A DNA stretch of 64,000 bases. Origin: Pseudomonadales bacterium. GTDB taxonomy: Bacteria; Pseudomonadota; Gammaproteobacteria; Pseudomonadales; Azotimanducaceae. Shown in pieces: positions 1 to 64,000 of the stretch. Under the pieces are notes generated by a model. It made no database searches, had not been told where the DNA came from, and was given only the letters and a program-made list of their open reading frames with translations. The first letter of the stretch is position 1. Every line of letters begins with the position of its first letter. Location of the stretch: positions 2,795,549 through 2,859,548 of the forward strand of contig OY843767.1 of the NCBI GenBank assembly GCA_963693125.1. The letters are read 5' to 3'. The position numbers were made by a program, and so were the translations under genes.

Positions 1-1170
1 GTTGCGGTCCATCTCGGCAACACACAGGTTACAGACAGTGCAGCCGGATTCAGATTTGGCACCCGTCTGGTAGTGAGTTACCAGAGCCGGGTCGTGGATT
101 AGAGCGCGACCAAGTTGAACGGCCTGATAGACGTCTGCCAGTGCGCGATGGACACTGTCCAGACTTTGCACACCACCCACGCAGATAAGTGGCAGGCTCA
201 CAGCCTCCTTTACCTTTGCCGCATGCTTCATGAAATAGAGTTCTTCAAACGGTTGCGAGCGCAGCACTGGCTTTGCAAAGGTGTAAACGACTTTATCGAT
301 AAAACGCCTTTGCACTTTTATCAACTCGTTCACGAATGTTGGGCCGCGAAAAAGATACATGGCATTTCTGCTTGTGAAGCCGCCGGACAGTACGATGGCA
401 TCGGCTTCGTTCTGCTCCAGCATTTTCGCGAACTCGATACTGTCATCCAGTTCCAGCCCGCCGCGGAAGCCATCTCGCAGGTTCATCTTGATGATGATGG
501 GAACATTCCGGCCCACGCCCTGCCTGACGGCATGGATGACTTCCAGGGGAAATCGGGCGCGATTTGCAATGCTGCCGCCATACTCGTCGTCGCGTTTGTT
601 GATGGCCGGGCAGAGAAACTGACTGAGCAGGTAGCCGTGCCCCATGTGTAGCTCTACCGCATCGAAGCCCGCCTGAATCGCTCGTTCCGCAGACACACGA
701 TAGTCCCCGCACAGTTCTGTCAGTTCGTCCCTGCGTAACGCGCGGGTCAAAGGTGCACCGGCAAATGCTCCAAGCATGTTCAAGCCGTTGCTGGGACCAC
801 GGGCGCGCCTTGCAAACCAGCCGCTCCATTTGGAAGTGCCACCACAATGCGCCAACTGGATTGACGCCCTGGCGCCGTGGAGATGAATCTTGTCGGTAAC
901 GTAGCGCAGGTCATCCAGAATGTCGTCCTGCAGGCACATCTGGTCATCGAATGTACGACCGCCGGGTTCAACGGAGCCGTATGACACAGTGCAAAGGCCG
1001 ACGCCTCCTTTGGCGAATGCCTCGTGGAAACCAGCGAGACCGTCCCGGTCTGGCCGCCCGCCCGGGCAATGACCTTCAAAGGTTGCCGCTTTGATAAATC
1101 GATTACGGAGTTCCAGCCCTCGCAGTGTCCAGGGCGCAAAAGGGTCTATCCGGTCAGCTATTTCAGTCAT
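1..1170 (-). CDS. NADH:flavin oxidoreductase, Old Yellow Enzyme / 2,4-dienoyl-CoA reductase family (C-terminus runs off the window; absent from supplied ORF track)
   Basis: Hand translation of minus strand from ATG at 1170 (MTEIADRIDPFAPW...) stays open to position 1. It contains the OYE signature HMGHGYLLSQFLCPAINKRDDEYGGSIANRARFPLEV. Confidence 0.8.
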   Translation of the reverse strand, partial: MTEIADRIDPFAPWTLRGLELRNRFIKAATFEGHCPGGRPDRDGLAGFHEAFAKGGVGLCTVSYGSVEPGGRTFDDQMCLQDDILDDLRYVTDKIHLHGARASIQLAHCGGTSKWSGWFARRARGPSNGLNMLGAFAGAPLTRALRRDELTELCGDYRVSAERAIQAGFDAVELHMGHGYLLSQFLCPAINKRDDEYGGSIANRARFPLEVIHAVRQGVGRNVPIIIKMNLRDGFRGGLELDDSIEFAKMLEQNEADAIVLSGGFTSRNAMYLFRGPTFVNELIKVQRRFIDKVVYTFAKPVLRSQPFEELYFMKHAAKVKEAVSLPLICVGGVQSLDSVHRALADVYQAVQLGRALIHDPALVTHYQTGAKSESGCTVCNLCVAEMDRN

Positions 1171-1192
1171 TTGGGCGAACCAGAGATCATGC

Positions 1193-2071
1193 TTAGATGA
1201 CACGCGCCGGATGAGGAATGCGTGGTTCGCCCAGTTGGTCGCGATAAGAGGGCGGCTGTTTATCATCGCGATCAAGAATGCCGTATTCCACGGCGAGTTC
1301 TGCGGTTATAAGGGTCTGTCCTGACTTTTCCATGCGCCTGTCGTCACAGGCAAGCTGGTAAATCACCCTGCCGTTAAATTGAGGCGTTTCCGCCAGGGCC
1401 ATGAACCCCTCATACTGTTCACCTCTGTACGCCAGTACAGCTTCGGTGCGCTCGGTGACCAAAGGTCCAAGCCACAGTGAGATGGCCGCCACATTTTCAT
1501 TTTCCAGGTCGACACCCATGTCGGCTGCGAACTTGTCGTAACCGGCTTTTTGCGCACCGTAGGCGGGACCATGCATATAGCAGACGCCACCAAATGATGA
1601 TGTGAACGTAATGAGTCCAAACCGGTTTTTGGTCATGAGCTTCGCCGCATAGTAGCTTGCCACGTAAGCTGACCGCAGACCGACGTCAAGAATGTTCATC
1701 AGCCCGATTGGCTTTTCCCAGAAGCCGCCCGGGTCAATCAGGTTTTCGTGAACGTGGGCGGCATTGTTCACCAGAATGTCGAGTCTGTTTTCCTGTGACT
1801 CGATTTGCTCGATGACTGCCCTGGTTTGTACGTCACTGGCATGATCACAGGTGATCGCAACACCCTTGCCGCCGGCTTCGTTGATTTCCCGTAGGGTCTG
1901 TTCGAGCGTGCCCTTCAGGGTTTCACCGCGAAATGTGGCGGAAGACTTTGTTTCTGACCGTCCTGTGATATAGACGGTCATACCGCACTGGGCCAATCCG
2001 AGGGCGATACCCTTTCCGGCACCCCGGGATGCGCCAGTGACAAGTGCGACCTTTGGTTCCGACATAGCCAT
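1193..2071 (-). CDS. Short-chain dehydrogenase/reductase (SDR)
   Basis: 292-aa ORF with Rossmann motif VTGASRGAGKG and catalytic YGAQK. Confidence 0.85.
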   Translation of the reverse strand: MAMSEPKVALVTGASRGAGKGIALGLAQCGMTVYITGRSETKSSATFRGETLKGTLEQTLREINEAGGKGVAITCDHASDVQTRAVIEQIESQENRLDILVNNAAHVHENLIDPGGFWEKPIGLMNILDVGLRSAYVASYYAAKLMTKNRFGLITFTSSFGGVCYMHGPAYGAQKAGYDKFAADMGVDLENENVAAISLWLGPLVTERTEAVLAYRGEQYEGFMALAETPQFNGRVIYQLACDDRRMEKSGQTLITAELAVEYGILDRDDKQPPSYRDQLGEPRIPHPARVI

Positions 2072-2214
2072 ACCCTGTTACCGTTCGATTCCAGAAAATC
2101 TACCGAAATGATACGAATATTGCAAACAAGACAACCATTGCTTTTCATAATTCGCACTAAAGAATATACTAAACTACGCATAGTGATAAAATCAGATGAT
2201 ATTAAGGCCAAACA

Positions 2215-3930
2215 ATGAATCCTGATCATCCCAATTGGTTCTCGTCAGTTCAGGCGCCTCAACGCATTGGTTCAAGCAGGGAAATTGACTGGGACCATGA
2301 AGTTGATTTTCTTGTCGCTGGTTTCGGTGGCGCCGGTGTTTCTGCCGCGCTAAGAGCCGTTGAGCAGGGGCTTGAAACAATGGTCATTGATAAATCTGCC
2401 GGTGGTGGTGCGACGCTGGCGAGCGGCGGGGTGCTGTATGCCGGTGGTGGCACATCCGTTCAGGCGTCTGTTGGTGAGGTCGATACCCCGGACAACATGT
2501 TCAACTACCTGAGGCTGGAGACAGGTGACATCGTCTCTGAAGAAACCCTGCGCCGGTTTTGTGAGAACAGTGCCGGGGATCTCGACTGGCTAATGTCACA
2601 TGGCGTTCAATTCAGCGGTCCTGTGTGGAAGCAGAAAACGTCCTATCCTGACGTGGCGTATTTTCTGTACCACTCTGACAACTCGCTGTTACCGGAATAT
2701 CAAAAACATGCCCGACCGGCCGCCAGAGGTCATCGAGGTGTGATTCGAAAAGGGCGCAGTGCGGTTGATCTGGGCGGTTCGATATTCAATCCACTCAGGC
2801 GGGCATGCCAGAGTCTTGGCGTTGGGATTCACACCGAGACATCAGTGGAACAGTTGATCTTCTCTACGGATGAGCAAAAGGTTGTGGGAGTTCGCGCGTG
2901 GCGATTTCCCCACAAGTCGTCTGCCCGCAAGAAGGCATCCCGATACAGGCGATTGGCTCGCGTGGTTCGATGGGTCTACCCATTTTTTTTACCGGGTGCC
3001 CAATATGTCCACCGGCTGGCAGATCGAATGAACCGGATGGTGGCTGATCTCGAAGCAACACATCGGGAAGCCGTTACCTATCGGGCCAGGGTTGGCGTAT
3101 GTATCAGCGCCGGAGGATTTATATTCAACAGACAGATGGTTGAATACTATTGCCCGGAATTTCTTGAAGGCATGCCCCTGGGCACACCGGCTGATGATGG
3201 CTCCGGCATCCGATTAGGGCAGAGTGTGGGTGGGGTCGTTGCACACATGAACCGCGCGACAGCCTGGCGCTTTGTTAATCCGCCACTTTCGTGGGCGCGG
3301 GGCATTATTGTGAACAGCAGGGGTGCGCGTTTTGTTAACGAGATGACCTATGGTGCGACCATTGGTGAAGCCCTTGTGCGGAAAGCTGGTGGCAGGGCAA
3401 CGCTGTTGCTCGACGGTGACCTTGTCAGGTCTGCATGGCGAGAAATCCGGCCGACCAGGGTTTTGCCGTTCCAGTGGCAACTTGGCATGTTGAATATGCT
3501 GTTTGGCATGAAAAAATTTGCTGACCTGCCGACAATCTGCCGACAGCTTGGATTTGAGCAAAACACGCTCTCGGCGACGCTGGCGCAGGTGCGGGCCGTG
3601 GCTGAAGGTTCGATTAGTGAACCCTTTGGCAAGCCTGACAGTGATGTTCCGGCGTTGAATTTTCCTCTCTATGCCATTGATGTTTCTCTGGATACGAAAC
3701 TGTTGCCCTGCGCCGTGCTCACCATGGGCGGGCTGAGGGTTAACGAAAACACCGGTGAAGTACTTGGCGAGCAGGGGGAGCCGGTCGGGGGACTCTATGC
3801 TGCGGGTCGGAGCGCGGTTGGGATTCCATCGAATCTGTACATGAGTGGTTTGTCAATCGCCGATTGTGTGTTTTCCGGATTAAGGGCGGCGGACCATGCC
3901 GCGTCACTGATAAAAGAGGGAACGACATAA
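2215..3930 (+). CDS. FAD-dependent oxidoreductase of the KstD / fumarate-reductase flavoprotein family (possible 3-ketosteroid dehydrogenase paralog)
   Basis: 571-aa ORF with N-terminal dinucleotide fold DFLVAGFGGAGVSAALRA. GGATLASGGVLYAGGG and the C-terminal GLYAAGR motif are typical of this family. Lies among steroid-cluster genes. Confidence 0.7.
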   Translation: MNPDHPNWFSSVQAPQRIGSSREIDWDHEVDFLVAGFGGAGVSAALRAVEQGLETMVIDKSAGGGATLASGGVLYAGGGTSVQASVGEVDTPDNMFNYLRLETGDIVSEETLRRFCENSAGDLDWLMSHGVQFSGPVWKQKTSYPDVAYFLYHSDNSLLPEYQKHARPAARGHRGVIRKGRSAVDLGGSIFNPLRRACQSLGVGIHTETSVEQLIFSTDEQKVVGVRAWRFPHKSSARKKASRYRRLARVVRWVYPFFLPGAQYVHRLADRMNRMVADLEATHREAVTYRARVGVCISAGGFIFNRQMVEYYCPEFLEGMPLGTPADDGSGIRLGQSVGGVVAHMNRATAWRFVNPPLSWARGIIVNSRGARFVNEMTYGATIGEALVRKAGGRATLLLDGDLVRSAWREIRPTRVLPFQWQLGMLNMLFGMKKFADLPTICRQLGFEQNTLSATLAQVRAVAEGSISEPFGKPDSDVPALNFPLYAIDVSLDTKLLPCAVLTMGGLRVNENTGEVLGEQGEPVGGLYAAGRSAVGIPSNLYMSGLSIADCVFSGLRAADHAASLIKEGTT

Positions 3931-3942
3931 TTACGCAGGTCG

Positions 3943-4731
3943 TCAAGACTTCGTCGGCGGAGACCCCGGCAGGTTTGGGAAGTAGATACCCGCAGTCATT
4001 CCGCCATCAATCGTGAGTTCTGTGCCGTTACAGTAGGCTGAAGCATCTGAAGCCAGGTAGACGGCGCCGTTGGCGATTTCTTCCGCCGATGAGCCGCGTT
4101 GCATGGGTACAAACTGATAGCCTTTATCCAGCTCTTCCTGGGATTCGCCAAGCGGATTGGTCATTGGCGTATTGACCCCGCCAGGGTGTATCGAATTGAC
4201 CCGAATACCCTGTGGTCCCAACTCAAGTGCCGCACCCCTGGTCAAGCCGCGAACAGCGAATTTGCTGGCGGCATAGCCGGAAATAAAATTGGATGGCTGT
4301 ATGCCGGAAGCGGAGGAAATATTGATAATGCTGCCGTGCCCCATTGCTTTCATATGCGGTATGACTGTCTGCATACCGAGCAGGGTGCCGGTTACGTTCA
4401 CATCAAGCATGTGCCGAAAGTTTTCAACGGCCAGTTCATCGACTGTGCCGAATGCGAGAACGCCGGCGTTATTGACCAGCACGTCCGGTGCACCAACACG
4501 CTGCACAATATCTGCAATGACATGCTGCCAGGAAGACTCACTGGTAACGTCTAATGACGCGCTGCTCATCCGGTCAGTTGATTTGAATGTCATCTCCTGG
4601 ATATCGCATCGAACGACGTGTTTGATACCCTGCTGAACAAAAGCTTCAGCAATCGCAGCGCCAATACCCCGGGCGGCGCCGGTGACAATAGCGACCTTTC
4701 CGGATAGATCAAACGGAGATAACCGGCTCAT
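3943..4731 (-). CDS. SDR family oxidoreductase (hydroxysteroid dehydrogenase-like)
   Basis: 262-aa ORF with TGAARGIGAA and YAASKFAV. 4-nt overlap with the upstream kstD-like gene. Confidence 0.85.
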   Translation of the reverse strand: MSRLSPFDLSGKVAIVTGAARGIGAAIAEAFVQQGIKHVVRCDIQEMTFKSTDRMSSASLDVTSESSWQHVIADIVQRVGAPDVLVNNAGVLAFGTVDELAVENFRHMLDVNVTGTLLGMQTVIPHMKAMGHGSIINISSASGIQPSNFISGYAASKFAVRGLTRGAALELGPQGIRVNSIHPGGVNTPMTNPLGESQEELDKGYQFVPMQRGSSAEEIANGAVYLASDASAYCNGTELTIDGGMTAGIYFPNLPGSPPTKS

Positions 4732-6422
4732 TGGTTTTGCGCCGCGTGATGAGCCGCCAGATAGCCGAATGTCATCGCTGGCCCCAGGGTGGACCCGGCA
4801 CCGGGGTAGGTGCGGCCCATGACGGATGCGCTGGTGTTACCGATGGCGTATAACCCTTTAATCGGCTGATGATCAGTGTTGAGCGCAACGCCGTTTTCAT
4901 CGGTGAGGATGCCGCCTTTGGTGCCAATATCGCCGGGGAAAATTTTGATCGCGTAGAACGGGGCTTTGCTCAATGGCGCAAGGCAGGGGTTCGGTTGGTT
5001 GCGTGGGTCGCCATAGTATCTGTCGTATCCGTTCACGCCGCGATGGAAGTCCGGATCTTCACCTTTGGCGGCATATTCGTTGAATCGGTTGAACGTTGCA
5101 TCCAGGACAGCGCTTTCAACACCAATCGCCTCAGCCAGTGCGGCAATACTTTCTCCTTTTTTCAGCATATCCCTGATGCTGGGCTTTAGTGCCCTGTCCA
5201 GCATGGGTGGTCCTGGGAAAATGGGTCCGACGGGGTACTGGTCACGATACCTGGCATCAAAAACAAACCATGATGGAATGGTGGCGCATTCGTCTGAATG
5301 CCGACGCATCATTTCGCCGCCGGCAACATGGTAGGAAGCAGACTCGTTCATGTAACGTTTGCCCTGTTGATTGATGATCATACATCCCGGCAGGCTTCTT
5401 TCGGCGAACGTGGGGCGTGCCCGGTCTTCGTCGCCAAACTTGAAGCAGGGCGCCCACCAGGCTGAATCCATGAACTCAAGGGCTGCGCCAATTTTCTCAG
5501 CCTCCTGAATGGCATCGCCGGTGTTGTTGTGCTGTGAACCTGACCATTGTGTTGAACTGATTTCGCCGAGGTTCCTGCGCCGCATCTCATCGTTTTGCTC
5601 GAAGCCACCTGCGGCCAGGATGACTCCTCTGCGAGCGGTAATCGCAATGCTCTGCCCGACATAATCGACCAAAGCCCCGGTCACCTGACCATTTTCGACA
5701 GTGAGTTCACGCAGAGATACACCCAGCCGTAAAGGTACCTGTCGTTCGTTCAGGGCACGACGCAGTTGTCCCAGCAGTGAGTTACCTGCCGTCAGGCGAC
5801 GGTCCCTGGGGGTTTTGTAACGCTGTGGCAGATCGAGATAATAGCGTGTCATGATTTTGAGCATCGTCCAGATCCAGCCGGGGCGGCGAGTGATCATGGG
5901 GCGGGCTTCACTAATCGTCCAATTCACTCTGCCAAATGCCTGAGCCGCACAATGCATGGGTTGCAGTGTTAAATAGTCAGGGCCCAGTTGACCGGCGGTC
6001 ATCGGCAATGGTTCGTGAGAGCGGTGTTCCTTCGCGCCTTCCAAATCCATGTGGTAGTCGGCGTAGGTGACTGATTGAAATTTTGTGCCGCATTTGTCTT
6101 CCAGAAAGTGAAGCATCCTGCTGGCATTGTTGATATAGGCACGGAGTCTGGACTCAGGAACCTCATCACCAATCAGACCGTGGAGATAGGCAAATGCCTC
6201 ATCGTGAGAGTCCGCAGCACCGGCCTGCTCCATGTGACGAGTGCAGGGTATCCAGAGTGTGCCGCCGGACGTGGCTGACGTTCCGCCCCACAGGTGCGCT
6301 TTTTCGATGATCAGTACCTTCAAGCCGAGTTCAGCGGCCGTGTTTGCCGCTGTCAGGGCACCGGCACCGGAGCCGACGACCAGCAGATCGGTATCCCAGT
6401 CGCCATTGTTGATATTCGTCAT
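4728..6422 (-). CDS. kstD: 3-oxosteroid 1-dehydrogenase-like flavoprotein
   Basis: 564-aa ORF with DLLVVGSGAGALTAA and WGGTSATSGGTLWIP. Size and motifs are typical of KstD. Confidence 0.75.
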   Translation of the reverse strand: MTNINNGDWDTDLLVVGSGAGALTAANTAAELGLKVLIIEKAHLWGGTSATSGGTLWIPCTRHMEQAGAADSHDEAFAYLHGLIGDEVPESRLRAYINNASRMLHFLEDKCGTKFQSVTYADYHMDLEGAKEHRSHEPLPMTAGQLGPDYLTLQPMHCAAQAFGRVNWTISEARPMITRRPGWIWTMLKIMTRYYLDLPQRYKTPRDRRLTAGNSLLGQLRRALNERQVPLRLGVSLRELTVENGQVTGALVDYVGQSIAITARRGVILAAGGFEQNDEMRRRNLGEISSTQWSGSQHNNTGDAIQEAEKIGAALEFMDSAWWAPCFKFGDEDRARPTFAERSLPGCMIINQQGKRYMNESASYHVAGGEMMRRHSDECATIPSWFVFDARYRDQYPVGPIFPGPPMLDRALKPSIRDMLKKGESIAALAEAIGVESAVLDATFNRFNEYAAKGEDPDFHRGVNGYDRYYGDPRNQPNPCLAPLSKAPFYAIKIFPGDIGTKGGILTDENGVALNTDHQPIKGLYAIGNTSASVMGRTYPGAGSTLGPAMTFGYLAAHHAAQNQ

Positions 6423-6579
6423 ATTTATCCTCGATAACTGCGCTAATAGACGGAATCGGATGAAAAAGATAACACAATGCGTAAAAAAAAAGAAAATAAA
6501 TACGCAAATGGTTTACCGAAGGTGATGTTCTCATCATAATGAGATCATCCATCAGTATCAATATAGTAGAAGGACCCGC

Positions 6580-7662
6580 ATGCAATTTGAGTTCACAGAG
6601 GAACAAAAACTCATACAACAAATGTTGAATGAGTTTGCCAGTGAACATGGTACCAGCGAGCGGGTCCGCAGGGCGATGACCTCATCCCCGGGCTATGACC
6701 TGTCAACCTGGCGGGCAATGTCCGGTGAGCTGGGTTTGACGGGGCTATTGATAGACGGCGCCTGCGGTGGCCAGAATCTGGGTCTGGTTGAACTGGCTTT
6801 GATATTTGAGGCTCTGGGGCGAAGGTTGATACCATCGCCGTTGTTATCTTCAGCGGTCATCGGTGCAACGGTGATCGGTCTGTGGCCTGACGACAGGGTT
6901 AAGAAAGAATGGCTCCCAAAAGTCGCTACGGGGGAATGTCAGGTGGCAGTTGCCGCCCTGGATGGTGATGAAGCCCGGTTTGTGTTGTCCGCTGAATCCG
7001 CAGATCTGCTCTTGTTGGTCGATAGGTCACGCAATCATTCAACTCATGCGGTTGTGGCCGATGGGCCGGGACAGTTTGCCAACCTGGAGGTGTCGCGGTT
7101 GACGATGATGGATCAAACGCGGCCGATGTCACACATCAAAGTTAAAGGTGGTCTGCCCGATACCATGCTGGCGGAGGGCGATGAAGCGTCCACAGCATAC
7201 GGCACCGCAATGGATTTCGGTCGTATCGCGATTGCTGCGGAGGCGATTGGCGCTGCCCGCGAGTGTCTGGACCGAACGGTGGAATATGCAAAAGAACGTA
7301 TTCAGTTTGGGCGTCCCATTGGCAGCTTTCAGGCCGTGAAACACCAGCTTGCCGATATGATGGTTGTGATTGAGGCGGCAACATCAGCGGTGTACTTCGC
7401 GGCATGTAGTGCCAGTGAAGAGCCTGAAGGTAGAAGCCAGATGGCGGCGCTGGCAAAGGTTCAGGCGAGTGAGGCATTGTCTCATTGTGCCGCACGGATG
7501 ATTCAGTTACATGGTGGTATCGGTTTCACCTGGGAACACGATGCACATCTCTATTTCAAACGTGCGCGTGCGACAACAACACTGCTCGACAGCAACGATT
7601 CACTTGAAGAATCCATAGCGGACTCACTGGGCTTGTACCCGAAGAAGGGAGAAGCGGCATGA
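6580..7662 (+). CDS. Acyl-CoA dehydrogenase family protein (smaller partner of an overlapping ACAD pair)
   Basis: 360-aa ORF with ACAD-like N-terminal and C-terminal helical domains. 4-nt overlap with the next ACAD gene, as in steroid side-chain heteromeric FadE pairs. Confidence 0.8.
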   Translation: MQFEFTEEQKLIQQMLNEFASEHGTSERVRRAMTSSPGYDLSTWRAMSGELGLTGLLIDGACGGQNLGLVELALIFEALGRRLIPSPLLSSAVIGATVIGLWPDDRVKKEWLPKVATGECQVAVAALDGDEARFVLSAESADLLLLVDRSRNHSTHAVVADGPGQFANLEVSRLTMMDQTRPMSHIKVKGGLPDTMLAEGDEASTAYGTAMDFGRIAIAAEAIGAARECLDRTVEYAKERIQFGRPIGSFQAVKHQLADMMVVIEAATSAVYFAACSASEEPEGRSQMAALAKVQASEALSHCAARMIQLHGGIGFTWEHDAHLYFKRARATTTLLDSNDSLEESIADSLGLYPKKGEAA

Positions 7663-8846
7663 GGTTGGCGTTTACGGCGGAACAGGAAAAGTTCCGGTCT
7701 GAAGTCGCCGCCTGGCTGGACGGGCAACTGAGCGGCCCTTACCGGGATATTCGAGGCATTACCTCGCTAACAGCCGCACCGGAACGGCGGCGTGCCTGGG
7801 AGAAGACCCTGGGTGAAGCGGGCTGGAGCGCGATTGGCTGGCCTGAAAAATACGGCGGCAGAAATGCTGATTTGGCGCAGCAGGTGATTTTTGCGGAAGA
7901 ATACGCGCGGGCAGGAGCGCCCGGTCGCCTGGGACACATGGGTGTGGAGCTGGCCGGCCCAACCATTCTTGCCTTCGGCAGTGATGAACAAAAAGCGCGA
8001 TTCCTACCCGGAATTTCCGCCGGTGAAGAGATGTGGTGTCAGGGTTATTCTGAACCCGGCGCCGGCTCTGACCTTTCCAATGTACGGACCAAAGCGGCAC
8101 TTCAAGATGGTGCAAACGGAAAAGAGTGGGTCATTGAAGGTCAAAAAATCTGGACGTCACTCGCGCAGTTTGCCGAGTGGTGTTTTCTGGTCTGCAGAAC
8201 AACGCCCGGGAGCAAGGGCAGAGAGGGCCTTTCGTACCTGCTCGTTCCGATGCGTCAAGACGGCGTTGATATTCGACCGATCAGGCAAATCACCGGCGAG
8301 GCGGATTTCAACGAAGTGTTCTTCGACGGCGCGGTCACTGCGGCCGGGAACATTGTTGGAGAAGCCGGCAATGGCTGGCAGGTAGCGATGGGTACGCTGT
8401 CTTTTGAGAGGGGCGTATCAACACTGGCCCAACAGATGCAGTTTCGAAATGAACTGAATGCGATCATCAGGGCGGCAAATGAAAATGGCAGTTCGGCTGA
8501 TCCGGTCATTCGACGTCGCATTGCAAAATCCTGGCGTGGTTTACAGGCCATGCGGGCGAGTGCGCTCAGAATGTTGTCCGGAGCAGATTCCGGTCAGCTA
8601 AGCGGCCCTCAGTTTACTTACAAAATCTACTGGGCAAGCTGGCATCGCGAGTTGGGAGAACTTGCCATGGATGTGCTTGGGCAGGCGGGTGAGGTCGCCT
8701 CTGACGATTACCTGCCGGGGGACCTGCCTCGCATGTTCCTCTTTTCGCGTGCGGATACCATATACGCGGGCACTAACCAGATTCAGCGCAACGTGATTGC
8801 GGAGCGCGCACTGGGTCTGCCAAAGGAACCGCGAGGCGCACAATAA
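7659..8846 (+). CDS. Acyl-CoA dehydrogenase family protein (larger partner of the pair)
   Basis: 395-aa ORF with WCQGYSEPGAGSDL and IYAGTNQIQRNVIAE, both typical ACAD motifs. Confidence 0.85.
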   Translation: MRLAFTAEQEKFRSEVAAWLDGQLSGPYRDIRGITSLTAAPERRRAWEKTLGEAGWSAIGWPEKYGGRNADLAQQVIFAEEYARAGAPGRLGHMGVELAGPTILAFGSDEQKARFLPGISAGEEMWCQGYSEPGAGSDLSNVRTKAALQDGANGKEWVIEGQKIWTSLAQFAEWCFLVCRTTPGSKGREGLSYLLVPMRQDGVDIRPIRQITGEADFNEVFFDGAVTAAGNIVGEAGNGWQVAMGTLSFERGVSTLAQQMQFRNELNAIIRAANENGSSADPVIRRRIAKSWRGLQAMRASALRMLSGADSGQLSGPQFTYKIYWASWHRELGELAMDVLGQAGEVASDDYLPGDLPRMFLFSRADTIYAGTNQIQRNVIAERALGLPKEPRGAQ

Positions 8847-8883
8847 TTTAGTGCCCACACGGGCAGATACGACAGGAGGATGA

Positions 8884-9621
8884 ATGAGTAGCTTACAGGG
8901 AAAAACCGTTCTGGTAACCGGCGCCGCCTCGGGCATTGGTGCGGCGGTTGTCGAGGAGTTAGTCAATGCGGGTGCTACCGTGCTTGCGGCAGACCGGGAG
9001 GAGGCGGACGAGTTGCCCCGGCCTCATCGCAGATTAATCGTTGATGTCAGCAATGAAGCGTCGGTTGAAAGTGCTTTTGAAGGTGTGACGACCCTGGATG
9101 GGTTGGTCAATGCCGCCGGTATAACAGAACAGGGTCCGATTCAAACCGTGGACATGGCGCAGTGGCAAAAAGTCATTGGCGTTAACCTGACTGGAACGAT
9201 GCTGATGGCCAGACATGCCACCAACTTGATGTTGCAAAACAAGCTGGCCGGTTCGATTGTCAACATTTCAAGCGCCTATGGTCTGACAGGTGGTCCCGGC
9301 AATGTTGCCTACAATGTATCGAAGTCGGGGGTCGCGCAGTTAACACGTTGCATGGCCGCTGACCTTGGGAGAAACAACATCCGGGTCAATGCGGTGTGCC
9401 CGGGTTACATAGAAACACCGATGACCGATATGCTGAAACATGCGGGCGCATTCAGGGATCAATTTGTCGCCATGCATCTTCTGCAGCGACCCGGATTGCC
9501 CGGGGAAGTCGCCAAAGCGATTTGTTTTCTGCTTTCAGATGACGCGTCGTATATATCCGGTGTCAACCTTCCCGTCGATGGTGGTTTCACCGCCGCCCAC
9601 ATGCCGCCGGTAAATCTATAA
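8884..9621 (+). CDS. SDR family oxidoreductase
   Basis: 245-aa ORF with TGAASGIGAA and YNVSKSG. A GGAGGA Shine-Dalgarno lies upstream. Confidence 0.85.
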   Translation: MSSLQGKTVLVTGAASGIGAAVVEELVNAGATVLAADREEADELPRPHRRLIVDVSNEASVESAFEGVTTLDGLVNAAGITEQGPIQTVDMAQWQKVIGVNLTGTMLMARHATNLMLQNKLAGSIVNISSAYGLTGGPGNVAYNVSKSGVAQLTRCMAADLGRNNIRVNAVCPGYIETPMTDMLKHAGAFRDQFVAMHLLQRPGLPGEVAKAICFLLSDDASYISGVNLPVDGGFTAAHMPPVNL

Positions 9622-9667
9622 TGTGTATAAAGATGGCCTGGCGTAAGAGATTGTGCTTTTTATCGCC

Positions 9668-10261
9668 CTATTCAAACGGACGATAATGTGGATGGTCTGC
9701 AATCGCCAGCATTTGTTTATCGCCACTACTATCACCGTATGCATGTATCACCTCATAATCATCAAGGGACAAACAGGCCTTGATGCGATCCACCTTTTCC
9801 TGGCCATGACAATTGGCGCCTTCAAATCGTCCGGTCAATATGCCACCTTGTTGTGCCATACGGGTACTTAACAATTCAAGCCCTTCTGCCTGGCAAAAGC
9901 CCTTGAGCCAGGTGTCAATTGATGCGGAGACCAAAATTACCCGATGACCCTGTGTCTTGTGCCAGCGCAGCTTTTCTATTGCTTTGGGCCTGATGATCCT
10001 GACGATCCGCGCTTTGGTATATTGTTCACCGAGTCGCTCAATTTTTTCAACCGTCCAGCCTTTGAAATAAAATCCAAGTAATTTTTCTTTGGCGACGTTG
10101 TTTTTCATCAGTTTCAATAGAAAAGCAGCCAGTATCGGACTCATAACCAACAAGCCCAGGTAATAACGTGGTTTGCCCACGGCATATTGAATAAAATCCA
10201 ATAACGAGTCTTTGGTCGTTATGGTGCCGTCAAAGTCGAACAGTGCCAGTTCTTTTTTCAC
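9668..10261 (-). CDS. HAD-IB family phosphatase (last gene of the island operon)
   Basis: 197-aa ORF with GTG start. HAD motif I FDFDGTIT and C-terminal GDSSGD. Confidence 0.8.
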   Translation of the reverse strand: MKKELALFDFDGTITTKDSLLDFIQYAVGKPRYYLGLLVMSPILAAFLLKLMKNNVAKEKLLGFYFKGWTVEKIERLGEQYTKARIVRIIRPKAIEKLRWHKTQGHRVILVSASIDTWLKGFCQAEGLELLSTRMAQQGGILTGRFEGANCHGQEKVDRIKACLSLDDYEVIHAYGDSSGDKQMLAIADHPHYRPFE

Positions 10262-10295
10262 CGGAAATAATTCCCTGTCAGTACCCTTCGGTTCA

Positions 10296-11957
10296 CTAAT
10301 TGGAGTTGATCATCTGGTAATAAGACAGACGGTTTTTCGGTTCAAAACTATCTTTAAGCAGTTGTGCCATTGACGACGATATCCCCAATGACTTCTTAAA
10401 AGCGTATATGTGACGATGAGTCCCATCTTCTTTATAATCGACTAAATAAATATCATAGTCATCATACTGGCTTTGTAAGAATTCAATGCTTACGGTAGCC
10501 GCTAAAGAAACCTTTGAAAGCCCAGATCGCTGAGCGTCAGTGGGTGGACTTTTTAGTTTGAAATGTTGCTTATTGTTGTCAGTCACAGGGAGCACCTTTT
10601 CACCGGATACCACCAACGGTGCAGGGTCAATTTGGCGATTGTGATGAAACAGTATGACATCTGGTGACAGTTGTTTCATGTATTGCACATCAATAATGTT
10701 TTTGGCCGGGTACACCGAATTAAGCCCCACCAGATCAACCAAAACATGCCCCCCCCCCCCCCCGATATTGATTCCATTCCAGTATGAAAAGCGCCCTGCT
10801 TCTGTTACTGCTATGGTCAAATCCTTCGGCAGCTTATCGTGCATGGTGTAAGAGGCCCGATTGAAATAGCTAAAAGTCGTCACTTTCATCGACTTGTTGA
10901 CATGATACCCGGCAATGACAACAAAGCCGACTAAATAGACCACCAGCCCCTTCGATAACAGGGCACCAGCTTTCTGTTCTTTGAATCTGGCCAGCAAAAG
11001 CTGTACCAGGACAAAATAGGCCACGATAAATATCGGTGCCTGAAATCTGTAACCGATATTTTGCGATTGATGGACCATCGTCAATGCCACAAATAGCAAT
11101 ATCAGCGGAGACATCAGAACCAGATAGTGCGTTATTTTTTTCGACATGAGTAACAATAAGGCACAGGGTAAGAAGGTATAAAGGTTGGAAACGCCCCATC
11201 TCAGGTTGGTTCTCACGCTCTCGGTTAAATCGGTATGGCCTTTAACATACAAGGGTAACGGCAACAAATTACCAAAGTAATGATAGCGCCAGACGAAATA
11301 AACAACCCCGATAACAAACGCAACTGACATGCCGAGCAGGTAGGTTTTGAATTGCCTGCGCTTATAGACCCTGACCAGACCTGTCAAGGTAAATGCCACG
11401 CCCATGATCACCCCATCGGGCCTGAATAGTGCAATGATAATGGCCAGGTAAGGCACTTTGCTCAGGTGTTCTTCCCGGCTGGTGGCGACAAACGTCAGCA
11501 ATACCAACGCCATATACAAATAGACACTAAAACCGCTCACGGCAGCACGCAGTGGTAATTGCACTGCCCACAATACAACAAACAGACTCATCAAACCGAT
11601 GGTTTTTTTATCCGTCAGTTGTGTACGCATAATTTCATGGGATATCACAGTGGTGATGATGCCCACGCCAACGGAGTTGAGTAAAATCGCCGAGGTGCCG
11701 ACATCCAATCCACTGAGCCCGACTCCAGCCAGCAATAGCAGCCATAAAAAATCTGTTGCCCCTTCTGCACGAGGACCACCAGGATAATAACTAATACCAT
11801 TACCACTGAGTATATTGTCTACATAAATAAACAATATGTAGGCATCTTCATGAAAGTGCCCGTTAGAGATCAGCCACAGGTTATATATAAAAAATACCGA
11901 GGCGCCAACGACACCAATCAACCACAACTTTGCTGGCGAATGCTCAACTGGATTCAT
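10296..11957 (-). CDS. Polytopic membrane protein, GT-C-like candidate arabinofuranosyltransferase, tandem paralog 1 (carries G15 tract)
   Basis: 553-aa ORF. About 10 hydrophobic spans fill residues 10-350, with an acidic HEDAY motif right after TM1. A ~200-aa C-terminal soluble domain follows. Sits directly downstream of the DPA-type donor genes. Confidence 0.65.
   Translation of the reverse strand: MNPVEHSPAKLWLIGVVGASVFFIYNLWLISNGHFHEDAYILFIYVDNILSGNGISYYPGGPRAEGATDFLWLLLLAGVGLSGLDVGTSAILLNSVGVGIITTVISHEIMRTQLTDKKTIGLMSLFVVLWAVQLPLRAAVSGFSVYLYMALVLLTFVATSREEHLSKVPYLAIIIALFRPDGVIMGVAFTLTGLVRVYKRRQFKTYLLGMSVAFVIGVVYFVWRYHYFGNLLPLPLYVKGHTDLTESVRTNLRWGVSNLYTFLPCALLLLMSKKITHYLVLMSPLILLFVALTMVHQSQNIGYRFQAPIFIVAYFVLVQLLLARFKEQKAGALLSKGLVVYLVGFVVIAGYHVNKSMKVTTFSYFNRASYTMHDKLPKDLTIAVTEAGRFSYWNGINIGGGGGHVLVDLVGLNSVYPAKNIIDVQYMKQLSPDVILFHHNRQIDPAPLVVSGEKVLPVTDNNKQHFKLKSPPTDAQRSGLSKVSLAATVSIEFLQSQYDDYDIYLVDYKEDGTHRHIYAFKKSLGISSSMAQLLKDSFEPKNRLSYYQMINSN
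10749..10763 (-). repeat. Homopolymeric G15 (C15 on plus strand) inside paralog 1, encoding GGGGG
   Basis: Counted directly: cc at 10749-50, ten c at 10751-60 and ccc at 10761-63. Paralogs 2 and 3 have only ggggg at the equivalent site. Confidence 0.9.
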
Positions 11958-11978
11958 AGATTCATGCCCTTCGGTTCA

Positions 11979-13625
11979 CTAATTGGAACTGATCATTTGG
12001 TAATAAGACAGATGGTTTTTCGGTTCAAAACTATCTTTAAGCAGTTGTGCCATTGACGACGATATCCCCAGCGACTTCTTAAAAGCGTATATGTGAGAAC
12101 GAAGCTCATCTTCAGGACGATAGATTAAATAAATATCATAGTCATCATACTGGCTTTGTAAGAATTCAATGCTTACAGTAGCCGCTAAAGAAACCTTTGA
12201 AAGCCCAGGTCGCTGAGCGTCAGTGGGTGGACTTTTTGGTTTGAAATGTTGCTTATTGTTGTCAGTCAGAGGGAGCACCTTTTCACCGGATACCACCAAC
12301 GGTGCAGGGTCAATTTGGCGAGCGTGATGAAACAGTATGACATCTGGTGACAGTTGTTTCATGTATTGCACATCAATAATGTTTTTGGCCGGGTACACCG
12401 AATTAAGCCCCACCAAATCAACCAAAACATGGCCCCCGGATTGATTCCAGTATGAAAAGCGTCCTGCTTTTGTTACTGCTATGGTCAAATCCTTCGGCAG
12501 CTTATCGTGCATGGTGTAAGGTACCAGATCCCTATGGTTAGAAGTCGTCATTTCCATCGACTTGTTGACATGATACCCGGCAATGACAACAAAGCCGACT
12601 AAATAGACCATCAGCCCCTTCGATAACAGGGCACCAGCTTTCTGTTCTTTGAATCTGGCCAGCAAAAGCTGTACCAGGACAAAATAGGCCACGATAAATA
12701 TCGGTGCCTGAAATCTGTAACCGATATTTTGCGATTGATGGACCATCGTCAATGCCACAAATAGCAATATCAGCGGAGACATCAGAACCAGATAGTGCGT
12801 TATTTTTTTCGACATGAGTAACAATAAGGCACAAGGCAAGAAGGTATAAAGGTTGGAAACACCCCATCTCAGGTTGGCTTTCACGCTCTCGGTTAAATCG
12901 GTATGGCCTTTAACATACAAGGGTAACGGCAACAAATTACCAAAGTAATTATAGCGCCAGACGAAATAAACAATCCCGATAACAAACGCAATTAACATGC
13001 CGAGCAGGTAGGTTTTGAATTGCCTGCGCTTATAGACCCTGACCAGACCTATCAGGGTAAATGCCACGCCCATGATCACCCCATCGGGCCTGAATAGCGC
13101 AATGATAATGGCCAGATAAGGCACTTTGCTCAGGTGTTCTTCCCGGCTGGTGGCGACAAACGTCAGCAATACCAACGCCATATACAAATAGACACTAAAA
13201 CCGCTCACGGCAGCACGCAGTGGTAATTGCACCGCCCACAATACAACAAACAGACTCATCAAACCGATGGTTTTTTTATCCGTCAACTGTGCACGCATAA
13301 TTTCATGGGATATAACAGTGGTGATGATGCCCACGCCAACGGAGTTGAGTAAAATCGCCGAGGTGCCGACATCCAATCCACTGAGCCCGACTCCAGCCAG
13401 CAATAGCAGCCATAAAAAATCTGTTGCCCCTTCTGCACGAGGACCACCAGGATAATAACTAATGCCATTACCACTGAGTATATTGTCTACATAAATAAAC
13501 AATATGTAGGCATCTTCATGAAAGTGCCCGTTAGAGATCAGCCACAGGTTATATATAAAAAATACCGAGGCGCCAACGACACCAATCAACCACAACTTTG
13601 CCGGCGACTGCTCAACTGGATTCAT
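11979..13625 (-). CDS. Polytopic GT-C-like membrane protein, tandem paralog 2
   Basis: 548-aa ORF. By eye it has only ~10 differences from paralog 1 in the first ~350 residues. Confidence 0.65.
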   Translation of the reverse strand: MNPVEQSPAKLWLIGVVGASVFFIYNLWLISNGHFHEDAYILFIYVDNILSGNGISYYPGGPRAEGATDFLWLLLLAGVGLSGLDVGTSAILLNSVGVGIITTVISHEIMRAQLTDKKTIGLMSLFVVLWAVQLPLRAAVSGFSVYLYMALVLLTFVATSREEHLSKVPYLAIIIALFRPDGVIMGVAFTLIGLVRVYKRRQFKTYLLGMLIAFVIGIVYFVWRYNYFGNLLPLPLYVKGHTDLTESVKANLRWGVSNLYTFLPCALLLLMSKKITHYLVLMSPLILLFVALTMVHQSQNIGYRFQAPIFIVAYFVLVQLLLARFKEQKAGALLSKGLMVYLVGFVVIAGYHVNKSMEMTTSNHRDLVPYTMHDKLPKDLTIAVTKAGRFSYWNQSGGHVLVDLVGLNSVYPAKNIIDVQYMKQLSPDVILFHHARQIDPAPLVVSGEKVLPLTDNNKQHFKPKSPPTDAQRPGLSKVSLAATVSIEFLQSQYDDYDIYLIYRPEDELRSHIYAFKKSLGISSSMAQLLKDSFEPKNHLSYYQMISSN

Positions 13626-13685
13626 AGATTCATGCCCTTAAACTTCCATTGCAGTATGGTTCATCTATCAATGCCTTTCAGTTCA

Positions 13686-15332
13686 CTAATTGGAACTGAT
13701 CATTTGGTAATAAGGCAGACGGTTTTTCGGTTCAAAACTATCTTTAATCAATTGTGCCATTGACGACGATATCCCCAGTGATTTCTTAAAAGCGTATATG
13801 TAAGAAAAAAACTCATTTCCAGAATGATAGACTAAGTAAATATCATAGTCATCATACCGGCTTTGCAAGAATTCAATGCTTACAGTAGCCGCTAAAGAAG
13901 CCTTTGAAAGCCCAGGTCGCTGAGCGTCAGTGGGTGGCCTTTTTAGTTTGAAATGCTGCATATTGTTGTCAGTCAGAGGGAGCACCTTTTCACCGGGTAC
14001 CACCAAAGGTGTAGGGTCAATATGGTAATATTGATGAACCATCATGACATCTGGTGACAGTTGTTTCATGTATTGCATATCAATAGTGTTTTTGGCCGGA
14101 TACACAGAATTAAGCCCCACCAAATCAACCAAAACATGGCCCCCGGATTGATTCCAGTATGAAAAGTGCCCGGCTTCTGTTACTGCTATGGTCAAATCCT
14201 TTGGCAGCTTATCGTGCATGGTGTAAGGGGCTTTATTGCCATGGTGAAAAGTCACCGCATACATCGACTTGTTGACATGATACCCGGCAATGACAACAAA
14301 GCCGACTAAATAGACCACCAGCCCCTTCGATAACACGGCACCAGCTTTCTGTTCTTTGAATCTGGCCAACAAAAGCTGTACCAGGACAAAATAGGCCACG
14401 ATGAATATCGGTGCTTGAAATCTGTAACCGATATTTTGCGATTGATGGACCATCGTCAATGCCACAAATAGCAATATCAGCGGAGACATCAAAACCAGAT
14501 AGTGCGTTATTTTTTTCGACATAAGTAACAATAAGGCACAGGGTAAGAAGGCATAAAGGTTGAAAACGCCCCATCTCAGATTGGTTTTCACGCTCTCGAT
14601 TAAATCGGTATGGCCTTTAACATACAGGGGTAACGGCAACAAATTACCAAAGTAATGATAGCGCCAGACGAAATAAACAACCCCGATAACAAACACAATT
14701 AACATACCGAGTACGTAGGTTTTGAATTGCCTGCGCTTATAGACCCTGACCAGACCTATCAGGGTAAATGCCACGCCCATGATCACCCCATCGGGCCTGA
14801 ATAGCGCAATGATAATGGCCAGATAAGGCACTTTGCTCAGGTGTTCTTCCCGGCTGGTGGCGACAAACGTCAGCAATACCAACGCCATATATAAATAGAC
14901 ACTATGGCCGCCCACGGCAGCAACCAGTGGTGATTGCACCGCCCACAATACAACAAACAGACTCATCAAACCGATGGTTTTCTTATCCGTCAGTTGTGCA
15001 CGCATAATTTCATGGGATATCACAGTGGTGATGATGCCCACGCCAACGGAGTTGAGTAAAATCGCCGAGGTGCCGACATCCAATCCACTGAGCCCGACTC
15101 CAGCCAGCAATAGCAGCCACAGAAAATCTGTTGCCCCTTCCGCATGAGGACCACCGGGATAATAACTAATACCATTACCACTGAGTATATTGTCTACATA
15201 AATAAACAATATGTAGGCATCTTCATGAAAGTGCCCGTTAGAGATCAGCCACAGGTTATATATAAAAAATACCGAGGCGCCAACGACACCAATCAACCAC
15301 AACTTTGCGGGTGACTGCTCAACTGGAGTCAT
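13686..15332 (-). CDS. Polytopic GT-C-like membrane protein, tandem paralog 3
   Basis: 548-aa ORF. Its start overlaps the dprE2-like stop by 4 nt (ATGA). Confidence 0.65.
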   Translation of the reverse strand: MTPVEQSPAKLWLIGVVGASVFFIYNLWLISNGHFHEDAYILFIYVDNILSGNGISYYPGGPHAEGATDFLWLLLLAGVGLSGLDVGTSAILLNSVGVGIITTVISHEIMRAQLTDKKTIGLMSLFVVLWAVQSPLVAAVGGHSVYLYMALVLLTFVATSREEHLSKVPYLAIIIALFRPDGVIMGVAFTLIGLVRVYKRRQFKTYVLGMLIVFVIGVVYFVWRYHYFGNLLPLPLYVKGHTDLIESVKTNLRWGVFNLYAFLPCALLLLMSKKITHYLVLMSPLILLFVALTMVHQSQNIGYRFQAPIFIVAYFVLVQLLLARFKEQKAGAVLSKGLVVYLVGFVVIAGYHVNKSMYAVTFHHGNKAPYTMHDKLPKDLTIAVTEAGHFSYWNQSGGHVLVDLVGLNSVYPAKNTIDMQYMKQLSPDVMMVHQYYHIDPTPLVVPGEKVLPLTDNNMQHFKLKRPPTDAQRPGLSKASLAATVSIEFLQSRYDDYDIYLVYHSGNEFFSYIYAFKKSLGISSSMAQLIKDSFEPKNRLPYYQMISSN

Positions 15333-16060
15333 ATACTCATGCCCTTAAACTTCCATTCAGGAATGGATTTTATGATCAGCATGATGTACTTCCAAATCCA
15401 GCGACAATACAACTCATTACGATTGCCCTGTTGGGCTGTAAAAATCGCCTTTGCAACTTCTTCCGGCTCTGCTGTAAGTTTTTCCGGCAGGCCCATACCT
15501 TTGGTCATCCTGGTGTTAACAAAGCCAGGTTTAACAGTCAAAACACGCACCTTGTGATCATGCAGACGGTTGCGTAGACCGGATAAATAGGTGGTCAGGG
15601 CAGCCTTGGCAGAACCATATAGATAATTGGCCTTACGTCCGCGATCGCCTGCCACCGAACTGATACCAACGATGAACCCTGAACGGCGTGCCGCAAAATC
15701 ATCTGCGATGATATTAAGCATACTGACCACCGAAGTGTAATTGGTGTCTAGAATTGTTCTTGCTTCAACAAAATCGCTTTGCGCTTTTTCCTGGTCGCCC
15801 AGATAACCCACAGCACTTATCACACCCAGGGGCTTTTCCTCCAGGCTATCGTAAAATGCCTGATGGTTGTCAAAATCCAGCATATCCAACTCCGCACACC
15901 TGACCTTGCGACCAAAACGCACAGAAATATCCTGCGCCAATGGCTCAAGGCTACCCGCTTGTCGAGCCGCCAGATACAGGTCGTAACCATTCTCGGCATA
16001 TTGCCGCGCCAGGGCCCTGGCGATATCACTTTTGGCGCCAATTATTAATATGTAACCCAT
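15329..16060 (-). CDS. dprE2: DprE2-like SDR (polyprenylphospho-2-keto-pentofuranose reductase)
   Basis: 243-aa ORF. ISSVAGDRGRKANYLYGSAKAAL, VRVLTVKPGFVNTRM and the C-terminal IPEWKFK tail resemble M. tuberculosis Rv3791 as I recall it. Confidence 0.7.
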   Translation of the reverse strand: MGYILIIGAKSDIARALARQYAENGYDLYLAARQAGSLEPLAQDISVRFGRKVRCAELDMLDFDNHQAFYDSLEEKPLGVISAVGYLGDQEKAQSDFVEARTILDTNYTSVVSMLNIIADDFAARRSGFIVGISSVAGDRGRKANYLYGSAKAALTTYLSGLRNRLHDHKVRVLTVKPGFVNTRMTKGMGLPEKLTAEPEEVAKAIFTAQQGNRNELYCRWIWKYIMLIIKSIPEWKFKGMSI

Positions 16061-16061
16061 G

Positions 16062-17360
16062 TTATAGCTCTAGTCGTTTCGATTGCATGGAATGAAAAGT
16101 TTTGTTCATTTGGTATTTGCATCGCAGGGCCCGGAATTTATCGACGTCTGGATAACCCTGCTCAAAAACCTGCCTGGATACCCGGGCATCCTTGGCCAGA
16201 TATATTCGACCGCCATGAGCCAACACAATTTCGTCAAGTTTATCAAGCAGGGTAAAAAGACCCGGCTCTATTTTGAAATCGAGTGCCAATGAATACCCTT
16301 CCAGTGGGAAAGACAGGTAATTTTCATTCGCAGGACCGTACAACTTGAGCACGGCTAAAAAAGAGCCCTTGCCTGAGTCAGCAATCGTTTTTAGAATTAC
16401 CGACAAGCCTTCAAAACTGGCTTCTTTGGGTAGAATAAATTGATACTGGGTAAAACCATTTTTTCCGTAAATCCGATTCCAATGACCCACAGCATCGAGC
16501 GGAAAGAAGAAACTGTCGATAGACACCTTTTGCTCACTTACCGCCGCTTTGACTTTGCCGTAATATAGCCAGTTAAACGACTTCACCGACAGGGTATTGA
16601 GAGCAAAACCCGGAAGACTAAAAGGCACCGCTGGTTTGCTACTACTTTTATAGTCAAGTTTGCCCTTGGGCAAAAAATCGCCCACCCTCAGCAGGCAGCG
16701 ACCAATATCCGCGCCTTTGGCCAGACAATCAATCCAGGCGACTGAATAAGGGCTGTCAGCGTACTGCTCAAAAGCCTCGAACGTCTCACGTAAATTGGCT
16801 GTTTTAATGGTCGTTTGCCCTATCGTTTTAGCGCCAATTCGTTTGAGTCTGATACGTGCATCAAGCACAATACCTGTCAATCCCATCCCACCACAGGTAG
16901 CATGAAACAAGTCACTGTGCTCGGTGGCAGAGCAGGTCACGATATCACCATTGGGTAACATCAAGCGAAAATCCACCAGGAATTGACTAAAACAACCTGC
17001 CTGATGATGATTTTTGCCATGAACGTCACTGGCAATAGCACCACCGACGGTGATAAGTTTTGTGCCAGGTACCACCTGGAGAAACCAACCTTTGGGCACT
17101 ATAGAACGGATGATATCCGCCAGTAAGACACCGGATTGAACATGCAACACACCCAATTGGTCATCAAAGTGCAAAAACAGATCTCTCGGTCGCATTTGCA
17201 CCATGGCCCTGCTCAGCGCACTGTCGCCATAACTTCGTCCATTACCATAGGCAATTAACGCATTGTGCTCACGTAACATGGTACGCAATTGATCTAAATC
17301 ATCGAATTTCAATGCCTGACCATCACAGGTCGGATAATTGCCCCAACTACGTAAGTTCAT
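16062..17360 (-). CDS. dprE1: DprE1-like FAD-dependent polyprenylphosphoribose 2'-oxidase
   Basis: 432-aa ORF. GNGRSYGDSAL, PGTKLITVGGAIASDVHGKNHH, FTQYQFILP, and C-terminal GGRIYLAKDARV...SKRLEL parallel Rv3790 as I recall it. Confidence 0.75.
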   Translation of the reverse strand: MNLRSWGNYPTCDGQALKFDDLDQLRTMLREHNALIAYGNGRSYGDSALSRAMVQMRPRDLFLHFDDQLGVLHVQSGVLLADIIRSIVPKGWFLQVVPGTKLITVGGAIASDVHGKNHHQAGCFSQFLVDFRLMLPNGDIVTCSATEHSDLFHATCGGMGLTGIVLDARIRLKRIGAKTIGQTTIKTANLRETFEAFEQYADSPYSVAWIDCLAKGADIGRCLLRVGDFLPKGKLDYKSSSKPAVPFSLPGFALNTLSVKSFNWLYYGKVKAAVSEQKVSIDSFFFPLDAVGHWNRIYGKNGFTQYQFILPKEASFEGLSVILKTIADSGKGSFLAVLKLYGPANENYLSFPLEGYSLALDFKIEPGLFTLLDKLDEIVLAHGGRIYLAKDARVSRQVFEQGYPDVDKFRALRCKYQMNKTFHSMQSKRLEL

Positions 17361-17755
17361 GCAGCCTGCTCCGTGAAGACATATTTTCTATCGAGAAAAT
17401 ATTTCATCACATAACCGACAGATAGCCCGATCGCAGCCCCGACATATTTGGCCGCTTCATGATCAAAGTACCAGTCAAACCAAATTTCGGTGCCCCAAAA
17501 AATGAAAGTCGTGAAACCACCCGTCAAAGTATAAGAAACAAACTTCCTGGCGTCCTGAGTTTTAGACGTTGGTTTATGATGGAAAATAAACTTTTTGTCG
17601 AGCACATATTTACATACAAGTCCGGCACCTGTACCATTACACATGGCCAAAACCAGGCCCCCGGTGCCGTCATAAACCCACAGGCTGAGGTACTGGAACA
17701 ACAAATTAAGTAAAATAGAGACAATCGCAAACAGGGTATATTTAAAGGCTATCAT
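17357..17755 (-). CDS. GtrA family membrane protein (Rv3789-like)
   Basis: 132-aa ORF with four hydrophobic spans. Overlaps both neighbours by 4 nt. Confidence 0.7.
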   Translation of the reverse strand: MIAFKYTLFAIVSILLNLLFQYLSLWVYDGTGGLVLAMCNGTGAGLVCKYVLDKKFIFHHKPTSKTQDARKFVSYTLTGGFTTFIFWGTEIWFDWYFDHEAAKYVGAAIGLSVGYVMKYFLDRKYVFTEQAA

Positions 17756-18693
17756 TGGTAAATGATCCAGCCAAAAGAAGCCACCCAGCCAACAATGGTG
17801 AGTTGCAAAAATGTATCTTTGAGTACTATGCGGGTCGGCGAACCACTGTCTTTTTCAACAAAGGCGATTTGTAGGTAGCGCAAGATACCCAACATCACAA
17901 AAAATGCTGTGAGGTAAAGATATTCACTATGCCATTTGGCAGTGACATCGCCAGACGTGGTGTATTGAATATACGAAACAATCACCACTGTTGCTGTGAT
18001 CATCATCGCCACATCGATAAATTGCAAATTATAACCATCGATAACCGTGCGCATTTTTTTGCCGGTATCGAGAAAAATAAGGGTATCGTCACGGCGCTTG
18101 GCCAATGCCATGAAAAGGGCCAGCAGAAAAGTTATGATCACTATCCACATCGACAAATGAATACCGGTAACAACAGAGCCGACAAATAACCGCAATACAA
18201 ATCCGATAGCAATAATGTACACATCGATTATGGCAATGTGTTTTAAATGAAAACTGTAAGCGATGTTCATCACCACATAAGCCAGTAAAATGGCACCGGC
18301 CTGCAATGAGGCTGAAGCGATAAGTCCCCCCCCAACAATAAACAACGAGGTCATTAATATCAGCGCTACCTTACTTGTGACAGCGCCACTGGCCAAAGGT
18401 CGAAAGCGCTTTTCAGGATGCTGACGGTCATCTTCGATATCGCAATAATCGTTAACAATATAAATACCACTGGCACATATACAAAACGCAGCAAATGCCA
18501 AAAAGGACTGCCCAAGAAGCGCCATATTTTGAATATTGCCGGAAAAAAACAAAGGCAGAAAAATAAACAGGTTTTTAATGTATTGATGCGGACGCATCAG
18601 TTTAATGATGTGCTTCATGAATGATGATTCTTGCCTGAATGAGCTTTTGAAACTACTGGCTTTTGCTTGTTTGCCAGGGAGCCGTAACTTCAT
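17752..18693 (-). CDS. UbiA-family polyprenyl-phosphate 5-phosphoribosyltransferase (Rv3806c-like); start uncertain (18693, 18618 or TTG 18726)
   Basis: NDYCDIEDDRQHPEKRFRPLASG is the DPPR-synthase-type first Asp-rich motif. MRPHQYIKNLFIF forms the N-terminal helix. The protein is polytopic. The ATG at 18693 has TAAGG 8 nt upstream. Confidence 0.75.
   Translation of the reverse strand: MKLRLPGKQAKASSFKSSFRQESSFMKHIIKLMRPHQYIKNLFIFLPLFFSGNIQNMALLGQSFLAFAAFCICASGIYIVNDYCDIEDDRQHPEKRFRPLASGAVTSKVALILMTSLFIVGGGLIASASLQAGAILLAYVVMNIAYSFHLKHIAIIDVYIIAIGFVLRLFVGSVVTGIHLSMWIVIITFLLALFMALAKRRDDTLIFLDTGKKMRTVIDGYNLQFIDVAMMITATVVIVSYIQYTTSGDVTAKWHSEYLYLTAFFVMLGILRYLQIAFVEKDSGSPTRIVLKDTFLQLTIVGWVASFGWIIYQ
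18326..18333 (-). repeat. G8 homopolymer inside the ubiA-like gene (codons VGGG)
   Basis: Plus strand reads taagt-cccccccc-aacaata. It translates as IVGGGLI on the minus strand. Confidence 0.9.
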
Positions 18694-18807
18694 AGAAACC
18701 TTATAGATAAACGGCTTCAAATTCAAGCAAAATGGGCATGACGATGCACCGATGGCGGACGAACTGTTTCCCTCCGCAGGTTACCAGTATGTGCTCTATG
18801 GTATGGG

Positions 18808-19947
18808 TTATCGGCTATCCGGTACCCTGTTTTTCGGGCTCATGGCTTTCTCGCGATACCTGTCATATTTGGCGCCGGCATAAAACTGGTGGAAGAAAAT
18901 CCGGAAGTCGTTGATGGGACCGTCGCCGGCACAAAGTGGCGGGTTCTCAATGTAACGTTGCCGGTCCCAGACGACCTTGTCCTGATCCAGTTGCTTGCAG
19001 ATATCCTTGATAATTGCTTTTGCGACACCGCCGTTTTCACCGTCCCGGTCTGACTTCAGTTGTGTGAAGGCAAATCTGAGATGGGTAACATCTCTTGCGA
19101 CAGGCGTGACGCCGGTAATCAACAGGGTTTCGCAAATACCGGTGAACCGGGTCCAGGGTTGTCCTGAACCGTTGACTCCGAAGGCGATCGTACCCTCAAC
19201 CATACCTCTGGGGGTGCCCAGCTTCACAAATACCTCAGCGGCCCGGCAATGGCCATCGTAGGTTATATGGTAGTCCGGGTTGTCTGGCACGCCATGAATG
19301 AATTGAAAGTGTGCGCTGTCAGCGCCATTTTCGGCGATGGATTGTATGGGGCCATAAACAATCCATTCGTGTCGTTCATAGTCCGTCCAATCCGGGTGTC
19401 CAACCTCATCAAATTCTTTCAGATCATAGGTTGGTTCAATGTTGTCCGGGTGGTACCAGGCCCATATAAAACCGTTCGCTTCTTTGGTTGGATAACTGCG
19501 TTCGCATGCCGGTCTTTTCATTTTGGGCGGGATGGATTTCGAATAAGGAATCTCAACCGCAGCGCCTTCGCCGTCCCAGCGCCAGGCATGGAATGGGCAC
19601 TGGATGTTGTTGCCATCGACTTTTCCGCCGTAACCCATGTGAGCACCCAGATGAGGGCAGTACGCATCCAGGGTTCGCGGTATGCCATCTTCGCCACGCC
19701 AGACCACGAGTTCACGTTCAAAATATTCAAGCGGCCTGACCTCGCCGACTGAGAGTTCATCGCTGTAGCACAAAACGAACCAGCCAAAGGGCACTGGAAT
19801 CGTAATGTTCCTGTCGTCAGCGGATTTTCCGCGCCTGACTGGTTCGACTCGCCATTTAGCCAGCGATTCCCTGTCAAAATCTTTTAGTTGATCCCAGACG
19901 AGCACCGGCGGTGTCCGGGCATCGCGAATGTCTGTTGCCTCACTCAT
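18808..19947 (-). CDS. kshA: 3-ketosteroid 9-alpha-hydroxylase oxygenase component (Rieske)
   Basis: Rieske CPHLGAHMGYGGKVDGNNIQCPFHAWRW and non-haem Fe motif DSAHFQFIH. Start re-picked at MSEATDIRD (ATG 19947), which overlaps the upstream ligase stop. Gives 379 aa. Confidence 0.8.
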   Translation of the reverse strand: MSEATDIRDARTPPVLVWDQLKDFDRESLAKWRVEPVRRGKSADDRNITIPVPFGWFVLCYSDELSVGEVRPLEYFERELVVWRGEDGIPRTLDAYCPHLGAHMGYGGKVDGNNIQCPFHAWRWDGEGAAVEIPYSKSIPPKMKRPACERSYPTKEANGFIWAWYHPDNIEPTYDLKEFDEVGHPDWTDYERHEWIVYGPIQSIAENGADSAHFQFIHGVPDNPDYHITYDGHCRAAEVFVKLGTPRGMVEGTIAFGVNGSGQPWTRFTGICETLLITGVTPVARDVTHLRFAFTQLKSDRDGENGGVAKAIIKDICKQLDQDKVVWDRQRYIENPPLCAGDGPINDFRIFFHQFYAGAKYDRYREKAMSPKNRVPDSR

Positions 19948-21583
19948 TAGAGATTCCTTCTTCGAATTGCGATTTGATCTCGCGTTTGAGTAGCTTGCCC
20001 GTTGCATTTTTTGGCAGCTCAGCGGTCTGCACATAAAGTGCTTTGGGCACCTTGTATCCGGCGAGGCCGTCGGCGCAATGGGTTAGCAGGTCTTCAGCGC
20101 CGGTTGTTGCGGAATCATTGACTACCGCCACGGCGACTAGCTGCTCGCCCAATCGCTCGTCCGGTATGCCAAAGGCGGCACATTCGGTTACATCCGGATG
20201 GATGCCCAATACGCGCTCGACTTCAGCGCAGTAGATGTTCTCGCCGCCCGAAATCACCATATCGGTGAGCCGGTCAACAATGTACAGGTTTGCGTTCTCA
20301 TCGAAGTATCCCGCATCGCCGGTTGCAAACCAGCCGTTCTCGTCAATCACCTGCGCATCATGATTCGCATAGCCGGCCATTAACGATGCTCCCCGGACAA
20401 ATATTTCACCGACTTCACCTGCTGCAAGGGTCGCGCCGGTTGCATCACGAATTTCCCCATCAAAGGTTGCGATCATCCTGCCGACGCTGCCCGGATTGGC
20501 GATAAAATCCTCGCCTATGATCAGAGTGACTGTGCCGTTTGCTTCCGTCATGCCATATCCCGACCCGAGCACGGCGCCGGGGAATTCGGTTTGAATCGCC
20601 TTCAGCAGCGATGGGGGTGTTGCCTGTCCGCCGACAGACAGAGAAGTAATGCTGGATAGATCAAAGGATGATCGTTGCTCGTTGTGCAGGATGTCCCAGT
20701 GCATTGTCGGAACGCCGGGGAAAGACGTAACCTTTTCCTGCTCGATCAATCGCAGTGCCTCGGTGGCGTCCCATCGTGGCAACAGGACAAGTTTGCCGCC
20801 CTGCATCATCCCGGACAGGAACACTGCATGACAGCCACTTACGTGAAAGAGCGGAAAGACGAGCAGGGTTACGGGAGGCGGTCGCATGCTGATGAGTGTT
20901 TCGTAGTCGATGTTATATCGCCGTGCCATCTGATCGGCGATCAGGGCGCCGGAATACCGGATGGTCTTTAGAGATGTCAGCACCCCCTGGTTGGTCAGGA
21001 TTGCCGCTTTGGGTCTGCCGGTTGTCCCGCTTGTGAACATCAGTAGCGCTTCGTCATCACCCGCCCGTGTGACGTCAGGCAGTGTCGAATCCGGCTTGCG
21101 GATTGCCAGGCTGCGTGCCTGCTGACTTGAAATGGACTGCGTATCTGCTGATTGGTCGCCCAGCAACAAGAGGCACCGGGTGGATGCTATACAGTACCGA
21201 AGCTCATCATCTGAAGCGCGAGCATTAACGAGAACCGGCACGGCACCCAGAGAAACCAGGGCAGTGAATGAAAGAACCCATTCGATAGAGTTGGGGTAGG
21301 CCAGGGCCACCCGACTGCCTGGCCTGACCTGATACCCGTCGCCCAGACTGTCGGCCAGTGACGCGGCCATTGTCTGAAATTGCCCGTAGGTGATTCGCTC
21401 ACCATCGGCGACCACGAAATCGTTGGCGCCAAACTCGTCAAGGTAGCGAAAAATCTGATTCAGGCAGTCGAAGTTTTCTTCAAAATCCCGATATGACCTG
21501 CCACGGATGACCCTTTCAACCAGTTTATATTCTGTTTCAATCGCCTCGTTCAACGTTTCACCAATATTTCGTGCAATATGCAT
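19940..21583 (-). CDS. AMP-dependent acyl-CoA synthetase (steroid side-chain ligase-like)
   Basis: 547-aa ORF with MFTSGTTGRPKA (AMP-binding P-loop), GYGMTE, GWFATGD and PKNATGKLLK. Confidence 0.85.
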   Translation of the reverse strand: MHIARNIGETLNEAIETEYKLVERVIRGRSYRDFEENFDCLNQIFRYLDEFGANDFVVADGERITYGQFQTMAASLADSLGDGYQVRPGSRVALAYPNSIEWVLSFTALVSLGAVPVLVNARASDDELRYCIASTRCLLLLGDQSADTQSISSQQARSLAIRKPDSTLPDVTRAGDDEALLMFTSGTTGRPKAAILTNQGVLTSLKTIRYSGALIADQMARRYNIDYETLISMRPPPVTLLVFPLFHVSGCHAVFLSGMMQGGKLVLLPRWDATEALRLIEQEKVTSFPGVPTMHWDILHNEQRSSFDLSSITSLSVGGQATPPSLLKAIQTEFPGAVLGSGYGMTEANGTVTLIIGEDFIANPGSVGRMIATFDGEIRDATGATLAAGEVGEIFVRGASLMAGYANHDAQVIDENGWFATGDAGYFDENANLYIVDRLTDMVISGGENIYCAEVERVLGIHPDVTECAAFGIPDERLGEQLVAVAVVNDSATTGAEDLLTHCADGLAGYKVPKALYVQTAELPKNATGKLLKREIKSQFEEGISNE

Positions 21584-21650
21584 TTTTTTATTTGAAAACT
21601 ATCTATATGCGTCGTTAGACTACTATTTTGTTGCGAATGTGAAAAGTCGA

Positions 21651-22427
21651 ATGAATGGTTTTTCAGGGTCTGTCGGCGTTATAACGGGCGCATCCGAGGG
21701 TATCGGTTTTGCCATCGCGCAGCGGCTTGTGGCGGAAGGTGCGCGTGTCTTCATTTGTGGTCGTCGGTCGGATGCACTTGAACAGGCGCAAGCGAGTCTT
21801 GGGGATGGCTGCATAGAAGCAAGGTCTCTGGATGTCGCTGATTCAAACAGTCTGGCTGGTTTTATCGAAGACATCGTCGTGCGTGAGGGGCGGCTTGATT
21901 TTCTGGTTAACAATGCCATGCATGTTGGTTGGAATGCCATTGTTGATACCTCCCTGGATGATTTCAGGCATGACTTTCAGGTTAACGTCGACGCCGCTTT
22001 CGTGGCGACAAAGGCGGCCATGGCGCACATGGTCTCGCAGAAAGGCGGTTCCATACTGAACATTGCCAGCATCAATGGCCTTCTGGCGATTGAAAACATG
22101 GCAGCTTACTCGGCATCCAAAGCGGCGCTCATACACTTTTCCAGGTGTGCTGCGATGGAAGGCGCCGCAGGCAATGTGCGAGTGAATGTGATTGCGCCGG
22201 GCGTGATTGCGACGCCCGCTACAACCAGTGCCCTGGGCGGGATTGAAGGATATACCGAGGCTGTCGCCGCCGGTGTTCCGATGAATCGTCTGGGTGAACC
22301 GGAAGAGGTTGCCGCAGTAGCCGCTTTTTTCCTGTCGAGGGAGTCAAGCTACGTGACGGGCACCTGCCTCTCGGTGGATGGTGGTAAGGCGACGCAACTG
22401 GTTGTGCCCCCACCACCTATAAATTAG
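21651..22427 (+). CDS. SDR family oxidoreductase
   Basis: Start re-picked at MNGFSGSVGVITGASEGIG. YSASKAAL present. The ORF-track N-terminal extension overlaps the divergent ligase gene. Confidence 0.8.
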   Translation: MNGFSGSVGVITGASEGIGFAIAQRLVAEGARVFICGRRSDALEQAQASLGDGCIEARSLDVADSNSLAGFIEDIVVREGRLDFLVNNAMHVGWNAIVDTSLDDFRHDFQVNVDAAFVATKAAMAHMVSQKGGSILNIASINGLLAIENMAAYSASKAALIHFSRCAAMEGAAGNVRVNVIAPGVIATPATTSALGGIEGYTEAVAAGVPMNRLGEPEEVAAVAAFFLSRESSYVTGTCLSVDGGKATQLVVPPPPIN

Positions 22428-22446
22428 CTGTTTGTCGGAGAAGAAT

Positions 22447-23274
22447 ATGAGTGAACTGGATAGTCGGGTGGCCATTGTCACTGGCGCGGGCCAGGGTATG
22501 GGGCAGGCTATTGCCCTGGAGTTATCCAACAGGGGCGCGAAGGTTTTTGCGCTGGATTTGAACCCGGATACTGTGACTGAAACCGCCAGTCTTGATGCGA
22601 AGGGCCGGGTAACACCCCTGGCCTGCGATGTGAGTAAAAGCGCTGCCGTTGACGAGGTCTTTGGGAATATCGAAGCGGATGCCGGGCCGGTCGATATCCT
22701 TGTTAACAATGCCGGTATTGGTCGTGCTCCGGGCGATGGCAGCGATACCATGTATGAACTGATGGGGAAGCGTAATGAAGAGCTTGCTGCCGACGGTCAT
22801 TCAGATGTATTCGTGGACCACCTGATATATATGGACGATGAAGGCTGGCAGGGCGTCATGGACGTTAACCTGAACGGTACTTTTTACTGTACCCGTGCCG
22901 CTGTGAGGTCAATGATCGCCCATGATGTTAAAGGTTCTATTATCAGTATCGCTTCAACGGCAGCGCAATCCGGAGAAGGTGCCGCGCATTATGTCACCAG
23001 TAAGGCTGCCATTGTCGGTCTGACCCGGTCACTCGCGCGTGAACTGGGGCCGCGAGGAATCCGAATCAATGCTGTGGCGCCAGGGCCAACGAATACACCG
23101 GTTATGGCCGGTATTCCGGATGAATGGATCGCTGATATGGAGGCGGCGATTCCTCTCGGGCGTATGGCGGAACCCTCGGAAATTGCCGCTGCTGTTGTCT
23201 GGCTGGCCTCTGATGCGTCAAGTATGTGCACCGGTTCCGTGCTGGTCGCCAATGGCGGGAGCTACTTTTTCTAA
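22447..23274 (+). CDS. SDR family oxidoreductase
   Basis: The ATG at 22447 has GGAG 7 nt upstream. VTGAGQGMGQA and YVTSKAAI present. Confidence 0.8.
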   Translation: MSELDSRVAIVTGAGQGMGQAIALELSNRGAKVFALDLNPDTVTETASLDAKGRVTPLACDVSKSAAVDEVFGNIEADAGPVDILVNNAGIGRAPGDGSDTMYELMGKRNEELAADGHSDVFVDHLIYMDDEGWQGVMDVNLNGTFYCTRAAVRSMIAHDVKGSIISIASTAAQSGEGAAHYVTSKAAIVGLTRSLARELGPRGIRINAVAPGPTNTPVMAGIPDEWIADMEAAIPLGRMAEPSEIAAAVVWLASDASSMCTGSVLVANGGSYFF

Positions 23275-23280
23275 ACGATG

Positions 23281-23303
23281 CAGGGGAAACTCTGAATAAT
23301 GTC
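23281..23303 (-). repeat. Solo arm of the same repeat family
   Basis: The reverse complement gacattattcagagtttccc is identical over 20 nt to 52252-52271. Lies between convergent SDR and ferredoxin stops. Confidence 0.8.
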
Positions 23304-23619
23304 ACTCTTCAGGGGCAATCTGAAGTGACAACCCCGCCATATCCGGGGTAATTTCAATCTGGCAGGTCAGCCGGGATCTTCCCGGATCAAAGTGTTCGAG
23401 GGACTCAAGCAGTTCTGATTCGTCCGCACCGGGCGGGTCGAGTTTCGAGAACCAGACGTCATCCAGCAGGCAGTGGCAGGTGGCACAGGCACACTGACCC
23501 CCGCAAATGGCTTCCACACCCAGGCCTTCATCGCGGAGTGTTTCCATCAGGATGCCGCCATCACAGGCGTCAACTTCCTGTTGATTATTCTCACGGTCGG
23601 TGACGAGGATCCTTGTCAT
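23302..23619 (-). CDS. [2Fe-2S] ferredoxin, adrenodoxin/putidaredoxin type
   Basis: 105-aa ORF with the cluster motif CGGQCACATCHC plus a distal Cys in RLTCQI. Confidence 0.85.
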   Translation of the reverse strand: MTRILVTDRENNQQEVDACDGGILMETLRDEGLGVEAICGGQCACATCHCLLDDVWFSKLDPPGADESELLESLEHFDPGRSRLTCQIEITPDMAGLSLQIAPEE

Positions 23620-23633
23620 TGTGCTTTCCGGTT

Positions 23634-25166
23634 CTATCTGTCAGGTTTTTTCAGCAAGAACTTTTGCACCTTGCCTGATGCGTTGCGCGGTAGTGTCTGG
23701 TGAACGACTACGTGCCTCGGCGCCTTGTAATTGGCCATTTTACGTTTTGCCCAGGTCAAAAATTCGTCGGTACTGAAACTGTTTGTGTTTGTTACCACGT
23801 GAGCCTCGCAAACTTCGCCAAGACGGTTATCGGGAACCCCGATCACGGCAACATCCGAGATGTGCCTGTGTTCGAGTAGCATGTTTTCGATTTCGGCGGG
23901 ATAGCAGTTGAAGCCGCCACTGATGAACATATCTTTTACGCGATCTGTAATTCTGAGATAGCCTGCCTCGTTAATCACACCAAGGTCGCCCGTTTTTAAC
24001 CAGCCATCTGGCGTGATGGCTTCGGCGGTGGCTTCCGGGTCATCCAGATAACCCTGCATGACGTTAAATCCACGAACCCGTATCTCTCCGGTCTCGCCAG
24101 CCGCCACCGGCCTGCCATCAGGGTCAACGGCCAGGACCTCTACGCCTTCCATTGGCTTTCCCGATGTTGTCGCAATGGTTTCAATGTCGTCACCTGACTG
24201 GCAGAGAGACACAACACCGGTTGATTCTGTCAAACCGTAAGCAGTGTAAACATCATCAAACGCAAGCACTTCTTTCATATCGCGAACGAGTTGTACCGGT
24301 ACGGATGCCGCCCCGGTTACCGCGCACCTCAAAGAAGACAGTTCGTACCGGCCAAGCCCCGGGTGCATCAGCAAAGATTGAAATATCGTTGGTGCGCCGG
24401 GCAGGAATGTAATTTTCTCGTCCTGTATCAGTTGAAGGGTTTCGTCGATATTAAAGCTCGGCATGGGGTAGATCGTGGCCCCCTGAATCAATGCGGCCAG
24501 CCAGCCGGCCTTGTAGCCAAAGGCATGAAAATAGGGATTAACGATCAGATAGCGATCCGATGTGTTCAACGTAACCCCGGACGACCAGGCTTGAAATACG
24601 GCAATATTCTGTTCGTGGCTTGTCATGACACCTTTTGGTGCGCCTGTTGTCCCTGACGTGTAGAGTATGTCTGCAAGATCCCGGCCCGTGATCCCGTTGG
24701 CCCTGGAATGAACAGATGAATCCTCAAAGTGCTGACTGGCAGCTTTGAACAGTTCCGGATTATCGACCGGCAGAACTTGAATATTGTCCGGAAACTGCAT
24801 CTCAGCCAGCATGGCTTCATAGTCGATGCCAAGAAATTCGGGACTATAGAAAACGATTCTGGCTTTGGAGCGTAGAATAATGTCCTGGCATTCAGCGGTT
24901 TTGTAGCGTGTATTGATCGGCACCAGCACACCGCCGATGGCCTGACCTGCCAGGGCGATAACCTGCCAGATGACGCTGTTGGGCGCCCAGATCGCGAATC
25001 GCTCACCCGGCAGCAGATCATGGGCCAGAAAGACCTTTGCCAATTCAGTGACCCTGTCTTGTAGTGCACCGAAAGTCAGCGATTCATGACCGCTGACAAT
25101 GGCAGCCTTGTCCGGCCAGGTGGTGGCTGCCCGGTTCAGTATCAGCGGGATAGTCGATTCCGGCAT
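23634..25166 (-). CDS. AMP-dependent acyl-CoA synthetase (FadD3/HIP-CoA ligase-like size)
   Basis: 510-aa ORF with YTSGTTGAPKG, YGLTE, GWLKTGD and PRNASGKVQK. Confidence 0.8.
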   Translation of the reverse strand: MPESTIPLILNRAATTWPDKAAIVSGHESLTFGALQDRVTELAKVFLAHDLLPGERFAIWAPNSVIWQVIALAGQAIGGVLVPINTRYKTAECQDIILRSKARIVFYSPEFLGIDYEAMLAEMQFPDNIQVLPVDNPELFKAASQHFEDSSVHSRANGITGRDLADILYTSGTTGAPKGVMTSHEQNIAVFQAWSSGVTLNTSDRYLIVNPYFHAFGYKAGWLAALIQGATIYPMPSFNIDETLQLIQDEKITFLPGAPTIFQSLLMHPGLGRYELSSLRCAVTGAASVPVQLVRDMKEVLAFDDVYTAYGLTESTGVVSLCQSGDDIETIATTSGKPMEGVEVLAVDPDGRPVAAGETGEIRVRGFNVMQGYLDDPEATAEAITPDGWLKTGDLGVINEAGYLRITDRVKDMFISGGFNCYPAEIENMLLEHRHISDVAVIGVPDNRLGEVCEAHVVTNTNSFSTDEFLTWAKRKMANYKAPRHVVVHQTLPRNASGKVQKFLLKKPDR

Positions 25167-25170
25167 CCTG

Positions 25171-25803
25171 CTACCGAACGCGTATCCTGGGGTCCGGTGC
25201 GCCGCGCCGAATGGTTATCAGGAAATCGCCAAGTGGAGCGGGCGGTGCAACCTCGGGTTCATCGTCTGAGGGTGGGTGTTGCCAGAATGCTTCCCAGGAT
25301 GGGAACAACTCATGAAAAGCGCCCTCATACGGTTCCCGATCAGGCCAGCGCATTTTCTGATCGCCAACAGGCGGTTTGTTGAGGTCAGTGGCGTACCAAT
25401 AGCAGGGTAGCCGCCTTCTGAACAACCATTGGTCATCAACGCGCTCGTAGTCGTCCCAGTAAAGCATTTGCATGATTACCCACTCATCTCCGGTTTCATG
25501 TTCATTTTTTGAGTAGAGGATCCCGTGTGCATTGTTTGTGTCGCTGAACTCTATAATATGGTTACCTGTGTGGTGAGAGGTGCCGGTGAATTGCAACCGC
25601 AGCGTGTCGTCGAGCCACCGCCTGAGGTGCGACCGGCCAACCCTGTCACGACTGACTCGGATATCCGGTGCAAAGAGGTTAACATGAGCGTCCAGATCGC
25701 GCATATCAAGGGACAGGGAATACTTCGCGACCAGTTGTCGAATTTCATCCAGTGATTCGAGTCGGTCGATACGATCTTCAAGCGATAAGGTCGATGCTGT
25801 CAT
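25171..25803 (-). CDS. NTF2/SnoaL-like fold protein
   Basis: 210-aa ORF. N-terminal EDRIDRLESLDEIRQLVAKYSLSLD is typical of SnoaL_4-type domains. Co-oriented with the ligase and ferredoxin genes. Confidence 0.6.
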   Translation of the reverse strand: MTASTLSLEDRIDRLESLDEIRQLVAKYSLSLDMRDLDAHVNLFAPDIRVSRDRVGRSHLRRWLDDTLRLQFTGTSHHTGNHIIEFSDTNNAHGILYSKNEHETGDEWVIMQMLYWDDYERVDDQWLFRRRLPCYWYATDLNKPPVGDQKMRWPDREPYEGAFHELFPSWEAFWQHPPSDDEPEVAPPAPLGDFLITIRRGAPDPRIRVR

Positions 25804-25914
25804 GAATTTTGTCCCGGATCAAATTCGCAGCAAATCATAATTAAACCAGAGCAAAAAGAAAACAAATTGTGACTTCTCTATCCTTATCCGCAAAAATATC
25901 CAGGGGTTATATAC

Positions 25915-26403
25915 ATGGTTGAAAAAGGAGAATTGAAAGCACCCGGTGGGCTTGCACCCGATGATCTGGATATGAAAATTATCCGGCTTCTGCAATCCGA
26001 TGGTCGAATGTCTACCCAGGATATTGCCAAAACCCTGAATTCAACGTCTTCAACGATCCGCAAGCGTATTGGTCGCCTTGAGGATAGCGGTACGATGCGT
26101 GTTGTGGCAGTGACTGATTTTACAGCGGCGGGATATGACGTTTTGCTTGCCATCGGGATTGAGGTTGAAAGCCGGAGCGCTCAGGCAGTGGGCGAAGATC
26201 TGGCGAATTTGCCCGAGGTTTTTTCTGTCAACCTGACCACTGGCAGCTACGATATTGAGATTCTGGTGGGTACGCGTTCCTTTGATGAGCTGGCTGTTTT
26301 CCTGCATGAAGAAGTTGCCGGTATAGAGGGAATCGGCAGGCTCAGTCCGGGGTTAACTGTTGAGGTCTATAAGTATCAGTCAGAGATGGTGCCACAGATA
26401 TGA
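25915..26403 (+). CDS. Lrp/AsnC family transcriptional regulator
   Basis: 162-aa ORF with an HTH (LDMKIIRLLQSDGRMSTQDIAKTLNSTSSTIRKRIGRLEDSG) plus a RAM-like C-terminal domain. Confidence 0.85.
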   Translation: MVEKGELKAPGGLAPDDLDMKIIRLLQSDGRMSTQDIAKTLNSTSSTIRKRIGRLEDSGTMRVVAVTDFTAAGYDVLLAIGIEVESRSAQAVGEDLANLPEVFSVNLTTGSYDIEILVGTRSFDELAVFLHEEVAGIEGIGRLSPGLTVEVYKYQSEMVPQI

Positions 26404-26879
26404 GCAAACCGATGATTGACGATGTGGATCGTAAAATCCTCGAACACTTGTCAGTTGATGGGCGAAAAAGCAATCGCGAAATTGCCCAGGAGCTGGGTCT
26501 GGGAGAGGGCACGGTGCGTGGCCGGATCAAGCGAATGCAGGAAAATCACATCATCAAAATCATGGCGCTGACCAGCTATACCGGTCCGGGGCCATCACAG
26601 ATGGCTTACATCGGTGTTCGTGCGGACCTTGCCCAGGTTAAAAAAACCGCCGAGGAGATTGCACAGTTGAGCTTTGTCAGATTCGTGGCGACCATGCTGG
26701 GTCGATATGACATTCTGGTGATTACCCTGGTCAAAGACGGCGGCGAACTGATTGATCTGGTTAACGGGCAGATTATGACCCTGCCCGGTGTGCGACATGC
26801 TGATACCACGCTTGCGGTCAAGGGGATCAAATACGATTATCGCTGGGGCCGAATCATTGACGACAATGCGACGACATAA
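26400..26879 (+). CDS. Lrp/AsnC family transcriptional regulator (overlaps previous by 4 nt)
   Basis: 159-aa ORF with the HTH DRKILEHLSVDGRKSNREIAQELGLGEGTVRGRIKRMQE. Confidence 0.85.
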   Translation: MSKPMIDDVDRKILEHLSVDGRKSNREIAQELGLGEGTVRGRIKRMQENHIIKIMALTSYTGPGPSQMAYIGVRADLAQVKKTAEEIAQLSFVRFVATMLGRYDILVITLVKDGGELIDLVNGQIMTLPGVRHADTTLAVKGIKYDYRWGRIIDDNATT

Positions 26880-27306
26880 AACGGGTTACACACATCACAG
26901 TGGTCACAGTGTCGTTGAGGTATGGGTGATCCTGTCTGATTTCCTGAACATTCCCTGGATGCCCGGCATTGATCAGTGTGAAGTGTCCGAACATCAGGGC
27001 CTGCCCGCCAGAATTCTGCATGTCCCCGGTATGGAATCAATTACCGAATTCCTGGTCAGCAAGTCGGAGACTGACCGGAAACTGGTTTACGGAGTGCTTC
27101 GAAGTACACTGATGCCCATTGATGAATATCGCGCTGAGGTGATGGTTAGTGAGGCGCCGGATGGTTGCACTGTGCAGTTTGAAGGCTCATTCAATGCGGA
27201 TGGGTCTGAGTTTGAACAGATTGAAGGATTGTTGACCGGGGCCTACCAGATGATGGCTGAAGCCATTGATCAGTATCTTTCCGGCGAAGAGCAGTCTCGG
27301 GGATGA
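26866..27306 (+). CDS. SRPBCC (START/Bet v1-like) ligand-binding fold protein; start uncertain
   Basis: EVWVILSDFLNIPWMPG near the N-terminus is typical of SRPBCC proteins. ATG at 26866 chosen. Confidence 0.55.
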   Translation: MRRHKTGYTHHSGHSVVEVWVILSDFLNIPWMPGIDQCEVSEHQGLPARILHVPGMESITEFLVSKSETDRKLVYGVLRSTLMPIDEYRAEVMVSEAPDGCTVQFEGSFNADGSEFEQIEGLLTGAYQMMAEAIDQYLSGEEQSRG

Positions 27307-27342
27307 TGAGTAAAGCCCCGATCAATAAGCCGGCCTGGCGAA

Positions 27343-28119
27343 CTACGCAGGCTGGTTTGCAGTGGCTTCCGAGATAAACGTGAGGAAGCTGGGTGGTTCA
27401 CCACCGCCGTAGACTTCCAGTGCCGCACCACTCACATAGTCAGCGCCATCCGATGCGAGGTACAAACAGGCATTGGCAATATCCTGCGGGGTGCCCATCC
27501 GGCCGCCAGGCAGGCGCTTCTCCAATCGAGTGATCCCGTCAGGACCCCCGTAGTGGTCGTAAGATGCTTCGGTTTTGATGAGTCCTGCGACTATCGCATT
27601 AACTCGAATGTCGGGACCCCATTCCTGTGCGAGTGAAATGGTTGCGTTAAGCAGGCCTGCCTTCGCGGCGCCATAAGCCATGGTCCCCGGTGAAGAACGA
27701 ATGGCAGAGACACTCGCGATATTAATAATGTTGCCCCGGCTGGCTCTGAGTGTGTTGTAAGCGGCCTGGCTCATTATCAGGGGCGCCAGCAAATTCAACC
27801 TGACAATGGACTCGGTGAATCTGGGAGACGCAGTTGCGGCATCGGCGGGCGGACCACCACCGGCATTGTTAATCAGGGTATCCAGTCGTCCCGCGTTGTC
27901 GATTATCTGTTCTATGATTCTGGCGCCGGCATCGGGGTCCCGGACATCACCTTCGATAAAGGTTGCCTCTCTGTCTTCGAATCTGATGGGTGATTCCGGC
28001 GCGTTTCTGCCACAGATGAACACCCTTGCCTCATTGCTCAGAAAGGACTCGACGATACCCTTGCCGATACCTCTCGTACCGCCGGTTACAAGGACAACCT
28101 GATGTTTTGTGCTGAACAT
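27343..28119 (-). CDS. SDR family oxidoreductase
   Basis: 258-aa ORF with VTGGTRGIGKG and YGAAKAGL. Confidence 0.85.
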   Translation of the reverse strand: MFSTKHQVVLVTGGTRGIGKGIVESFLSNEARVFICGRNAPESPIRFEDREATFIEGDVRDPDAGARIIEQIIDNAGRLDTLINNAGGGPPADAATASPRFTESIVRLNLLAPLIMSQAAYNTLRASRGNIINIASVSAIRSSPGTMAYGAAKAGLLNATISLAQEWGPDIRVNAIVAGLIKTEASYDHYGGPDGITRLEKRLPGGRMGTPQDIANACLYLASDGADYVSGAALEVYGGGEPPSFLTFISEATANQPA

Positions 28120-28294
28120 GGGGCACCTCCATAATTCGTTGTGATTTTGACGGATTCTCTCGTATATGACAATAAAATTGCCGTTATACTATCAATATCC
28201 GCTATTTTTTCCAAAAAAAATACGCAAAAGGGTAGACTGTAGTCCCGATGTATGGAATATTGCAGCTTTGGACACAAGTGCAGAGACCGAACAC

Positions 28295-29458
28295 ATGACA
28301 ACACAGGCAGAGGATACCGCCGCAGCTTCTGTTACCACCATAAATCTGGATGAGTGCAGGGACATCATCACGGCGAGAGCAACGGAAGGCCGTGACAACA
28401 GACAAATCACTGCGGACGTCATGGAAGGGCTGAAAGCATCTGGCTTCATGCGGGCATTATTGCCGGAAAAGTGGGGCGGATTGGAATGCACACCGCAGGA
28501 ATTTTTCGAGGCTCAGATAAGTATTGCTGAGTTGGACATGAGTACGGCCTGGGTGGGAGGCGTTGTTGCCGTTCATGCGTATCAGTTGGCCATCATGAAC
28601 GAAGAGGCACTTAAAGATGTCTATGAAGCCGGCCCCAACACCTGTATTTCGAGTTCCTACAATCCTGTTGGCGGCAAGGCCGAAGTGTGTGAAGGTGGGT
28701 TCAAACTAAGCGGCCAATGGGGTTGGAGTTCCGGTTCCGGGCACTGCTCCTGGGTATTGCTTGGCGCAATTGTCCCCGGAGACGGCTACAGAACATTTCT
28801 GGTGCCCGGAGAAGATTACGAGATTGATGATACCTGGCATGCCTACGGTCTGCAGGCGACCGGGTCGAATGACATTCTCATTAAGAAACCGGTTTTCGTT
28901 CCGGAACACCGTACGCACAAACAGATGGATGGTTTCAATTGCGTTCATCAGCAACCGAACCCGATGTATGGCATCTCCTGGGCCCAGATGTTCATACGGG
29001 TTGTTTCCACGCCTGCAATCGGTGCCGCCAAACATGCGCTGGCGTTATTTACCGGAAATGCGGACAGCAGCAGCACAGACCCAGCCAAGTTGCGGGGGGA
29101 CGCAGATATCGTCCGACGCGTGGCGGAAACCATCAACGATATTGATGAAGTTGAGACCCTATTGTTCCGCAACTATGATGAGATGATGACACTGGTCAGG
29201 TCCGGGCAGCCTGTTCCGCTCGAAGACCGTGTCAAATACAGATACCAGGCCAGCATTGTGATTGATCGAATGGGCGTAGCCGTGGACCGATTGTTTGAAG
29301 TAGCCGGTGGCCGTAGCGTTTTTAATGGTGCGAAGATCCAGGAAACCTGGCGGGATATTCACATCGCACGGGCGCATGTTGCCAACAATCCGACTTCATT
29401 TGCACGCAATCTTGGCGGTATGGCATTGGGTGCTGAAAATAACGACGTCTTCATCTGA
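28295..29458 (+). CDS. hsaA: Acyl-CoA-dehydrogenase-fold flavin-dependent monooxygenase (3-HSA hydroxylase oxygenase-like)
   Basis: Start re-picked at MTTQAEDTAAAS, giving 387 aa. First gene of the hsaD/E/G/F/C operon. ACAD-like fold without a CoA-ester signature. Confidence 0.65.
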   Translation: MTTQAEDTAAASVTTINLDECRDIITARATEGRDNRQITADVMEGLKASGFMRALLPEKWGGLECTPQEFFEAQISIAELDMSTAWVGGVVAVHAYQLAIMNEEALKDVYEAGPNTCISSSYNPVGGKAEVCEGGFKLSGQWGWSSGSGHCSWVLLGAIVPGDGYRTFLVPGEDYEIDDTWHAYGLQATGSNDILIKKPVFVPEHRTHKQMDGFNCVHQQPNPMYGISWAQMFIRVVSTPAIGAAKHALALFTGNADSSSTDPAKLRGDADIVRRVAETINDIDEVETLLFRNYDEMMTLVRSGQPVPLEDRVKYRYQASIVIDRMGVAVDRLFEVAGGRSVFNGAKIQETWRDIHIARAHVANNPTSFARNLGGMALGAENNDVFI

Positions 29459-29472
29459 TTAAGGAACCAAAC

Positions 29473-30309
29473 GTGTCAGTCGGCCCACCCAAAGGAAGTT
29501 TCATTCGTGTTGCGGACCTGGACCTGCACTATCACGACTATCCGGTATCAGGTCCCGCCCCGGAGAAGGGTGTGGTTGTTTTTGTGCATGGCAGCGGTCC
29601 CGGAGCAAGTGGTTACAGCAACTTTAAGAAAAATGTTGCCGCGTTTGTTGAATCAGGCTATCGGGTTATTGTGCCGGACCTCCCCGGGTTTGGTTATTCA
29701 TCGAAACCGACTGATCGCGACTACACCACAGTTTTTTTTAGCGGCGCACTGGTCGGGCTGTTGCGTGGCATCGGCATTGATTCGTGTGCGCTGATCGGGA
29801 ATTCTCTGGGTGGCGCGATAAGCATACGAACCGCGCTGGATTACCCGGAACTGGTTGGCAAACTCGTTCTAATGGCGCCCGGGGGCATGGAGGAACTCGA
29901 AGTCTATATGGCCATGCCGGCTATGGCGAAGATGATCAGTAACTTTGTGGATGGCGCCCTGGACAAAGCGGGACTTGAAAACGTCCTGCAGACGTTGGTC
30001 TATGACCCGGTTCATGTTACGGACGAACTGGTTGAGGAGAGATGGGCGATTCTGGAGAACCAGCCACCGGAGGTGCTGTCACGGATGGTGATTCCCAACA
30101 TGGAGGCGGAACTTCACGCCATTGCGTGTCCCGTGTTGAGTTTCTGGGGTGTTGACGATGAACTGCTTCCCGCAAGTAGCGGATTGAAGATTACCCGCGC
30201 CTGCAAGCCCAGCCGTCATGTGGAATTTTCAGAATGCGGTCACTGGGTCATGGTTGAACGCACGCGTGTGTTTAACGCTATGTGCCTGGACTTTTTGGAC
30301 AATGATTAG
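29473..30309 (+). CDS. hsaD: Meta-cleavage product (C-C bond) hydrolase, alpha/beta fold
   Basis: 278-aa ORF with GTG start. VHGSGPGASG, nucleophile elbow GNSLGG and C-terminal CGHW. Confidence 0.8.
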   Translation: MSVGPPKGSFIRVADLDLHYHDYPVSGPAPEKGVVVFVHGSGPGASGYSNFKKNVAAFVESGYRVIVPDLPGFGYSSKPTDRDYTTVFFSGALVGLLRGIGIDSCALIGNSLGGAISIRTALDYPELVGKLVLMAPGGMEELEVYMAMPAMAKMISNFVDGALDKAGLENVLQTLVYDPVHVTDELVEERWAILENQPPEVLSRMVIPNMEAELHAIACPVLSFWGVDDELLPASSGLKITRACKPSRHVEFSECGHWVMVERTRVFNAMCLDFLDND

Positions 30310-31091
30310 TGCTCTCTGATTCAACGATCAAACAGATTGGTGCGAGCCTGTTCGACTGTCTGCGGAACCAGACTACGATTGCACCCTTGTCCGGGACCTG
30401 GCCGGATATAAGTGTTGACGATGCCTACAATATCTCCCGTGAGTTTGTCGCACTTCGTCTGGCCGATGGAGAAGCCGTTGTCGGCAAAAAAATTGGCGTA
30501 ACCAGCCATGCGGTGCAGAAAATGCTCGGTGTCTATCAGCCAGACTTCGGTTTTCTGACCGATGCGATGCAGGTTGACGGGGGCATCGTTAGAACGGACC
30601 AGTTCATAGCGCCACGTGCGGAGGCGGAAATCGCCTTTCGTCTGAATCAGGATCTCCGGGGACCGGGTGTGACGCCGGAAGATGTGCTGGCGGCGACCGA
30701 ATCAGTGATAGCCTGTTTTGAAATCGTCGATTCCCGCATCTGCAACTGGGAGATAGGGATCGCAGATACTATCGCAGACAATGCCTCCGGCGGTGTTTTT
30801 GTGCTTGCTGACGACGAGGTCTCGCCCCGGGGCCTTAACCTTGCCGGGATGAAGGTAACCGTCGAAAAAAATGGCGGGTTTTTGAGCGAAGGGTTCGGTA
30901 GCGACGTGCAGGGTGCGCCGGAGAATGCGGTGGCCTGGCTGGCAAACACCCTTGGCGAATATGGTATCCCGTTTCATGCGGGTGAAATTGTGTTGTCGGG
31001 GTCTCTGGTGCCGCTGGCGCCGGCTGTCGCCGGTGATCGTTTCAGCATGCACATTGATGGCATTGGCAGTGCCGAAGTGAAATTCGTTTAA
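30309..31091 (+). CDS. hsaE: 2-keto-4-pentenoate (2-hydroxypentadienoate) hydratase
   Basis: 260-aa ORF of the MhpD/FAH-fold hydratase family, placed before the aldehyde dehydrogenase/aldolase pair. Confidence 0.8.
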   Translation: MLSDSTIKQIGASLFDCLRNQTTIAPLSGTWPDISVDDAYNISREFVALRLADGEAVVGKKIGVTSHAVQKMLGVYQPDFGFLTDAMQVDGGIVRTDQFIAPRAEAEIAFRLNQDLRGPGVTPEDVLAATESVIACFEIVDSRICNWEIGIADTIADNASGGVFVLADDEVSPRGLNLAGMKVTVEKNGGFLSEGFGSDVQGAPENAVAWLANTLGEYGIPFHAGEIVLSGSLVPLAPAVAGDRFSMHIDGIGSAEVKFV

Positions 31092-31109
31092 CAAGGGTGC
31101 AGGGTCCGT

Positions 31110-32057
31110 ATGGATAAGGGCAGCAGGGCGGGTTGTGCGATTCTGGGTTCCGGCAACATCGGGACCGATCTCATGATCAAAATTCAGGAGACGTCAAAGC
31201 TTCTTGATCTGAAGCTCCTCGTCGGTATTGAGGCGTCTTCTGAAGGGTTGGCGCTTGCAAAAAAGCGAAGTGTTGCGACCACCGACCAGGGTATTGAGGG
31301 CGCCAGGCAACTGGCTGACTGGCAGGCTGTCGATATTGTCTTTGATGCGACCTCGGCGGGCGCACATACCCGGCACAATGACATTTGCCAGGCAGACGGG
31401 AAGCAGATGGTTGACCTGACCCCCGCAGCAATCGGCCCCTATTGTGTGCCGGTAGTCAACATGGAGGATCATCTGCATGAACCCAATGTCAACATGGTGA
31501 CCTGCGGAGGTCAGGCAACTATTCCAATGGTTGCTGCGGTAAAAAGCGTATCGGAACGTCTGCCTTATGCGGAGATCGTTGCATCGGTTGCATCCAGAAG
31601 TGCGGGACCCGGTACGCGGGCGAACATTGATGAGTTCACGGAAACAACTGCCAGGGGCATTGAGGTTATCGGCGGTGCGGAGAGGGGTAAGGCCATCATC
31701 GTGCTTAACCCCGCCGAGCCACCGATGATCATGCGCGACACAGTGTATACCCTGTCTATCGGCGCTGAACCGGCAGTCATTGAATCAGCCGTGAAAGACA
31801 TGGTGGAAAGGGTTCAGTCCTATGTGCCGGGTTACCGACTGAAACAGGAAGTCCAGTTTGAGAGATTCGGTAGCAATGACAAATTGCGAATACCCGGCAT
31901 GGGTGAATACGAAGGGATCAAGTCAGCGATTTTTCTGGAAGTAGAGGGCGCGGGGCACTATTTGCCAGGGTACGCGGGCAATCTGGATATTATGACTTCG
32001 GCCGCATTGAGCACCGCTGAACGGATAGCTGCGTTGAAGTTTGGGGTTGCAGCGTGA
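31110..32057 (+). CDS. hsaG: Acetaldehyde/propanal dehydrogenase (acylating)
   Basis: 315-aa ORF with [11 protein letters not shown] and [10 protein letters not shown], typical of DmpF/MhpF. Confidence 0.85.
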
Positions 32058-33100
32058 AAATTACCGACCCTGCCACACAAAAACTCTACATCCAGGACGT
32101 CACACTAAGAGATGGCATGCACGCCATTCGGCATCTATACACGATTGACCAGGTGCGCGACATTGCCAGGGCGTTAGATGAGGCTGGCGTTGATGCCATA
32201 GAAATTGCTCACGGTGACGGTTTGAACGGTAGCAGTTTCAACTATGGTTTTGGCGCACACACTGACTGGGAGTGGATAGAGGCAGTCGCTGATGTGGTTG
32301 AAAATGCCGTTGTAACCACTTTGATCCTGCCGGGTATAGCAACCCGGGACGAACTCAGGCGTGCTTATGATGCCGGTGTTCGATCGGTGCGGGTTGCAAC
32401 TCACTGCACCGAAGCGGACGTTGCCAGGCAGCATATTGAAATTGCCCGCGAACTGGGCATGGACACCATTGGCTTTCTTATGATGAGCCATATGATCGAA
32501 GCGGATCAACTCGCACAGCAAGCGAAGCTCATGGAGTCCTTCGGTGCCCGGTGTGTCTATGTTACGGACTCGGGTGGGGCGCTCGATATGGATGGTTACA
32601 AAGAACGCCTGGAAGCGTATGACAGGGTGCTTTCTGAAGATACGGAAAGGGGTGTCCATGCGCATCACAACCTGTCACTCGGCGTTGCGAATTCAATCAT
32701 TGCCGTACAGGCGGGAGCGCGAAGGGTTGATGCCTCACTCGCAGGGATGGGTGCGGGCGCGGGAAACGCACCACTTGAGGTGTTTATTGCGGCTGCCGAA
32801 CGAAAGGGCTGGTCTCACGGCTGTGACCTTTACAGGTTGATGGACGCAGCAGAGGAATTGGTTCGCCCCATACAGGACCGACCCGTCCGCGTGGACCGCG
32901 AAACCTTGTCTCTTGGCTATGCCGGCGTTTATTCTTCTTTTTTGAGGCATGCGGAAAAAGCGGCGGAGGAATACGGGCTGGACGTCAGGGAAATACTGGT
33001 TGAACTGGGTGATCGAAGAATGGTGGGTGGTCAGGAAGACATGATTGTCGATGTTGCGCTGGACCTTTTGCAACAAAAAGAAGCGGATGGAGGTGGCTGA
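32054..33100 (+). CDS. hsaF: 4-hydroxy-2-oxoacid aldolase
   Basis: 348-aa ORF with [10 protein letters not shown] and [12 protein letters not shown], typical of DmpG/MhpE. 4-nt overlap with the dehydrogenase gene. Confidence 0.85.
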
Positions 33101-33978
33101 TGGTGGCAGAATCGCTGGGATACGTACGAATTGGTATGCGGGAGCCGCAACTCTGGGCGGAGGTTGGTGAAAATGTCCTTGGTTTTGAGTCGAAGGTGCT
33201 GACCGATGGGAGTGTGATACTGAAAATGGACGACGCGCCATTTCGATATCTGATTGAATCTGCGGATCAGGACGGGTTCATCGCAGCCGGTTGGCAGTTC
33301 TCGGAACAGGGCTATGGCGAAATAGTGGATCGATTCGCAGGCTCGGCTATTGAACACCATCAGGGCAGCCGCGAGGAATGTGAGAAACGTCAGGTCGCAG
33401 CGTTTATTCGCGCTTCAGACCCGTCCGGAAATGTATTCGAGGTATACCACGGTCGATCTGGTGCCAGTCCGTTTACCGCCCCTCTGGGAATAAACTATAT
33501 CGCAGGTGATCTGGGATTGGGGCATGTCGTTCTGCCCGCGCCTGAGCATGACGCGACCTGTGAGTTTTACCAAAGCCAGGTCGGTTTTGCCGCCAGTGAT
33601 GAGCTGACCCTGCCACCACCCGCTGATGGATTTCCGGAGATGAAGATCCATTTTTATCATGCCGCCAATCCTCGTCATCACAGTCTCGCGCTCTTTAACG
33701 GCCCCGCCCCCTCGGGGGTTGTACATCTGATGACAGAAATGCGTTCAATTGATGAAGTGGGTGCCTGTCTGGACCGGGTGAACCATGCCGGCCTGCCTGT
33801 CACCGCTTCAATGGGGCGGCATGTCAATGACGGGATGTTGTCCTTTTACTTCCTGGCACCTGGCGGCATTCCCATGGAAGTGGGTTGCGATGGTCTTCAG
33901 TTTGACTGGAGTGAGTTCACGCCGACCCAGAGTACGGTGGGTGATTATTGGGGCCACGTCTATAACTTCCCGGAGTAA
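33100..33978 (+). CDS. hsaC: Extradiol (type I, two-domain VOC) dioxygenase
   Basis: 292-aa ORF with the LGYVRIG start typical of BphC/HsaC. HVVL, HHSLAL and FLAPGGIPMEV present. Confidence 0.75.
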   Translation: MVAESLGYVRIGMREPQLWAEVGENVLGFESKVLTDGSVILKMDDAPFRYLIESADQDGFIAAGWQFSEQGYGEIVDRFAGSAIEHHQGSREECEKRQVAAFIRASDPSGNVFEVYHGRSGASPFTAPLGINYIAGDLGLGHVVLPAPEHDATCEFYQSQVGFAASDELTLPPPADGFPEMKIHFYHAANPRHHSLALFNGPAPSGVVHLMTEMRSIDEVGACLDRVNHAGLPVTASMGRHVNDGMLSFYFLAPGGIPMEVGCDGLQFDWSEFTPTQSTVGDYWGHVYNFPE

Positions 33979-33982
33979 CCCT

Positions 33983-34861
33983 ATGATCGACAAAACCTGT
34001 GTGGTCCGGGACATTGCAGATCAGATAGAAAGCGGCATGACCATCGGGATAGGCGGCTGGGGGGCGCGTCGCAAACCCATGGCGTTTATCAGAGAACTCA
34101 TTCAAAGGGATGTAAAGGACCTGACGGTGCTGAGCTATGGGGGCCCGGATGTTGGCATGCTGGCGGCTACGGGGAAAATCAGCAGGCTGGTGTTCGGTTT
34201 TGTTTCCATGGATCTGGTGCCACTTGAGGGACACTTCCGGCAGGCAAGGCAGTCCGGCACCCTGGAGGTTGTCGAACTGGATGAAGGCATGTTTCAGCTT
34301 GGCCTGAAAGCGGCGGCTGCCAGATTGCCGTTTCTGCCCACCCGGGTTGGTTTCGGCTCTGACGTTCTCACGACCAATCCTGACATTAAGACGATCAGTT
34401 CCCCCTATGCGGACGGTGAAGAGCTGGTGGCGATGCCCGCCCTGAAGCCCGATGTCGCCGTTTGCCATGTCAACGAAGCCGATGTGCTGGGTAACTCCCG
34501 GATTTCAGGCCCTGACCCGTTTTTTGATGAGTGGTTTTGTCGGGCTGCTGATGTTGCATACCTGACCTGCGAGGAAATTGTACCGACTGATGCCTTTAAC
34601 GACCCCCTGATTGCCTTGCAGATGCCCATCGAACGCAATCTGGTGTCAGGCGTTGCTCAGGTTCCTTGTGGCGCTCACCCAACATCTTGTGGCCCGGACT
34701 ACGGAATGGATGTGCCGCATCTGCAGAAATATAACAGTGTCGCGAAGGAAGGGTGGCATACCTATCTGGAGGAACACGTCACCGGTAAGGATCTTTCAGC
34801 CTATGTCGAATCGGTTGGTGGTGAGCGGGCAATCCGTGCGCTGCCACTGCCGGTATTTTAG
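33983..34861 (+). CDS. ipdA: CoA-transferase family I subunit A (HIP ring-cleavage IpdA-like)
   Basis: Start re-picked at MIDKTCVV, giving 292 aa. GMTIGIGGWG present. The ORF-track extension overlaps hsaC. Confidence 0.7.
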   Translation: MIDKTCVVRDIADQIESGMTIGIGGWGARRKPMAFIRELIQRDVKDLTVLSYGGPDVGMLAATGKISRLVFGFVSMDLVPLEGHFRQARQSGTLEVVELDEGMFQLGLKAAAARLPFLPTRVGFGSDVLTTNPDIKTISSPYADGEELVAMPALKPDVAVCHVNEADVLGNSRISGPDPFFDEWFCRAADVAYLTCEEIVPTDAFNDPLIALQMPIERNLVSGVAQVPCGAHPTSCGPDYGMDVPHLQKYNSVAKEGWHTYLEEHVTGKDLSAYVESVGGERAIRALPLPVF

Positions 34862-34869
34862 GAGGCGCT

Positions 34870-35658
34870 ATGAGCTATTCTCTGGCTGAGTTGTGTATTT
34901 GTGCTTCTGCTGAAGCCTTTCGCGGTGACGGTGAATATATGGTGACCAGTATCGGGCTGGTACCCCGTTTGGCGGCGTCCCTTGCCAGGTCAACCTTTGA
35001 ACCCGGTTTGATGATGACCGAAGGTGAGGCGTACCTGGTTTCGGAGCCGGTGCCTGTCGGACCTCGCGGAGATTACCGCCCGAAAATTGAAGGGCTGATG
35101 ACCTATGAACGAGTCTTCGACATCGTTAACAAGGGTAAACGACATGCCATGGTGACACCGGTTCAGATTGACCGGTTTGGCCAAATGAACATTTCGATTG
35201 TGGGTGACTATGATAAACCAAAGACTGCGCTGTTAGGCGTGCGGGGGTATCCGGGTAATACGATTAACAATTCAAATAGCATGTTTGTGCCGAGTCACGA
35301 CACTCGCACCTTTGTCTCCGGTGAAGTGGACATGGTTGGTGGTATTGGTTACAACCCGGCCCGCTGGCCCGGGGGCAGGAAACCGCCATTTCTTGATCTG
35401 AGAAGAATTGTATCGAACCTGGCGGTGATGGATTTCGGCGGTTCTGATCACGGGATTCGGGTAATCAGCCTTCACCCGGGTGTGACATTGGCGCAGGTAA
35501 GGGAAAATACCGGGTTTGAACTGCAGTGCGTTGATAGTCCGGGCACCACACGACCACCAACAGAAGAGCAGTTGGCGGTTATTGCGCGTCTTGATCCACA
35601 CGACCTGCGGGCGACCATCTTCAAGGGTAACCCGTCCGGCGAACCCGGACAGGCATGA
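34870..35658 (+). CDS. ipdB: CoA-transferase subunit B (IpdB-like)
   Basis: 262-aa ORF adjacent to subunit A. Confidence 0.7.
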   Translation: MSYSLAELCICASAEAFRGDGEYMVTSIGLVPRLAASLARSTFEPGLMMTEGEAYLVSEPVPVGPRGDYRPKIEGLMTYERVFDIVNKGKRHAMVTPVQIDRFGQMNISIVGDYDKPKTALLGVRGYPGNTINNSNSMFVPSHDTRTFVSGEVDMVGGIGYNPARWPGGRKPPFLDLRRIVSNLAVMDFGGSDHGIRVISLHPGVTLAQVRENTGFELQCVDSPGTTRPPTEEQLAVIARLDPHDLRATIFKGNPSGEPGQA

Positions 35659-36743
35659 TGTCGGCATTTCAGACACCGCTTACCCTGGCTCTTGGCAGCC
35701 GTTACCCGATCATCCAGACGGCGATGGGTTGGGTTGCGACCGCAGAACTGGTGACCGCATCAATCAATGCGGGCGCGTTTGGGTTTCTTGCAGCCGCAGT
35801 CATGACACCGGAAGAATGCGAGCGATCCATCCGTCAAATCAAGAGTTCGAGCGCCGGGCCATTTGGTGTCAACTTCCATTCGTTTCAGGGGGGTGTCGAG
35901 CAGATTGTAGACATCTGCATCGAACATGAAGTGGCGGCTATCTCCTATGGCCGGGCACCCTCGGCAAAGATTATTGAGCGAGTGAAGCGTCAGGGAATCA
36001 GGTGTGTTCCTACCATCGGTGCGGCGAAGCATGCGAAGAAAGCAGTCGACCTGGGTGCGGATGTTCTGGTGTGCCAGGGGCGGGAAGGTGGCGGCCACAC
36101 GGGTGAAACGCCGACCTGGCTGCTACTGGCGGAAGTTCTGGACATGGACCCGGGTGTGCCGGTTGTTGCCTGCGGCGGTTTCAAAGACGGGCGTGGACTC
36201 GCGGCGGCGCTGACCTTTGGCGCAGATGGCATAGCGATGGGCACACGGTTTCTTTTGACATCAGACAGCCCGACCCCCATGGCGACGAAGCAGGCATATC
36301 TCGATTCAGTCGTAACCGGTATCCCGGTTTCCAGCAAACTCGACGGCCTGCCGCAACGGATGATTATGAATGATCGACTACGCCGACTTGAAGAGGCCGG
36401 TTGGTTTGCCATGCTGGCACAGGCGCTGATTAGCGGTTGGCGTTTCAAGAACGAGATGCAAATGTCTTACGTTGAAATTATCCGGTCGGCAATCGCGATG
36501 GCCAGGAACACAGAGATGACGGTTGGTCAGACCATGATGGCGGCAAACTCGCCGATGATTATCCGGGAGTCGATGGTCAGGGGAAACCCCGGGGAGGGTG
36601 TGTTGCCGAGTGGTCAGGTGGCGGGAACGATAAGCGACCTGCCGGATTGTGAAGCGCTGGTGGCGGCTATCATTCAAGAAGCGGAGTCAGCCATTCGTGA
36701 TCTGATGAATCGAAACAAAACCGGAGTTCAATATGCCGTTTGA
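35655..36743 (+). CDS. ipdC: Nitronate monooxygenase-family FMN oxidoreductase (IpdC-like enoyl reductase)
   Basis: 362-aa ORF with YPIIQTAMGWV and QGREGGGHTG. 4-nt overlap with ipdB. Confidence 0.7.
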   Translation: MMSAFQTPLTLALGSRYPIIQTAMGWVATAELVTASINAGAFGFLAAAVMTPEECERSIRQIKSSSAGPFGVNFHSFQGGVEQIVDICIEHEVAAISYGRAPSAKIIERVKRQGIRCVPTIGAAKHAKKAVDLGADVLVCQGREGGGHTGETPTWLLLAEVLDMDPGVPVVACGGFKDGRGLAAALTFGADGIAMGTRFLLTSDSPTPMATKQAYLDSVVTGIPVSSKLDGLPQRMIMNDRLRRLEEAGWFAMLAQALISGWRFKNEMQMSYVEIIRSAIAMARNTEMTVGQTMMAANSPMIIRESMVRGNPGEGVLPSGQVAGTISDLPDCEALVAAIIQEAESAIRDLMNRNKTGVQYAV

Positions 36744-37488
36744 AGTGTCAATACGAAGCAGGGTTGCGGAACTGGTGTTCAACCATCCACCTGTCAATGC
36801 TTTTAGTGGCGCAATGTGGCTTGAACTGCCGGAGCTGGTGACGTCGCTTGGCAACAATCAGGAGGTCCGATGCGTGTTGATTCGGGCGGAAGGCAAAGGC
36901 TTTTGCGCGGGCGTGGATATTAAGGAACTTGCGGAAAATGCCAATGCCATTGTGGAAGTTAACAAGGGCAACTTTCTGACTTTCAAGGCGATTCATGATT
37001 GCGAGATTCCCGTGGTGTGTGCACCTCATGGTTTTGTTTTGGGCGGTGGAATCGGCGTTTGCGGGGCCGCTGACGCTGTCATTGCCGCAGACAATGCCTA
37101 CTTCGCCCTGCCGGAGATTGATCGGGGAGCCATGGGTGGTGCGTCGCACATGCAGCGCATGTTCCCTCATGCAAAGGTTCGCGCTGCGTTTCTAACAGGC
37201 GGGCGGATTACAGCGCAGCAGGCCCGGGACCTGGGTGGTATTGAGCAGGTCCTGCCCCTGGCGGATCATCTGGATGCGGCACGAGAATTTGCCGCGTTGA
37301 TTGCATCGAAATCCCGGGACGCTTTGCGGATTGCAAAGCAGGCGCTCAATGGCATTGAGTCGTTTGATGTTGACAAGAGCTACCGCTGGGAGCAGGGCTT
37401 TACCTTTGAGATGTACATGCACGAAGACAGCCAGTCTGCCCGTGATGCCTTCGTTGAAACAGGTGATGCTGCAAAATTTGATGAATGA
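36733..37488 (+). CDS. echA20: Enoyl-CoA hydratase/isomerase (crotonase) family
   Basis: 251-aa ORF with GKGFCAGVDIKE. Synteny with ipdABC. Confidence 0.65.
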   Translation: MPFEVSIRSRVAELVFNHPPVNAFSGAMWLELPELVTSLGNNQEVRCVLIRAEGKGFCAGVDIKELAENANAIVEVNKGNFLTFKAIHDCEIPVVCAPHGFVLGGGIGVCGAADAVIAADNAYFALPEIDRGAMGGASHMQRMFPHAKVRAAFLTGGRITAQQARDLGGIEQVLPLADHLDAAREFAALIASKSRDALRIAKQALNGIESFDVDKSYRWEQGFTFEMYMHEDSQSARDAFVETGDAAKFDE

Positions 37489-37534
37489 GGCAGCCGTCAG
37501 GCTCACAAATGAAATGAGTTAAGAGGAAAATATC

Positions 37535-38686
37535 ATGGCTGAAGCATACATTATCGACGCCCTTAGAACGCCAACCGGGAGACGAAAAGGCGGATTGTCT
37601 GAATTACATCCGGCAGACCTCGGCGGGCATGTTCTGAAAGAACTGGTCAACCGGAACGAAGTGCCGGGTGATGATTATGATGATGTCATCTTTGGCTGTG
37701 TCGATACCATCGGCCCTCTGGCCGGTGATATTGCGCGTACCTGCTGGCTTGCTGCGGGTTTACCGCTGCATGTGCCGGGTGTCACGATAGACAGGCAGTG
37801 TGGCTCTTCACAGCAGTCTGTTCATTTTGCCGCCCAGGCAGTGTTGAGTGGTACCGCCGATGTGGTTGTCGCCGGCGGCGTTCAGGTCATGTCGCAGATT
37901 CCAATATCTGCCGCGATGCTCGCCGGCCAGGATTATGGATTTGGCGATCCATTTACAGGCTCACCGGGATGGGTCAGGCGGTTTGGCGACGGCCTGGTGA
38001 CACAATTCAATTCGGCTGAAATGATTGCGGAGAAGTGGAATCTGACACGGGAAGATCTGGAGCGATTTGCGCTTGAATCGAATGAACGCGCGTTTCGAGC
38101 TATTGATGAAGGACGATTCGACCGGGAAATCACACCCATAGCAGGTGTCACGATGGATGAAACGCCAAGACGCGGAACCACGCTTGAAGCCATGGCGGAA
38201 CTACAGCCGCTTCAGGAAGGTGGCCGGATTACAGCCGCTGTTTCCAGTCAGACCTGTGATGCTGCGTCAGCCATGCTGATTTGTTCCGAGGATGCCGTGA
38301 ATCGATACAGTCTGAAGCCACGCGCACGTATCCACCATATCAGCGTATTGGCTGACGATCCGATATGGATGTTGACAGCGCCCATACCCGCAACGAAACG
38401 CGCTCTTTTGAAGACGGGGATGACAATGGATGACATTGATCTGGTGGAGATCAACGAGGCGTTTGCTCCTGTCGTGATGGCGTGGCTCGCTGACACCGGC
38501 TACGACCATGAAAAGACCAACGTCAACGGTGGTGCAATAGCATTGGGCCATCCGTTAGGTGCGACTGGCACCAAATTGATGACGACGCTGCTACACGAGT
38601 TGGAACGCACGGGCGGTCGTTGGGGACTACAGACCATGTGCGAAGGCGGTGGCCAGGCCAACGTCACGATTCTGGAGAGAGTATAG
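37535..38686 (+). CDS. fadA6: Thiolase (acetyl-CoA C-acyltransferase)
   Basis: 383-aa ORF with active-site DRQCGSSQQ, NGGAIALGHPLGATG and CEGGGQA. Confidence 0.75.
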   Translation: MAEAYIIDALRTPTGRRKGGLSELHPADLGGHVLKELVNRNEVPGDDYDDVIFGCVDTIGPLAGDIARTCWLAAGLPLHVPGVTIDRQCGSSQQSVHFAAQAVLSGTADVVVAGGVQVMSQIPISAAMLAGQDYGFGDPFTGSPGWVRRFGDGLVTQFNSAEMIAEKWNLTREDLERFALESNERAFRAIDEGRFDREITPIAGVTMDETPRRGTTLEAMAELQPLQEGGRITAAVSSQTCDAASAMLICSEDAVNRYSLKPRARIHHISVLADDPIWMLTAPIPATKRALLKTGMTMDDIDLVEINEAFAPVVMAWLADTGYDHEKTNVNGGAIALGHPLGATGTKLMTTLLHELERTGGRWGLQTMCEGGGQANVTILERV

Positions 38687-38689
38687 GCA

Positions 38690-39571
38690 ATGACGGACTT
38701 ATGTCGTGACCGAACAGTCATCGTGACCGGCGCCGGCGGCGGACTGGGTAGAAGTTATGCGCTGGCGCTGGGGGCGGCGGGCGCCAATGTGGTGGTCAAT
38801 GACATCAACAGGGAAACTGCGACAGCGACTGTTGATCAAATAGCCGGCGCAGGTGGTAGCGCTGAAATCAGCACGCTGGATATAACTGACCACAATGAAG
38901 CGGGCAGGATGGTTCAGAGCACAATAGATAGCTTTGGCGACATCCATGGTGTTGTTAACAATGCCGGTATATGTCGTGATCGGATGTTTGCGAGCCTGAA
39001 TCCCGAAGAATGGGATGCCGTTATATCGGTTCATATGAAAGGACATTACTGCCTTGCAAATCACGCTGCGAAACACTGGCGTGCCAAATCCAAAGAAGGT
39101 GAGCAGGTTACGGGCAGGATTATCAATACCAGTTCCGGTGCGGGTCTCCTGGGTTCAGTTGGACAATCGAACTACTCAGCGGCGAAGGGTGGCATATTGA
39201 CATTGACCCTGGTGCAGGCTGCCGAACTCAGGCGATATGGCGTAACGTCAAATGCGCTTGCACCGCAGGCACGTACGGCAATGACTGAAGATGTGTTTGC
39301 TGACATGATGAAAATCCCCGAAGACGGCAGTTTCGATCGGTACGATCCGGATAATGTCGCGCCCCTGGTTGTCTGGCTGGCCAGTGAAGCATCCCGGCAT
39401 GTGACGGGACAGTGTTTTGAGCTGTTTGGTGGGAAATTGTCGGTCGCGGAAGGCTGGCGCACCGGACCAACTGAAGATAAGGGTGAAAGATGGCAGGCGG
39501 ATGAAATAGGCGCAGCGATTGATCGTCTGATAACTGAAGCCCGTGAACCTCAGCCAGTATACGGGGCCTGA
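38690..39571 (+). CDS. SDR, MFE-2-type (3R)-hydroxyacyl-CoA dehydrogenase-like
   Basis: 293-aa ORF with VTGAGGGLGRSYALALGAAGANVVVND and YSAAKGG. Confidence 0.75.
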   Translation: MTDLCRDRTVIVTGAGGGLGRSYALALGAAGANVVVNDINRETATATVDQIAGAGGSAEISTLDITDHNEAGRMVQSTIDSFGDIHGVVNNAGICRDRMFASLNPEEWDAVISVHMKGHYCLANHAAKHWRAKSKEGEQVTGRIINTSSGAGLLGSVGQSNYSAAKGGILTLTLVQAAELRRYGVTSNALAPQARTAMTEDVFADMMKIPEDGSFDRYDPDNVAPLVVWLASEASRHVTGQCFELFGGKLSVAEGWRTGPTEDKGERWQADEIGAAIDRLITEAREPQPVYGA

Positions 39572-39575
39572 TAAA

Positions 39576-40361
39576 ATGAATCTTTCCAATCCTCCGGAAT
39601 ATGTTCCGGGCCATAATTTACTACAGGGTAAAAGGGTTATTGTCACTGCGGCGGCGGGAACCGGTATTGGCTTCGCTACCGCAAAAAAATGCGCTGAGGA
39701 AGGCGCCGACCTTGTTATTTCAGATATACACGAGAAGCGGCTGGCTGATGCGGCGACTCGTATTGCGGAAGAAACGGGAGTAACCCCGTGCGGGGTACTT
39801 TGTAATGTTGTCGACCAGGGCCAGGTTGATGCACTTTTCCGGGAAGCATCCGCACACTTTGGCGCACCGGATGTCCTGATCAATAACGCGGGCCTTGGGG
39901 GCACGGCTAACCTGATTGAGATGACGGACGATGAGTGGTCTGTCGTGCTGGACGTTAGTTTGAATGGCACCTTCAGGATGACACGGGCGGCGATGCAAAT
40001 CATGAAAACCTCAGGTGGTGGCGTCATCGTAAATAATGCCTCCGTACTTGGATGGCGGGCACAAAAAGGTCAGGCGCACTACGCAGCCGCAAAAGCCGGG
40101 GTGATGGCATTGACCAGGTGTGCGGGCCTTGAAGGTGCGGAATTTGGCGTTCGGGTTAATGCGGTCGCGCCCAGTCTGGCCATGCATCCTTTCCTTGCCA
40201 AAGTCACGACAGATGAGTTGCTCGCACAGCTTACCGCCAGGGAGGCTTATGGGCGTGCTGCGGAGGTGTGGGAGGTTGCCAACGTGATGGTGTTTCTTGC
40301 CTCCGGCTATTCGAGTTATATGACCGGCGAGACAGTGGCAGTCTCAAATCAACGCGCCTAA
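39576..40361 (+). CDS. SDR family oxidoreductase
   Basis: Start re-picked at the ATG at 39576. VTAAAGTGIGFA and YAAAKAGV present. Confidence 0.8.
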   Translation: MNLSNPPEYVPGHNLLQGKRVIVTAAAGTGIGFATAKKCAEEGADLVISDIHEKRLADAATRIAEETGVTPCGVLCNVVDQGQVDALFREASAHFGAPDVLINNAGLGGTANLIEMTDDEWSVVLDVSLNGTFRMTRAAMQIMKTSGGGVIVNNASVLGWRAQKGQAHYAAAKAGVMALTRCAGLEGAEFGVRVNAVAPSLAMHPFLAKVTTDELLAQLTAREAYGRAAEVWEVANVMVFLASGYSSYMTGETVAVSNQRA

Positions 40362-40370
40362 GGGAGTGTC

Positions 40371-40829
40371 GTGATGGGTTTGATAGTCCCTTATTCTGAA
40401 TTAAGCAACCACGCGGGTGCGGACCTGGGTGCAACCGCCTGGATGGAAATATCGCAACATCGAATAGATGGTTTTGCCGATGCAACCGATGACCACCAGT
40501 GGATTCACGTAGACCCGGAAAAAGCAGCCGGCGGCCCTTTTGGAAAAACAATTGCCCACGGTTATCTCACCCTGGCGCTGGTAAACAAGTTCATGCCTGA
40601 TTTGCTAACGGTGACGGAAACATCCATGGGGATCAATTACGGTTGTGAGCATGTACGCTTTCCCTCGCCAGTGACGGTTGATTCCAGGGTGAGAGGAAGA
40701 GGAGAACTAACCGCTGTCGAACCGGTTACCCATGGTCTCCAGGTTGTTGTAAAGGTAACTGTCGAGATTGAAAACAATAATCGACCGGCGTGTGTCGTGG
40801 ATACTATCAGTCGATTTTATCCGAAGTGA
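40371..40829 (+). CDS. MaoC-like (R)-specific enoyl-CoA hydratase
   Basis: 152-aa ORF with the hot-dog fold motif DDHQWIHVDPEKAAGGPFGKTIAHG. Confidence 0.8.
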   Translation: MMGLIVPYSELSNHAGADLGATAWMEISQHRIDGFADATDDHQWIHVDPEKAAGGPFGKTIAHGYLTLALVNKFMPDLLTVTETSMGINYGCEHVRFPSPVTVDSRVRGRGELTAVEPVTHGLQVVVKVTVEIENNNRPACVVDTISRFYPK

Positions 40830-40875
40830 GTGAGCGGGGCGGTGAAAGTTACCAGCGAGCTGTTGGAGGCGTGAT

Positions 40876-41769
40876 ATGAAAATCGGTGTGGTTTTCCCTC
40901 ATCAGGAAATAGGTTCAGACCCTGTCCTGATACGAGATTGGGCACAGGCCGCTGAGGCACTTGGGTACTCACACATCGTTGCCTATGACCATGTGCTGGG
41001 TGCGGTCCACAGTGATCGGGAGCCTCCCCTGAAGGGTCCCTACGATGAAAACGACGATTTTCATGAACCCGTTGTTCTGTTTGCCTGGTTAGCGGGACAA
41101 ACGACAACTATCGGGTTTGCGACGGGCATCCTGATTTTACCGCAACGTCAAACGGCATTGGTGGCAAAGCAGGTTGCCGAGCTTGATATCCTGTCTGGCG
41201 GTCGAATGCGGCTGGGTGTGGGTACCGGTTGGAATTTCGTTGAATACGATTCGCTCAATGAGAACTTTGATGATCGTGGCGCGCGAATGACAGAGCAGGT
41301 CAATTTGCTTCGAACGCTCTGGCAAGAGCCTGTGATTGAGTTTAACGGCGACTTTCATCAGATTCAGCGGGCGGGGATCAAACCCCTGCCGACCGGAAAG
41401 ATTCCCATCTGGTTCGGTGGTTTTACGGATGTTGCCTTTCGCCGGGCCGCGATACTCGGGGACGGCTTTATACTTGGAGGCAGTCAAAAACACAATCTTG
41501 CGGCGAGCAATCGCCTGCGGGAACTGGTCAGCGCTGCGAACCGGGATTGGCACGAATTCGGGATCGAAGCCTTCCTGAATTATCAGGACGGCGAGGAAAA
41601 ATGGCGGTTATACGCAGAGCAATGGCAGGGTAATCAGGCGACCTACATCTCAATGCGCGCCACAGGATTGCAGGGAGTCGGCCCCGGGTTGTCATCACCC
41701 GCTGAACACATATCAGCGTTGACGAGGTTCTGGAATTGCGTCGGTGAACTATCAGAGACATCACAATGA
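40876..41769 (+). CDS. Luciferase-like monooxygenase (LLM) family oxidoreductase
   Basis: 297-aa ORF. MKIGVVFPH...GYSHIVAYDHV and GRMRLGVGTGW are typical of the LLM class. Confidence 0.7.
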   Translation: MKIGVVFPHQEIGSDPVLIRDWAQAAEALGYSHIVAYDHVLGAVHSDREPPLKGPYDENDDFHEPVVLFAWLAGQTTTIGFATGILILPQRQTALVAKQVAELDILSGGRMRLGVGTGWNFVEYDSLNENFDDRGARMTEQVNLLRTLWQEPVIEFNGDFHQIQRAGIKPLPTGKIPIWFGGFTDVAFRRAAILGDGFILGGSQKHNLAASNRLRELVSAANRDWHEFGIEAFLNYQDGEEKWRLYAEQWQGNQATYISMRATGLQGVGPGLSSPAEHISALTRFWNCVGELSETSQ

Positions 41770-41798
41770 ACCGGTGGACCAAGGTTTTTGCAGTCACC

Positions 41799-41868
41799 CT
41801 CTGAGTAATGTCTTTTTCCGCGATAACTGCGTTGGACCCGTCCGCCCTTTATTCAGAGCTTCCCTAAA
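41799..41868 (+). repeat. Short palindromic repeat element, internally deleted copy (10-bp stem 41799-41808 / 41849-41858)
   Basis: The 43-nt block 41801-41843 matches the reverse complement of 52221-52263 at 40/43 positions. The right arm ttattcagagcttccctaaa overlaps the aldolase stop codon. Confidence 0.8.
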
Positions 41869-42514
41869 TAAAAGAACCATAGCTGACTTTTTCAACGCGA
41901 TCGAAGAACTCATCCCATTCATCGTCGGTCAGCAAACAGGGTTTACCCAACTGGCATGTCAACAGGTACTGGCGACACATGATTTCCAGGCGGTGTGCCA
42001 GGGAGACGGCAGCTCCCGGAGTGCGACCGTGACAGATCATACCGTGACTACCCAGCAGGCAGGCTGATCTCTTTTGTAGCGCTACGGCGGCGTCTGCTGC
42101 CAGTTGTTCTGTTCCAAACGTGGAGTAGGGGATACAGGGCACGTCGGAACCGCCGAATGTGCCTACCAGATAATGAAAACCCGGCAGGGGTTTGCCCTGA
42201 CAGGAAAGAGCAACGCAATGATCGGAGTGTGTATGCACGACCGCCTGCGCCCCGGTGCTCTGGTAGACAGCCGCATGCATCCGCCATTCGCTGGAAGGTT
42301 TGCGTTTACCCTGCCAGTCACCGTCCAAAGACATGGCTACAATGGTTTCCGGCGTGATGTTGTCAGCGGTGGCACCCGAAGCTGAAATCAGCATCCCATC
42401 CCCGAATCGGCAACTCATGTTTCCCGAGGCAAGCTCATTAAGCCCGATGGACTCAAGGTGCCTGTATTGTTTCGTTAACTCTTCACGTAGTGCCCGCTCG
42501 TCGATTTCACTCAA
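41864..42514 (-). CDS. Class II aldolase/adducin-domain protein
   Basis: 216-aa ORF with ASGNMSCR and VVHTHS, as in FucA/AraD-like enzymes. Confidence 0.8.
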   Translation of the reverse strand: MSEIDERALREELTKQYRHLESIGLNELASGNMSCRFGDGMLISASGATADNITPETIVAMSLDGDWQGKRKPSSEWRMHAAVYQSTGAQAVVHTHSDHCVALSCQGKPLPGFHYLVGTFGGSDVPCIPYSTFGTEQLAADAAVALQKRSACLLGSHGMICHGRTPGAAVSLAHRLEIMCRQYLLTCQLGKPCLLTDDEWDEFFDRVEKVSYGSFI

Positions 42515-42650
42515 GGTCGGCCTCCTGCTATGTCTGCCTGACGCACCTGCTTTTAATACGAAGGATACAGGTTCCGGATCAGGGAAACATTGATGACAGT
42601 ATTCGCCACCCGATTTGAACCCGGAGCAGTTTGCTCATCGGGTTATTTTG

Positions 42651-44210
42651 TCAAATGATTGCCTCGATCAGATGGGGACCCTTGTTAGCCATACAGTAGG
42701 CAAAATGATTGTTGAACTCCTCAGCCGTGGTCGAGCACATGGCTTCGACACCCATGCCCTGAGCGAGCCTGCAGAAATCAATATCCGGATTGGAAAGATC
42801 GAACATCGAGAGCGCTTTTGGTCCGGCATGGTTTGCCGCCCCCACGTTATGCAGTTCCATGTTAAGGATGTTGTAGGTGCGGTTGTTCCAAATCACCGTT
42901 GTCACGTCGAGTTGCTCGCGCGCAATCGACCAGAGTCCCTGGATGGTATACATGCCGGCGCCGTCCGCCTGTAAATTGACCACTTTACGGTCAGGGCAGG
43001 CCACGGCGGCGCCAAGAGCCATAGGAATGCCGATACCAATGGCGCCGCCCGTGAGAGCGAGCCAGTCATGTTTGGGTGCGTTGGCTGTCATCAGGTATGA
43101 GGCGAGGCCCGAGGTCGTGGATTCGTCGGCAATAATGGCGTTTTCCGGCAGCATCGCAGCGATGGCGTGTCCGGCGCTACGAGGTGAAAGCTCGCCGGTC
43201 TGGAGTTCCGGACAAATCAGTTTGTTACGCGGGTCCTGCGCCAGTTTATCAATGGGAGGTGCGCCCACCTCATCCGCAAGTGCTTCCAGTGCGCCGACCT
43301 GATCGTCAGCCGGGGTTGTCAACTTGAAGGGTTCAACGCCGGCAGGCGTGCAGTCTGACTGCTTGCCCGGATAGGCGAAAAAGGTGACAGGTCTGTCCTG
43401 TCCGATGAGGATGAGTTCGTCACATCCGTCGAGTGCCGCGTAAATCTGATCGGGAAAGTAGGGCAGCTTCGGGATTTCAACCCGGCCCGCACCGCGTTCA
43501 GCCCGCGGATAAAAGGTTGAGAGATGGATAGTTGCGCCGGTTTTTTCACGTATACGGGCCAGCGCTTCAAGGCCCCTTTCCCGGATGGCTGTGCCGTTGA
43601 CCAGCATGACGGCGCGCCTGGCTTTTTCCAGGCGTTTTGCCGTATCGGTGATCCTGTCTGAGGGAACAGGGCGGGGCCCCGAGACCGCCACCTGTTCACC
43701 GACCCTGCCGCCGTCGTCCCAGGCTGTGTTTGCGGGTAGCAGCAGGGTGGCAATACCGGGCACATCAGATTGCGCTGCCGCAATGGCATCGGCCGCATCG
43801 GCGCCAACGTCTGCGGCGCTTTCGCTGACCCGCATCCACTTTGAGAAGGGTTCGGCGTAGCCTTCAATATGGGAGGTGAGCGGCGCCTCATACTTTCGGT
43901 GATGGGTGGCGTGTTCGCCCACGATATTGACCATCGGGGTGAAGGCTTTCTGAGCATTGTGCAGGTTGGCAATCGCGTTACCCATACCCGGCCCGAGATG
44001 AAACAGCGTCGAAGCGGGTTTGTTAGTCATGCGAGCATAGCCGTCTGCCGCCCCTGAGGCGACGCCTTCAAACAGGCAAAGGACACCGCGCATTTCAGGT
44101 ACGCTGTCGAGTGCCGCCACAAAATGCATCTCGGAGGTCCCGGGGTTGGAAAAACATACATCGACGCCTGATTTAACCAGGCTGGCAATAAGACTCTGTG
44201 CTCCATTCAT
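42651..44210 (-). CDS. Thiamine-diphosphate-dependent enzyme (acetolactate synthase / benzoylformate decarboxylase family)
   Basis: 519-aa ORF with VCFSNPGTSEMHF, and GIGIPMALGAA...LQADGAGMY as the ThDP-binding motif region. Confidence 0.8.
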   Translation of the reverse strand: MNGAQSLIASLVKSGVDVCFSNPGTSEMHFVAALDSVPEMRGVLCLFEGVASGAADGYARMTNKPASTLFHLGPGMGNAIANLHNAQKAFTPMVNIVGEHATHHRKYEAPLTSHIEGYAEPFSKWMRVSESAADVGADAADAIAAAQSDVPGIATLLLPANTAWDDGGRVGEQVAVSGPRPVPSDRITDTAKRLEKARRAVMLVNGTAIRERGLEALARIREKTGATIHLSTFYPRAERGAGRVEIPKLPYFPDQIYAALDGCDELILIGQDRPVTFFAYPGKQSDCTPAGVEPFKLTTPADDQVGALEALADEVGAPPIDKLAQDPRNKLICPELQTGELSPRSAGHAIAAMLPENAIIADESTTSGLASYLMTANAPKHDWLALTGGAIGIGIPMALGAAVACPDRKVVNLQADGAGMYTIQGLWSIAREQLDVTTVIWNNRTYNILNMELHNVGAANHAGPKALSMFDLSNPDIDFCRLAQGMGVEAMCSTTAEEFNNHFAYCMANKGPHLIEAII

Positions 44211-45646
44211 GACTGACCTCTCTCGTTTTGACTGTTTGCTCTTTTCAAAAGATTGTCCTGTATTTCCCGGTGATAGTTCCGGTCGATACGATACCCGGCG
44301 TAGAGCAGACCGGCGAGAATACCCCAGACCATCGCGAACGGGCCGTCGATGACACCCAGCGCGTAAATTTTGTCCGGATGAATGCTCGCGGCTGCAACCC
44401 CTTGTGGGAACTCGATGATGTCGAGCGCAACGCCCGCAACAACGTGACCAATGCCGTTGGTGACTTTTGCAAAGAAGGTTCTTGCAGAATAAAAAATGCC
44501 TTCCTGGCGTCTGCCGGTTTTGAGTTCGTGTTCATCGGCAATGTCTGCCAGGGCAGACATCACGCTGATATTCAGCACGGAACCACAGGCGGAAGCGATG
44601 GTGCCGAATCCGATAACAAAAGCGACAAGGGTCCAGGTTGTGTTCTCAGGCGCGAGATCGAACAGGCGCAGTGTCACGGCGCTTGACCAGGCAATGCTAA
44701 GACCTATGGAAGCCCAGACAATGGCCCAGCGTTTTTCAATGTGCTGGTGAATCCTTGCCGTAACGGCAAAACCAATGGCGTATCCAAAGACATTGGACAG
44801 AATCAGCCAGCCGATTTGTCGATCCGTAAATTCCCAGTAAAACGTATACATATAGAGATTGAGGGTCTCGTGGGTACCGATTGTTATTGAGAGGGAAAAC
44901 AGGCCGAGTAAGAGGTATAGATAGTTGCGATTCTGCATGGCGCCGTACATTTCCCGGAAAAGCTGCCTCAGGCTGAAAGGTGGCAGATCGGAGGGCACCT
45001 TTTTCATGCGTGAAATCTGGCCGCGGGTCATAAAAGCCGAACCAAGCATGCATGTGATGATCAGACTGGCGCAGAAAATGACAACGGGATTGTAGGCGCT
45101 TTCAGTCATCCGGCCATTGTCGAAAGATGGGAAGATAGCGAACCACACGACAACATGCATGACGATGACACCAACGTAGGTGAATATGTTGTTGTAGCTC
45201 ATGATGCGGGTTCGTTCGATGTAGTCATCGGTCAGTTCCGCACCCATTGCCAGATGTGGTACTGCGAACAGTGTTGAACAGATGCGCATTAGCACCGTGC
45301 AGCCAGCGAACCAGACAAACAGAGTGAGTCCCTCAAATCCCGGTGGTGGATTGAAAATCAGGTAAATGGCCACGACCAGAGGAAGGGGCGCGGCATACAT
45401 GAACGGGTGACGCCGCCCCAGTTTTGAACGCCAGCGATCAGATATGGACCCCATCAGTGGGTCGGTAATGGCGTCTGAGGCGATACCGATTGTTACGGCG
45501 GCGGCGGTCAGGGTTCCCGATAAGCCGAGGATTTGATTGTAGTAAAAGAAGATGAGCGCATTAAAGATCCAGTTGGTCGCCGCTTCACCGGTGGCACCAA
45601 TACCAAAGGCAAGTTTTATCGGCATGGAAACCGGAGGTCTGCTCAT
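44207..45646 (-). CDS. MFS transporter, glycoside-pentoside-hexuronide (GPH) symporter-like
   Basis: Start re-picked at MSRPPVSMPIKLAFG, giving 479 aa and ~12 TM spans. DRWRSKLGRRHPF is a GPH-type loop. Confidence 0.75.
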   Translation of the reverse strand: MSRPPVSMPIKLAFGIGATGEAATNWIFNALIFFYYNQILGLSGTLTAAAVTIGIASDAITDPLMGSISDRWRSKLGRRHPFMYAAPLPLVVAIYLIFNPPPGFEGLTLFVWFAGCTVLMRICSTLFAVPHLAMGAELTDDYIERTRIMSYNNIFTYVGVIVMHVVVWFAIFPSFDNGRMTESAYNPVVIFCASLIITCMLGSAFMTRGQISRMKKVPSDLPPFSLRQLFREMYGAMQNRNYLYLLLGLFSLSITIGTHETLNLYMYTFYWEFTDRQIGWLILSNVFGYAIGFAVTARIHQHIEKRWAIVWASIGLSIAWSSAVTLRLFDLAPENTTWTLVAFVIGFGTIASACGSVLNISVMSALADIADEHELKTGRRQEGIFYSARTFFAKVTNGIGHVVAGVALDIIEFPQGVAAASIHPDKIYALGVIDGPFAMVWGILAGLLYAGYRIDRNYHREIQDNLLKRANSQNERGQS

Positions 45647-45684
45647 TTGATTTCTTCCAGGAACCCTGTGATGTCCGGTTTCAT

Positions 45685-45703
45685 CCAGAGTTTCCTTAGG
45701 GTC
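45685..45703 (+). repeat. Solo arm (degenerate) of the same repeat family
   Basis: ccagagtttccttagggtc overlaps the carboxyltransferase stop codon (45696-45698). Confidence 0.6.
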
Positions 45704-47246
45704 GATAGGTAAATTGTGAGGACCCGGGTCGCAATGCGCGATGTGCCAGGCGTGCCCAGCGGCACAGATTCTCCCGGGTATCGCGGGGATCGATAATTTC
45801 CTCAATCTCAAAGTATTCTGCGGAACGAAACGGCGAGCGCAGCTTGTTCAGCCTCTCTTTGATCTTCGACAGGTGTTCGTCATAGTCATCCACCTCTGCC
45901 AGTTCTGCTTTGTACGCAACTTCAATACCTCCTTCGATGGGCAGGGATCCCCAGTCGCCGGAAGGCCAGGAGAATCGGAAGTGTTCACTGCCGGGTTTGG
46001 AATTGGCTGCTCCGGCAACGCCGAATGCCTTTCTGACCACGACACTGCAAAACGGCACCCCGGCCTGGCCGAGCGCCGCCAGGGCCTGAGAGCCAAGTCG
46101 AATGGTGGCGCTTTCCTCTGACTGCTTGCCGATAAGAAAGCCCGGGCAGTCCACCAGATGCACAAGAGGCAGGTGAAAGGTGGAGGCGAGGTCACAGTGT
46201 CGGACCAGCTTGCGGCATGAATCGGCTGTCCATGCACCGCCGTAGATCATCGGGTCTTCGGCGAAGACGGCAACGGGAACCCCATCCAGGCGCGCCAGTC
46301 CCGTGATGACGGATTTACCCCACTTGCAGCCGATCTCGAAGAAGGAGTCCGTGTCACAGACGGCTTCAATCACCGGACGCATTTTGTAGACCTTCCTGGG
46401 GTCGTTGGGGACCACATCAACGAGAAACCCTTCGCGGCGATCAACCGGGTCGTCACAGGGAATACGCCCGGGTATCTGATCCACATTTTCAGGCAGGTAG
46501 GAAAGAAAAGTTTTCGCCATCTCAAACGCCTCGGCTTCCGAGGATGCCTCGTCATCAATGGCACCATTTCGGGTATGTATCCGACTGGAACCCAGTTCTT
46601 CCTTGCTGACATCCCCAAGGCTGGCCCAGTCGACCAGCGCGGGTCCGGCAATCATCATCTGTGCCGTGTCCTTTACGATGACAGAGTAGTGCGATGTGGC
46701 GACCCTTGCGGCACCGATACCGGCGACGCTGCCCAGCGCCAGCGAGACCGATGGGGCGATACCCAGATGGCTGACAATGACATCCCATCCTGCGACCCTG
46801 GGAATATAGGTTCTGCCTGCGGTTTCGATGGTTTTGACAGAGCCACCGCCACCCATGCCATCGACCAGGCGGATATGCGGCAGCCGCAGTTCGGTTGCCA
46901 GACCCTCGGCCTGCATGCGTTTGGCGCCAATGGATGCGTCCGCTGAGCCGCCGCGCACGGTAAAGTCGTCCCCGGATACGATGACTGGCCGACCATTGAC
47001 CTCGGCGGTACCGAACACAAAATTGGACGGGGTAAATTGTTTCAGGTCGCCGTTTTCGTCGTACTCGCCGACACCCGCCAGTTTTCCGATCTCGTGGAAG
47101 CTGTTCTCATCGGTTATGGCATTGATCCGTTCCCGGATCGTCAATTTGCCGAATTCATGCTGGCGGGCGACCTTGTCTTCCCCGCCCATCCGCTCACTGA
47201 GCTCAGAGCGATTATTCAGTTCGGATATTTCTTTTTCCCACGACAT
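45696..47246 (-). CDS. Acyl-CoA carboxylase carboxyltransferase (beta) subunit
   Basis: 516-aa ORF. GKLTIRERI, FTVRGGS, and a two-domain crotonase-like architecture are typical of PccB/AccD. Confidence 0.8.
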   Translation of the reverse strand: MSWEKEISELNNRSELSERMGGEDKVARQHEFGKLTIRERINAITDENSFHEIGKLAGVGEYDENGDLKQFTPSNFVFGTAEVNGRPVIVSGDDFTVRGGSADASIGAKRMQAEGLATELRLPHIRLVDGMGGGGSVKTIETAGRTYIPRVAGWDVIVSHLGIAPSVSLALGSVAGIGAARVATSHYSVIVKDTAQMMIAGPALVDWASLGDVSKEELGSSRIHTRNGAIDDEASSEAEAFEMAKTFLSYLPENVDQIPGRIPCDDPVDRREGFLVDVVPNDPRKVYKMRPVIEAVCDTDSFFEIGCKWGKSVITGLARLDGVPVAVFAEDPMIYGGAWTADSCRKLVRHCDLASTFHLPLVHLVDCPGFLIGKQSEESATIRLGSQALAALGQAGVPFCSVVVRKAFGVAGAANSKPGSEHFRFSWPSGDWGSLPIEGGIEVAYKAELAEVDDYDEHLSKIKERLNKLRSPFRSAEYFEIEEIIDPRDTRENLCRWARLAHRALRPGSSQFTYRP

Positions 47247-47328
47247 GGTTTACTCGCTGACTTCCCGGACTTAATTGATCATAGCAATTTCGATACACTG
47301 CTGCCCCCCGCACGTAAAGGAGTTTCCC

Positions 47329-48030
47329 GTGGCTGTGACCAAAAAAGAGTACCGACAGGCAAAATTTCAGGCCCCGGAAGGTGCGACAGAGATTCTGCTG
47401 GTGAGGCATGGCGAATCCCGTCCGGCGACCATGGATGACCCTTTCCCTCTGGTGGATGGCCACGGCGACCCGGAACTGGCACCCCAGGGCAGGGAGCAGG
47501 CCATTGCCGTTGGTAACCGGTTGCGTCATCTTCCAGTCAGCGCCGTCTATGTCACCAGTCTCCGGCGCACGCATGAAACGGCCGCACCGCTATGCCAACA
47601 CCTGGGCATGACTCACCGTGTTGAGCCAGATTTGCGTGAAGTTCATCTGGGCGAGTGGGAGGGTGGCCTGTTGCGAATTCGTGCCCACGAAAACCACCCG
47701 ATTTATCAGGAAATGCACAAGATGCAGCGCTGGGATGTGGTTCCGGGGGCCGAGCCCACGGAGGTCTTGCGCGAAAGAGTGTTCCGGGGGCTGAACAGGA
47801 TTTCGCAGGCTCATCCTGACGAACTGGTTGTGGCTGTTGTACACGGCGGAGTGATCGGGCACATCCTTGCGGAAGCCACCGGGTCAGCGCCGTTTGCCTT
47901 TAATGGTTGCGACAATGGCAGCATCTCGAAGATTGTCATAGCAGAAGACCGCATTGTGGTGCGCGGATTCAATGATGTGAGTCACCTTTCTGACGGACCA
48001 TCTCCACAATCCACACCCACCCGGGTATAG
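47329..48030 (+). CDS. Histidine phosphatase (phosphoglycerate mutase-like) family protein
   Basis: Catalytic LLVRHGES motif. GTG at 47329 chosen, with AAGGAG 6 nt upstream. Confidence 0.75.
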   Translation: MAVTKKEYRQAKFQAPEGATEILLVRHGESRPATMDDPFPLVDGHGDPELAPQGREQAIAVGNRLRHLPVSAVYVTSLRRTHETAAPLCQHLGMTHRVEPDLREVHLGEWEGGLLRIRAHENHPIYQEMHKMQRWDVVPGAEPTEVLRERVFRGLNRISQAHPDELVVAVVHGGVIGHILAEATGSAPFAFNGCDNGSISKIVIAEDRIVVRGFNDVSHLSDGPSPQSTPTRV

Positions 48031-48032
48031 CC

Positions 48033-49529
48033 ATGAAAAATGCTTACGAAGAACTGACCGGTCACTTTCGGAAAATCGGGGACCTGCAACACGTTTACGC
48101 CATCACAAGCTGGGATGAGGCGGCGATGATGCCAACCGGTGGCGGAGAGGCCAGGGGGAAGGCTCTGGCGACGCTGGGAGTCATGATTCATGAACTCACC
48201 GTCGATGAGGCCATCGGCGACTGGATGGATGCCTGTTCCAACCTTGATCTGGATGAGTGGCAACAGGCAAACCTGAGAGAGATTCGCCGGGAGTATGACA
48301 ATGCCACCTGTCTGCCTTCGGAACTGGTCAGGGCCAGCTCGCTCGCCAGTTCAAATTGCGAGCAGGCCTGGCGCAATGCACGACAGGCCAATGACTGGGC
48401 AACGGTCAAACCGCTGCTCAAAGAAGTCGTGGCTCGGGCCAGAGACAGTGCAACGATAAGAAGTGAGCACAGTGGTCTGAGCAGGTACGACGCGATGTTG
48501 GAAACCTTTGAGCCGGGTATGCGCTCAGAAGTGGTGGATCAGTTGTTTGCCGGGTTGAAGGGCTTTCTTCCGGACTTCGTCGACGAAGTGCTGGCGGCAC
48601 AGTCCAGCAACCCGACGCTACCGCCGGGGGACAGCTTTCCGATTGAGCAACAACGCGACCTTGGGCTTCGAGTCATGAAGGTGCTGGGTTTCGATTTTGA
48701 CCACGGACGGCTGGACGTATCCCACCATCCGTTCTGCGGTGGCGTAAAGGAAGACGTTCGAATAACGACACGCTACACCACGGAAAACTTCTTTGAATCC
48801 CTGATGGCGGTGATTCATGAAACGGGCCACGCCATGTATGAACAGGGCAGGCCCAAAGGCTGGGATGGCCAGCCGGTAGGGGTCGCACGCAGTTCCGGTG
48901 TGCACGAAAGCCAGTCGTTGATGATGGAAATGCAGGCGGGACGTTCCAGGGAGTTTGTCGGATTCCTGGCACCCATTATGCGGGAAGTGTTTGGTGCATC
49001 AGACGATGATCCGGCCTGGAGCGCCGACAATCTGCATCGCCTGTGTGCGAGGGTTGAGCGTGGTCTGATTCGGGTCGACGCCGACGAAGTGACCTACCCG
49101 CTGCACGTCATCCTGCGCTATGAAATTGAGAAGTCCCTGATTGAGGGAGAGGTCGAAGTCGCTGATATCCCTGAGCTATGGGATCGGAAGATGATGACCT
49201 GCCTGAAACGCGACACTCGCGGGGATTACAGGGATGGCTGCCTTCAGGATGTGCACTGGCACGCCGGCCTCTTTGGCTACTTCCCGACCTATACGCTGGG
49301 TGCCATGATGGCCGCGCAACAGTTTGCCGCGGCGAAAAGAGAGATGCCGGATCTTGCGGAACAACTGGGTCAGGGTGATGTGCATGGTCTGCTCGGGTGG
49401 GTCAGGCGCAACATTCACCGGCAGGGCAGTCGGTTTACCGTCAGTGACCTGTTGACCCATGCCACCGGCGAGGATCTGAACGAACAGTATTTTGTGGACC
49501 ACCTGAAGGCGCGCTACCTGCCTTCCTGA
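48033..49529 (+). CDS. M32 carboxypeptidase (Taq-type metallocarboxypeptidase)
   Basis: 498-aa ORF with HPFCGG, HETGHAMYEQG (HExxH) and IRVDADEVTYPLH. Confidence 0.85.
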   Translation: MKNAYEELTGHFRKIGDLQHVYAITSWDEAAMMPTGGGEARGKALATLGVMIHELTVDEAIGDWMDACSNLDLDEWQQANLREIRREYDNATCLPSELVRASSLASSNCEQAWRNARQANDWATVKPLLKEVVARARDSATIRSEHSGLSRYDAMLETFEPGMRSEVVDQLFAGLKGFLPDFVDEVLAAQSSNPTLPPGDSFPIEQQRDLGLRVMKVLGFDFDHGRLDVSHHPFCGGVKEDVRITTRYTTENFFESLMAVIHETGHAMYEQGRPKGWDGQPVGVARSSGVHESQSLMMEMQAGRSREFVGFLAPIMREVFGASDDDPAWSADNLHRLCARVERGLIRVDADEVTYPLHVILRYEIEKSLIEGEVEVADIPELWDRKMMTCLKRDTRGDYRDGCLQDVHWHAGLFGYFPTYTLGAMMAAQQFAAAKREMPDLAEQLGQGDVHGLLGWVRRNIHRQGSRFTVSDLLTHATGEDLNEQYFVDHLKARYLPS

Positions 49530-49549
49530 GGGTTTGGGTTCCCGGGGTT

Positions 49550-49999
49550 CTAGTCTGACAGATCCCGGGTTACGGCCCGAAGCAACTGTCGGCAAGAGAT
49601 CTGTCCGATCAGTTTGCCATCTTTCATGACCGGTCTGCGCCTTCGCTTTTTTTCCAGCATGGAAGTTGCGACCCGGATAATATCGTCGTTGGCGTCAGCC
49701 ACCTCCACCTCGGTGGTCATAATGTCGCCAACCAGCGCGCCTCCCGGGTCACTGCCGTTATAGACACTGGTGACCATGGCCCGCAGGCAATCCAGTTCAG
49801 AAAGCACACCAGTCAGGTTGCCATCGGTATCAACAACGGATGCGCCGGACGCCTTATTGGCCAGGATCGTTTGTGACGCTTCGTAGACGTTCATGTCTGC
49901 GGTGACACGGACATCCTGTTCTGCGAGATATCTTTCTATGCCGGTGGACACCTGGTACCTGCCTCCCTGATTTTCATCGGAGTTTGAGCCATCTCCCAT
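49550..49999 (-). CDS. CBS-domain pair protein
   Basis: 149-aa ORF with two CBS-like repeats (VVDTDGNLTGVLSE and VMKDGKLIGQIS). Confidence 0.75.
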   Translation of the reverse strand: MGDGSNSDENQGGRYQVSTGIERYLAEQDVRVTADMNVYEASQTILANKASGASVVDTDGNLTGVLSELDCLRAMVTSVYNGSDPGGALVGDIMTTEVEVADANDDIIRVATSMLEKKRRRRPVMKDGKLIGQISCRQLLRAVTRDLSD

Positions 50000-50020
50000 G
50001 GGGATACAAGTCAGCTAAAG

Positions 50021-50767
50021 TTAAAGTCGCGCCCAGAGCGTATCAAAGCTGATCTTCATGGCGCTGCTGATCCCCTCGGAATCCAGTATAACCACGGTCT
50101 GATAGTCACCGCCAACGAGAGAAATCATGGCGCACCTGGAACCATAGATGGCAACGTAGGACGCGGGCTGGTCCCGGTTGGTGTCTTCAATCCATTTGCG
50201 ATTCGAGAGAGGGGTGTCTTCACCACCTTCGCCGATGGCGATGACATTCACATGGATGCCAGCCTTGACCCTGGCATTGGTGAACCCGGGAAAGGGTCGA
50301 TACAGATACTTTCTGATTTGTCTGGAGGAGTAGACCCGGTAATGCCTGTCTGTTGACCTGCCCACCGTCTCCAGAACATCCCGCAGCAGGTATTCGACGC
50401 CTTCGTCCCCCTCATAGTGGAAGACCCGGGTGTCACTCACGTCCGGCATGATCTGCTTGAGATCCGGCAGAATTTCCCGCTCCAGTCGGTCAGCGGCGCC
50501 GGTTGTTTGCTTCTCGACCTTGCGCGCACGACGCACAAGAACTTCCGGTGGTTCTGCGCAGAAAAAACGCCGCTTGCCCTGTGGGAAGTAGGTGACCAGT
50601 GACATGGTGCGCAGGCGCTTCAGTTCCTCATAGACGGTCCCCCGGTTAATGCCCACGGAGGCGGCGATATCGCGAATGGAACTGGGCCCCAGTTTGAGCA
50701 GGGCCAGATAGATGTCGGTCTGGCGGTTGGAGATTCCGAGTTGCGCCAGGGTTTCGTGAACAATCAT
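50021..50767 (-). CDS. TrmB-family transcriptional regulator
   Basis: 248-aa ORF with N-terminal winged HTH LGISNRQTDIYLALLKLGPSSIRDIAASVGINRGTVYEELKRL. Confidence 0.7.
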   Translation of the reverse strand: MIVHETLAQLGISNRQTDIYLALLKLGPSSIRDIAASVGINRGTVYEELKRLRTMSLVTYFPQGKRRFFCAEPPEVLVRRARKVEKQTTGAADRLEREILPDLKQIMPDVSDTRVFHYEGDEGVEYLLRDVLETVGRSTDRHYRVYSSRQIRKYLYRPFPGFTNARVKAGIHVNVIAIGEGGEDTPLSNRKWIEDTNRDQPASYVAIYGSRCAMISLVGGDYQTVVILDSEGISSAMKISFDTLWARL

Positions 50768-50821
50768 GTCATGAATCCGATGACAATAGACAAGCCGGCT
50801 TTTATATCGCTTGAATCATGC

Positions 50822-50843
50822 TTTCAGAGTTTCCTTAGAACCC
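50822..50843 (+). repeat. Solo arm of the same repeat family
   Basis: tttcagagtttccttagaaccc lies in the trmB/phyH divergent intergenic region. Confidence 0.6.
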
Positions 50844-50901
50844 GGTAGAAGTCAAATTTTTGTTGACACAACAGGTGAAAAACGGGAGCTATAATGCGCG
50901 T

Positions 50902-51681
50902 ATGAATGCCACTGCACTGACAGACATTGAACTGGCAGCTTTCCGGCGTGATGGCTATCTGGTTCGAAAGCAACTTGCCGCCGATGATCTGCGTTCGGAT
51001 ATGCGGCAAATATCAGAAGATCATCTGGCTCAGTTGATTGCTCCCATAGAGTACGAAATTGATGTCAGGTATCCCGGCGCCCCATCCGACCAAGGTTCTC
51101 CGGGCGCCAGAACCTCCCGGAGACTGCTGCAAGCCTATGCCCGCCATGAAGCCTTTCGACGCTGGGCCACCAGTGAACACGTTGATTCGATACTGAAGGG
51201 TCTTTTTGATTCGGGCGATCAGGTCATGCTGTCACAGTGCCACCACAACTGCGTCATGACCAAAGCGCCGGGCTACAGCAGCGTGACACTCTGGCATCAG
51301 GACAATCGATACTGGTCGTTTGACTTCGAGAACCTGATCAGCGTGTGGCTGGCGCTGGGCCATGAAAACAGACACAACGGATGTCTTCGCGTGATTCCGG
51401 GCTCCCATCGACCTGACTTTGATTCCGGACGATTTGATGCGGCGCTCTTTCTCAGACCTGACCTCGTGGAAAACAAGATTCTGATCGGAGAGGCTCAAGT
51501 GGTGGAACTTGAGCCGGGAGACGTTCTGTTTTTTCACAGCCGGTTGTTTCACGCTGCGGGTCGTAATCTGACTGACGACACCAAATTATCGGTGGTGTTT
51601 ACCTATCACGAGGCCGGCAACCATCCTATCCGCGATACCCGCTCTGACCAATTTCCGTCAGTCGGCCTGGGTCAGCAATGA
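50902..51681 (+). CDS. Phytanoyl-CoA dioxygenase (PhyH) family Fe(II)/2-oxoglutarate oxygenase
   Basis: Start re-picked at MNATALTD. FRRDGYLV, WHQDNRYW (HxD) and FFHSRLFHAAGRN present. Confidence 0.8.
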   Translation: MNATALTDIELAAFRRDGYLVRKQLAADDLRSDMRQISEDHLAQLIAPIEYEIDVRYPGAPSDQGSPGARTSRRLLQAYARHEAFRRWATSEHVDSILKGLFDSGDQVMLSQCHHNCVMTKAPGYSSVTLWHQDNRYWSFDFENLISVWLALGHENRHNGCLRVIPGSHRPDFDSGRFDAALFLRPDLVENKILIGEAQVVELEPGDVLFFHSRLFHAAGRNLTDDTKLSVVFTYHEAGNHPIRDTRSDQFPSVGLGQQ

Positions 51682-51913
51682 CATGAAGCCGTCGATGTAG
51701 GGCACGATCAGCGATCTGTTCACCGGCGGGCGTGAACGCAACAGAACGATTGGTTCGCTCGACCAGAGTGATGCCGAGTGACGATTCCAGTTCCCTGATG
51801 CCGGCCGACAGGGTCGACTGGCCCACGTTCAATGTAGCGGCTGCACGTCCAAAGTGGAGTTGTTCTCTGAGAGCAACCAGATACTGCAATTGTCTGATGG
51901 GGGGCAAATGCAT
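51626..51913 (-). pseudogene. Truncated LysR-family regulator: HTH domain only
   Basis: IRQLQYLVALREQLHFGRAAATLNVGQSTLSAGIRELESSLGITLVERTNRSVAFTPAGE is a complete LysR N-terminal HTH. After ~72 residues the frame runs antisense into the PhyH 3' end. No effector-binding domain is present. Confidence 0.6.
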
Positions 51914-52125
51914 ATCGTGATGATATACGAAAAGCGGCGCAGCCAGTCTGATCAGGGACGGGCTGCTGCCGGCAACGGTGACCGGATCAATACGGGTTTT
52001 GTCATAATGAATCCTCGGGGTCAGGTTGTTCAAACGATTGTTTTCCCTGTAGAATTCCCCCAGGCCAGCGTATCGTGAGGGCGAAATGTCTGGCCTGGCA
52101 GGGGTTCCGAAAGCTCGGCAATCAG

Positions 52126-52278
52126 CTAAGGAAGCTCTGAATAATAGGATTTTTTCGTGAGAGCAAGGCGGACACGCCCGCAGAAAATCGTAAAAACGCT
52201 TTAATTTTCCGATGTTTCGAGGACGGGTCCAACGCAGCTATCGCGGGAAAAGACATTATTCAGAGTTTCCCTAAAACC
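52126..52278. repeat. Short palindromic repeat element, full-length copy (~150 bp) with ~20-nt terminal inverted repeats
   Basis: Left arm ctaaggaagctctgaataat (52126-52145) matches the reverse complement of attattcagagtttccctaa (52255-52274) at 17/20. The internal block is shared with 41801-41843. Confidence 0.8.
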
Positions 52279-52349
52279 ATATATTTTTAGAGGTTGTGCA
52301 AAGCAAGCTGTGCCGCAGGACCATAAATTTCACAGAGGGATCAGATCTG

Positions 52350-54215
52350 ATGTCCGCAGTTGAAGAAATGAGCAACCGGGAGGGGGCGACTCAGGTCAGC
52401 GACATGGTCGTCCGATTTGCCGGGGATTCCGGCGATGGCATGCAGCTCACCGGTAGCAATTTTACTGAGGCGACAGCGCTTTACGGTAACGATCTTGCCA
52501 CCTTCCCCGATTTTCCCGCTGAGATTCGTGCGCCGGCGGGCGCAACTTTTGGCGTCTCGGCTTTCCAGATCTACTTTGGCTCGGACGAGGTCACCACTGC
52601 CGGAGACCAGGTCGATGTGCTGATCGCCATGAACCCTGCGGCGCTGATTACCAATCTCAAGGATCTGGTGTCAGGCGGTCTGGTGGTGGTTGATGTTGAC
52701 GCCTTCACCGACAAGAACATGAACCGTGCCGGGTATTCAAACAATCCGATTGAAGACGGTTCACTGGATGCGTATCGAGTGATCCCGATTGATATCAGCA
52801 AGCAGGTTCTGGAATCTGTCAAACCCTTTGGGTTATCCCACAAGTTTGCGGTTCGCTGTAAGAACATGTGGACCCTGGGTCTTGTGATGTGGTTGTTCGA
52901 CCGTGATCGCACGGCAACCATCGAGAACCTGGAAAAGAAATTTGCCAGCAAGCCGGATATCGCGCAGGCGAACATTGCGGCGCTGAATGCCGGTCATGCC
53001 TATGGCGAAACGGCGGAACTGCCTTCCAGCGTGGAAGTCTACAAGGTTCCCAGGGCGGAGGTACCCCCGGGGCTTTATCGCAACACGACAGGTTCAGACG
53101 CGATGGCGTATGGGTTGATTGCCGGTGGCCAGTTGGCACAACTGCCGATCACCTTTGCGTCTTATCCCATTACACCGGCTTCCAGCCTGCTGCATACACT
53201 GTCTCAGCAGAAACAGTTTGACGTTGTTACCTTTCAGGCGGAAGACGAGATCGCGGCGGTCTGTGCCGCCATCGGCGCCTCCTTTGCGGGTTCACTGGGC
53301 ATTACCTCCAGTTCCGGGCCCGGCATCTCATTGAAGGGCGAGGCCATCTCACTGGCCTGTGCGACGGAACTACCCTTGATTATTGTGAACACGCAACGTG
53401 GTGGACCATCAACGGGTCTGCCAACCAAAACCGAGCAATCTGATCTGAACCAGGCATTGTTCGGACGACATGCCGATACCATGTTGCCGGTCATTGCGTC
53501 ATCCACCTCGGTAGATTGTTTTGATGTTGCCATCGAAGCCTGTCGGCTGGCAGTGCAGTTCATGACGCCAGTGATACTGCTGAGTGACGGGTACCTTGCG
53601 AACGCTTCCGAGCCCTGGCTGGTCCCGGACATCAATGACTACGAACCCTTCCCGGTGTCCTTCGCTGACAACCCGGAAGGTTTTACGCCGGCTAACCGTG
53701 ACCCGGAAACACTTGCGCGTGTGTGGGCCAGGCCGGGCACACCGGGGCTGGAACACCGCATCGGTGGTATTGAGAAGGATTTTGAAACCGGTGATATTTC
53801 GTACGAATCGGAAAACCACCAGAAGATGACCGATGTTCGCAAGGGCAAGATTGAAGGTATCGCCCGATACATCCCCGAGCAGGGTGTCGCCACGGGTGAG
53901 ACCGGAGGCAGGCTCGTGGTAGTCGGCTGGGGTTCAACCTATGGCGCGATTCATCAGGCGGTCAAGCGATGTCGTCAGGAGAATCTGGACGTTTCTCACG
54001 TTCACATTCGGTATCTGAATCCGTTGCCCGCAAATCTGGGCGAGCTGCTTGCAGGCTATGATCAGGTGCTGGTGCCGGAAATGAATACGGGTCAGTTCGT
54101 CAACGTGGTTCGATCAAAGTTCCTGATTGATGCGAAGCCACTGAACAAGGTCTCAGGACAGCCGTTCAAGATCAGGGAAATTGAAGATGCGATCAAATCG
54201 CAACTGGAGGCGTAA
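52350..54215 (+). CDS. korA: 2-oxoacid:ferredoxin (acceptor) oxidoreductase alpha subunit
   Basis: Start re-picked at MSAVEEMS, with GAGGGA upstream, giving 621 aa. FAGDSGDGMQLTG and YPITPAS present. Confidence 0.8.
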   Translation: MSAVEEMSNREGATQVSDMVVRFAGDSGDGMQLTGSNFTEATALYGNDLATFPDFPAEIRAPAGATFGVSAFQIYFGSDEVTTAGDQVDVLIAMNPAALITNLKDLVSGGLVVVDVDAFTDKNMNRAGYSNNPIEDGSLDAYRVIPIDISKQVLESVKPFGLSHKFAVRCKNMWTLGLVMWLFDRDRTATIENLEKKFASKPDIAQANIAALNAGHAYGETAELPSSVEVYKVPRAEVPPGLYRNTTGSDAMAYGLIAGGQLAQLPITFASYPITPASSLLHTLSQQKQFDVVTFQAEDEIAAVCAAIGASFAGSLGITSSSGPGISLKGEAISLACATELPLIIVNTQRGGPSTGLPTKTEQSDLNQALFGRHADTMLPVIASSTSVDCFDVAIEACRLAVQFMTPVILLSDGYLANASEPWLVPDINDYEPFPVSFADNPEGFTPANRDPETLARVWARPGTPGLEHRIGGIEKDFETGDISYESENHQKMTDVRKGKIEGIARYIPEQGVATGETGGRLVVVGWGSTYGAIHQAVKRCRQENLDVSHVHIRYLNPLPANLGELLAGYDQVLVPEMNTGQFVNVVRSKFLIDAKPLNKVSGQPFKIREIEDAIKSQLEA

Positions 54216-54217
54216 CC

Positions 54218-55240
54218 ATGAATGCACCTGTTGAAAATCTTACTGCCAGGGATTTTGCTTCTGACCAGGAAGTACGCTGGTGTCCCGGCTGCGGTGATTA
54301 CGCCATCCTGAAGACGATGCAGAAGACCATGCCTGAACTCGGGGTTGCCCGGGAAAACCAGGTCTTTGTGTCCGGTATCGGCTGTTCCTCCCGATTCCCG
54401 TACTACATGAACACCTACGGGTTCCACACCATTCACGGGCGTGCGCCCTCAATCGCAACTGGCGTGAAGCTGGCCAACCCGGAGCTGGATGTCTGGGTGA
54501 TTACGGGTGACGGTGATGGCCTGTCCATTGGTGGCAACCACATGATCCATGTGCTGCGTCGTAACGTGGACCTGCAACTGCTGCTGTTCAATAACGAGAT
54601 TTACGGCCTGACCAAGGGCCAGTACTCACCGACCTCGAAGGTCGGAACCCGGTCACCATCAACCCCTGACGGTTCCGTGGACATGCCACTGCTCCCTTGC
54701 GTGTTCGCGCTGGGTGCCGGTGCGCGTTTCGTGGCAAGAACCATTGATACGGAAGCGAAACACATGGGGCCCGTCCTGAAGCGAGCCCATGCTCATAAAG
54801 GCACTGCTTTTGTCGAGATTTATCAGAATTGTCCCGTTTATAACGACGGTATCTTCGATCAGATCAAGGAAAAGAAGACCGCGGCGGACACGCGGCTGGT
54901 GCTGGAACATGGCAAGCCTCTGACCTTTGGTGCCGACCAGGAAAAAGGTATTCGATTGAACCGGAAGACCCTGATGCCGGAAGTTGTCACCATCAGTGAA
55001 GATGGCGTTACCGAAGATGATATTGTGGTTCACGACGAAACCAACAAGGTACTGGCGCAGATGCTGGCAGGTCTCAAGCTGCCGGACTTCCCCGAGCCGG
55101 TTGGTGTTCTCTATTGTGAGCCGACAGCGCCGAGTTATACCGATGACTTTTACCAGCAGCGGATCCTTGTTCGTGAGCAGAAGGGTGAAGCGGATCTGAA
55201 CGCCCTGCTGCGTACCGGTCACACCTGGAGCGTTAGCTGA
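54218..55240 (+). CDS. korB: 2-oxoacid:ferredoxin oxidoreductase beta subunit (ThDP-binding)
   Basis: 340-aa ORF with WCPGCGDY, GIGCSSR and ITGDGDGLSIGGNH. Confidence 0.85.
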   Translation: MNAPVENLTARDFASDQEVRWCPGCGDYAILKTMQKTMPELGVARENQVFVSGIGCSSRFPYYMNTYGFHTIHGRAPSIATGVKLANPELDVWVITGDGDGLSIGGNHMIHVLRRNVDLQLLLFNNEIYGLTKGQYSPTSKVGTRSPSTPDGSVDMPLLPCVFALGAGARFVARTIDTEAKHMGPVLKRAHAHKGTAFVEIYQNCPVYNDGIFDQIKEKKTAADTRLVLEHGKPLTFGADQEKGIRLNRKTLMPEVVTISEDGVTEDDIVVHDETNKVLAQMLAGLKLPDFPEPVGVLYCEPTAPSYTDDFYQQRILVREQKGEADLNALLRTGHTWSVS

Positions 55241-55296
55241 CCCCGGACGGCACTCCCCGGGCTTGCGGGCTTCGTGACAGTACGGCGATTCGAGCC

Positions 55297-56358
55297 ATGG
55301 CAGAGTTCAATCCGGAAGACAACATCGGAACCATCCCCGTTCAGGAGAGGCACCGGTTTGATGTTGGCCGCCTGCAGGCTTTCATGGAAGCGGAGGTGGC
55401 GGGTTTTAGCGGCATGCTGACGGCGGAGGAATTCGCCGGAGGACAGTCCAATCCAACCTACCTGCTGAGTGCCGGAGAAACGCAATATGTCATGCGGCGC
55501 AAACCACCCGGTACGCTGCTAAAGTCTGCACACGCCGTGGACCGGGAGTATCGTGTGATAAGTGCGCTCCGGGATACGGATGTCCCCACCGCCGGAACCT
55601 ATGCACTGTGTACCGACGATGACGTGATCGGCACCTGGTTCTATATCATGGAGTACCTGGATGGGCGGGTAATCTGGGATAGCACGGCAGGGCCTTATAC
55701 GCCCCGGGAACGCGGAGAGTTCTGGGATGCCGCCAATGATGCGCTGGCGCGGCTGCATAACGTGGATTTTGAGGCTGTCGGGCTGTCTGACTTCGGCAGA
55801 CACGGCAACTATATTGCCCGTCAACTGAAGCGCTGGTCAGAGCAGTATGAATACACCAGAACGGGTGACAATCCCTACATGGATAATCTTATCGATTACC
55901 TGCCGAAGAATATCCCCGAGGAAGACAAGACGAGTTGCTGCATTGTCCATGGGGACCCGAAAATCGACAACATGATGATGCACAGGGCGCGCAACGAGGT
56001 GATCGGTATCCTCGACTGGGAGCTGAGCACCCTGGGTAATCCGATCAGCGACTTTGCCTATATGTGCATGCGCTATCGGGACTCCCTGCGTGGCGTTGAT
56101 CTGAAGTCACTGGGTATACCGAGCGAGGAAGAATATATTTCTGTCTACTGCAGGCGAACGGGTCGCTCGGGTATTGAGAACTGGGATTATTACCTGGCGT
56201 TCAATATGTTCCGCCTGGCGGCCATTCTTCAAGGCATTGCCAGGCGCGTTCAGGATGGCACTGCTGCGAGCCGCAATGCGGAAGAAGCGGGTTCCGGCGC
56301 TTACGATCTGGCCAGGCTGGCCTGGGCGCAGATCGACAGTTCTGTGAAGATCGACTAG
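55297..56358 (+). CDS. Phosphotransferase (APH/ChoK kinase-like) family protein, ACAD10/11 N-terminal-domain type
   Basis: 353-aa ORF with GGQSNPTY, IVHGDPKIDNMM and DWELSTLG. Confidence 0.75.
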   Translation: MAEFNPEDNIGTIPVQERHRFDVGRLQAFMEAEVAGFSGMLTAEEFAGGQSNPTYLLSAGETQYVMRRKPPGTLLKSAHAVDREYRVISALRDTDVPTAGTYALCTDDDVIGTWFYIMEYLDGRVIWDSTAGPYTPRERGEFWDAANDALARLHNVDFEAVGLSDFGRHGNYIARQLKRWSEQYEYTRTGDNPYMDNLIDYLPKNIPEEDKTSCCIVHGDPKIDNMMMHRARNEVIGILDWELSTLGNPISDFAYMCMRYRDSLRGVDLKSLGIPSEEEYISVYCRRTGRSGIENWDYYLAFNMFRLAAILQGIARRVQDGTAASRNAEEAGSGAYDLARLAWAQIDSSVKID

Positions 56359-56897
56359 AAGCCGGTCAGGTCCGGGTCCAGCTCAACACCAAAGGAGTTC
56401 AGAGCGCCGGCCAGCATCCGGTACTGACCGCAGGTAAACACCAGGTCAATCATCTGCCGGGTGTCGCAGGTTTTTGACAATCCATCCCAGGTTTCGTCGC
56501 TGATGAACACATCTGTGTGAAGTTCGTCTGCGACCCTCAGAATGTAACGGTCATGTTCGCTCCAGATGGGGTCCCCGGCGCCCGTCTTGACCGCCTCAAT
56601 CTCATCGTCAGTCAAACCGGCGTTCCTGCCGATGACCTTGTGCTGTCCCCATTCATAAACTGACCCGGCAAGCCAGCCGGTACGCAGAATGGCAATCTCT
56701 CGCTCCCGTGGCGGCAGTGTCGACTTGGCCAGGATGTGATTGGCGAACACCAGCCAGCGCTTCGCCAGTTGCTCGTGATGGGCGAGGGTGCGGAAGATAT
56801 TCTGCACGTTGCCGCGCATCTTCTGCGCCCCCAGAACTTCCAGTTGTGCTTCGTTCCAGTCGTCTTCGTGTATGGCCGGGATGCGCGGTGTTTCCAT
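56355..56897 (-). CDS. Carboxymuconolactone decarboxylase (AhpD-like) family protein
   Basis: 180-aa ORF. REIAILRTGWLAGSVYEWGQH is typical of the CMD family. Confidence 0.7.
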   Translation of the reverse strand: METPRIPAIHEDDWNEAQLEVLGAQKMRGNVQNIFRTLAHHEQLAKRWLVFANHILAKSTLPPREREIAILRTGWLAGSVYEWGQHKVIGRNAGLTDDEIEAVKTGAGDPIWSEHDRYILRVADELHTDVFISDETWDGLSKTCDTRQMIDLVFTCGQYRMLAGALNSFGVELDPDLTGF

Positions 56898-56954
56898 GGT
56901 TGGTTTCCTTTATGATGCCCGTACTTTTGATTGAAGTCAGACGGGGAATCATAC

Positions 56955-57881
56955 ATGAGCGAGCTGATCCTGCATCAGTATGCGGAATCACCTTTTTCCG
57001 AGAAAATAAGAGTGCTGCTGGGATACAAGGATGCAACCTGGCGGCAGGTGGAGACCAGCATCATCATGCCCCGGCCCGCATTGATGCCATTGACGGGCGG
57101 CTATCGACGGATTCCTGTCATGCAGGCGGGCGCTGACATCTATTGTGATACGGCGATTATAGGCAAGGTCATTGACGCCACCTATCCCGATAACACTGTC
57201 TACCCCGGGCGGCAGCGGGGGGTCATTGAGGCGTTTTCCCACTGGACGGATACCTTCTTTTTCTCGGTTACCGTTGGCGTGGCGTTTCAGCCGATCGCAC
57301 TGGCGAATGAACCACTGTTCAAAAACGAAGAGGCCGTCGCCGCGTTTATGGCGGACCGGGCTGAACTGAGCGAAGGCTCAACGCAACTCGGCATGCCGTT
57401 TGAAGTGGCGGAACCACACTTCCTGACGCACATAAGCAACCTTGATCGGCAACTGGCTTCCGGAGGCTATCTGTTTGGTGATGACCCGACCATCGCCGAC
57501 TTCTCGACCTATCATCTGATCTGGTTCGTCAATCGGCGAGAAGTCCTGAGGCACTATTTCGAGCCATTTGAGAATCTGATGTCATGGTATGAGCGCATTC
57601 GGGCGTTTGGACACGGCACCGTTGAAACCATCTCCGGCGATGAGGCGCTGGCAATCGCAAAAGAGGCGCAGCCCGATGAGATTGAAGATGCCGTCCTTCC
57701 CGGTGGACTTGAGGCGGGCCAGCAGGTTGCCGTGATGCCGATTGACTATGGCTTTCAACCGGTCACCGGTGAACTCCTCGCCGCAGGTAGTGATGAAATC
57801 GTGTTAGCCAGAACCGATGACGAGGCGGGCGGGATTGTGGTGCATTTCCCACGTCTCGGCTTCCAGGTTAATCAGGTATAG
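56955..57881 (+). CDS. Glutathione S-transferase family protein with C-terminal extension
   Basis: Start re-picked at MSELILHQYAESPFSEKIR. Thioredoxin-like GST N-domain. 308 aa. Confidence 0.7.
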   Translation: MSELILHQYAESPFSEKIRVLLGYKDATWRQVETSIIMPRPALMPLTGGYRRIPVMQAGADIYCDTAIIGKVIDATYPDNTVYPGRQRGVIEAFSHWTDTFFFSVTVGVAFQPIALANEPLFKNEEAVAAFMADRAELSEGSTQLGMPFEVAEPHFLTHISNLDRQLASGGYLFGDDPTIADFSTYHLIWFVNRREVLRHYFEPFENLMSWYERIRAFGHGTVETISGDEALAIAKEAQPDEIEDAVLPGGLEAGQQVAVMPIDYGFQPVTGELLAAGSDEIVLARTDDEAGGIVVHFPRLGFQVNQV

Positions 57882-57890
57882 GAGGTTATC

Positions 57891-58655
57891 GTGGGGAGGC
57901 TTGAAAACAAGGTTGCCATCATCACAGGTGGTGCCGGAGATATTGGCAGGGTCGCCGGAAAGCTCTTTGCCGGTGAAGGAGCGGACGTTCTCCTGGTAGA
58001 CCTGGATGAAGCGGCCTTGCGGCAGGCGTGTGACGAAGCGGGTAGCAACCGGGTCAGTTATCTGGTGTCGGACGTGACAGGGCTCGAAGGAAACCGGGCG
58101 ATGGTCGAGACCGCGACGGAACGCTACGGTGGCGTCGATGTTTTTCTTGCCAATGCCGGTATCGAAGGAGACGTTACCAGCCTGCTGGACTATGACGAAA
58201 CCAGGTTTGACCAGGTGATGAACGTCAACGTCAAGGGTCCGTTTCTTGGTTTGAAAGCCGCCGTTCCGGCGATGGCAGCGAGAGGCGGTGGCAGTTTTGT
58301 CATCACCTCCAGTATTGCCGGCCTGAAAGGGGCAGCCGGGCTCTCTGCTTATAGCACCAGCAAGCATGCAGTGATTGGTCTGATGCGCAGTGCGGCAAGG
58401 GAATTCGCGGAGAAGGGCATCCGGGTCAATACGGTCAATCCGTCACCGGTAGAAACCAGAATGATTCGCAGCATTGAGTCCGGGCTCGCGCCCGATGCGC
58501 AGGATGAAGTCAGGGCGCGCATGACAGAGGCCATTCCCATGAAGCGATATGCGGAACCTGAAGATGTGGCGAAGCTGATGCTGTTCCTGGCGAGTTCAGA
58601 CAGTGAGTTCATTACCGGGTCCGTCTACAGTGTAGACGGTGGCTCGAACGCTTGA
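57891..58655 (+). CDS. SDR family oxidoreductase
   Basis: 254-aa ORF with GTG start. ITGGAGDIG and YSTSKHAV present. Confidence 0.85.
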   Translation: MGRLENKVAIITGGAGDIGRVAGKLFAGEGADVLLVDLDEAALRQACDEAGSNRVSYLVSDVTGLEGNRAMVETATERYGGVDVFLANAGIEGDVTSLLDYDETRFDQVMNVNVKGPFLGLKAAVPAMAARGGGSFVITSSIAGLKGAAGLSAYSTSKHAVIGLMRSAAREFAEKGIRVNTVNPSPVETRMIRSIESGLAPDAQDEVRARMTEAIPMKRYAEPEDVAKLMLFLASSDSEFITGSVYSVDGGSNA

Positions 58656-59161
58656 CCCATCAACAATGCCAACTCGCGCACATGCTCATCCTCGATATCA
58701 TGGGCGATCAGGGCATCATGCAGTTCCAGCAGATACTCCCTGTTTGAACCGCTGGGGCCGTTAGAACGCCTGATCTGCGAAGCGATGTCCTCAAGAGGCG
58801 CATCCCCGACGAAGGCCGGGTTGCTTTCATCGGCGCGGTAGACAATGCCGGTTTCGACGCGGCCCTGGAAATGTATAGCAACGGTGTTGCGCCTGTAGCC
58901 GTTCTTTTCCCGGTAATCGAGTTCTTTGACGATCTGCTCCAGCCGGTCGGTGGCAAGTCGATAGGCGACACCGTAACAGCGTTCCGCCGGCGCCGGTACC
59001 AGAGTCACCACTCTACCGGGTGCTTCGGGTGTACCGCGATGGTCCGTCGAGGACTGCCAGAAGCGCCGGGACCAGCCCTCGATATAGCCGATCTCGCGTG
59101 CCTCGAAATCAAAGCCGGTTTTCCAGATGAGAGAGCCGTAGGCAAAAATCCACTGGTTCAT
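58625..59161 (-). CDS. chaC: ChaC-like gamma-glutamylcyclotransferase
   Basis: Start re-picked at MNQWIFAYGSLIW. GWSRRFWQSSTDHRGTPEAPGRVVTL present. 178 aa. Confidence 0.75.
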   Translation of the reverse strand: MNQWIFAYGSLIWKTGFDFEAREIGYIEGWSRRFWQSSTDHRGTPEAPGRVVTLVPAPAERCYGVAYRLATDRLEQIVKELDYREKNGYRRNTVAIHFQGRVETGIVYRADESNPAFVGDAPLEDIASQIRRSNGPSGSNREYLLELHDALIAHDIEDEHVRELALLMGQAFEPPSTL

Positions 59162-59354
59162 GACTGACCGGTGTTTACCGTTTTCTGCCCGCAGGCTGTT
59201 GGTATCATGCGACGGGATTGTACCCGCCGCGATTAGCCGAATCACGGGGAGCCCCTGCGGTGATATCGTTTTCGCCCGCACACCATCGCAATAGCAGGCT
59301 GATCGGTGATATAAAGTCGTTTACTTTTTCGCGCCCATAGAGGAGAGAGCAGGA

Positions 59355-60173
59355 ATGGCCATTACAGAATCCAGGACCGACGAACTGTTGATTGAAAACA
59401 AGGGTCGGATTGTTGTTTTTACATTGAATCGTCCCGAGCGGATGAACGCCATCAGCCGTGACATGCTGGATGAACTGTCCGCAAAGATGACCGAGGCCAA
59501 CAAGGACCCCGAGGTTCGCTGTATTGTCCTCACCGGCGCGGGGCGGGGTTTCTGCGCGGGACTTGATCTGGTTGATGTCGGTCAGGGTGGTATCGGCGGT
59601 GGTTCCGGGGAAGGCAGTAACCGCCCCCGCCAACTGTTTGATCTGCGTGATGCGCCCATCAATGTCATGTGGAACATTGATACCCCCATTGTCTGCGCTC
59701 TGAATGGTGCGGCAGCCGGTTATGGTATGGATGTCGCGCTGCTCTGTGATATCCGTGTGGCTGGTGAGTCCGCAAAAATGGCGGCAGTTACCGCAAAGCG
59801 TAACGTCGTGCCTGAAAGCGGCGGCACCTGGCTGCTACCTCGCCTGATCGGCTGGGCGAAAGCCGCCGAACTCTATTATCGGGCCCGGGTTGTCGGCGCG
59901 CAGGAATGTCTTGAACTCGGCCTGGTGAACACCGTGGTCCCGGACGACAAGGTACTTGAAACGGCCATGGAATGGGCCGAAGAGATCGCTGACAATGCGC
60001 CGATGGCAGTGCAAACGACCAAGCGCATGATGCGCATGGGACAGGAAGAATCCTACGATACCGCTGTTGATCACCTGATGGTCCATCTGACTGGCATGTT
60101 CCAGAGCGACGATTTTCAGGAAGGTGTGAAGGCATTCCTCGAAAAGCGCAAGCCCGAGTTTACCGGGCGCTGA
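59355..60173 (+). CDS. Enoyl-CoA hydratase/isomerase family protein
   Basis: 272-aa ORF with GAGRGFCAGLDL. AGGAGAGAGCAGGA lies upstream. Confidence 0.85.
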   Translation: MAITESRTDELLIENKGRIVVFTLNRPERMNAISRDMLDELSAKMTEANKDPEVRCIVLTGAGRGFCAGLDLVDVGQGGIGGGSGEGSNRPRQLFDLRDAPINVMWNIDTPIVCALNGAAAGYGMDVALLCDIRVAGESAKMAAVTAKRNVVPESGGTWLLPRLIGWAKAAELYYRARVVGAQECLELGLVNTVVPDDKVLETAMEWAEEIADNAPMAVQTTKRMMRMGQEESYDTAVDHLMVHLTGMFQSDDFQEGVKAFLEKRKPEFTGR

Positions 60174-60184
60174 AACTGAAACAT

Positions 60185-60211
60185 CGACACCGCGCCGGAA
60201 ACGCGGTGTCG
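60185..60211. terminator. Perfect 10-bp GC-rich hairpin between convergent genes (candidate bidirectional terminator)
   Basis: cgacaccgcg-ccggaaa-cgcggtgtcg. A T-rich run is only weakly present, on the minus-strand side. Confidence 0.5.
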
Positions 60212-60224
60212 TGATTCACCCGGG

Positions 60225-61631
60225 TCAGGACGCCTTCTTGTAGGGTGGTCTCATGGCAGCAGCCAGTTTGGAGACCGTCTTCGACTGGCTGTAGATTGCC
60301 CTGGCGTGGCTGAAGTTCTTGAAGCCATCATAGCCATGATACGAACCCATACCACTTGGGCCGACGCCACCAAAAGGAAGGTCCTCCTGGGCGACATGCA
60401 TGATCACGTCGTTAACGGTGACCCCGCCTGAGGTTGTTTCATTCAGTACCCTGTCTTTCTCGGCGTTGTTCCGGCCAAAGTAGTACAGCCCCAGAGGCCG
60501 ATCCCTGCCGTTTACGTAGTCGATTGTTTCCCTGACGTCCCTGTACTGTTTTACCGGCAGAACGGGGCCGAAAATTTCATCCTGCATGACTTTCATATCG
60601 TCAGTAGGGTCAAGCACCAGGGTAGGGGGCATCCGGTGGTGTTCCTGCTGGGAAAAATCCTCGTTCGCCGGATTGATCTCAACGACACTGGCCCCTTTGT
60701 CCCTGGCGTCATCCAGGTAACCATTCAACCGGTCAAAGTGACGTTCGTTGACGACACTGGTGTAGTCAGGGTTGTCCTTGATGTTCGGGAACATGGTGGC
60801 AATTGAGTTGCGGGCGTGTTCTACAAACTCATCCCGGCTTCCCTCAGGGAGCATCACATAGTCAGGCGCCAGGCAGATCTGGCCCGCATTCATGGTCTTG
60901 CCGGCCATGATGTTGGTTGCCGCGAGTTCAAGATCAGCGGACTCACCGATGATGACCGGTGATTTGCCGCCCAGTTCCAGCGTGACGGGAACAAGGTTCT
61001 CTGCCGCCGCTTTCATGACGTGTTTCGCAATCGAGGTGGCCCCGGTAAACAGCAGGTGATCGAAGGGCAGTCGTGAGAAAGCGCCGCCGACATCGGGGCC
61101 GCCGGTAAACACAGCGACTTCTTCAACGTCGAATGCCTGCTCGAACAGTTCCTTCATCAGCTCGGAGGTCTGTGCGGTAAATTCCGATGGTTTAATCATG
61201 GTGCGGTTACCGGCGGCGAAGATACCCGCCAGCGGTGAAAAAGTCAGTTGCACCGGAAAGTTCCAGGGACTGATACAGCCGACAACGCCCAGGGGCTGAT
61301 ATTCGATACGACCCCGGGCGCCCAGCAGACCCAGCGGGAACATGACCTTGCGCTTTTCCGGTCGCATCCACTTACGCAGATGTTTCCTGGCATGTTCGAG
61401 TGGTCCGATGCCCCCGTCAATATCCGTCAGCTTCGACTGGTCCAGAGAACGATGACCGAAATCCGCAGCCATGGCTTCACTGAGTTTGCTGCCGTGCTGC
61501 TTCAGAATATTAATGGCGCGGTCAATTCGATCGATTCTGGTTTCTACTGAAACGACACCCTCGGCAATATAGGCCGCCTTCTGTCGGTCCAGGATGTCCT
61601 GCATATCTGCCTGAGTTGGTTCGTTAGACAT
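60225..61631 (-). CDS. NAD(P)-dependent aldehyde dehydrogenase (coniferyl-aldehyde DH-like)
   Basis: 468-aa ORF with ELGGKSP and the catalytic-Cys region NAGQICLAPDY. Confidence 0.85.
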   Translation of the reverse strand: MSNEPTQADMQDILDRQKAAYIAEGVVSVETRIDRIDRAINILKQHGSKLSEAMAADFGHRSLDQSKLTDIDGGIGPLEHARKHLRKWMRPEKRKVMFPLGLLGARGRIEYQPLGVVGCISPWNFPVQLTFSPLAGIFAAGNRTMIKPSEFTAQTSELMKELFEQAFDVEEVAVFTGGPDVGGAFSRLPFDHLLFTGATSIAKHVMKAAAENLVPVTLELGGKSPVIIGESADLELAATNIMAGKTMNAGQICLAPDYVMLPEGSRDEFVEHARNSIATMFPNIKDNPDYTSVVNERHFDRLNGYLDDARDKGASVVEINPANEDFSQQEHHRMPPTLVLDPTDDMKVMQDEIFGPVLPVKQYRDVRETIDYVNGRDRPLGLYYFGRNNAEKDRVLNETTSGGVTVNDVIMHVAQEDLPFGGVGPSGMGSYHGYDGFKNFSHARAIYSQSKTVSKLAAAMRPPYKKAS

Positions 61632-61696
61632 AATGTCCCTCTGCTGTGCGGTTAGTCGACTAAGGCCTGAAGTGTAAATTTTTTTGATGCGATGTG

Positions 61697-62254
61697 CTAC
61701 AGGTCGTCCGGTGTAATCGAGTAGACGTAGGCATCGTGAGATCGGCCATGCAGCATCAGCCGGTTTCTCAGTTTGCCTTCATAGATGCCGCCGGCGGCTT
61801 CAGCAACGGCGCGGCTTGCACCGTTTTCGACGGACATGACCATCTCAATGCGCTTCAGACCCAGGTGCTCAATGCCATATCTCGCCAGCCTGCGTGTCAC
61901 CTCGGTGGCGATTCCCCGGCGTGTGCTGGCGGTCTTGACCCAGTAGCCCAGGTTGCCGATCGGGTGCTCATCAATCTGATTGATGCCGCAACCACCATGC
62001 AGTTCCTGGTCGTTTTTACTGAAAACCCCAAAGCTGTAGGCGCTGCCCTCATCCCAGTTCGACGGGATGGCCATCAGCCATTTTCGGGAGTCCTCAATGC
62101 CGTAGTCCGGATGACACCAGGGAAGAAACTGAAAGACTTCGGCAATGGACGACCTTGCCGCCTGATAAAGCTGCGGTTCATCAGACAGTTCGTAGCGCCG
62201 GACTAGAAAGCGCTCTGTCTGAAACCGTGTGGGGACAGGTGCCGTCAGATTCAA
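61697..62254 (-). CDS. GNAT family N-acetyltransferase (RimJ/RimL-like)
   Basis: 185-aa ORF. TERFLVRRYELSD and RRGIATE are typical of the family. Confidence 0.75.
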   Translation of the reverse strand: MNLTAPVPTRFQTERFLVRRYELSDEPQLYQAARSSIAEVFQFLPWCHPDYGIEDSRKWLMAIPSNWDEGSAYSFGVFSKNDQELHGGCGINQIDEHPIGNLGYWVKTASTRRGIATEVTRRLARYGIEHLGLKRIEMVMSVENGASRAVAEAAGGIYEGKLRNRLMLHGRSHDAYVYSITPDDL

Positions 62255-63612
62255 CTGAATTCTTCTGTGTGGTAAACGAATACCTGCACATCAGTCGACC
62301 AGCCATCCGGTGATAACCCCGCCTTCCTGCGTAGTTCTGAGACAAACTGCTCCGGGGTGGCAAGCTGTTCCCAGACGGAGGGCAGGTAGGTGGCCTGGTG
62401 TGCGCCTTCTTTAAGAATGAGGCCGTCAATGCCCGGCTGTAGTTTATCGATCAGATCCTGGCGCGATTCGACGGCCAGTGGTTTCGGTTGCGTCAGAATA
62501 GAGATATGAATATCTATCTTATGATATTCCTCATGTGTCAGCGGCCCGAATCTCGGGTCTTTGAACGCCGCCGCCTGTGCGTTGTGAGCAATATCGACGA
62601 TCAATGGACGATGCGCCTGTAGTGACCCGATGCAGCCCCTTAGCCTGCCGTTGATGTTCAGGGTGACGAAGGCCGCACGTTCCTGTTTCAGCCGGTCCGG
62701 GAAATGGCTCATCTCGATATTGAAGTTCTTTTCCCCCTCCAGTGGGCCGCGAATGACTTCACGAGCCAGTTGCAGAAGGATCTGTTGTTCGGCGCGACTC
62801 CAGGCGTCAGCCCCTTGCGGCGATTCGTTGATCTCCCAGGCACCGTAACCGACTACCCTGTCTTTGGGCCCGGCAGTATCCCCTGAATTGCGCACGTCTA
62901 TCTTGTTGATGGTGAGTCCGCGCTGTTCGGCCAGATGCAGCAGCCCATTGACAGGCCGACAACCGCAGGCATCGCTACCTTTGAGGGTTGCGTCCAGGCT
63001 GAGAATCCTGGCATTGGTTCGGGCATCCATGGCCTGCGCCCGTTCATAGCTTTCATAGTGAGAAAGATCGCTGCTGATGACGATGAGCGTTTCATCACCG
63101 CCCCACAAGCTGTTCAGCAGATAGGCGACATCCTCTTTGCTCGCATCGCCGACAACAATGGGGATTAACTTGAAGTCATCAATAATCTTTTGCAGGAATG
63201 GCAGATGGACCTCAAGACTGTGCTCCTGTTCATGTGCCTGATCCATCACGGTAACGGAAGGCAGACCGGAGAGATCAGCAATGGCCTTTGTGTCCAGGGG
63301 AATATCACCCAGCGGGGTCCTGAAATGCGTGTTGTCGGGTATGGCCATACCCCTGAACGCAACCCGGTGTGATGGGCCAAGCAGCACCACCCGATGGATT
63401 CTGTCGCGGGCGGGGATTACTCGTTTGTAGACGCTGCCCGCGACCGGACCTGAATAGACGTAACCCGCATGGGGAGCGATCAGCGCTTTCGGGCATACTT
63501 CACCGCTGTCGCCCTTGATATAGGCATCAATCAGGGAGCCAAGCATGGCCGGATCATTAGGGTAGAATGTCCCGGCAACGGCGGGTTCTCGTATGGATTC
63601 CATAGGGATCAC
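62251..63612 (-). CDS. AmmeMemoRadiSam system fusion protein: Memo-like (B) N-terminal domain + AMMECR1 (A) C-terminal domain
   Basis: 453-aa ORF. The N-terminus has AVAGTFYP...APHAGYVYSG...DLSHY (Memo). The C-terminus has AFVTLNINGRLRGCIGS...ATYLPSVWEQ (AMMECR1). Confidence 0.8.
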   Translation of the reverse strand: MIPMESIREPAVAGTFYPNDPAMLGSLIDAYIKGDSGEVCPKALIAPHAGYVYSGPVAGSVYKRVIPARDRIHRVVLLGPSHRVAFRGMAIPDNTHFRTPLGDIPLDTKAIADLSGLPSVTVMDQAHEQEHSLEVHLPFLQKIIDDFKLIPIVVGDASKEDVAYLLNSLWGGDETLIVISSDLSHYESYERAQAMDARTNARILSLDATLKGSDACGCRPVNGLLHLAEQRGLTINKIDVRNSGDTAGPKDRVVGYGAWEINESPQGADAWSRAEQQILLQLAREVIRGPLEGEKNFNIEMSHFPDRLKQERAAFVTLNINGRLRGCIGSLQAHRPLIVDIAHNAQAAAFKDPRFGPLTHEEYHKIDIHISILTQPKPLAVESRQDLIDKLQPGIDGLILKEGAHQATYLPSVWEQLATPEQFVSELRRKAGLSPDGWSTDVQVFVYHTEEFS

Positions 63613-63657
63613 CTGAACTTGTCACGGGCATTGTAAGTTCAATAGCAGGGGAAGCCA

Positions 63658-64000
63658 ATGGCATCGAAAAACAGCACCGTCCGCTGGGAGCGAGTCAGGG
63701 TTCCCAACGAGAAACCGGGGGCCGGGAGGACCGGCAGATACTGGCACAAGCTGGAGGACGGACGTCTGCAATGTGATGTCTGTCCAAGATATTGCAAGCT
63801 TCGAGAAGGTCAGCAGGGTCTCTGCTTTGTCCGGGCGCGACAGGGCGACGAGATCGTTCTGACGACCTATGGCAGGTCCAGCGGCTTCTGCATTGATCCC
63901 ATTGAAAAAAAACCACTGAATCATTTCCTGCCGGGCACGCCGATCCTGTCTTTCGGTACGGCGGGATGTAACCTTGCCTGCAAATTCTGTCAGAACTGGG
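63658..64000 (+). CDS. AmmeMemoRadiSam system radical SAM enzyme (N-terminal part; runs off window; absent from ORF track)
   Basis: Hand translation from the ATG at 63658 gives MASKNSTVRWERV...CDVCPRYCKL...GTAGCNLACKFCQNW (CxxxCxxC). GGGGAAG Shine-Dalgarno upstream. Confidence 0.8.
   Translation, partial: MASKNSTVRWERVRVPNEKPGAGRTGRYWHKLEDGRLQCDVCPRYCKLREGQQGLCFVRARQGDEIVLTTYGRSSGFCIDPIEKKPLNHFLPGTPILSFGTAGCNLACKFCQNW

What the first reader, a model, noticed from the sequence alone, without database searches (positions are those of the whole stretch)
9622..18807. Low-GC ~9-kb island: a complete DPA-type (polyprenyl-phospho-D-arabinofuranose) donor pathway plus three GT-C-like transferases, inserted inside a steroid-catabolism supercluster
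Seen: eight co-directional minus-strand genes with 1-4 nt start/stop overlaps. They are a UbiA-type transferase (NDYCDIEDDRQHPEKRFRPLASG), GtrA, a DprE1-type FAD oxidase ([22 protein letters not shown] ... GGRIYLAKDARV ... KRLEL), a DprE2-type SDR, three polytopic paralogs and a HAD-IB phosphatase. My hand GC counts on individual 60-nt lines give ~37-50% inside and ~52-65% in both flanks. Both flanks are steroid-degradation genes: SDR/fadE/kstD on the left, kshA/ligase on the right. Established: Rv3806c, a phosphatase, DprE1 and DprE2 make decaprenyl-P-arabinose, the Araf donor of the Corynebacterineae wall. To my knowledge it is documented only sporadically outside that group (P. aeruginosa group IV pilin arabinosylation via TfpW, Azorhizobium Nod-factor arabinosylation). 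Inference: this is a horizontally acquired surface-glycan arabinofuranosylation module. No pilin, nod, O-antigen or capsule genes are visible in the window, so the acceptor and the transferase family appear uncharacterised.
Basis: partly seen in the sequence, partly recalled or inferred. Interest (0 to 1): 0.85.

Follow-up and report, generated by a model that had tools for sequence, protein, structure and literature searches.

The report
Acquired arabinofuranose glycosylation island, AftB-like transferases
A horizontally acquired 9-kb gene block inside a steroid-degradation cluster most likely makes a lipid-linked D-arabinofuranose donor and attaches the sugar outside the cytoplasm, using three near-identical copies of an uncharacterised, AftB-related membrane transferase; the system type was described in 2024, while the transferase family and its rapidly diversifying tandem array are new details.

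Summary
Window 9622-18807 holds eight co-directional minus-strand genes at 42-48% GC against ~55% flanks (GC3 and tetranucleotide z = 11-18 agree). Both flanks are steroid catabolism genes. None of 80 relatives carrying kshA has any island gene nearby, and several have an empty site.

Five genes are the full donor pathway for polyprenyl-phospho-D-arabinofuranose: a UbiA-type phosphoribosyltransferase, a HAD-IB phosphatase, DprE1-like and DprE2-like epimerase enzymes, and a GtrA flippase.

The three "paralogs" are a recent tandem array (89-93% identical) of a GT-C-fold protein (pLDDT 93). Its only sequence-level relative among solved structures is mycobacterial AftB (hhalign 89%). Invariant D38, T68 and R179 align with AftB's D62, T91 and R221. 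The family has no Pfam model, at least 1,349 cluster representatives, and sits beside DprE1/DprE2 in 29 of 79 independent loci.

The copies fall into three types defined by three hypervariable patches in an unmatched periplasmic C-terminal domain (dN/dS 3-7). Copy number and type mix differ among five co-occurring strains.

The system kind is already published (Kelly et al. 2024, PNAS), so the rarity claim is outdated. The acceptor is unknown. Verdict: a new variant of a known kind, of moderate interest.

The parts
17752..18618 (-). UbiA-type polyprenyl-phosphate 5-phosphoribosyltransferase (PPPRS; Rv3806c-like), 288 aa from the ATG at 18618 (the ORF is open to a TTG at 18726)
   Evidence: NCBIfam NF008978 decaprenyl-phosphate phosphoribosyltransferase, 224 bits, above the cut-off of 207. 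The only PDB hits are DPPR synthase 8j8j/8j8k, E = 7e-40. Called as 288 aa in sister strains.
17357..17755 (-). GtrA-family small membrane protein, candidate flippase for the lipid-linked pentofuranose (same family as Rv3789)
   Evidence: Pfam GtrA_DPMS_TM 3.5e-10. NCBIfam gtrA_1, 157 bits, above the cut-off of 50. Flippase activity is inferred, not shown.
16062..17360 (-). DprE1-like FAD-dependent polyprenyl-phospho-ribose 2'-oxidase
   Evidence: PDB best hits are all DprE1 (6e-73); the next family is cytokinin dehydrogenase at 7e-8. NCBIfam DprE1 equivalog 386 bits, below its cut-off of 500. The YxAKDxR lysine region is conserved, and Ala replaces the benzothiazinone-reactive Cys.
15329..16060 (-). 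DprE2-like SDR, 2'-keto reductase completing the ribose-to-arabinose epimerisation
   Evidence: PDB best hit DprE2 at 1e-29, next hit 1.7e-18. NCBIfam DprE2 167 bits, below its cut-off of 250; PRK07102 SDR 358 bits, above its cut-off.
13686..15332 (-). GT-C transferase copy 1, type A (548 aa)
   Evidence: 90% identical to copy 2. Type A signature YAVTFHHGNKAP / MMVHQYYH / YHSGNEFFSY is shared with the first copy in all four sister strains.
11979..13625 (-). GT-C transferase copy 2, type B (548 aa), the modelled copy
   Evidence: AF2 pLDDT 93.1, pTM 0.93. The top 19 Foldseek hits are all GT-C enzymes, with AftB at ranks 2-3. hhalign to AftB: probability 89%, E = 2.4e-6. 11 TM helices, N-terminus inside, loop 1 and the C-terminal domain periplasmic.
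10296..11957 (-). GT-C transferase copy 3, type C (553 aa)
   Evidence: 93% identical to copy 2. Type C signature KVTTFSYFNRAS / DYKEDGTHRH is shared with L169 copy c at 96% identity.
12519..12554 (-). Hypervariable patch 1 (aa 358-369 of copy 2), at the junction of TM11 and the periplasmic domain
   Evidence: Column entropy peak. Patches together give dN/dS 3.2-6.6. Nonsynonymous changes are clustered, p <= 2e-4.
12300..12326 (-). Hypervariable patch 2 (aa 434-442 of copy 2), a loop after a beta-strand in the C-terminal domain
12093..12125 (-). Hypervariable patch 3 (aa 501-511 of copy 2), a beta-hairpin tip in the C-terminal domain
9668..10261 (-). HAD-IB phosphatase, candidate polyprenyl-phospho-ribose-5-phosphate phosphatase
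   Evidence: Pfam HAD 3e-35. TIGR01490, 141 bits, above the cut-off of 98. Homologs at 37-51% identity occupy the same module in L089, L090, L103, L109 and L110. Substrate is inferred.
18619..18807 (.). Right boundary spacer between the kshA stop and the UbiA start
   Evidence: No promoter-like or terminator-like site on the minus strand. Composition switches here.
9622..9667 (.). Left boundary spacer between the convergent SDR and HAD stop codons
   Evidence: No flanking direct repeat, tRNA, IS element or integrase.

Best explanation
The island is a self-contained, horizontally acquired module for extracytoplasmic D-arabinofuranosylation. It is a variant of the 'three-component' pentofuranose glycosylation systems.

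Proposed steps, all inferred from homology:
(1) The UbiA-type enzyme transfers ribose-5-phosphate from PRPP to a polyprenyl phosphate.
(2) The HAD-IB phosphatase removes the 5-phosphate.
(3) The DprE1-like oxidase and DprE2-like reductase epimerise C2', giving polyprenyl-phospho-beta-D-arabinofuranose.
(4) GtrA moves the donor to the periplasmic leaflet.
(5) The AftB-related GT-C enzymes transfer Araf to an acceptor encoded elsewhere in the genome, most likely an LPS or other envelope polysaccharide.

The enzymes share an interchangeable 11-TM catalytic module with a periplasmic ED (D38), T68 and R179 active site. They carry a periplasmic C-terminal domain of unmatched fold that defines three types (A, B, C). 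The three types probably differ in acceptor or linkage recognition. Unequal recombination changes their copy number and mix between strains, so the array acts as a device for diversifying the surface glycan.
For: Donor pathway:
- Specific best matches to DPPR synthase, DprE1 and DprE2, plus a GtrA and a HAD-IB protein above curated cut-offs.
- The same gene order, UbiA-GtrA-DprE1-DprE2-GTC-HAD, occurs in independent marine contigs L089 and L090.

Transferase:
- Confident GT-C fold.
- The family profile's only GT-C hit in the PDB is AftB, with hhalign probability 89% over 203 columns.
- Invariant D38, T68 and R179 align with AftB D62 (catalytic), T91 and R221 (phosphate binding). These AftB residues were defined experimentally (PMC12041299).
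- All invariant charged residues lie on the predicted periplasmic face.

Genomic linkage:
- 29 of 79 metagenome loci have DprE1 and/or DprE2 adjacent to the GT-C gene, and 5 more have UbiA only.
- In Vibrio and Enterovibrio the module lies within WecA/Wzz/GT4/Wzy_C polysaccharide loci.

Horizontal acquisition:
- GC, GC3 and tetranucleotide shift.
- No island genes near kshA in 80 relatives, with kshA abutting fadE in several.
- The nearest homologous modules are on contigs of 32-36% GC.

Diversification:
- Three conserved types, with arrays A-B-C, A-A-A-B, A-B-B, A-B-truncated and A-B-C in five strains.
- Patch dN/dS is 3.2-6.6, against 0.2-0.4 elsewhere.
- Nonsynonymous changes are clustered (p <= 2e-4) while synonymous ones are not.
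- The N-terminal module shows no type structure (0.034 vs 0.033), whereas the C-terminal domain does (0.097 vs 0.028).

Precedent: Kelly et al. 2024.
Against: - No biochemical data exist for any member of this GT-C family.
- The DprE1-like and DprE2-like proteins score below NCBI's equivalog cut-offs, so they are the closest matches rather than proven isofunctional orthologs.
- About half of the family members with at least 5 kb of flank on both sides have no donor-synthesis gene nearby. Two close relatives (L088, L095) have UbiA but no DprE1/2, so donor sugar may vary within the family.
- AftB similarity is remote (hmmsearch E = 0.038) and covers only the N-terminal half. AftB E172 and R372 have no confirmed counterparts.
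- No acceptor gene is in the window.
- The patches were first chosen by their variability, which inflates dN/dS; the clustering test mitigates this but does not remove it.
- Spatial proximity of the patches to the active site could not be measured, because no model coordinates were available.
Confidence: 0.72

Rival explanations
1. Same machinery, but the acceptor is a protein such as a pilin or another periplasm-exposed protein. The enzymes would build short Araf oligomers on Ser/Thr, as TfpW does in P. aeruginosa group IV strains, rather than decorating a polysaccharide.
For: The P. aeruginosa D-Araf system uses the same kind of donor genes together with one GT-C that both polymerises and transfers (bioRxiv 10.1101/2020.04.19.049825). 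There the transferase is unlinked from the donor genes, which matches the many 'stand-alone' members of this family. A Ketobacter homolog sits next to a Wzy_C protein, the family of the pilin O-oligosaccharyltransferases and O-antigen ligases.
Against: There is no pilin gene in the window or beside any sampled homolog. The C-terminal domain is alpha/beta, not the TPR domain that characterises TfpW. Where the context is informative, it is an LPS or polysaccharide locus.
Confidence: 0.15
2. The donor is not arabinofuranose. The oxidase/reductase pair would yield another pentofuranose or a keto-sugar, or the transferases would mainly use polyprenyl-P-ribofuranose.
For: The DprE1 and DprE2 homologs are below equivalog cut-offs. 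GT136 ORF12 is donor-promiscuous between Ribf and Xylf. The family members in L088 and L095 have UbiA but no DprE1/2 nearby.
Against: The oxidase matches DprE1 about 65 orders of magnitude better than any other FAD oxidase family, and it conserves the C-terminal GGRxYxAKDxR...RLEL region. DprE2 is the best SDR match. In published systems, the DprE1+DprE2 pairing correlates with Araf-containing glycans.
Confidence: 0.08
3. The three large membrane proteins are not glycosyltransferases. They could be another kind of polytopic envelope protein, such as a polymerase, ligase or transporter, that merely co-occurs with the pathway.
For: There is no Pfam or CAZy-type sequence assignment. TM-scores to solved GT-C enzymes are only about 0.5.
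Against: All 19 best fold hits are GT-C enzymes at Foldseek probability 0.89-1.0, and the non-GT-C hits that first appear after them have probability <= 0.11. The catalytic-loop motif and the phosphate-binding Arg align with AftB residues proven by mutagenesis. The module otherwise lacks any transferase.
Confidence: 0.04
4. The low GC and the 'island' appearance are intrinsic (membrane-protein codon bias), or the tandem copies are an assembly artefact. On this view it is neither a horizontal acquisition nor a real array.
For: Five of the eight genes encode membrane proteins, which are AT-rich at codon positions 1 and 2. Repeats at 93-96% identity are prone to misassembly.
Against: GC3 and the soluble DprE1, DprE2 and HAD genes show the same drop. 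The tetranucleotide z-score is 11-18. Relatives have empty or differently filled sites. Five independent contigs carry intact arrays with the same three conserved types.
Confidence: 0.03

Closest known systems
Three-component extracytoplasmic pentofuranose glycosylation systems (Kelly, Duong, Nothof, Lowary, Whitfield, PNAS 2024; prototype Citrobacter youngae O1/O2 ORF12-15; GT-C = founding member of CAZy GT136)
   Same: The logic is the same: a UbiA-type polyprenyl-phosphoribose synthase, a phosphoribose phosphatase, a small flippase (MATE or SMR/GtrA type) and a GT-C with 11 TM helices, a periplasmic loop-1 active site and an extra C-terminal periplasmic domain. DprE1/E2 homologs are added where the sugar is Araf. 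Multi-GT-C versions are noted in Xanthomonas and Bacillus, and most of these GT-C genes are annotated as hypothetical.
   Different: Here the phosphatase is a separate HAD-IB gene rather than fused to the synthase. The GT-C is 548 aa (ORF12 is 652 aa), with an alpha/beta C-terminal domain of unmatched fold instead of a beta-rich CBM. Its nearest sequence relative is AftB, whereas ORF12's is reported to be ArnT. Its predicted phosphate ligands are Arg, whereas ORF12's proposed ligands are His106 and Tyr350. The module is not inside a glycan locus. The GT-C is present as a 3-4 copy diversifying tandem array. Sequence membership in GT136 could not be tested.
Mycobacterial AftB (Rv3805c; CAZy GT89), the DPA-dependent retaining beta-(1->2) arabinofuranosyltransferase (structures 9dlf/9dlh)
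   Same: It is the only sequence-detectable relative among solved structures and among the top fold hits. It uses the same predicted donor class. The ED/DD catalytic motif, the EGAT/EANT loop threonine and the RPD/RPE phosphate-binding arginine align.
   Different: Identity is about 15-22% and similarity is confined to the N-terminal 240 residues. No counterpart of AftB's intramembrane beta-sheet appears in the model. The periplasmic domain is different. AftB E172 is not conserved. The host is a Gram-negative proteobacterium with no arabinan. The stereochemical outcome (retaining or inverting) is unknown.
Pseudomonas aeruginosa group IV pilin arabinosylation (TfpW plus the PsPA7_6245-6249 D-Araf genes)
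   Same: It is a Gram-negative system with Rv3806c-, DprE1-, DprE2- and GtrA-like donor genes plus a phosphatase, and an 11-TM GT-C with an acidic loop-1 motif and a periplasmic C-terminal domain (gene complement partly from my own knowledge of Harvey et al. 2011).
   Different: TfpW is 646 aa with a C-terminal TPR domain and lies immediately downstream of pilA. Here there is no TPR domain and no pilin gene, and the transferases are fused into the donor operon as an array.
GtrABC-type O-antigen glucosylation (Shigella and Salmonella phage-borne seroconversion modules)
   Same: It has a GtrA-family flippase and a polytopic serotype-specific transferase acting in the periplasm on a lipid-phosphate sugar. 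It is horizontally mobile and drives antigenic diversity.
   Different: The donor there is made by a GtrB (GT2) enzyme from UDP-glucose, not from PRPP by a UbiA-type enzyme with an epimerase pair. No phage or viral copy of this GT-C family was found.

Membership tests
Three-component pentofuranose glycosylation system (Kelly et al. 2024) | UbiA-type polyprenyl-phosphate phosphoribosyltransferase (PPPRS) | tested here: met
   NF008978, 224 bits, above the cut-off of 207. PDB 8j8j at 7e-40.
Three-component pentofuranose glycosylation system (Kelly et al. 2024) | Phosphatase that removes the ribose 5-phosphate (HAD-type PRP, fused or separate) | tested here: inconclusive
   A HAD-IB phosphatase is present and conserved in homologous modules. 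Homology to the PRP domain specifically, and the substrate, could not be tested.
Three-component pentofuranose glycosylation system (Kelly et al. 2024) | Small flippase (MATE or SMR/GtrA type) for the lipid-linked sugar | tested here: met
   GtrA family, gtrA_1 at 157 bits, above the cut-off of 50. Activity is inferred.
Three-component pentofuranose glycosylation system (Kelly et al. 2024) | GT-C-fold transferase with a periplasmic active site | tested here: met
   pLDDT 93 model with all top fold hits GT-C. Topology with loop 1 periplasmic.
Three-component pentofuranose glycosylation system (Kelly et al. 2024) | DprE1/DprE2-type epimerase pair when the sugar is Araf | tested here: met
Three-component pentofuranose glycosylation system (Kelly et al. 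2024) | Located in or next to the biosynthetic locus of the modified glycan | tested here: not met
   The window island lies between kshA and steroid SDR/fadE genes, and no glycan genes occur in the 64 kb. The feature is met by homologous modules in Vibrio and Enterovibrio.
CAZy GT136 (C. youngae ORF12) | Significant sequence similarity to ORF12 | not testable with these tools
   No GT136 sequence could be obtained. BK026208, CP099034 and CP032687 are absent from the collections, and the supplement holds no sequence.
CAZy GT136 (C. youngae ORF12) | 11 TM helices, a helical periplasmic domain after TM1, and a beta-rich C-terminal CBM (residues 503-652) | tested here: not met
   The 11 TM helices and the loop-1 helices are present. 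The C-terminal domain, however, is a 188-aa alpha/beta domain with no PDB fold match, and the TM region ends at about residue 360.
CAZy GT89 / AftB | Family-level sequence similarity across the catalytic domain | tested here: not met
   hmmsearch E = 0.038 at 15.6 bits. hhalign probability 89%, 22% identity, N-terminal 203 columns only. This indicates a remote homolog, not a member.
CAZy GT89 / AftB | Catalytic Asp of the DD motif at the tip of juxtamembrane helix 1 (D62) | tested here: met
   Invariant E37-D38 aligns with D61-D62.
CAZy GT89 / AftB | Donor-phosphate ligands R221, R372 and T91 | tested here: inconclusive
   R179 aligns with R221 and T68 with T91. R372 lies outside the aligned region; invariant R304 in a periplasmic loop is a candidate only.
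CAZy GT89 / AftB | Split TM3/TM10 forming an intramembrane beta-sheet | tested here: not met
   DSSP of the model shows no strands within residues 86-360.
TfpW-type pilin arabinosyltransferase | C-terminal periplasmic TPR domain | tested here: not met
   The C-terminal domain has six beta-strands interleaved with helices and no TPR match. TfpW description.
TfpW-type pilin arabinosyltransferase | Gene immediately downstream of the major pilin gene | tested here: not met
   No pilin gene in the window or in sampled homolog contexts.
Mycobacterial DPA pathway (Rv3806c, Rv3807c, DprE1, DprE2, Rv3789) | Equivalog-level match of the oxidase and reductase to DprE1 and DprE2 | tested here: not met
   386 bits against a cut-off of 500, and 167 bits against a cut-off of 250. 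They are nevertheless by far the best matches.
Mycobacterial DPA pathway (Rv3806c, Rv3807c, DprE1, DprE2, Rv3789) | PAP2-type phosphatase (Rv3807c) | tested here: not met
   The phosphatase here is HAD-IB. The Vibrio and Enterovibrio modules carry a DUF212 protein instead.

The most novel reading that the evidence does not exclude
This AftB-related, Pfam-less protein family (at least 1,349 clusters at 50% identity) is a distinct and so far unrecognised CAZy-level family of polyprenyl-phospho-arabinofuranose-dependent transferases. It would be the main partner of DprE1/DprE2 in Gram-negative bacteria and evolutionarily closer to mycobacterial AftB than to GT136 or TfpW. In this lineage it forms a recombining tandem cassette array. 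A shared catalytic module is combined with three positively selected acceptor-recognition variants of a new periplasmic fold, generating strain-level surface-glycan diversity within a single community.
Probability: 0.4. Interest if true: 0.65.

Novelty: new variant of a known kind. Interest (0 to 1): 0.5.

Why it matters
D-arabinofuranose is best known as the building block of the mycobacterial wall and as a validated drug-target pathway (DprE1). This finding would matter in four ways:

- **Evolutionary link.** A large, unannotated family of AftB-like transferases is wired to DprE1/DprE2 across Proteobacteria, Bacteroidota and Myxococcota. That would connect mycobacterial arabinan enzymes to the Gram-negative glycan-decoration systems described in 2024.
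- **Annotation.** It gives a sequence and structure handle for thousands of 'hypothetical' membrane proteins: the HxxEDAYI, EGATDFLW, LFRPDG and LPLPLYVK motifs.
- **Glyco-engineering.** It provides new candidate enzymes for adding Araf side chains.
- **Evolution in action.** The tandem array, with a homogenised catalytic module and three hypervariable, positively selected periplasmic patches, differs among co-existing strains. It is a compact natural example of how surface-glycan specificity may diversify.

The steroid-cluster location itself seems incidental.

Tried and rejected
- **GT136 sequence.** I tried to obtain one for a direct comparison. The phage record BK026208, E. coli CP099034 and Rhizobium CP032687 are not in the collections. 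The paper's supplement has figures only.
- **Exact-sequence look-up** of the window's own GT-C found nothing.
- **Single-sequence PDB search** with the GT-C found nothing meaningful. Only the family profile reached AftB.
- **Pfam scan** of all 67 family members at E <= 1 found no recurrent family.
- **Phage, plasmid and viral searches.** There were no phage or viral homologs, and only three distant plasmid hits.
- **Boundary analysis.** No tRNA, IS element, integrase, flanking direct repeats or above-chance promoters or terminators were found, so the insertion mechanism is unresolved.
- **C-terminal domain fold search** gave no significant match. I rejected the weak sequence hint to periplasmic binding proteins (E = 0.77).
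- **3D mapping of the patches** relative to D38 was not possible, because no coordinates are exposed.
- **Breakpoint mapping.** Relatives in the genome collection are too distant (KshA <= 76% identity) for nucleotide-level mapping.
- **Rejected alternative.** I considered and rejected the idea that the patches were imported by recombination from divergent alleles. dS in the patches (0.07-0.18) is not elevated relative to the rest of the gene, although synonymous sites there are few.

Full report
**1. Observation**

The region 9622-18807 contains eight co-directional minus-strand ORFs:
- HAD, 9668-10261
- three 548-553 aa membrane proteins, 10296-11957, 11979-13625 and 13686-15332
- an SDR, 15329-16060
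- a FAD oxidase, 16062-17360
- GtrA, 17357-17755
- a UbiA-family protein, 17752-18726

The compositional anomaly is real. GC in 1-kb windows is 0.43-0.48 inside and about 0.52-0.58 in the rest of the 64 kb. It is not just a membrane-protein effect. GC3 is 0.46-0.51 inside against 0.52-0.66 outside, and the soluble DprE1-like gene has GC 0.463. Tetranucleotide distance to the rest of the window is 11-18 SD above the outside mean, where the maximum is about 2 SD.

- Only the UbiA/GtrA, GtrA/DprE1 and DprE2/GT-C junctions are 4-nt overlaps. DprE1/DprE2 is a 1-nt gap, and the GT-C/GT-C/GT-C/HAD junctions have 21-60 nt spacers.
- UbiA most likely starts at the ATG at 18618 (288 aa), as called in sister strains.

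**2. Flanks and acquisition**

The flanks are steroid catabolism genes:
- two KstD-like flavoproteins, two FadE-type dehydrogenases and SDRs
- KshA (Rieske + KshA_C)
- a CasG-like ligase and a FadD3 ligase above its curated cut-off
- HsaA-like, HsaC/D/E/F/G-type enzymes
- IpdAB-type CoA transferase, hydratases and thiolases

No pilin, O-antigen, capsule or nod gene was found among the other ORFs of at least 150 aa.

A scan of one genome per species with KshA returned 80 loci. The best are uncultured Pseudomonadales MAGs at no more than 76% identity. None has any island gene within 10 kb. In L009, L010, L020, L028 and L029, kshA directly abuts the fadE ortholog, which is effectively an empty site. 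In L014 and L016 the same junction holds a GMC oxidoreductase and a DUF3604 gene at host-like GC, so this junction is a variable spot.

The island has no tRNA, integrase, IS element or flanking direct repeats. The closest non-strain homologous modules lie on contigs of 32-36% GC. The window's UbiA is closest to Bacteroidota plasmid homologs (43-49% identity) rather than actinobacterial ones (about 33%). This is consistent with a low-GC donor and partial amelioration. Horizontal acquisition is well supported; the mechanism is unknown.

**3. Donor pathway**

- **UbiA protein.** It exceeds the curated cut-off of an NCBIfam decaprenyl-phosphate phosphoribosyltransferase model (224 bits against 207). 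Its only PDB hits are that enzyme (7e-40).
- **FAD oxidase.** It matches DprE1 structures at 6e-73, with the next family at 7e-8. It conserves the GGRxYxAKDxR...RLEL C-terminus. It has Ala at the position of the benzothiazinone-reactive Cys.
- **SDR.** Its best match is DprE2 (1e-29).
- **Cut-offs.** Both the oxidase and the SDR are below NCBI's equivalog cut-offs, so isofunctionality is inferred rather than shown.
- **GtrA and HAD-IB.** Both are above their cut-offs.

The same gene order, UbiA-GtrA-DprE1-DprE2-GTC-HAD, recurs on independent marine contigs L089 and L090, at 60-66% identity for UbiA, GtrA, DprE1 and DprE2 and 46% for HAD. The five non-transferase genes therefore supply every step from PRPP and polyprenyl phosphate to periplasmic polyprenyl-P-Araf, by established knowledge of the mycobacterial and P. 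aeruginosa pathways.

**4. The transferases**

The three large proteins have no Pfam or NCBIfam match. No Pfam family recurs among 67 homologs even at E <= 1.

An AlphaFold2 model built from 67 homologs is very confident (pLDDT 93.1, pTM 0.93). All 19 best Foldseek hits in the PDB are GT-C glycosyltransferases: ALG12, AftB, PglB, STT3, AftA, ArnT, Emb, Pmt.

Secondary structure plus the positive-inside rule gives 11 TM helices and a cytoplasmic N-terminus. Loop 1 (residues 32-85) and the 188-aa C-terminal domain are periplasmic. All invariant polar residues lie on the periplasmic side: E37, D38, E65, D69, R179, K239, Q299, N300 and R304.

The family profile's only GT-C hit among all PDB sequences is AftB (E = 0.038). 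hhalign against the AftB segment gives 89% probability (E = 2.4e-6, 203 columns). In that alignment:
- E37-D38 matches the AftB DD motif, whose D62 is catalytically essential.
- T68 matches T91, a phosphate hydrogen-bond donor.
- R179 matches R221, an essential phosphate ligand.

These AftB functions come from PMC12041299. AftB E172 and R372 have no confirmed counterparts. I conclude that the family is a remote homolog of AftB with a conserved donor site. It is not a GT89 member.

**5. Family size and linkage**

The exhaustive profile search finds 1,349 cluster representatives (50% identity) at E <= 1e-30 and 11,043 at E <= 1e-10. Every named homolog is 'hypothetical' and comes from Gammaproteobacteria, Alphaproteobacteria, Bacteroidota or Myxococcota.

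Among 79 metagenome loci found with the family profile:
- 29 have DprE1 and/or DprE2 homologs adjacent to the GT-C gene
- 5 more have UbiA only
- of the 11 loci with at least 5 kb on both sides, 6 carry a donor-synthesis gene

In Vibrio and Enterovibrio the whole module sits inside LPS-type loci with WecA, Wzz, GT4s, GT25 and Wzy_C. In Enterovibrio it is flanked by IS66 fragments. Other members stand alone, in Thiomicrorhabdus, Archangium and a MAG, as tfpW does relative to its donor genes. No copy is on phage or viral contigs.

**6. The tandem array**

The three window copies are 89-93% identical in protein and 93-96% in DNA, with a 1668-1707 bp period.

Four further strain-level contigs from one metagenome (ENA ERZ22155170) carry the island at the same site, with flanks 96-99% identical where measured (L001). 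Their arrays differ. The copies fall into three conserved types defined by three short patches at aa 358-369, 434-442 and 501-511:

| Contig | Array |
|---|---|
| window | A-B-C |
| L169 | A-B-C |
| L001 | A-A-A-B |
| L167 | A-B-B |
| L168 | A-B + truncated copy |

Between types, dN/dS is 0.21-0.27 in the TM module, 0.28-0.39 in the rest of the C-terminal domain and 3.2-6.6 in the patches. Patch dS is not elevated. Because the patches were chosen by their variability, I ran a position-blind test. Nonsynonymous differences reach 9-10 within a 12-codon window (permutation p <= 2e-4), whereas synonymous differences are unclustered (p = 0.55-0.99).

In the N-terminal 350 codons, distance between types within a strain (0.034) equals distance within a type between strains (0.033). 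In the C-terminal part the values are 0.097 and 0.028. Individual N-terminal polymorphisms, such as GGH/SGF at 141-143, are shuffled across types. The catalytic module is therefore homogenised by recombination, while the type-specific C-terminal patches are maintained.

The C-terminal domain alone models confidently (pLDDT 92.7) and has no significant PDB fold match (best probability 0.25). It is not a TPR domain, not a known CBM and not AftB's periplasmic domain.

**7. Comparison with the literature**

Kelly et al. 2024 (PMC11127046) established three-component systems for periplasmic addition of alpha-pentofuranoses. These comprise a PPPRS, a PRP phosphatase, a MATE or SMR-type flippase and a GT-C, with C. 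youngae ORF12 as the founding member of GT136. They report:
- DprE1/E2 homologs in Araf-containing systems
- wide distribution across bacteria
- GT-C genes mostly annotated as hypothetical
- multi-GT-C systems in Xanthomonas and Bacillus

I could not obtain any GT136 sequence, so sequence membership is untested. By description, ORF12 differs in several ways:
- it is 652 aa with a beta-rich CBM
- ArnT is its nearest relative
- His106 and Tyr350 are proposed as phosphate ligands

TfpW has a TPR domain and is linked to pilA. Neither feature applies here.

**8. Verdict**

The best explanation (confidence about 0.72) is an acquired, self-contained Araf-donor-plus-transferase module whose acceptor is encoded elsewhere, probably an envelope polysaccharide.

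What is new relative to the literature:
- (a) an AftB-related, unannotated and large GT-C family as the transferase
- (b) a periplasmic domain of unmatched fold
- (c) a recombining, copy-number-variable tandem array with three positively selected specificity patches
- (d) placement outside any glycan locus

What remains unshown is the sugar identity, the acceptor, the linkage and the anomeric outcome, the flippase and phosphatase activities, and whether the family is distinct from GT136.

Noticed in passing
L009, L010, L020 (empty); L014:7326-11133 and L016 (GMC oxidoreductase + DUF3604); window 9622-18807: The junction between kshA and the SDR/fadE genes is a variable insertion spot in this lineage. 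It is empty in some relatives, holds two unrelated host-GC genes in others, and holds the Araf island here.
   Followed up: partly
window GT-C copies, aa 141-143 (for example window 13197-13205 in copy 2): There is a second dimorphism, 'GGH' versus 'SGF', inside the catalytic module. It is shuffled among copies independently of the C-terminal type. Residue 143 is a nearly invariant Phe in the wider family. Position 141 aligns with AftB E172 (a donor C5-OH contact), though in a low-confidence part of the alignment.
   Followed up: partly
window 16062-17360 (-): The DprE1-like oxidase has Ala where M. smegmatis DprE1 has the benzothiazinone-reactive cysteine (GYSLALDF versus GWNVCVDF). It would therefore be predicted to be insensitive to covalent BTZ-type inhibitors.
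   Followed up: no
L168:11666-12934: In one sister strain the third GT-C copy is truncated and diverged (422 aa, 86-90% identity to the others). It appears to be a decaying array member.
   Followed up: no
L088:16-2112 and L095:9140-11629: The closest non-strain GT-C homologs (47% identity) have a UbiA gene directly upstream. L095 has no DprE1/DprE2 within 10 kb on either side; L088 has almost no upstream sequence. Some family members may therefore use polyprenyl-P-ribofuranose.
   Followed up: no
window 18619-18807: The 189-bp spacer between the kshA stop and the UbiA start has no terminator-like or promoter-like match on the minus strand. The island could be transcribed by read-through from the kshA/ligase operon, and so be co-expressed with steroid catabolism.
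   Followed up: no
L087 (Chondrinema litorale plasmid NZ_CP111066.1, 8715-27560): A Bacteroidota plasmid carries UbiA, a FAD oxidase and an SDR (the closest plasmid homologs of the window's UbiA, 49% identity). It also carries several different GT-C-type genes (two GT39-like, one DUF2723, plus hypotheticals), acyltransferases and an IS3 transposase. This is a multi-transferase Araf-type module on a mobile replicon.
   Followed up: no
window 25915-26879 (+): Two adjacent AsnC/Lrp-family regulator genes sit inside the steroid cluster, rather than the TetR-type KstR regulators usual in actinobacterial steroid clusters.
   Followed up: no
L169:20987-21650: One sister strain has a DDE_Tnp_1 transposase about 9 kb beyond the island's left flank. 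At the same position sister strain L001 has an Oxidored_FMN gene instead.
   Followed up: no
window 18808-20034 (-) and 19940-21583 (-): The mechanical KshA ORF (408 aa) overlaps the upstream ligase by 95 nt. Sister-strain gene calls give 379-383 aa, so the true start is probably near 19947.
   Followed up: no

Follow-up and report, generated by a model that had tools for sequence, protein, structure and literature searches.

The locus considered here is a low-GC island of eight genes that occupies positions 9668-18726 of the window (the whole 64-kb stretch of DNA that was analyzed) and forms one operon; all of its genes, and all of the features located below, lie on the minus strand. The first gene (17752-18726) encodes a UbiA-family polyprenyl-phosphate phosphoribosyltransferase resembling DPPR synthase (Pfam UbiA, 1.4e-23; NCBIfam NF008978, decaprenyl-phosphate phosphoribosyltransferase, 223.9 bits against a cut-off of 207); its relatives are annotated as starting at an internal ATG, which gives a protein of 288 aa. 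The second gene (17357-17755) encodes a small membrane protein of the GtrA family (Pfam GtrA_DPMS_TM, 3.5e-10; NCBIfam NF037976, 157 bits against a cut-off of 50), a candidate flippase for a lipid-linked pentose. The putative halves of a 2'-epimerase (ribose to arabinose) follow: a DprE1-like FAD oxidase (16062-17360) and a DprE2-like SDR reductase (15329-16060). Both match their NCBIfam models over the full length, with scores below the equivalog cut-offs (NF053785, DprE1, E 2.9e-115, 386 bits against 500; NF053786, DprE2, E 7.8e-49, 166.6 bits against 250). The final gene (9668-10261) encodes a HAD-IB phosphatase (Pfam HAD, 3e-35; TIGR01490, 141 bits against a cut-off of 98), a candidate for removing the 5-phosphate from polyprenyl-P-ribose-5-P, and such a phosphatase is found together with UbiA/DprE homologues in other phyla. 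No genes for the synthesis of an acceptor were found near the operon, and the genes within 10 kb on either side are catabolic (acyl-CoA dehydrogenases, SDRs, a KshA-like Rieske oxygenase, AMP-ligases and KstD-like flavoproteins).

Between the DprE2-like gene and the phosphatase lie three consecutive ORFs for GT-C-like proteins, transcribed in the order c3 (13686-15332, 548 aa), c2 (11979-13625, 548 aa) and c1 (10296-11957, 553 aa). The original prediction had three ORFs of 553, 548 and 548 aa in the span 10284-15366, directly downstream of the donor-synthesis genes. The span does enclose all three, and the adjacency is borne out, the stop codon of the DprE2-like gene overlapping the start codon of c3 (ATGA); the reading direction has to be amended, in that the copy numbered 1 is the last gene of a minus-strand array. 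The three copy pairs are 93.1-95.9% identical in DNA sequence, and at the protein level c2 and c3 are 93% and 89% identical to c1. The expected ten or so differences between the first two numbered copies in their first 350 residues turn out to be exactly 10 non-synonymous codons (c1/c2, codons 1-350), and the catalytic modules of the copies are about 97-99% identical as proteins. An alignment of four junctions indicates that the 60-nt spacer between c3 and c2 (13626-13685) has kept a copy of the DprE2 gene's final ~40 nt, and this remnant marks the edge of the duplicated unit; the c2-c1 junction (11958-11978) is shorter, at 21 nt. An assembly duplication of a single gene, which the prediction had named as a possible undoing, is not the case, because the copies differ at 4-7% of their bases and the same locus recurs on seven further contigs.

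We turn to the fold of the encoded proteins. The AlphaFold (AF2) model of c2 (pLDDT 94.9, pTM 0.94) adopts a GT-C fold and contains 11 TM helices, rather than the approximately ten spans first counted, and the soluble C-terminal domain that had been predicted is present as an alpha/beta domain (about residues 361-548). In c2, the TM or catalytic module is encoded at 12558-13625 and the periplasmic domain at 11982-12557. All 11 Foldseek matches in the PDB with E<=0.001 are GT-C enzymes (query-normalized TM-scores 0.40-0.53), led by ALG12 (1.2e-6) and AftB (1.4e-6) and followed by PglB, AftA, DPY19, STT3 and ArnT; no transporter or Wzy-type fold, the outcome that the prediction had named as its refutation, scored in this search, and the GT-C assignment holds. 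By sequence, Pfam, NCBIfam and PDB searches gave no match to the GT-C proteins, nor did the Pfam/NCBIfam arabinosyltransferase models. The periplasmic domain, of ~190 aa and specific to the family, gave no match when searched alone against the PDB.

The predicted active site can be compared with that of AftB (CAZy GT89; PDB accession codes: 9dlf, 9dlh), whose defining reaction is the transfer of Araf from decaprenyl-P-Araf, with retention, in beta-(1->2) linkage. The motif NGHFHEDAY is conserved, as foreseen, and stands at residues 32-40 in all three copies (13506-13532 in c2); in an alignment of 88 homologues its E37 and D38 are invariant, as is R179 in the motif LFRPDG (13080-13097 in c2). 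E37-D38 come directly after TM1 (helix 8-31 in the model), in a loop that the positive-inside pattern predicts to be periplasmic. When the family profile is searched against PDB sequences (hmmsearch), AftB is the only glycosyltransferase to appear, at an E-value of 0.39 that is below conventional significance, while hhalign against AftB residues 40-272 gives a probability of 82% (E 1e-5). Both profile alignments pair E37-D38 with AftB D61-D62 and R179 with AftB R221, of which D62 is the catalytic nucleophile and R221 stabilizes the phosphate in the M. chubuense enzyme (PMC12041299). D38 is thus the likely catalytic carboxylate, with R179 as the probable binding residue for the donor phosphate. 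The likeness to AftB extends to the GT-C(A) architecture of 11 TM helices with a C-terminal alpha/beta periplasmic domain, to the acidic pair of the first periplasmic loop (ED here, DD in AftB) and to the likely donor, polyprenyl-P-Araf made via DprE1/DprE2 (PMC12041299). The differences are the low identity (about 22% over the N-terminal module), the Gram-negative host, and the arrangement of the genes here as a tandem diversified array.

The next question is where the copies differ. Eight contigs, the window and seven others from one metagenome assembly, represent one species-level population and carry arrays of two to four copies, each copy distinct, in the combinations A-B, A-B-B, A-B-C, A-B-D and A-A-A-B. 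The letters denote four types that are defined by the periplasmic C-terminal domain only; in the window c3 is of type A, c2 of type B and c1 of type C. The array is dynamic within this population. For the C-terminal part, nucleotide distance is 10.5% between types and 3.5% within (ratio 3.04, reached in 0 of 5000 permutations), and the type signal sets in near nt 1050, where TM11 ends. In the TM part, encoded by the 5' two-thirds of the gene, the ratio is 1.11, the neighbor-joining tree does not follow type, and all of the DNA tracts common to different types are found here. The near absence of a type signal from the catalytic 5' two-thirds fits recombination between copies, so that the earlier suggestion of recent duplication or ongoing gene conversion is supported and can be refined to this part of the gene. 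The divergence between types is concentrated in three periplasmic-domain loops (c3: 14226-14264, 14010-14033, 13800-13829; c2: 12519-12557, 12303-12326, 12093-12122; c1: 10851-10889, 10620-10643, 10410-10439). Among the window copies their pN/pS between types is 3.2-4.6 (Fisher p 0.013-0.03), values inflated by the loops having been picked after seeing where the copies differ. The loops differ at 35-44% of non-synonymous sites between types and are nearly constant within a type across the eight strains (pN 0.011 against pS 0.08; pN within type A is 0.011).

The third copy has a further peculiarity. A run of 15 G on the coding strand of c1 (10749-10763; C15 on the plus strand; located by TRF and alignment) encodes G399-G403 and is the sole homopolymer of at least 10 nt in the window. 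At the same site the third-position copies of the strains carry G5, G8, G14, G15 or G24, lengths of a kind that is error-prone in metagenome assemblies; the G15 allele of the window is in frame, and three strains have an allele that is out of frame. As in a contingency locus, tract length differs among close relatives and alone decides the frame, which suggests a candidate phase-variation switch of the third copy. It is possible, though we think it the less probable reading, that these differences stem from errors of assembly or sequencing, or are the scars of a dying gene. Long-read assemblies are weakest at homopolymer length, no comparable tract is present in any other family member scanned, and each of the three type-D alleles is OFF, as would also be the case for a gene that died recently. 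On the other hand, 8, 14, 15 or 24 G in place of G5 at the same codon is far beyond the typical miscall of one base, the long run is unique in 64 kb, and each of the three OFF alleles keeps its downstream 150 codons whole in another frame, with no further lesion. Poly-G/C tracts within the ORFs of surface-glycan transferases set the reading frame in Neisseria, Haemophilus, Campylobacter and Helicobacter. To our knowledge those contingency enzymes are cytoplasmic Leloir glycosyltransferases of host-associated pathogens, whereas the enzyme here is a GT-C and its host an uncultured gammaproteobacterium that is probably environmental. A full-text literature search returned no paper on homopolymeric phase variation in GT-C enzymes.

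Combining this information, we explore what the operon may do. A probable model, in our judgment, is that an uncultured gammaproteobacterium acquired the operon horizontally as a self-contained unit for extracytoplasmic D-arabinofuranosylation, with acceptors specific to type and a diversity array that includes a phase-variable copy. From the family assignments, the UbiA enzyme would convert PRPP to polyprenyl-P-ribose-5-P, the HAD phosphatase would take off the 5-phosphate, DprE1/DprE2 would epimerize C2 to give polyprenyl-P-arabinofuranose, and GtrA would aid the transfer of the donor to the periplasmic face. There the three GT-C enzymes, with an 11-TM module distantly related to mycobacterial AftB, would transfer Araf to a periplasmic acceptor. 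Activity, transferred sugar and acceptor are all predictions; the copies are most likely polyprenyl-phosphate-arabinofuranose transferases with a common donor and different acceptors. Donor and chemistry would be equal in all types, the acceptor site or acceptor molecule would be type-specific, and the array would serve as a generator of surface-glycan diversity in which the third copy is phase-variable.

The original prediction had left open whether the copies add successive or alternative linkages or act on different acceptors. Different acceptors are the better fit, because the catalytic module is near-identical and the divergence lies in the loops of the periplasmic domain. That the copies act in sequence, as mycobacterial Emb and Aft enzymes do, and build an oligo-arabinan through different linkages (e.g., priming, extension, capping) is rather improbable to us. 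Type A followed by type B in eight of eight arrays, with an optional third position, would suit a core pair and a variable cap, mycobacteria do have multiple GT-C arabinosyltransferases (PMC12041299), and alpha-1,5-Araf oligomers occur on P. aeruginosa pilins (bioRxiv 10.1101/2020.04.19.049825). New linkage chemistry, however, is more likely to need changes around the active site, and the catalytic modules are nearly the same and exchange DNA tracts between types; the mycobacterial paralogs are clearly different families with different catalytic-Asp positions.

A donor other than arabinose (polyprenyl-P-ribofuranose, another lipid-linked sugar, or a preassembled glycan in the manner of an oligosaccharyltransferase) is a still less probable alternative to the arabinofuranose donor. 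Homologues of DprE1, DprE2 and UbiA adjoin members of the GT-C family in four or more phyla or classes. Such genes stand within 10 kb at about 20 of 79 genome loci with a family member, among them loci of Apibacter, Vibrio, Enterovibrio, Advenella, Vreelandella, Arenicella, Litoricola, Pelagibacteraceae and Aquabacterium. In other genomes some three quarters of the family lack a DprE/UbiA gene within that distance, so the family as a whole may use other donors; the structural matches include PglB and STT3, and a GT-C of the three-component pentofuranose systems accepts Ribf or Xylf donors (Kelly et al., PMC11127046). Against this stand the position of the GT-C genes, translationally coupled to DprE2 and set between epimerase and phosphatase, and the closest sequence match, which is an arabinofuranosyltransferase. 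The predicted link to an arabinose donor is accordingly supported by the coupled operon and by the neighbors in other phyla or classes.

Related systems share much of this gene content. ORF15-ORF14-ORF12 of Citrobacter youngae O1/O2 (GT136) likewise combine a UbiA-type polyprenyl-P-ribose synthase, a HAD phosphatase, a flippase and a periplasmic GT-C, the GT-C genes of such systems are annotated as hypothetical proteins, and "more elaborate systems" with several GT-Cs have been noted (Kelly et al. 2024, PMC11127046). Where the sugar of such a system is Araf, DprE1/E2 are added. Here all of these components are in one operon, which is not inside an O-antigen cluster. The phosphatase is a separate gene rather than fused to the synthase, and the flippase candidate is of the GtrA type, as in P. 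aeruginosa and M. tuberculosis, rather than MATE/SMR. Judged by the description of ORF12, the GT-C proteins here are set apart by having neither the signature of the CDD family EpsG (no EpsG or other Pfam match at E<=0.1) nor a beta-rich CBM, and the type structure, the recombination pattern and the poly-G tract are not described for those systems (PMC11127046). The arabinosylation of P. aeruginosa group IV pilins (PsPA7_6245-6249 and TfpW) uses the same set of synthase, phosphatase, GtrA-like protein, DprE1 and DprE2, and TfpW, too, is a GT-C of 11 TM helices whose loop 1 carries an acidic motif (bioRxiv 10.1101/2020.04.19.049825). TfpW differs in its 646 aa, its C-terminal TPR domain and its position beside pilA; the array here has three paralogs, and neither a TPR Pfam match in the GT-C proteins nor a pilin gene in the neighborhood was found.

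Least probable, and very unlikely in our view, is that the copies are redundant products of a neutral or dosage-driven amplification now in decay: high identity, variable copy number, three type-A copies in one strain (L001), two type-B copies in another (L082) and a frameshifted third copy in three strains would agree with it, but types so sharply distinct and conserved are not what unconstrained or redundant copies would retain, and the frameshifted copies are otherwise undamaged.

An analogy for a diversity array is gtrABC of Salmonella and Shigella, O-antigen modification operons on horizontally acquired islands with conserved donor and flippase genes and a variable, specificity-determining GT-C, which are expressed phase-variably and drive serotype diversity (PMC3688519, PMC2909390). 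There the donor is undecaprenyl-P-glucose from GtrB (GT2), each operon has one GtrC, and the switch is epigenetic, through Dam/OxyR at the promoter, instead of depending on a homopolymer in the coding region. The variation in copy number, copy type and G-run length among the related strains fits a system that varies the sugar coat of the cell surface.

The three tandem GT-C paralogs c3 (13686-15332, 548 aa), c2 (11979-13625, 548 aa) and c1 (10296-11957, 553 aa), named here in their order of transcription, lie head to tail on the minus strand inside an operon of eight genes. Upstream of the array are a UbiA-family decaprenyl-phosphate-phosphoribosyltransferase-like gene (17752-18726), a GtrA-family gene (17357-17755), a DprE1-like FAD oxidase (16062-17360) and a DprE2-like SDR (15329-16060), and a HAD-IB phosphatase (9668-10261) follows downstream. 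The start of c3 shares an ATGA with the stop of DprE2, and the spacers after it are 60, 21 and 34 nt. The scan for promoters and terminators gives nothing above the shuffled expectation, with no convincing terminator between the operon genes or the copies. The proteins of c2 and c3 are 93% and 89% identical to that of c1, the DNA identity among the three is 93.1-95.9%, and the motif NGHFHEDAY occupies residues 32-40 in each. c1 and c2 differ at exactly 10 of their first 350 residues, in agreement with the count in the original prediction; the GT-C-like triple array beside Araf donor genes that it described is confirmed as an observation, and its interpretation is supported.

A remnant copy of the DprE2 3' end, ~40 nt long, persists in the 60-nt spacer between c3 and c2 (13626-13685) and gives the boundary of the duplicated unit. 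The 21-nt spacer between c2 and c1 (11958-11978) differs from this junction, being an apparent fusion at a AAGGGCATGA microhomology, and spacers of 35 nt between copies are also present in related contigs. The differing junctions (60, 21 and 35 nt) imply several independent duplication or recombination events. As a whole, the operon forms a low-GC island (window ~9600-18800; GC 0.44-0.46 vs ~0.55) in this uncultured gammaproteobacterium, whose sampled housekeeping peptidase has its nearest named relative in a "Pseudomonadales bacterium" MAG (81% identity). The insertion site of the island is identical in all eight contigs considered (8/8) and lies among catabolic genes, the neighbours being acyl-CoA dehydrogenases, SDRs, a KshA-like Rieske oxygenase, AMP-ligases and KstD-like flavoproteins. 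The flanks (1-9600 and 18800-40000) are dense in genes for KshA-like Rieske oxygenase, KstD-like FAD_binding_2, acyl-CoA dehydrogenase, thiolase, AMP-ligase and SDR proteins, a set reminiscent of a cluster for breaking down steroids or alicyclic compounds. Neither the Rfam nor the tRNA scan gives a match in the 64-kb window.

We turn to the proteins themselves. Searches of c1, c2 and c3 against Pfam, NCBIfam and PDB sequences (phmmer) give no match beyond DUF4131 and DUF2004, which have E>0.03 and are taken as noise. A word-indexed search returns 232 homologues, all labelled "hypothetical". When the family profile is compared with 1.84 billion representatives, at least 1331 clusters (at 50% identity) are found at E<=1e-30 and 10581 at E<=1e-10, and the family spans Gamma-, Alpha- and Betaproteobacteria, Bacteroidota (Apibacter), Myxococcota, Planctomycetota, Verrucomicrobiota and Acidobacteriota, among others. 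For c2, an alignment of 88 sequences gave an AlphaFold2 model of very high confidence (pLDDT 94.9, pTM 0.94). In this model the chain forms 11 TM helices, the first periplasmic loop holds a pair of short helices, and an alpha/beta domain starts at about residue 361. The alternating sides of the Lys/Arg-rich loops suggest an N-in, C-out topology for this predicted structure. At E<=0.001 a Foldseek search of the PDB with the model returns GT-C enzymes only (ALG12, two entries of AftB, PglB, AftA, DPY19, STT3 and ArnT), with EmbA/B/C ranking just beneath this threshold. The GT-C fold that had been proposed from the sequence is thus borne out, and a Wzy/WaaL-type polymerase or ligase, or a transporter, is ruled out on the fold.

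At the sequence level, AftB is the sole glycosyltransferase that the family profile finds in the PDB, although the hmmsearch E of 0.39 is not significant; hhalign against the aligned AftB segment gives a probability of 82% and an E of 1e-5. Both alignments place E37-D38 on AftB D61-D62 and R179 (in LFRPDG) on AftB R221. In the cryo-EM work on AftB, the donor phosphate is stabilised by R221, and D62 is put forward as the catalytic nucleophile (PMC12041299). All 88 homologues keep E37, D38 and R179, together with E65, D69, R224, K239, Q299, N300 and R304. The C-terminal domain modelled alone also has a high pLDDT (92), and its Foldseek search of the PDB yields no credible match (best E 0.08, TM<0.35). 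At the Foldseek sensitivity used, no CBM, TPR or AftB-type cap is recognisable in this domain, and a likeness to periplasmic binding proteins (4ls3, E 0.29) finds no support in the fold search.

The next question is whether the array is the same in other strains. In seven further contigs, all from the ENA metagenome assembly ERZ22155170, the locus is found in the same genomic context with flanks 98-99% identical to the window. On the 3' third of the genes, four types of copy can be told apart, A to D. Read 5' to 3', the array is A-B-C in the window (c3, c2, c1) and in L085, A-A-A-B in L001, A-B-B in L082, A-B in L084, and A-B-D in L083, L089 and L090. Within one species-level population, then, arrays differ in both copy number and content, and the two to four copies of varied type on eight contigs remove the earlier doubt that the array might be an assembly duplication. 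Two of these contigs carry further differences: a DDE transposase in L085 (20987-21650), ~9 kb downstream of the array, and a truncated Rieske oxygenase gene in L084 (3680-4507; 275 aa vs 379 aa).

Comparison of the copies divides each gene into two parts. In the 3' part (beyond nt 1068) copies of different type are separated by a DNA distance of 10.5% and copies of the same type by 3.5%, a ratio of 3.04 that none of 5000 label permutations reaches, while in the 5' part (TM1-TM11) the two distances are 3.7% vs 3.3%, a ratio of 1.11. In a sliding window the type signal changes at about nt 1050, which is the end of TM11. The tree of the 5' part does not follow type: the B and C copies of the window are sisters, and one B copy of L082 falls among the A copies. 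A GENECONV-style run test finds significant tracts common to different types, all within nt 10-1012 (pairwise p 0-0.03, uncorrected). Whole-gene concerted evolution is ruled out, for in the 3' third the copies of different strains group by type. Synonymous divergence of the TM part is alike between types (0.077-0.094) and between strains within a type (0.066-0.085), so that its similarity goes beyond what purifying selection alone would give. Either recombination homogenises the catalytic part or the C-terminal parts came in by import; a mosaic of constant and variable parts results by both routes.

The differences between types are concentrated in three periplasmic-domain loops (c2 residues 357-369, 434-441 and 502-511). 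Among the copies of the window these loops have a pN/pS of 3.2-4.6 (Fisher p 0.013-0.03), values that are inflated since the loops were picked post hoc, against 0.23-0.29 for the TM part and 0.3-0.4 for what remains of the periplasmic domain. Taken over whole domains, and so free of this bias, dN/dS is 0.65-0.86 in the C-terminal domain vs 0.29-0.34 in the TM domain. Within type A, in eight strains, the same loops are nearly invariant (pN 0.011 vs pS 0.08), which indicates that they are constrained within a type and not merely unconstrained.

A further difference is found in the third copy. On its coding strand c1 carries G15 (10749-10763; C15 on the + strand), which encodes G399-G403 and lies inside a 15-nt insertion relative to c2 and c3, where the tract is G5; it is the sole homopolymer of at least 10 nt in the 64-kb window. 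The third copy of L085 (type C) has G5 and is in frame, and the type D third copies of L083, L089 and L090 have G8, G14 and G24 and are out of frame. In the three out-of-frame alleles the other 150 codons are intact to the normal stop in another frame, with no other lesion. Judged from sequence, and with tract lengths in assemblies being unreliable, the tract has the anatomy of a slipped-strand contingency locus and is a candidate switch. No ON allele of type D is seen in the array contigs compared (L083, L089 and L090), and an assembly artefact or gene decay as the source of the differences in tract length keeps an appreciable probability, though less than even. The G-tract is particular to this population, for none of the 102 family-gene matches in the fetched loci contains a homopolymer tract.

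Combining this information, a mechanism can be proposed. From the family assignments, the donor would be made and flipped as in the mycobacterial and Pseudomonas D-Araf pathways and in the three-component pentofuranose systems of Kelly et al. (PMC11127046). Transfer would be carried out by an AftB-like GT-C active site, for which the residue match comes from alignment, the fold from the model, and the chemistry is what we infer. The acceptor, which could be LPS, capsule or glycoprotein, would be set by the loops of the periplasmic domain, judging from where selection acts. The observed variation in array content and G-tract would alter the set of active transferases between cells or strains. 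As a tentative reading, for which we would give somewhat less than even odds, the array is a GT-C generator of surface-glycan diversity, in which recombination keeps a constant catalytic module exchangeable, variable periplasmic acceptor-recognition modules of at least four types are joined to it, strains gain and lose copies, and the poly-G toggles the third copy; strains would then differ in arabinosylation, plausibly against phages or grazers, and c1-c3 would be founding members of a large and so far unannotated AftB-related GT-C family. If this holds, co-existing strains of one uncultured marine-type gammaproteobacterium would show different arabinosylation patterns.

Among known systems, the operon appears to work like the three-component pentofuranose systems, and like the gtrABC islands it joins conserved donor genes to a variable GT-C. 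The c1-c3 family is not a member of GT136 by an indirect test, is not TfpW-like, and appears to be a remote relative of GT89/AftB. On multiplicity, Kelly et al. state only that some systems have several GT-Cs (PMC11127046). In our literature search, no description turned up of a catalytic module held constant together with variable periplasmic modules and a homopolymer in the coding region. A large family without Pfam or NCBIfam annotation gains its fold, candidate residues for catalysis and a probable donor, and AftB-like arabinofuranosyl transfer would be extended to Gram-negative bacteria, in genes that are compact and should be tractable. Arabinofuranosyl transfer of the AftB kind is drug-target chemistry in mycobacteria. 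The near-isogenic natural enzymes, which differ almost only in three loops, offer a ready-made test of GT-C acceptor choice and a useful set for glycoengineering. They also point to strain-level glycan microdiversity in one metagenome, with copies that differ in number and type and with a possible phase switch. Short-read assemblies usually fail to reveal variation of this sort.

Elsewhere, of 79 genome loci with a family member, about 20 also encode homologues of DprE1, DprE2 and/or UbiA within 10 kb of it, in lineages as far apart as Apibacter, Vibrio, Enterovibrio, Advenella, Vreelandella, Arenicella, Litoricola, Pelagibacteraceae and Aquabacterium. The rest have no DprE/UbiA neighbours, and the gene is standalone in the three inspected. 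An Araf donor is therefore a strong assignment for the window locus and a less secure one for the family at large. In Apibacter adventoris wkB301 (L003 8332-11533) two tandem members, 58.5% identical to each other, are located between DprE2 and a HAD phosphatase, so duplication of family genes beside donor genes has occurred more than once; the duplication in this bee-gut member of the Bacteroidota is independent and older. With no family member in a tblastn search of phage records and only three distant matches in a plasmid search, there is no evidence of a phage- or plasmid-borne family. The unverified 6.6-kb scaffold MT837543.1 ("Bacteriophage sp.", human faeces; L081 901-2382) has an adjoining UbiA-type phosphoribosyltransferase (48% identity) and HAD phosphatase (37% identity), with no GT-C of the c1-c3 family. 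In Ketobacter sp. (L087 8806-10086) a Wzy_C gene (O-antigen ligase/polymerase-like) directly follows a family member, which also has a Tn3 transposase beside it, a context that hints at LPS or polysaccharide as the acceptor there. In Aliiroseovarius marinus (L088 9432-9884) a family member lies immediately downstream of the gene for RpiB (ribose-5-phosphate isomerase B), an adjacency that may be due to chance or may reflect a link to pentose supply.

Follow-up and report, generated by a model that had tools for sequence, protein, structure and literature searches.

Glycosyltransferases of the GT-C fold that take lipid-linked pentofuranose donors have been recognised outside mycobacteria only recently. 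In mycobacteria, donor synthesis runs through the DPA pathway (the DPPR synthase Rv3806c and DprE1/DprE2), and the arabinofuranose (Araf) transferases are several paralogous GT-C enzymes with differing acceptor or linkage roles, encoded by ancient, dispersed genes. One of them, AftB, has a multi-helix transmembrane (TM) domain capped by a C-terminal alpha/beta periplasmic domain, and simulations put its acceptor at the loops of that domain (PMC12041299). The GT136 pentofuranose systems of Gram-negative bacteria are three-component and periplasmic, as with Citrobacter youngae ORF12 (PMC11127046), and TfpW of P. aeruginosa arabinosylates pilin (bioRxiv 10.1101/2020.04.19.049825); these systems combine a polyprenyl-phosphoribose synthase, a phosphatase, an optional DprE1/E2 epimerase and a flippase with one periplasmic GT-C enzyme each. 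A different precedent comes from the H. pylori paralogs futA and futB, soluble Leloir enzymes of the GT-B class (GT10) at separate loci, in which intragenomic recombination yields chimeras (PMC2583950), a C-terminal segment of about 10 residues (CNDAHYSALH) sets the acceptor type (PMC4202792), and a homopolymeric tract near the 5' end shifts the reading frame.

Here we describe three tandem, head-to-tail copies of a GT-C glycosyltransferase gene, about 90% identical, in a 64-kb window (the whole stretch of DNA that was analysed). As in mycobacteria, there are several paralogous GT-C enzymes and donor-synthesis genes of the same kind adjoin them, but the host is a gammaproteobacterium, the phosphatase is of the HAD type, a poly-G tract is present and the closely similar paralogs stand in tandem. 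The gene content resembles that of the GT136 and TfpW systems, including a GtrA-like protein as in the TfpW system, whereas the single GT-C gene of those systems is here a tandem array. As with futA/futB, paralogous glycosyltransferases are combined with a frame-shifting homopolymeric tract, but the enzymes are membrane GT-C proteins, three candidate specificity segments take the place of one, and the tract is found midway through the periplasmic domain. We think it fairly probable that the array encodes functionally distinct, AftB-like GT-C enzymes in which three short patches (A, C and D) have been positively selected, the backbone is converted between copies and a poly-G tract would switch the last copy.

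The array, its neighbours and the GT-C fold

The genes of the array and those around it are listed by their positions in the window.

9668-10261, minus strand: HAD-IB phosphatase (Pfam PF12710, 3e-35; TIGR01490)
10296-11957, minus strand: copy 1, ORF of 553 aa, type gamma, last gene of the array
11979-13625, minus strand: copy 2, ORF of 548 aa, type beta at patches A and D with a gamma-like stretch between (a chimera)
13686-15332, minus strand: copy 3, ORF of 548 aa, type alpha, first gene of the array, adjoining the DprE2-like gene
15329-16060, minus strand: DprE2-like SDR (short-chain dehydrogenase/reductase; NF053786, 7.8e-49, under the curated cut-off; NF005489, above its cut-off)
16062-17360, minus strand: DprE1-like FAD oxidase (NF053785, 2.9e-115, 386 bits, cut-off of 500 not reached; PF01565)
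17357-17755, minus strand: GtrA-family small membrane protein (NF037976, 1.9e-46, above cut-off)
17752-18726, minus strand: UbiA-family decaprenyl/polyprenyl-phosphate phosphoribosyltransferase, DPPR-synthase-like (NF008978, 2.3e-66, above cut-off)

The array and the genes for a putative polyprenyl-phosphate arabinofuranose donor share a low-GC island, and the same partner genes occur within 8 kb at 11 of 51 distant loci. From this operon context and co-occurrence, the GT-C copies most likely use a polyprenyl-phosphate-linked sugar donor; the DprE1-like and DprE2-like proteins fall below the NCBIfam equivalog cut-offs, so the identity of the pentose is not certain. By its context, the HAD-IB gene is a candidate polyprenyl-phosphoribose 5-phosphate phosphatase (PMC11127046), and the GtrA-family protein is a candidate lipid-sugar flippase. 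Next to the island there is no pilin gene, O-antigen cluster or other acceptor gene, and a scan of the island for promoters and terminators gave counts at or under the shuffled expectation. In a scan of one genome per species no close relative appeared, the best being Thiomicrorhabdus (41%), and a tandem pair occurred at just one distant locus, in Apibacter, which marks the array as specific to this lineage.

Copy 1 has the layout of AftB: about residues 1-360 form the TM domain, and residues 361-553 the alpha/beta periplasmic domain that caps it. Its AF2 model is confident (pLDDT 94.3, pTM 0.94). The best Foldseek match over the whole protein is mycobacterial AftB (9dlf/9dlh, E 5.6e-6, 531 aligned columns), followed by ALG12 (2.3e-5), STT3 (6.4e-5), PglB (9.7e-5), AftA (3.3e-4) and ArnT (5.7e-4), with a probability of 1.00 for all six GT-C matches and a TM-score to AftB of about 0.5. 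The membrane part has the form expected of a GT-C enzyme, in that helices extend over residues 8-360, with residues 39-80 making up a short extramembrane segment. Right after the first TM helix (8-31), E37 and D38 (motif HEDAY), which 117 family members share without exception, are candidate catalytic acidic residues of the first extracytoplasmic loop. Unlike the fold, the sequence relation to AftB is marginal: a profile of the 117 sequences reached E=0.074 against PDB sequences, over the N-terminal residues 13-232 only, and does not place the copies in AftB/GT89. Nor do we assign them to GT136, since the described features of ORF12 set them apart: ORF12 has a beta-rich, Ig-like C-terminal CBM, a MATE flippase and a fused synthase-phosphatase (PPPRS-PRP), whereas the window system has a C-terminal alpha/beta domain, a GtrA-like flippase candidate and separate HAD and UbiA genes. 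Scans of the three copies and ten diverse family members against Pfam and NCBIfam gave chance-level matches only, and the family, with 20,775 clusters at E<=1e-3, has no model in either collection. Modelled alone, the periplasmic domain is again confident (pLDDT 93.4); a search of the PDB for a ligand-binding homologue of the isolated domain returned nothing significant (best E 0.046, probability 0.13), and solved structures therefore offer no ligand site to map onto it.

Position and conservation of the patches

A preliminary description of this DNA had claimed that a few short blocks differ completely between copies whose flanks are almost identical, and on recheck its peptides and coordinates were all correct. 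The segments are as follows.

10851-10886, minus strand: patch A of copy 1, residues 358-369, KVTTFSYFNRAS
12519-12554 (copy 2) and 14226-14261 (copy 3), minus strand: patch A equivalents
10632-10655, minus strand: patch C of copy 1, residues 435-442, ILFHHNRQ
12315-12338 (copy 2) and 14022-14045 (copy 3), minus strand: patch C equivalents
10410-10442, minus strand: patch D of copy 1, residues 506-516, VDYKEDGTHRH
12093-12125 (copy 2) and 13800-13832 (copy 3), minus strand: patch D equivalents
14904-14933, minus strand: dimorphic segment in the TM region of copy 3, SPLVAAVGGH
11529-11558 (copy 1) and 13197-13226 (copy 2), minus strand: equivalents of the TM-region segment, both LPLRAAVSGF

The three-way nucleotide alignment of the copies has 1647 ungapped columns, of which 138 (8.4%) are variable. 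They are concentrated in the patches, with 20 in the 36 columns of patch A, 17 in the 33 of patch D and 9 in the 25 of patch C, against 0-3 in the 36 nt flanking each patch on either side. The densest 36-nt window thus holds 20 variable columns, where 5000 permutations gave a mean of 8.3 and a maximum of 13 (p<0.0002), and the variance-to-mean ratio of variable columns per 20 nt is 2.44, compared with 0.91 when permuted. Both the sharpness of the patches and the claim that divergence is not uniform are borne out by these windows, the differences being unevenly spread. Two further blocks on the same list fared otherwise. The contrast of WNGINIGGGGGH with WNQSGGH is not a rewritten block but an indel region around a run of 15 Gs, so that this segment (patch B, below) is a poly-G slippage tract and a different phenomenon. 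The TM-loop difference credited to copy 3 is real, but its polarity is in part the opposite: all related genomes have SPLV as the common state, and LPLR is derived, found only in window copies 1 and 2, while GGH versus SGF is a dimorphism unlinked to C-terminal type.

These types emerge from a comparison set of 34 copies in 12 genomes (the window and 11 related metagenomic loci). The 34 copies fall into four discrete patch types, alpha, beta, gamma and delta, each nearly identical in DNA, the fourth (delta) being present in relatives. Alpha occupies the first array position in all 12 genomes, in every one of which both alpha and beta are intact, and one related copy (L001_3) is an ortholog of copy 1 with the same patches.

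On the protein, patch A bridges the end of the last TM helix and the first periplasmic helix. The family motif Y364-I-N-x-F-P falls within it, and the residues of this motif are well conserved in the family (Y364 97%, I365 77%, N366 77%, F368 70%, P369 73%). Patch C takes in the end of strand 434-438 and the following loop, with the family-conserved H438 (87%) and position 440; patch D is a beta-hairpin between strands 501-506 and 516-521 that holds the conserved V506 (76%), Y508 (74%) and H516 (97%). At residues 364, 508 and 516 the family and gamma have Y/Y/H, beta H/R/H, alpha H/H/Y and delta Y/H/Y. Since beta and alpha lack residues that are 74-97% conserved in the family, the function of the site may be altered or lost in them.

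Selection, recombination and competing explanations

Between types, pN/pS is 3.5-4.9 in patches A, C and D and 0.2-0.3 in the backbone, with Fisher tests of patch against backbone giving p from 1e-4 to 1e-7. The excess comes from nonsynonymous change: pN is 0.36-0.47 in the patches and 0.014-0.026 in the backbone, for a pS of 0.07-0.15 and 0.05-0.10, respectively. On a star tree the patches accumulated 46.6 nonsynonymous and 2.9 synonymous changes, where the neutral synonymous share is 0.206 (p=0.004). Differences at codon positions 1, 2 and 3 number 17, 10 and 7 in the patches but 19, 12 and 31 in the backbone, and third-position divergence is 0.10-0.23 and 0.03-0.06. Although patch DNA differs by 36-50% between types, the difference is mostly a single change per codon at position 1 or 2, and residues conserved within the patches keep identical codons across types. 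Because patch pS is low and codon changes are mostly of a single nucleotide, the patches look like homologous sequence changed in place rather than foreign cassettes, and a high pN/pS with pS near that of the backbone argues that they are neither imported nor ancient relics. The pS estimate comes from only about 19 synonymous sites; calculated for A and D alone it is 0.11-0.20, as much as double that of the backbone, and the patches may therefore be somewhat older. Among alpha copies pN/pS is 0.21, and the five DNA haplotypes that patch A has there all translate to the same peptide. This substitution pattern supports selection on patches A, C and D as determinants within the extracytoplasmic C-terminal domain. 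The suggestion of diversifying selection on recognition or surface loops is thus supported as far as selected periplasmic-domain determinants go; 'surface-exposed variable loops' is not quite right, since the patches include the family's most conserved positions in that domain.

Recombination among the copies is extensive (at least 56 events by Rm; PHI-like p<0.001), and the first 1060 nt of the gene contain no type-linked site. Copy 2 is a chimera with a copy-1-like tract over patch C: across gene nt 1261-1350, which hold the patch, it differs from the beta consensus at 12 sites and from gamma at 1-2, whereas at nt 1081-1170 and 1441-1530 the relation is reversed and it is close to beta. Window copies 1 and 2 are further linked by zero-difference tracts and by the derived LPLR and PGGPR, common only to them. 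Paralog backbone pS (0.05-0.10) is about that of flanking island genes between genomes (0.03-0.085), although the types are older than the split of these genomes. Incompatible sites, shared derived states and comparable pS together identify concerted evolution by gene conversion, which mostly homogenises the backbone and only occasionally swaps a patch (patch C of copy 2). Segmental conversion had been put forward at the outset, with other loci as the origin of the patches; it does occur between array members, but the donor part found nothing in its favour, as blastn (word size 7), tblastn and fuzzy searches (up to 8 mismatches) for donor cassettes in the 64-kb window matched only the three copies.

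We propose that the alpha, beta and gamma enzymes most likely transfer arabinofuranose from the polyprenyl-phosphate donor made by the neighbouring genes, and that the acceptor would be a periplasmic or surface glycan, or a protein. After duplication, a burst of amino-acid replacement under positive selection would have changed A, C and D, which lie on the family's conserved Tyr/His motif positions, and purifying selection would since have held each patch version. The patches, perhaps clustered in space, would set acceptor or linkage specificity, with the copies performing different steps or making different products. Gene conversion and unequal crossing-over would continually exchange the rest of the gene between copies, and the near-identity of the backbone and the sharp patch edges would arise because of this exchange outside the patches. 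Changes in the length of an expandable poly-G tract would put the final gene of the array into or out of frame. The array is a natural experiment in which enzymes about 90% identical differ in three segments of 8-12 residues on conserved motif positions; this concentration lets swaps between copies test directly for specificity-defining residues.

The age of the patches is where the proposed burst of selected change is most open to challenge. If old paralogs had been homogenised by conversion except where it was selected against, the patches would be old and not fast-evolving, and the strong recombination signal, the type-free N-terminal 1060 nt, a paralog backbone pS no higher than ortholog pS, a pS in A and D 1.5-2 times that of the backbone and the raised third-position divergence of the patches would all follow. 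Old patches should, however, have almost saturated synonymous and third positions (about 0.6-0.7), and the observed pS is 0.07-0.20; the same codons are kept at conserved patch residues, most changed codons carry a single first- or second-position change, and 46.6 nonsynonymous to 2.9 synonymous changes contrast with a neutral 3.9 to 1, which leaves this account unlikely. Sharp edges and block-wise replacement might instead suggest blocks copied from diverged donors elsewhere in the genome or in other organisms, and the swap of patch C in copy 2 is one real case among array members. We consider such import highly improbable: the window holds no partial copy or patch-like sequence elsewhere at up to 8 mismatches, patch DNA is plainly homologous between types with low synonymous divergence, donors such as family members at 45-49% identity would carry in many synonymous changes, and only four types occur among the arrays of 12 genomes.

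Relaxed constraint makes another prediction about the motif residues. Alpha and beta lack Y364 and Y508, alpha lacks H516 as well, and gamma has all three, as if a redundant site had decayed in alpha and beta and left partly disabled or non-catalytic partners; but relaxation predicts pN/pS near 1 where 3.5-4.9 is seen, both types are intact in 12 of 12 genomes, the alpha patches are under purifying selection (the value of 0.21 and the single peptide noted above), and the edges are sharp with adjoining residues invariant. Decay is therefore very unlikely in our judgement. Programmed hypermutation, by a diversity-generating retroelement or another mutator targeted to the C-terminal domain, would account for variation concentrated in a ligand-binding-type C-terminal domain and for the strong nonsynonymous excess. 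It is barely conceivable, as the types are fixed and nearly base-identical over 12 genomes, the variable positions involve all bases rather than one, the patches are just 24-36 nt each and the window holds no template-repeat copy; recurrence of the patch versions almost base for base in the 11 related loci speaks against ongoing hypermutation. As a diversity-generating retroelement target the array was rejected, with no extra repeat copy in the window and types stable in 12 genomes.

The poly-G tract of the last copy

10749-10775, minus strand: patch B of copy 1, GGAATCAATATC followed by G15 (C15 on the plus strand, 10749-10763)

Patch B has GINIGGGGG in place of QSGG; several indels add up to +15, so that five codons are gained net and the frame is kept. 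Its position is the loop immediately ahead of strand 405-408, and pLDDT falls to 75 there. G15 is the only homopolymer of at least 9 nt in the 64 kb, which also has a C8 run at 18326-18333, and in 207 kb of related loci G and C runs elsewhere are all shorter than 8. At the last-copy site the run is 5, 8, 14, 15, 16 or 24 long, the relatives' values coming from one long-read-style metagenome assembly in which homopolymer lengths are error-prone; 29 other copies have 5. In four relatives the last copy, of type delta, carries 8, 14, 16 or 24 Gs and is each time out of frame, while the correct frame beyond the tract is uninterrupted for about 150 codons, up to the usual stop. With all four long-tract delta copies OFF, recent inactivation fits too.

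A homopolymer of about 8 nt or more within a reading frame, whose length varies among relatives and shifts that frame while the rest of it stays intact, is the pattern of a contingency gene, and the G15 tract is probably a slipped-strand phase-variation site, a candidate on/off switch by which the last copy would alternate. The host, a free-living bacterium, is likely to have a phase-variable GT-C enzyme. The lgt locus of Neisseria and the LOS and capsule contingency loci of Campylobacter also hold tandem glycosyltransferases, some with poly-G tracts, and vary their glycans at strain and cell level; those bacteria are host-associated pathogens and their enzymes differ in fold class and donor chemistry, whereas the host here is an uncultured environmental gammaproteobacterium.

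More tentatively, and less probably than not, the locus may form a 'glycan-editing cassette' with an alpha and beta core, an optional gamma or delta gene switched by poly-G, a Tyr/His specificity code at 364, 438-440, 508 and 516, and conversion elsewhere. Were this true, a surface arabinofuranan would be varied between strains and cells, for example against phage, and the family, with its more than 20,000 unannotated protein clusters, would have a specificity code that can be read; such a cassette would be of a kind undescribed for GT-C enzymes, in a periplasmic domain previously unrecognised.

For patch B alone, G15 and the frameshifted relatives could be homopolymer sequencing or assembly errors, or dead pseudogenes, rather than a switch, as homopolymers are error-prone, all relatives come from a single metagenome assembly and 4 of 4 delta copies are out of frame. 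We judge this quite unlikely: miscalls would not explain a spread from 5 in the other copies to 8, 14, 15, 16 and 24, long runs are confined to one site in the last copy only, the delta frames have no stop over the downstream stretch, and the window copy, with its indels summing to +15, is in frame.

Three tandem transferase copies and their divergent patches

The three glycosyltransferase genes studied here lie head-to-tail within a 9-kb transferase and donor-synthesis island (window 9650-18800), the G+C content of which is 44-46% as compared to 54-56% in the surrounding DNA.

Genes of the island and patches of copy 1, with variable columns in the alignment of the three copies
9668-10261: HAD-IB phosphatase
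10296-11957, minus: copy 1 (type gamma), 553 aa
10410-10442: patch D, 17/33 columns variable
10632-10655: patch C, 9/25 columns variable
10749-10775: patch B, indel region
10851-10886: patch A, 20/36 columns variable
11979-13625, minus: copy 2 (beta chimera), 548 aa
13686-15332, minus: copy 3 (type alpha), 548 aa
15329-16060: DprE2-like SDR, strong match below the NCBIfam equivalog cut-off
16062-17360: DprE1-like FAD oxidase, strong match below the NCBIfam equivalog cut-off
17357-17755: GtrA-family protein, match above the NCBIfam cut-off
17752-18726: UbiA-family decaprenyl-phosphate phosphoribosyltransferase, match above the NCBIfam cut-off

In the nucleotide alignment of the copies, 138 of 1647 ungapped columns are variable, in addition to a 15-column indel. 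These differences are strongly clumped: 20 variable columns fall in the densest 36-nt window, against a maximum of 13 in 5000 permutations, and the 36-nt flanks of each patch hold 0-3. The sharp-edged patches that the preliminary description placed in the C-terminal domain are thus confirmed, with all of its peptides and coordinates correct, and patches A, C and D are not disordered linkers (block pLDDT 92-98). Its interpretation, cassette-like mosaicism through diversifying selection or conversion from other loci, survives in part: putative specificity segments under selection are retained, conversion from other loci is not, and conversion does occur among the copies, with a mainly homogenising effect. 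New here are the fixity of the types across 12 genomes, the location of the patches over conserved motif residues, the copy number of 2-4, and the reading of one 'patch' as a candidate poly-G switch.

Four patch types and their origin

We compare the window with 11 syntenic loci (34 copies, 12 genomes); the close relatives (90-96% identity) come from one ENA metagenome assembly. Every patch exists in four versions, the DNA of each being nearly identical across genomes; the types are fixed, and the variation is not ongoing.

Patch types, with residues 364/508/516 (wider family: Y/Y/H)
Alpha: A YAVTFHHGNKAP; C MMVHQYYH; D VYHSGNEFFSY; H/H/Y
Beta: A E[MV]TTS[ND]H[RQ]DLVP; C [LM]LFHQN-L; D IYRPED[EK][LF]RSH; H/R/H
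Gamma: A KVTTFSYFNRAS; C ILFHH[ND]RQ; D VDYKEDG[TI]HRH; Y/Y/H
Delta: A YTATFHYSNKAP; C MLFHNGHQ; D VYHAGNETFSY; Y/H/Y

Array order in the window and related loci
Window, L001: alpha-beta-gamma
L004, L085, L086, L088: alpha-beta-delta
L005, L087, L090: alpha-beta
L003: alpha-beta-beta
L002: alpha-alpha-alpha-beta
L089: alpha-beta, then an alpha/delta chimera (copy 3)

The first position is alpha in every genome and intact alpha and beta copies occur in all 12, yet genomes so close that their flanking genes are 97-99% identical carry anything from 2 to 4 copies. Within-type duplications, the alpha/delta chimera and this varying copy number indicate frequent unequal crossing-over. On a 305,114-bp ENA contig, a beta-type copy is seemingly split into ORFs of 211 and 177 aa (P0121 and P0122), disrupted at a position other than the poly-G site. 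Each window copy also holds one minus-strand ORF of 109-113 aa in another frame (10870-11199, 12538-12867 and 14233-14574), most likely reflecting the repetition of the gene itself rather than genes of their own.

How did the patches come to differ so much in otherwise similar genes? By Nei-Gojobori counts, the backbone of the window copies gives pairwise pS of 0.05-0.10, pN of 0.014-0.026 and pN/pS of 0.2-0.3; patches A, C and D together give pS of 0.07-0.15 (on only ~19 synonymous sites; A and D alone give 0.11-0.20), pN of 0.36-0.47 and pN/pS of 3.5-4.9, a contrast with Fisher p of 1e-4 to 1e-7. Counted on a star tree, changes within the patches number 46.6 nonsynonymous and 2.9 synonymous, against a neutral synonymous share of 0.206 (binomial p=0.004). 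Patch differences fall on codon positions 1/2/3 as 17/10/7 and backbone differences as 19/12/31, and changed patch codons mostly differ by a single base. Within alpha, patch A has five DNA haplotypes and one peptide, and patch pN/pS is 0.21. Foreign cassettes or ancient relics predict near-saturated silent sites, and the patches are not saturated. Because of the nonsynonymous excess, the one-base codon changes and the conservative evolution within alpha, the patches are instead homologous sequence that took on many amino-acid replacements where it stands and has since been kept unchanged; they could be up to ~2x as old as the backbone appears.

The backbone requires at least 56 recombination events (113 informative sites, 17 copies), and a PHI-like statistic falls below all 1000/1000 permutations. 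Type-tracking sites are absent from the first 1060 nt, and what few there are in the backbone belong to the C-terminal part. Derived states that the orthologues lack (LPLR, PGGPR) are common to window copies 1 and 2, which also have zero-difference stretches where orthologues show 3-5 differences. Copy 2 is chimeric: its patches A and D are beta, but the stretch nt 1261-1350, patch C included, resembles gamma (1-2 differences, as against 12 from the beta consensus). Paralog types differ in the backbone by a pS of 0.05-0.10, not above the between-genome pS of single-copy island genes (0.03-0.085), and yet the patch types must be older than the split of the sampled genomes. Given this mosaic, the shared derived states, the chimera and the low paralog pS, exchange among array members, by gene conversion and unequal crossing-over, homogenises all that selection does not keep apart, and the sharp edges would be homogenised backbone around segments that selection holds apart.

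Predicted fold and a putative role in specificity

Pfam and NCBIfam models match neither the three copies nor ten diverse relatives. Structure prediction from 117 homologues gave a very confident model (pLDDT 94.3, pTM 0.94), in which a helical membrane domain (~residues 1-360) precedes an alpha/beta domain (361-553). The top PDB match of the model is AftB, an arabinofuranosyltransferase (E 5.6e-6 over 531 columns), ahead of ALG12, STT3/PglB, AftA and ArnT; the isolated periplasmic domain gave no significant PDB match. The modelled fold is GT-C. The catalytic acid of GT-C enzymes sits directly after the first helix, and E37 and D38, right after that helix, are invariant in the family. Because the fold matches AftB but sequence similarity to it is marginal (E 0.074), we take the protein to be AftB-type in its working and outside the AftB sequence family.

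Counted in representative clusters, the family is large (20,775 at E<=1e-3; 1,436 at 1e-30), and DprE1, DprE2 and UbiA homologues lie <=8 kb away in 11/51 long distant loci. Distant relatives seldom have tandem copies (1/79 loci): only Apibacter adventoris (L007 6332-9533) has two adjacent members, each ~35% identical to the query, adjoining DprE1, DprE2, UbiA and HAD homologues. This pair is an independent, older duplication.

In the model, patch A spans the junction where the last TM helix ends and the first periplasmic helix begins, patch C covers the end of strand 434-438 and the following loop, and patch D forms the hairpin that connects strands 501-506 and 516-521. The beta-alpha-beta order suggests that patch C lies at the C-terminal edge of a parallel sheet, where the conserved loops TEAGR and DLVGLN are its neighbours. 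Across the wider family, the periplasmic-domain positions with the highest conservation fall in the patches: Y364 (97%), I365, N366, F368, P369, H438 (87%), A440, V506, Y508 (74%) and H516 (97%). Tyr/His clusters are typical sugar-binding residues. On this ground, and because AftB simulations place the acceptor at periplasmic-domain loops (PMC12041299), we infer that the patches may retune one acceptor- or linkage-determining site; sugar, acceptor and specificity role are all putative.

Closest in function are the arabinan enzymes of mycobacteria, where several specialised GT-C enzymes transfer Araf from DPA, and Gram-negative three-component pentofuranose systems (PMC11127046). Neither GT89/AftB nor GT136 membership is supported (marginal AftB sequence similarity; structure model; PMC11127046). 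Closest in evolutionary behaviour are H. pylori futA/futB, which combine homopolymer phase variation with chimeras formed by intragenomic recombination (PMC2583950) and in which a 10-residue C-terminal segment determines acceptor type (PMC4202792), although these are soluble GT-B enzymes at separate loci.

A candidate poly-G switch and the donor-synthesis genes

Patch B differs in kind from the others. Between W-N and H-V, copy 1 carries GGAATCAATATC followed by 15 G (27 nt, in frame), where 29 other copies have CAATCC and 4-5 G. The last array copy of four relatives (delta) has 8, 14, 16 or 24 G there, each out of frame; homopolymer error is possible in these metagenome-assembled lengths but cannot explain a range of 5 to 24. 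Past the tract, ~150 codons of the delta copies stay open in the proper frame to the normal stop. G15 is the sole homopolymer of at least 9 nt in the 64-kb window, and no other G/C run of at least 8 occurs in 207 kb of related loci. Patch B thus bears the sequence signature of a slipped-strand contingency tract, a candidate on/off switch for the optional last enzyme. In copy 1 the frame is ON, reached through several indels totalling +15, which suggests past frameshifts and compensation.

A G8 run (coding strand) also lies within the UbiA/DPPR-synthase gene (window 18326-18333), and no G or C run of at least 8 interrupts this gene in any of the 11 loci compared. As a further slippage-prone site, in a donor-synthesis gene, it would switch the whole pathway. 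The longest ORF of this gene (17752-18726) starts from TTG (324 aa) and its true start is uncertain, with calls in most related loci at an internal ATG (288 aa; 313 aa in L086). In mycobacteria, a gene set of the island type produces polyprenyl-phosphate arabinofuranose. Gram-negative periplasmic pentofuranose systems employ the same set (PMC11127046; bioRxiv 10.1101/2020.04.19.049825).

The island neighbours are steroid/fatty-acid catabolic genes (acyl-CoA dehydrogenases, a KshA-like Rieske oxygenase, KstD-like flavoproteins), and the insertion site is identical in 11/11 related loci. L087 has additional genes at both island borders (1646-2824 and 10385-11233): an HTH/transposase-like gene inserted upstream of UbiA, and a gene for an EamA transporter past the HAD gene.
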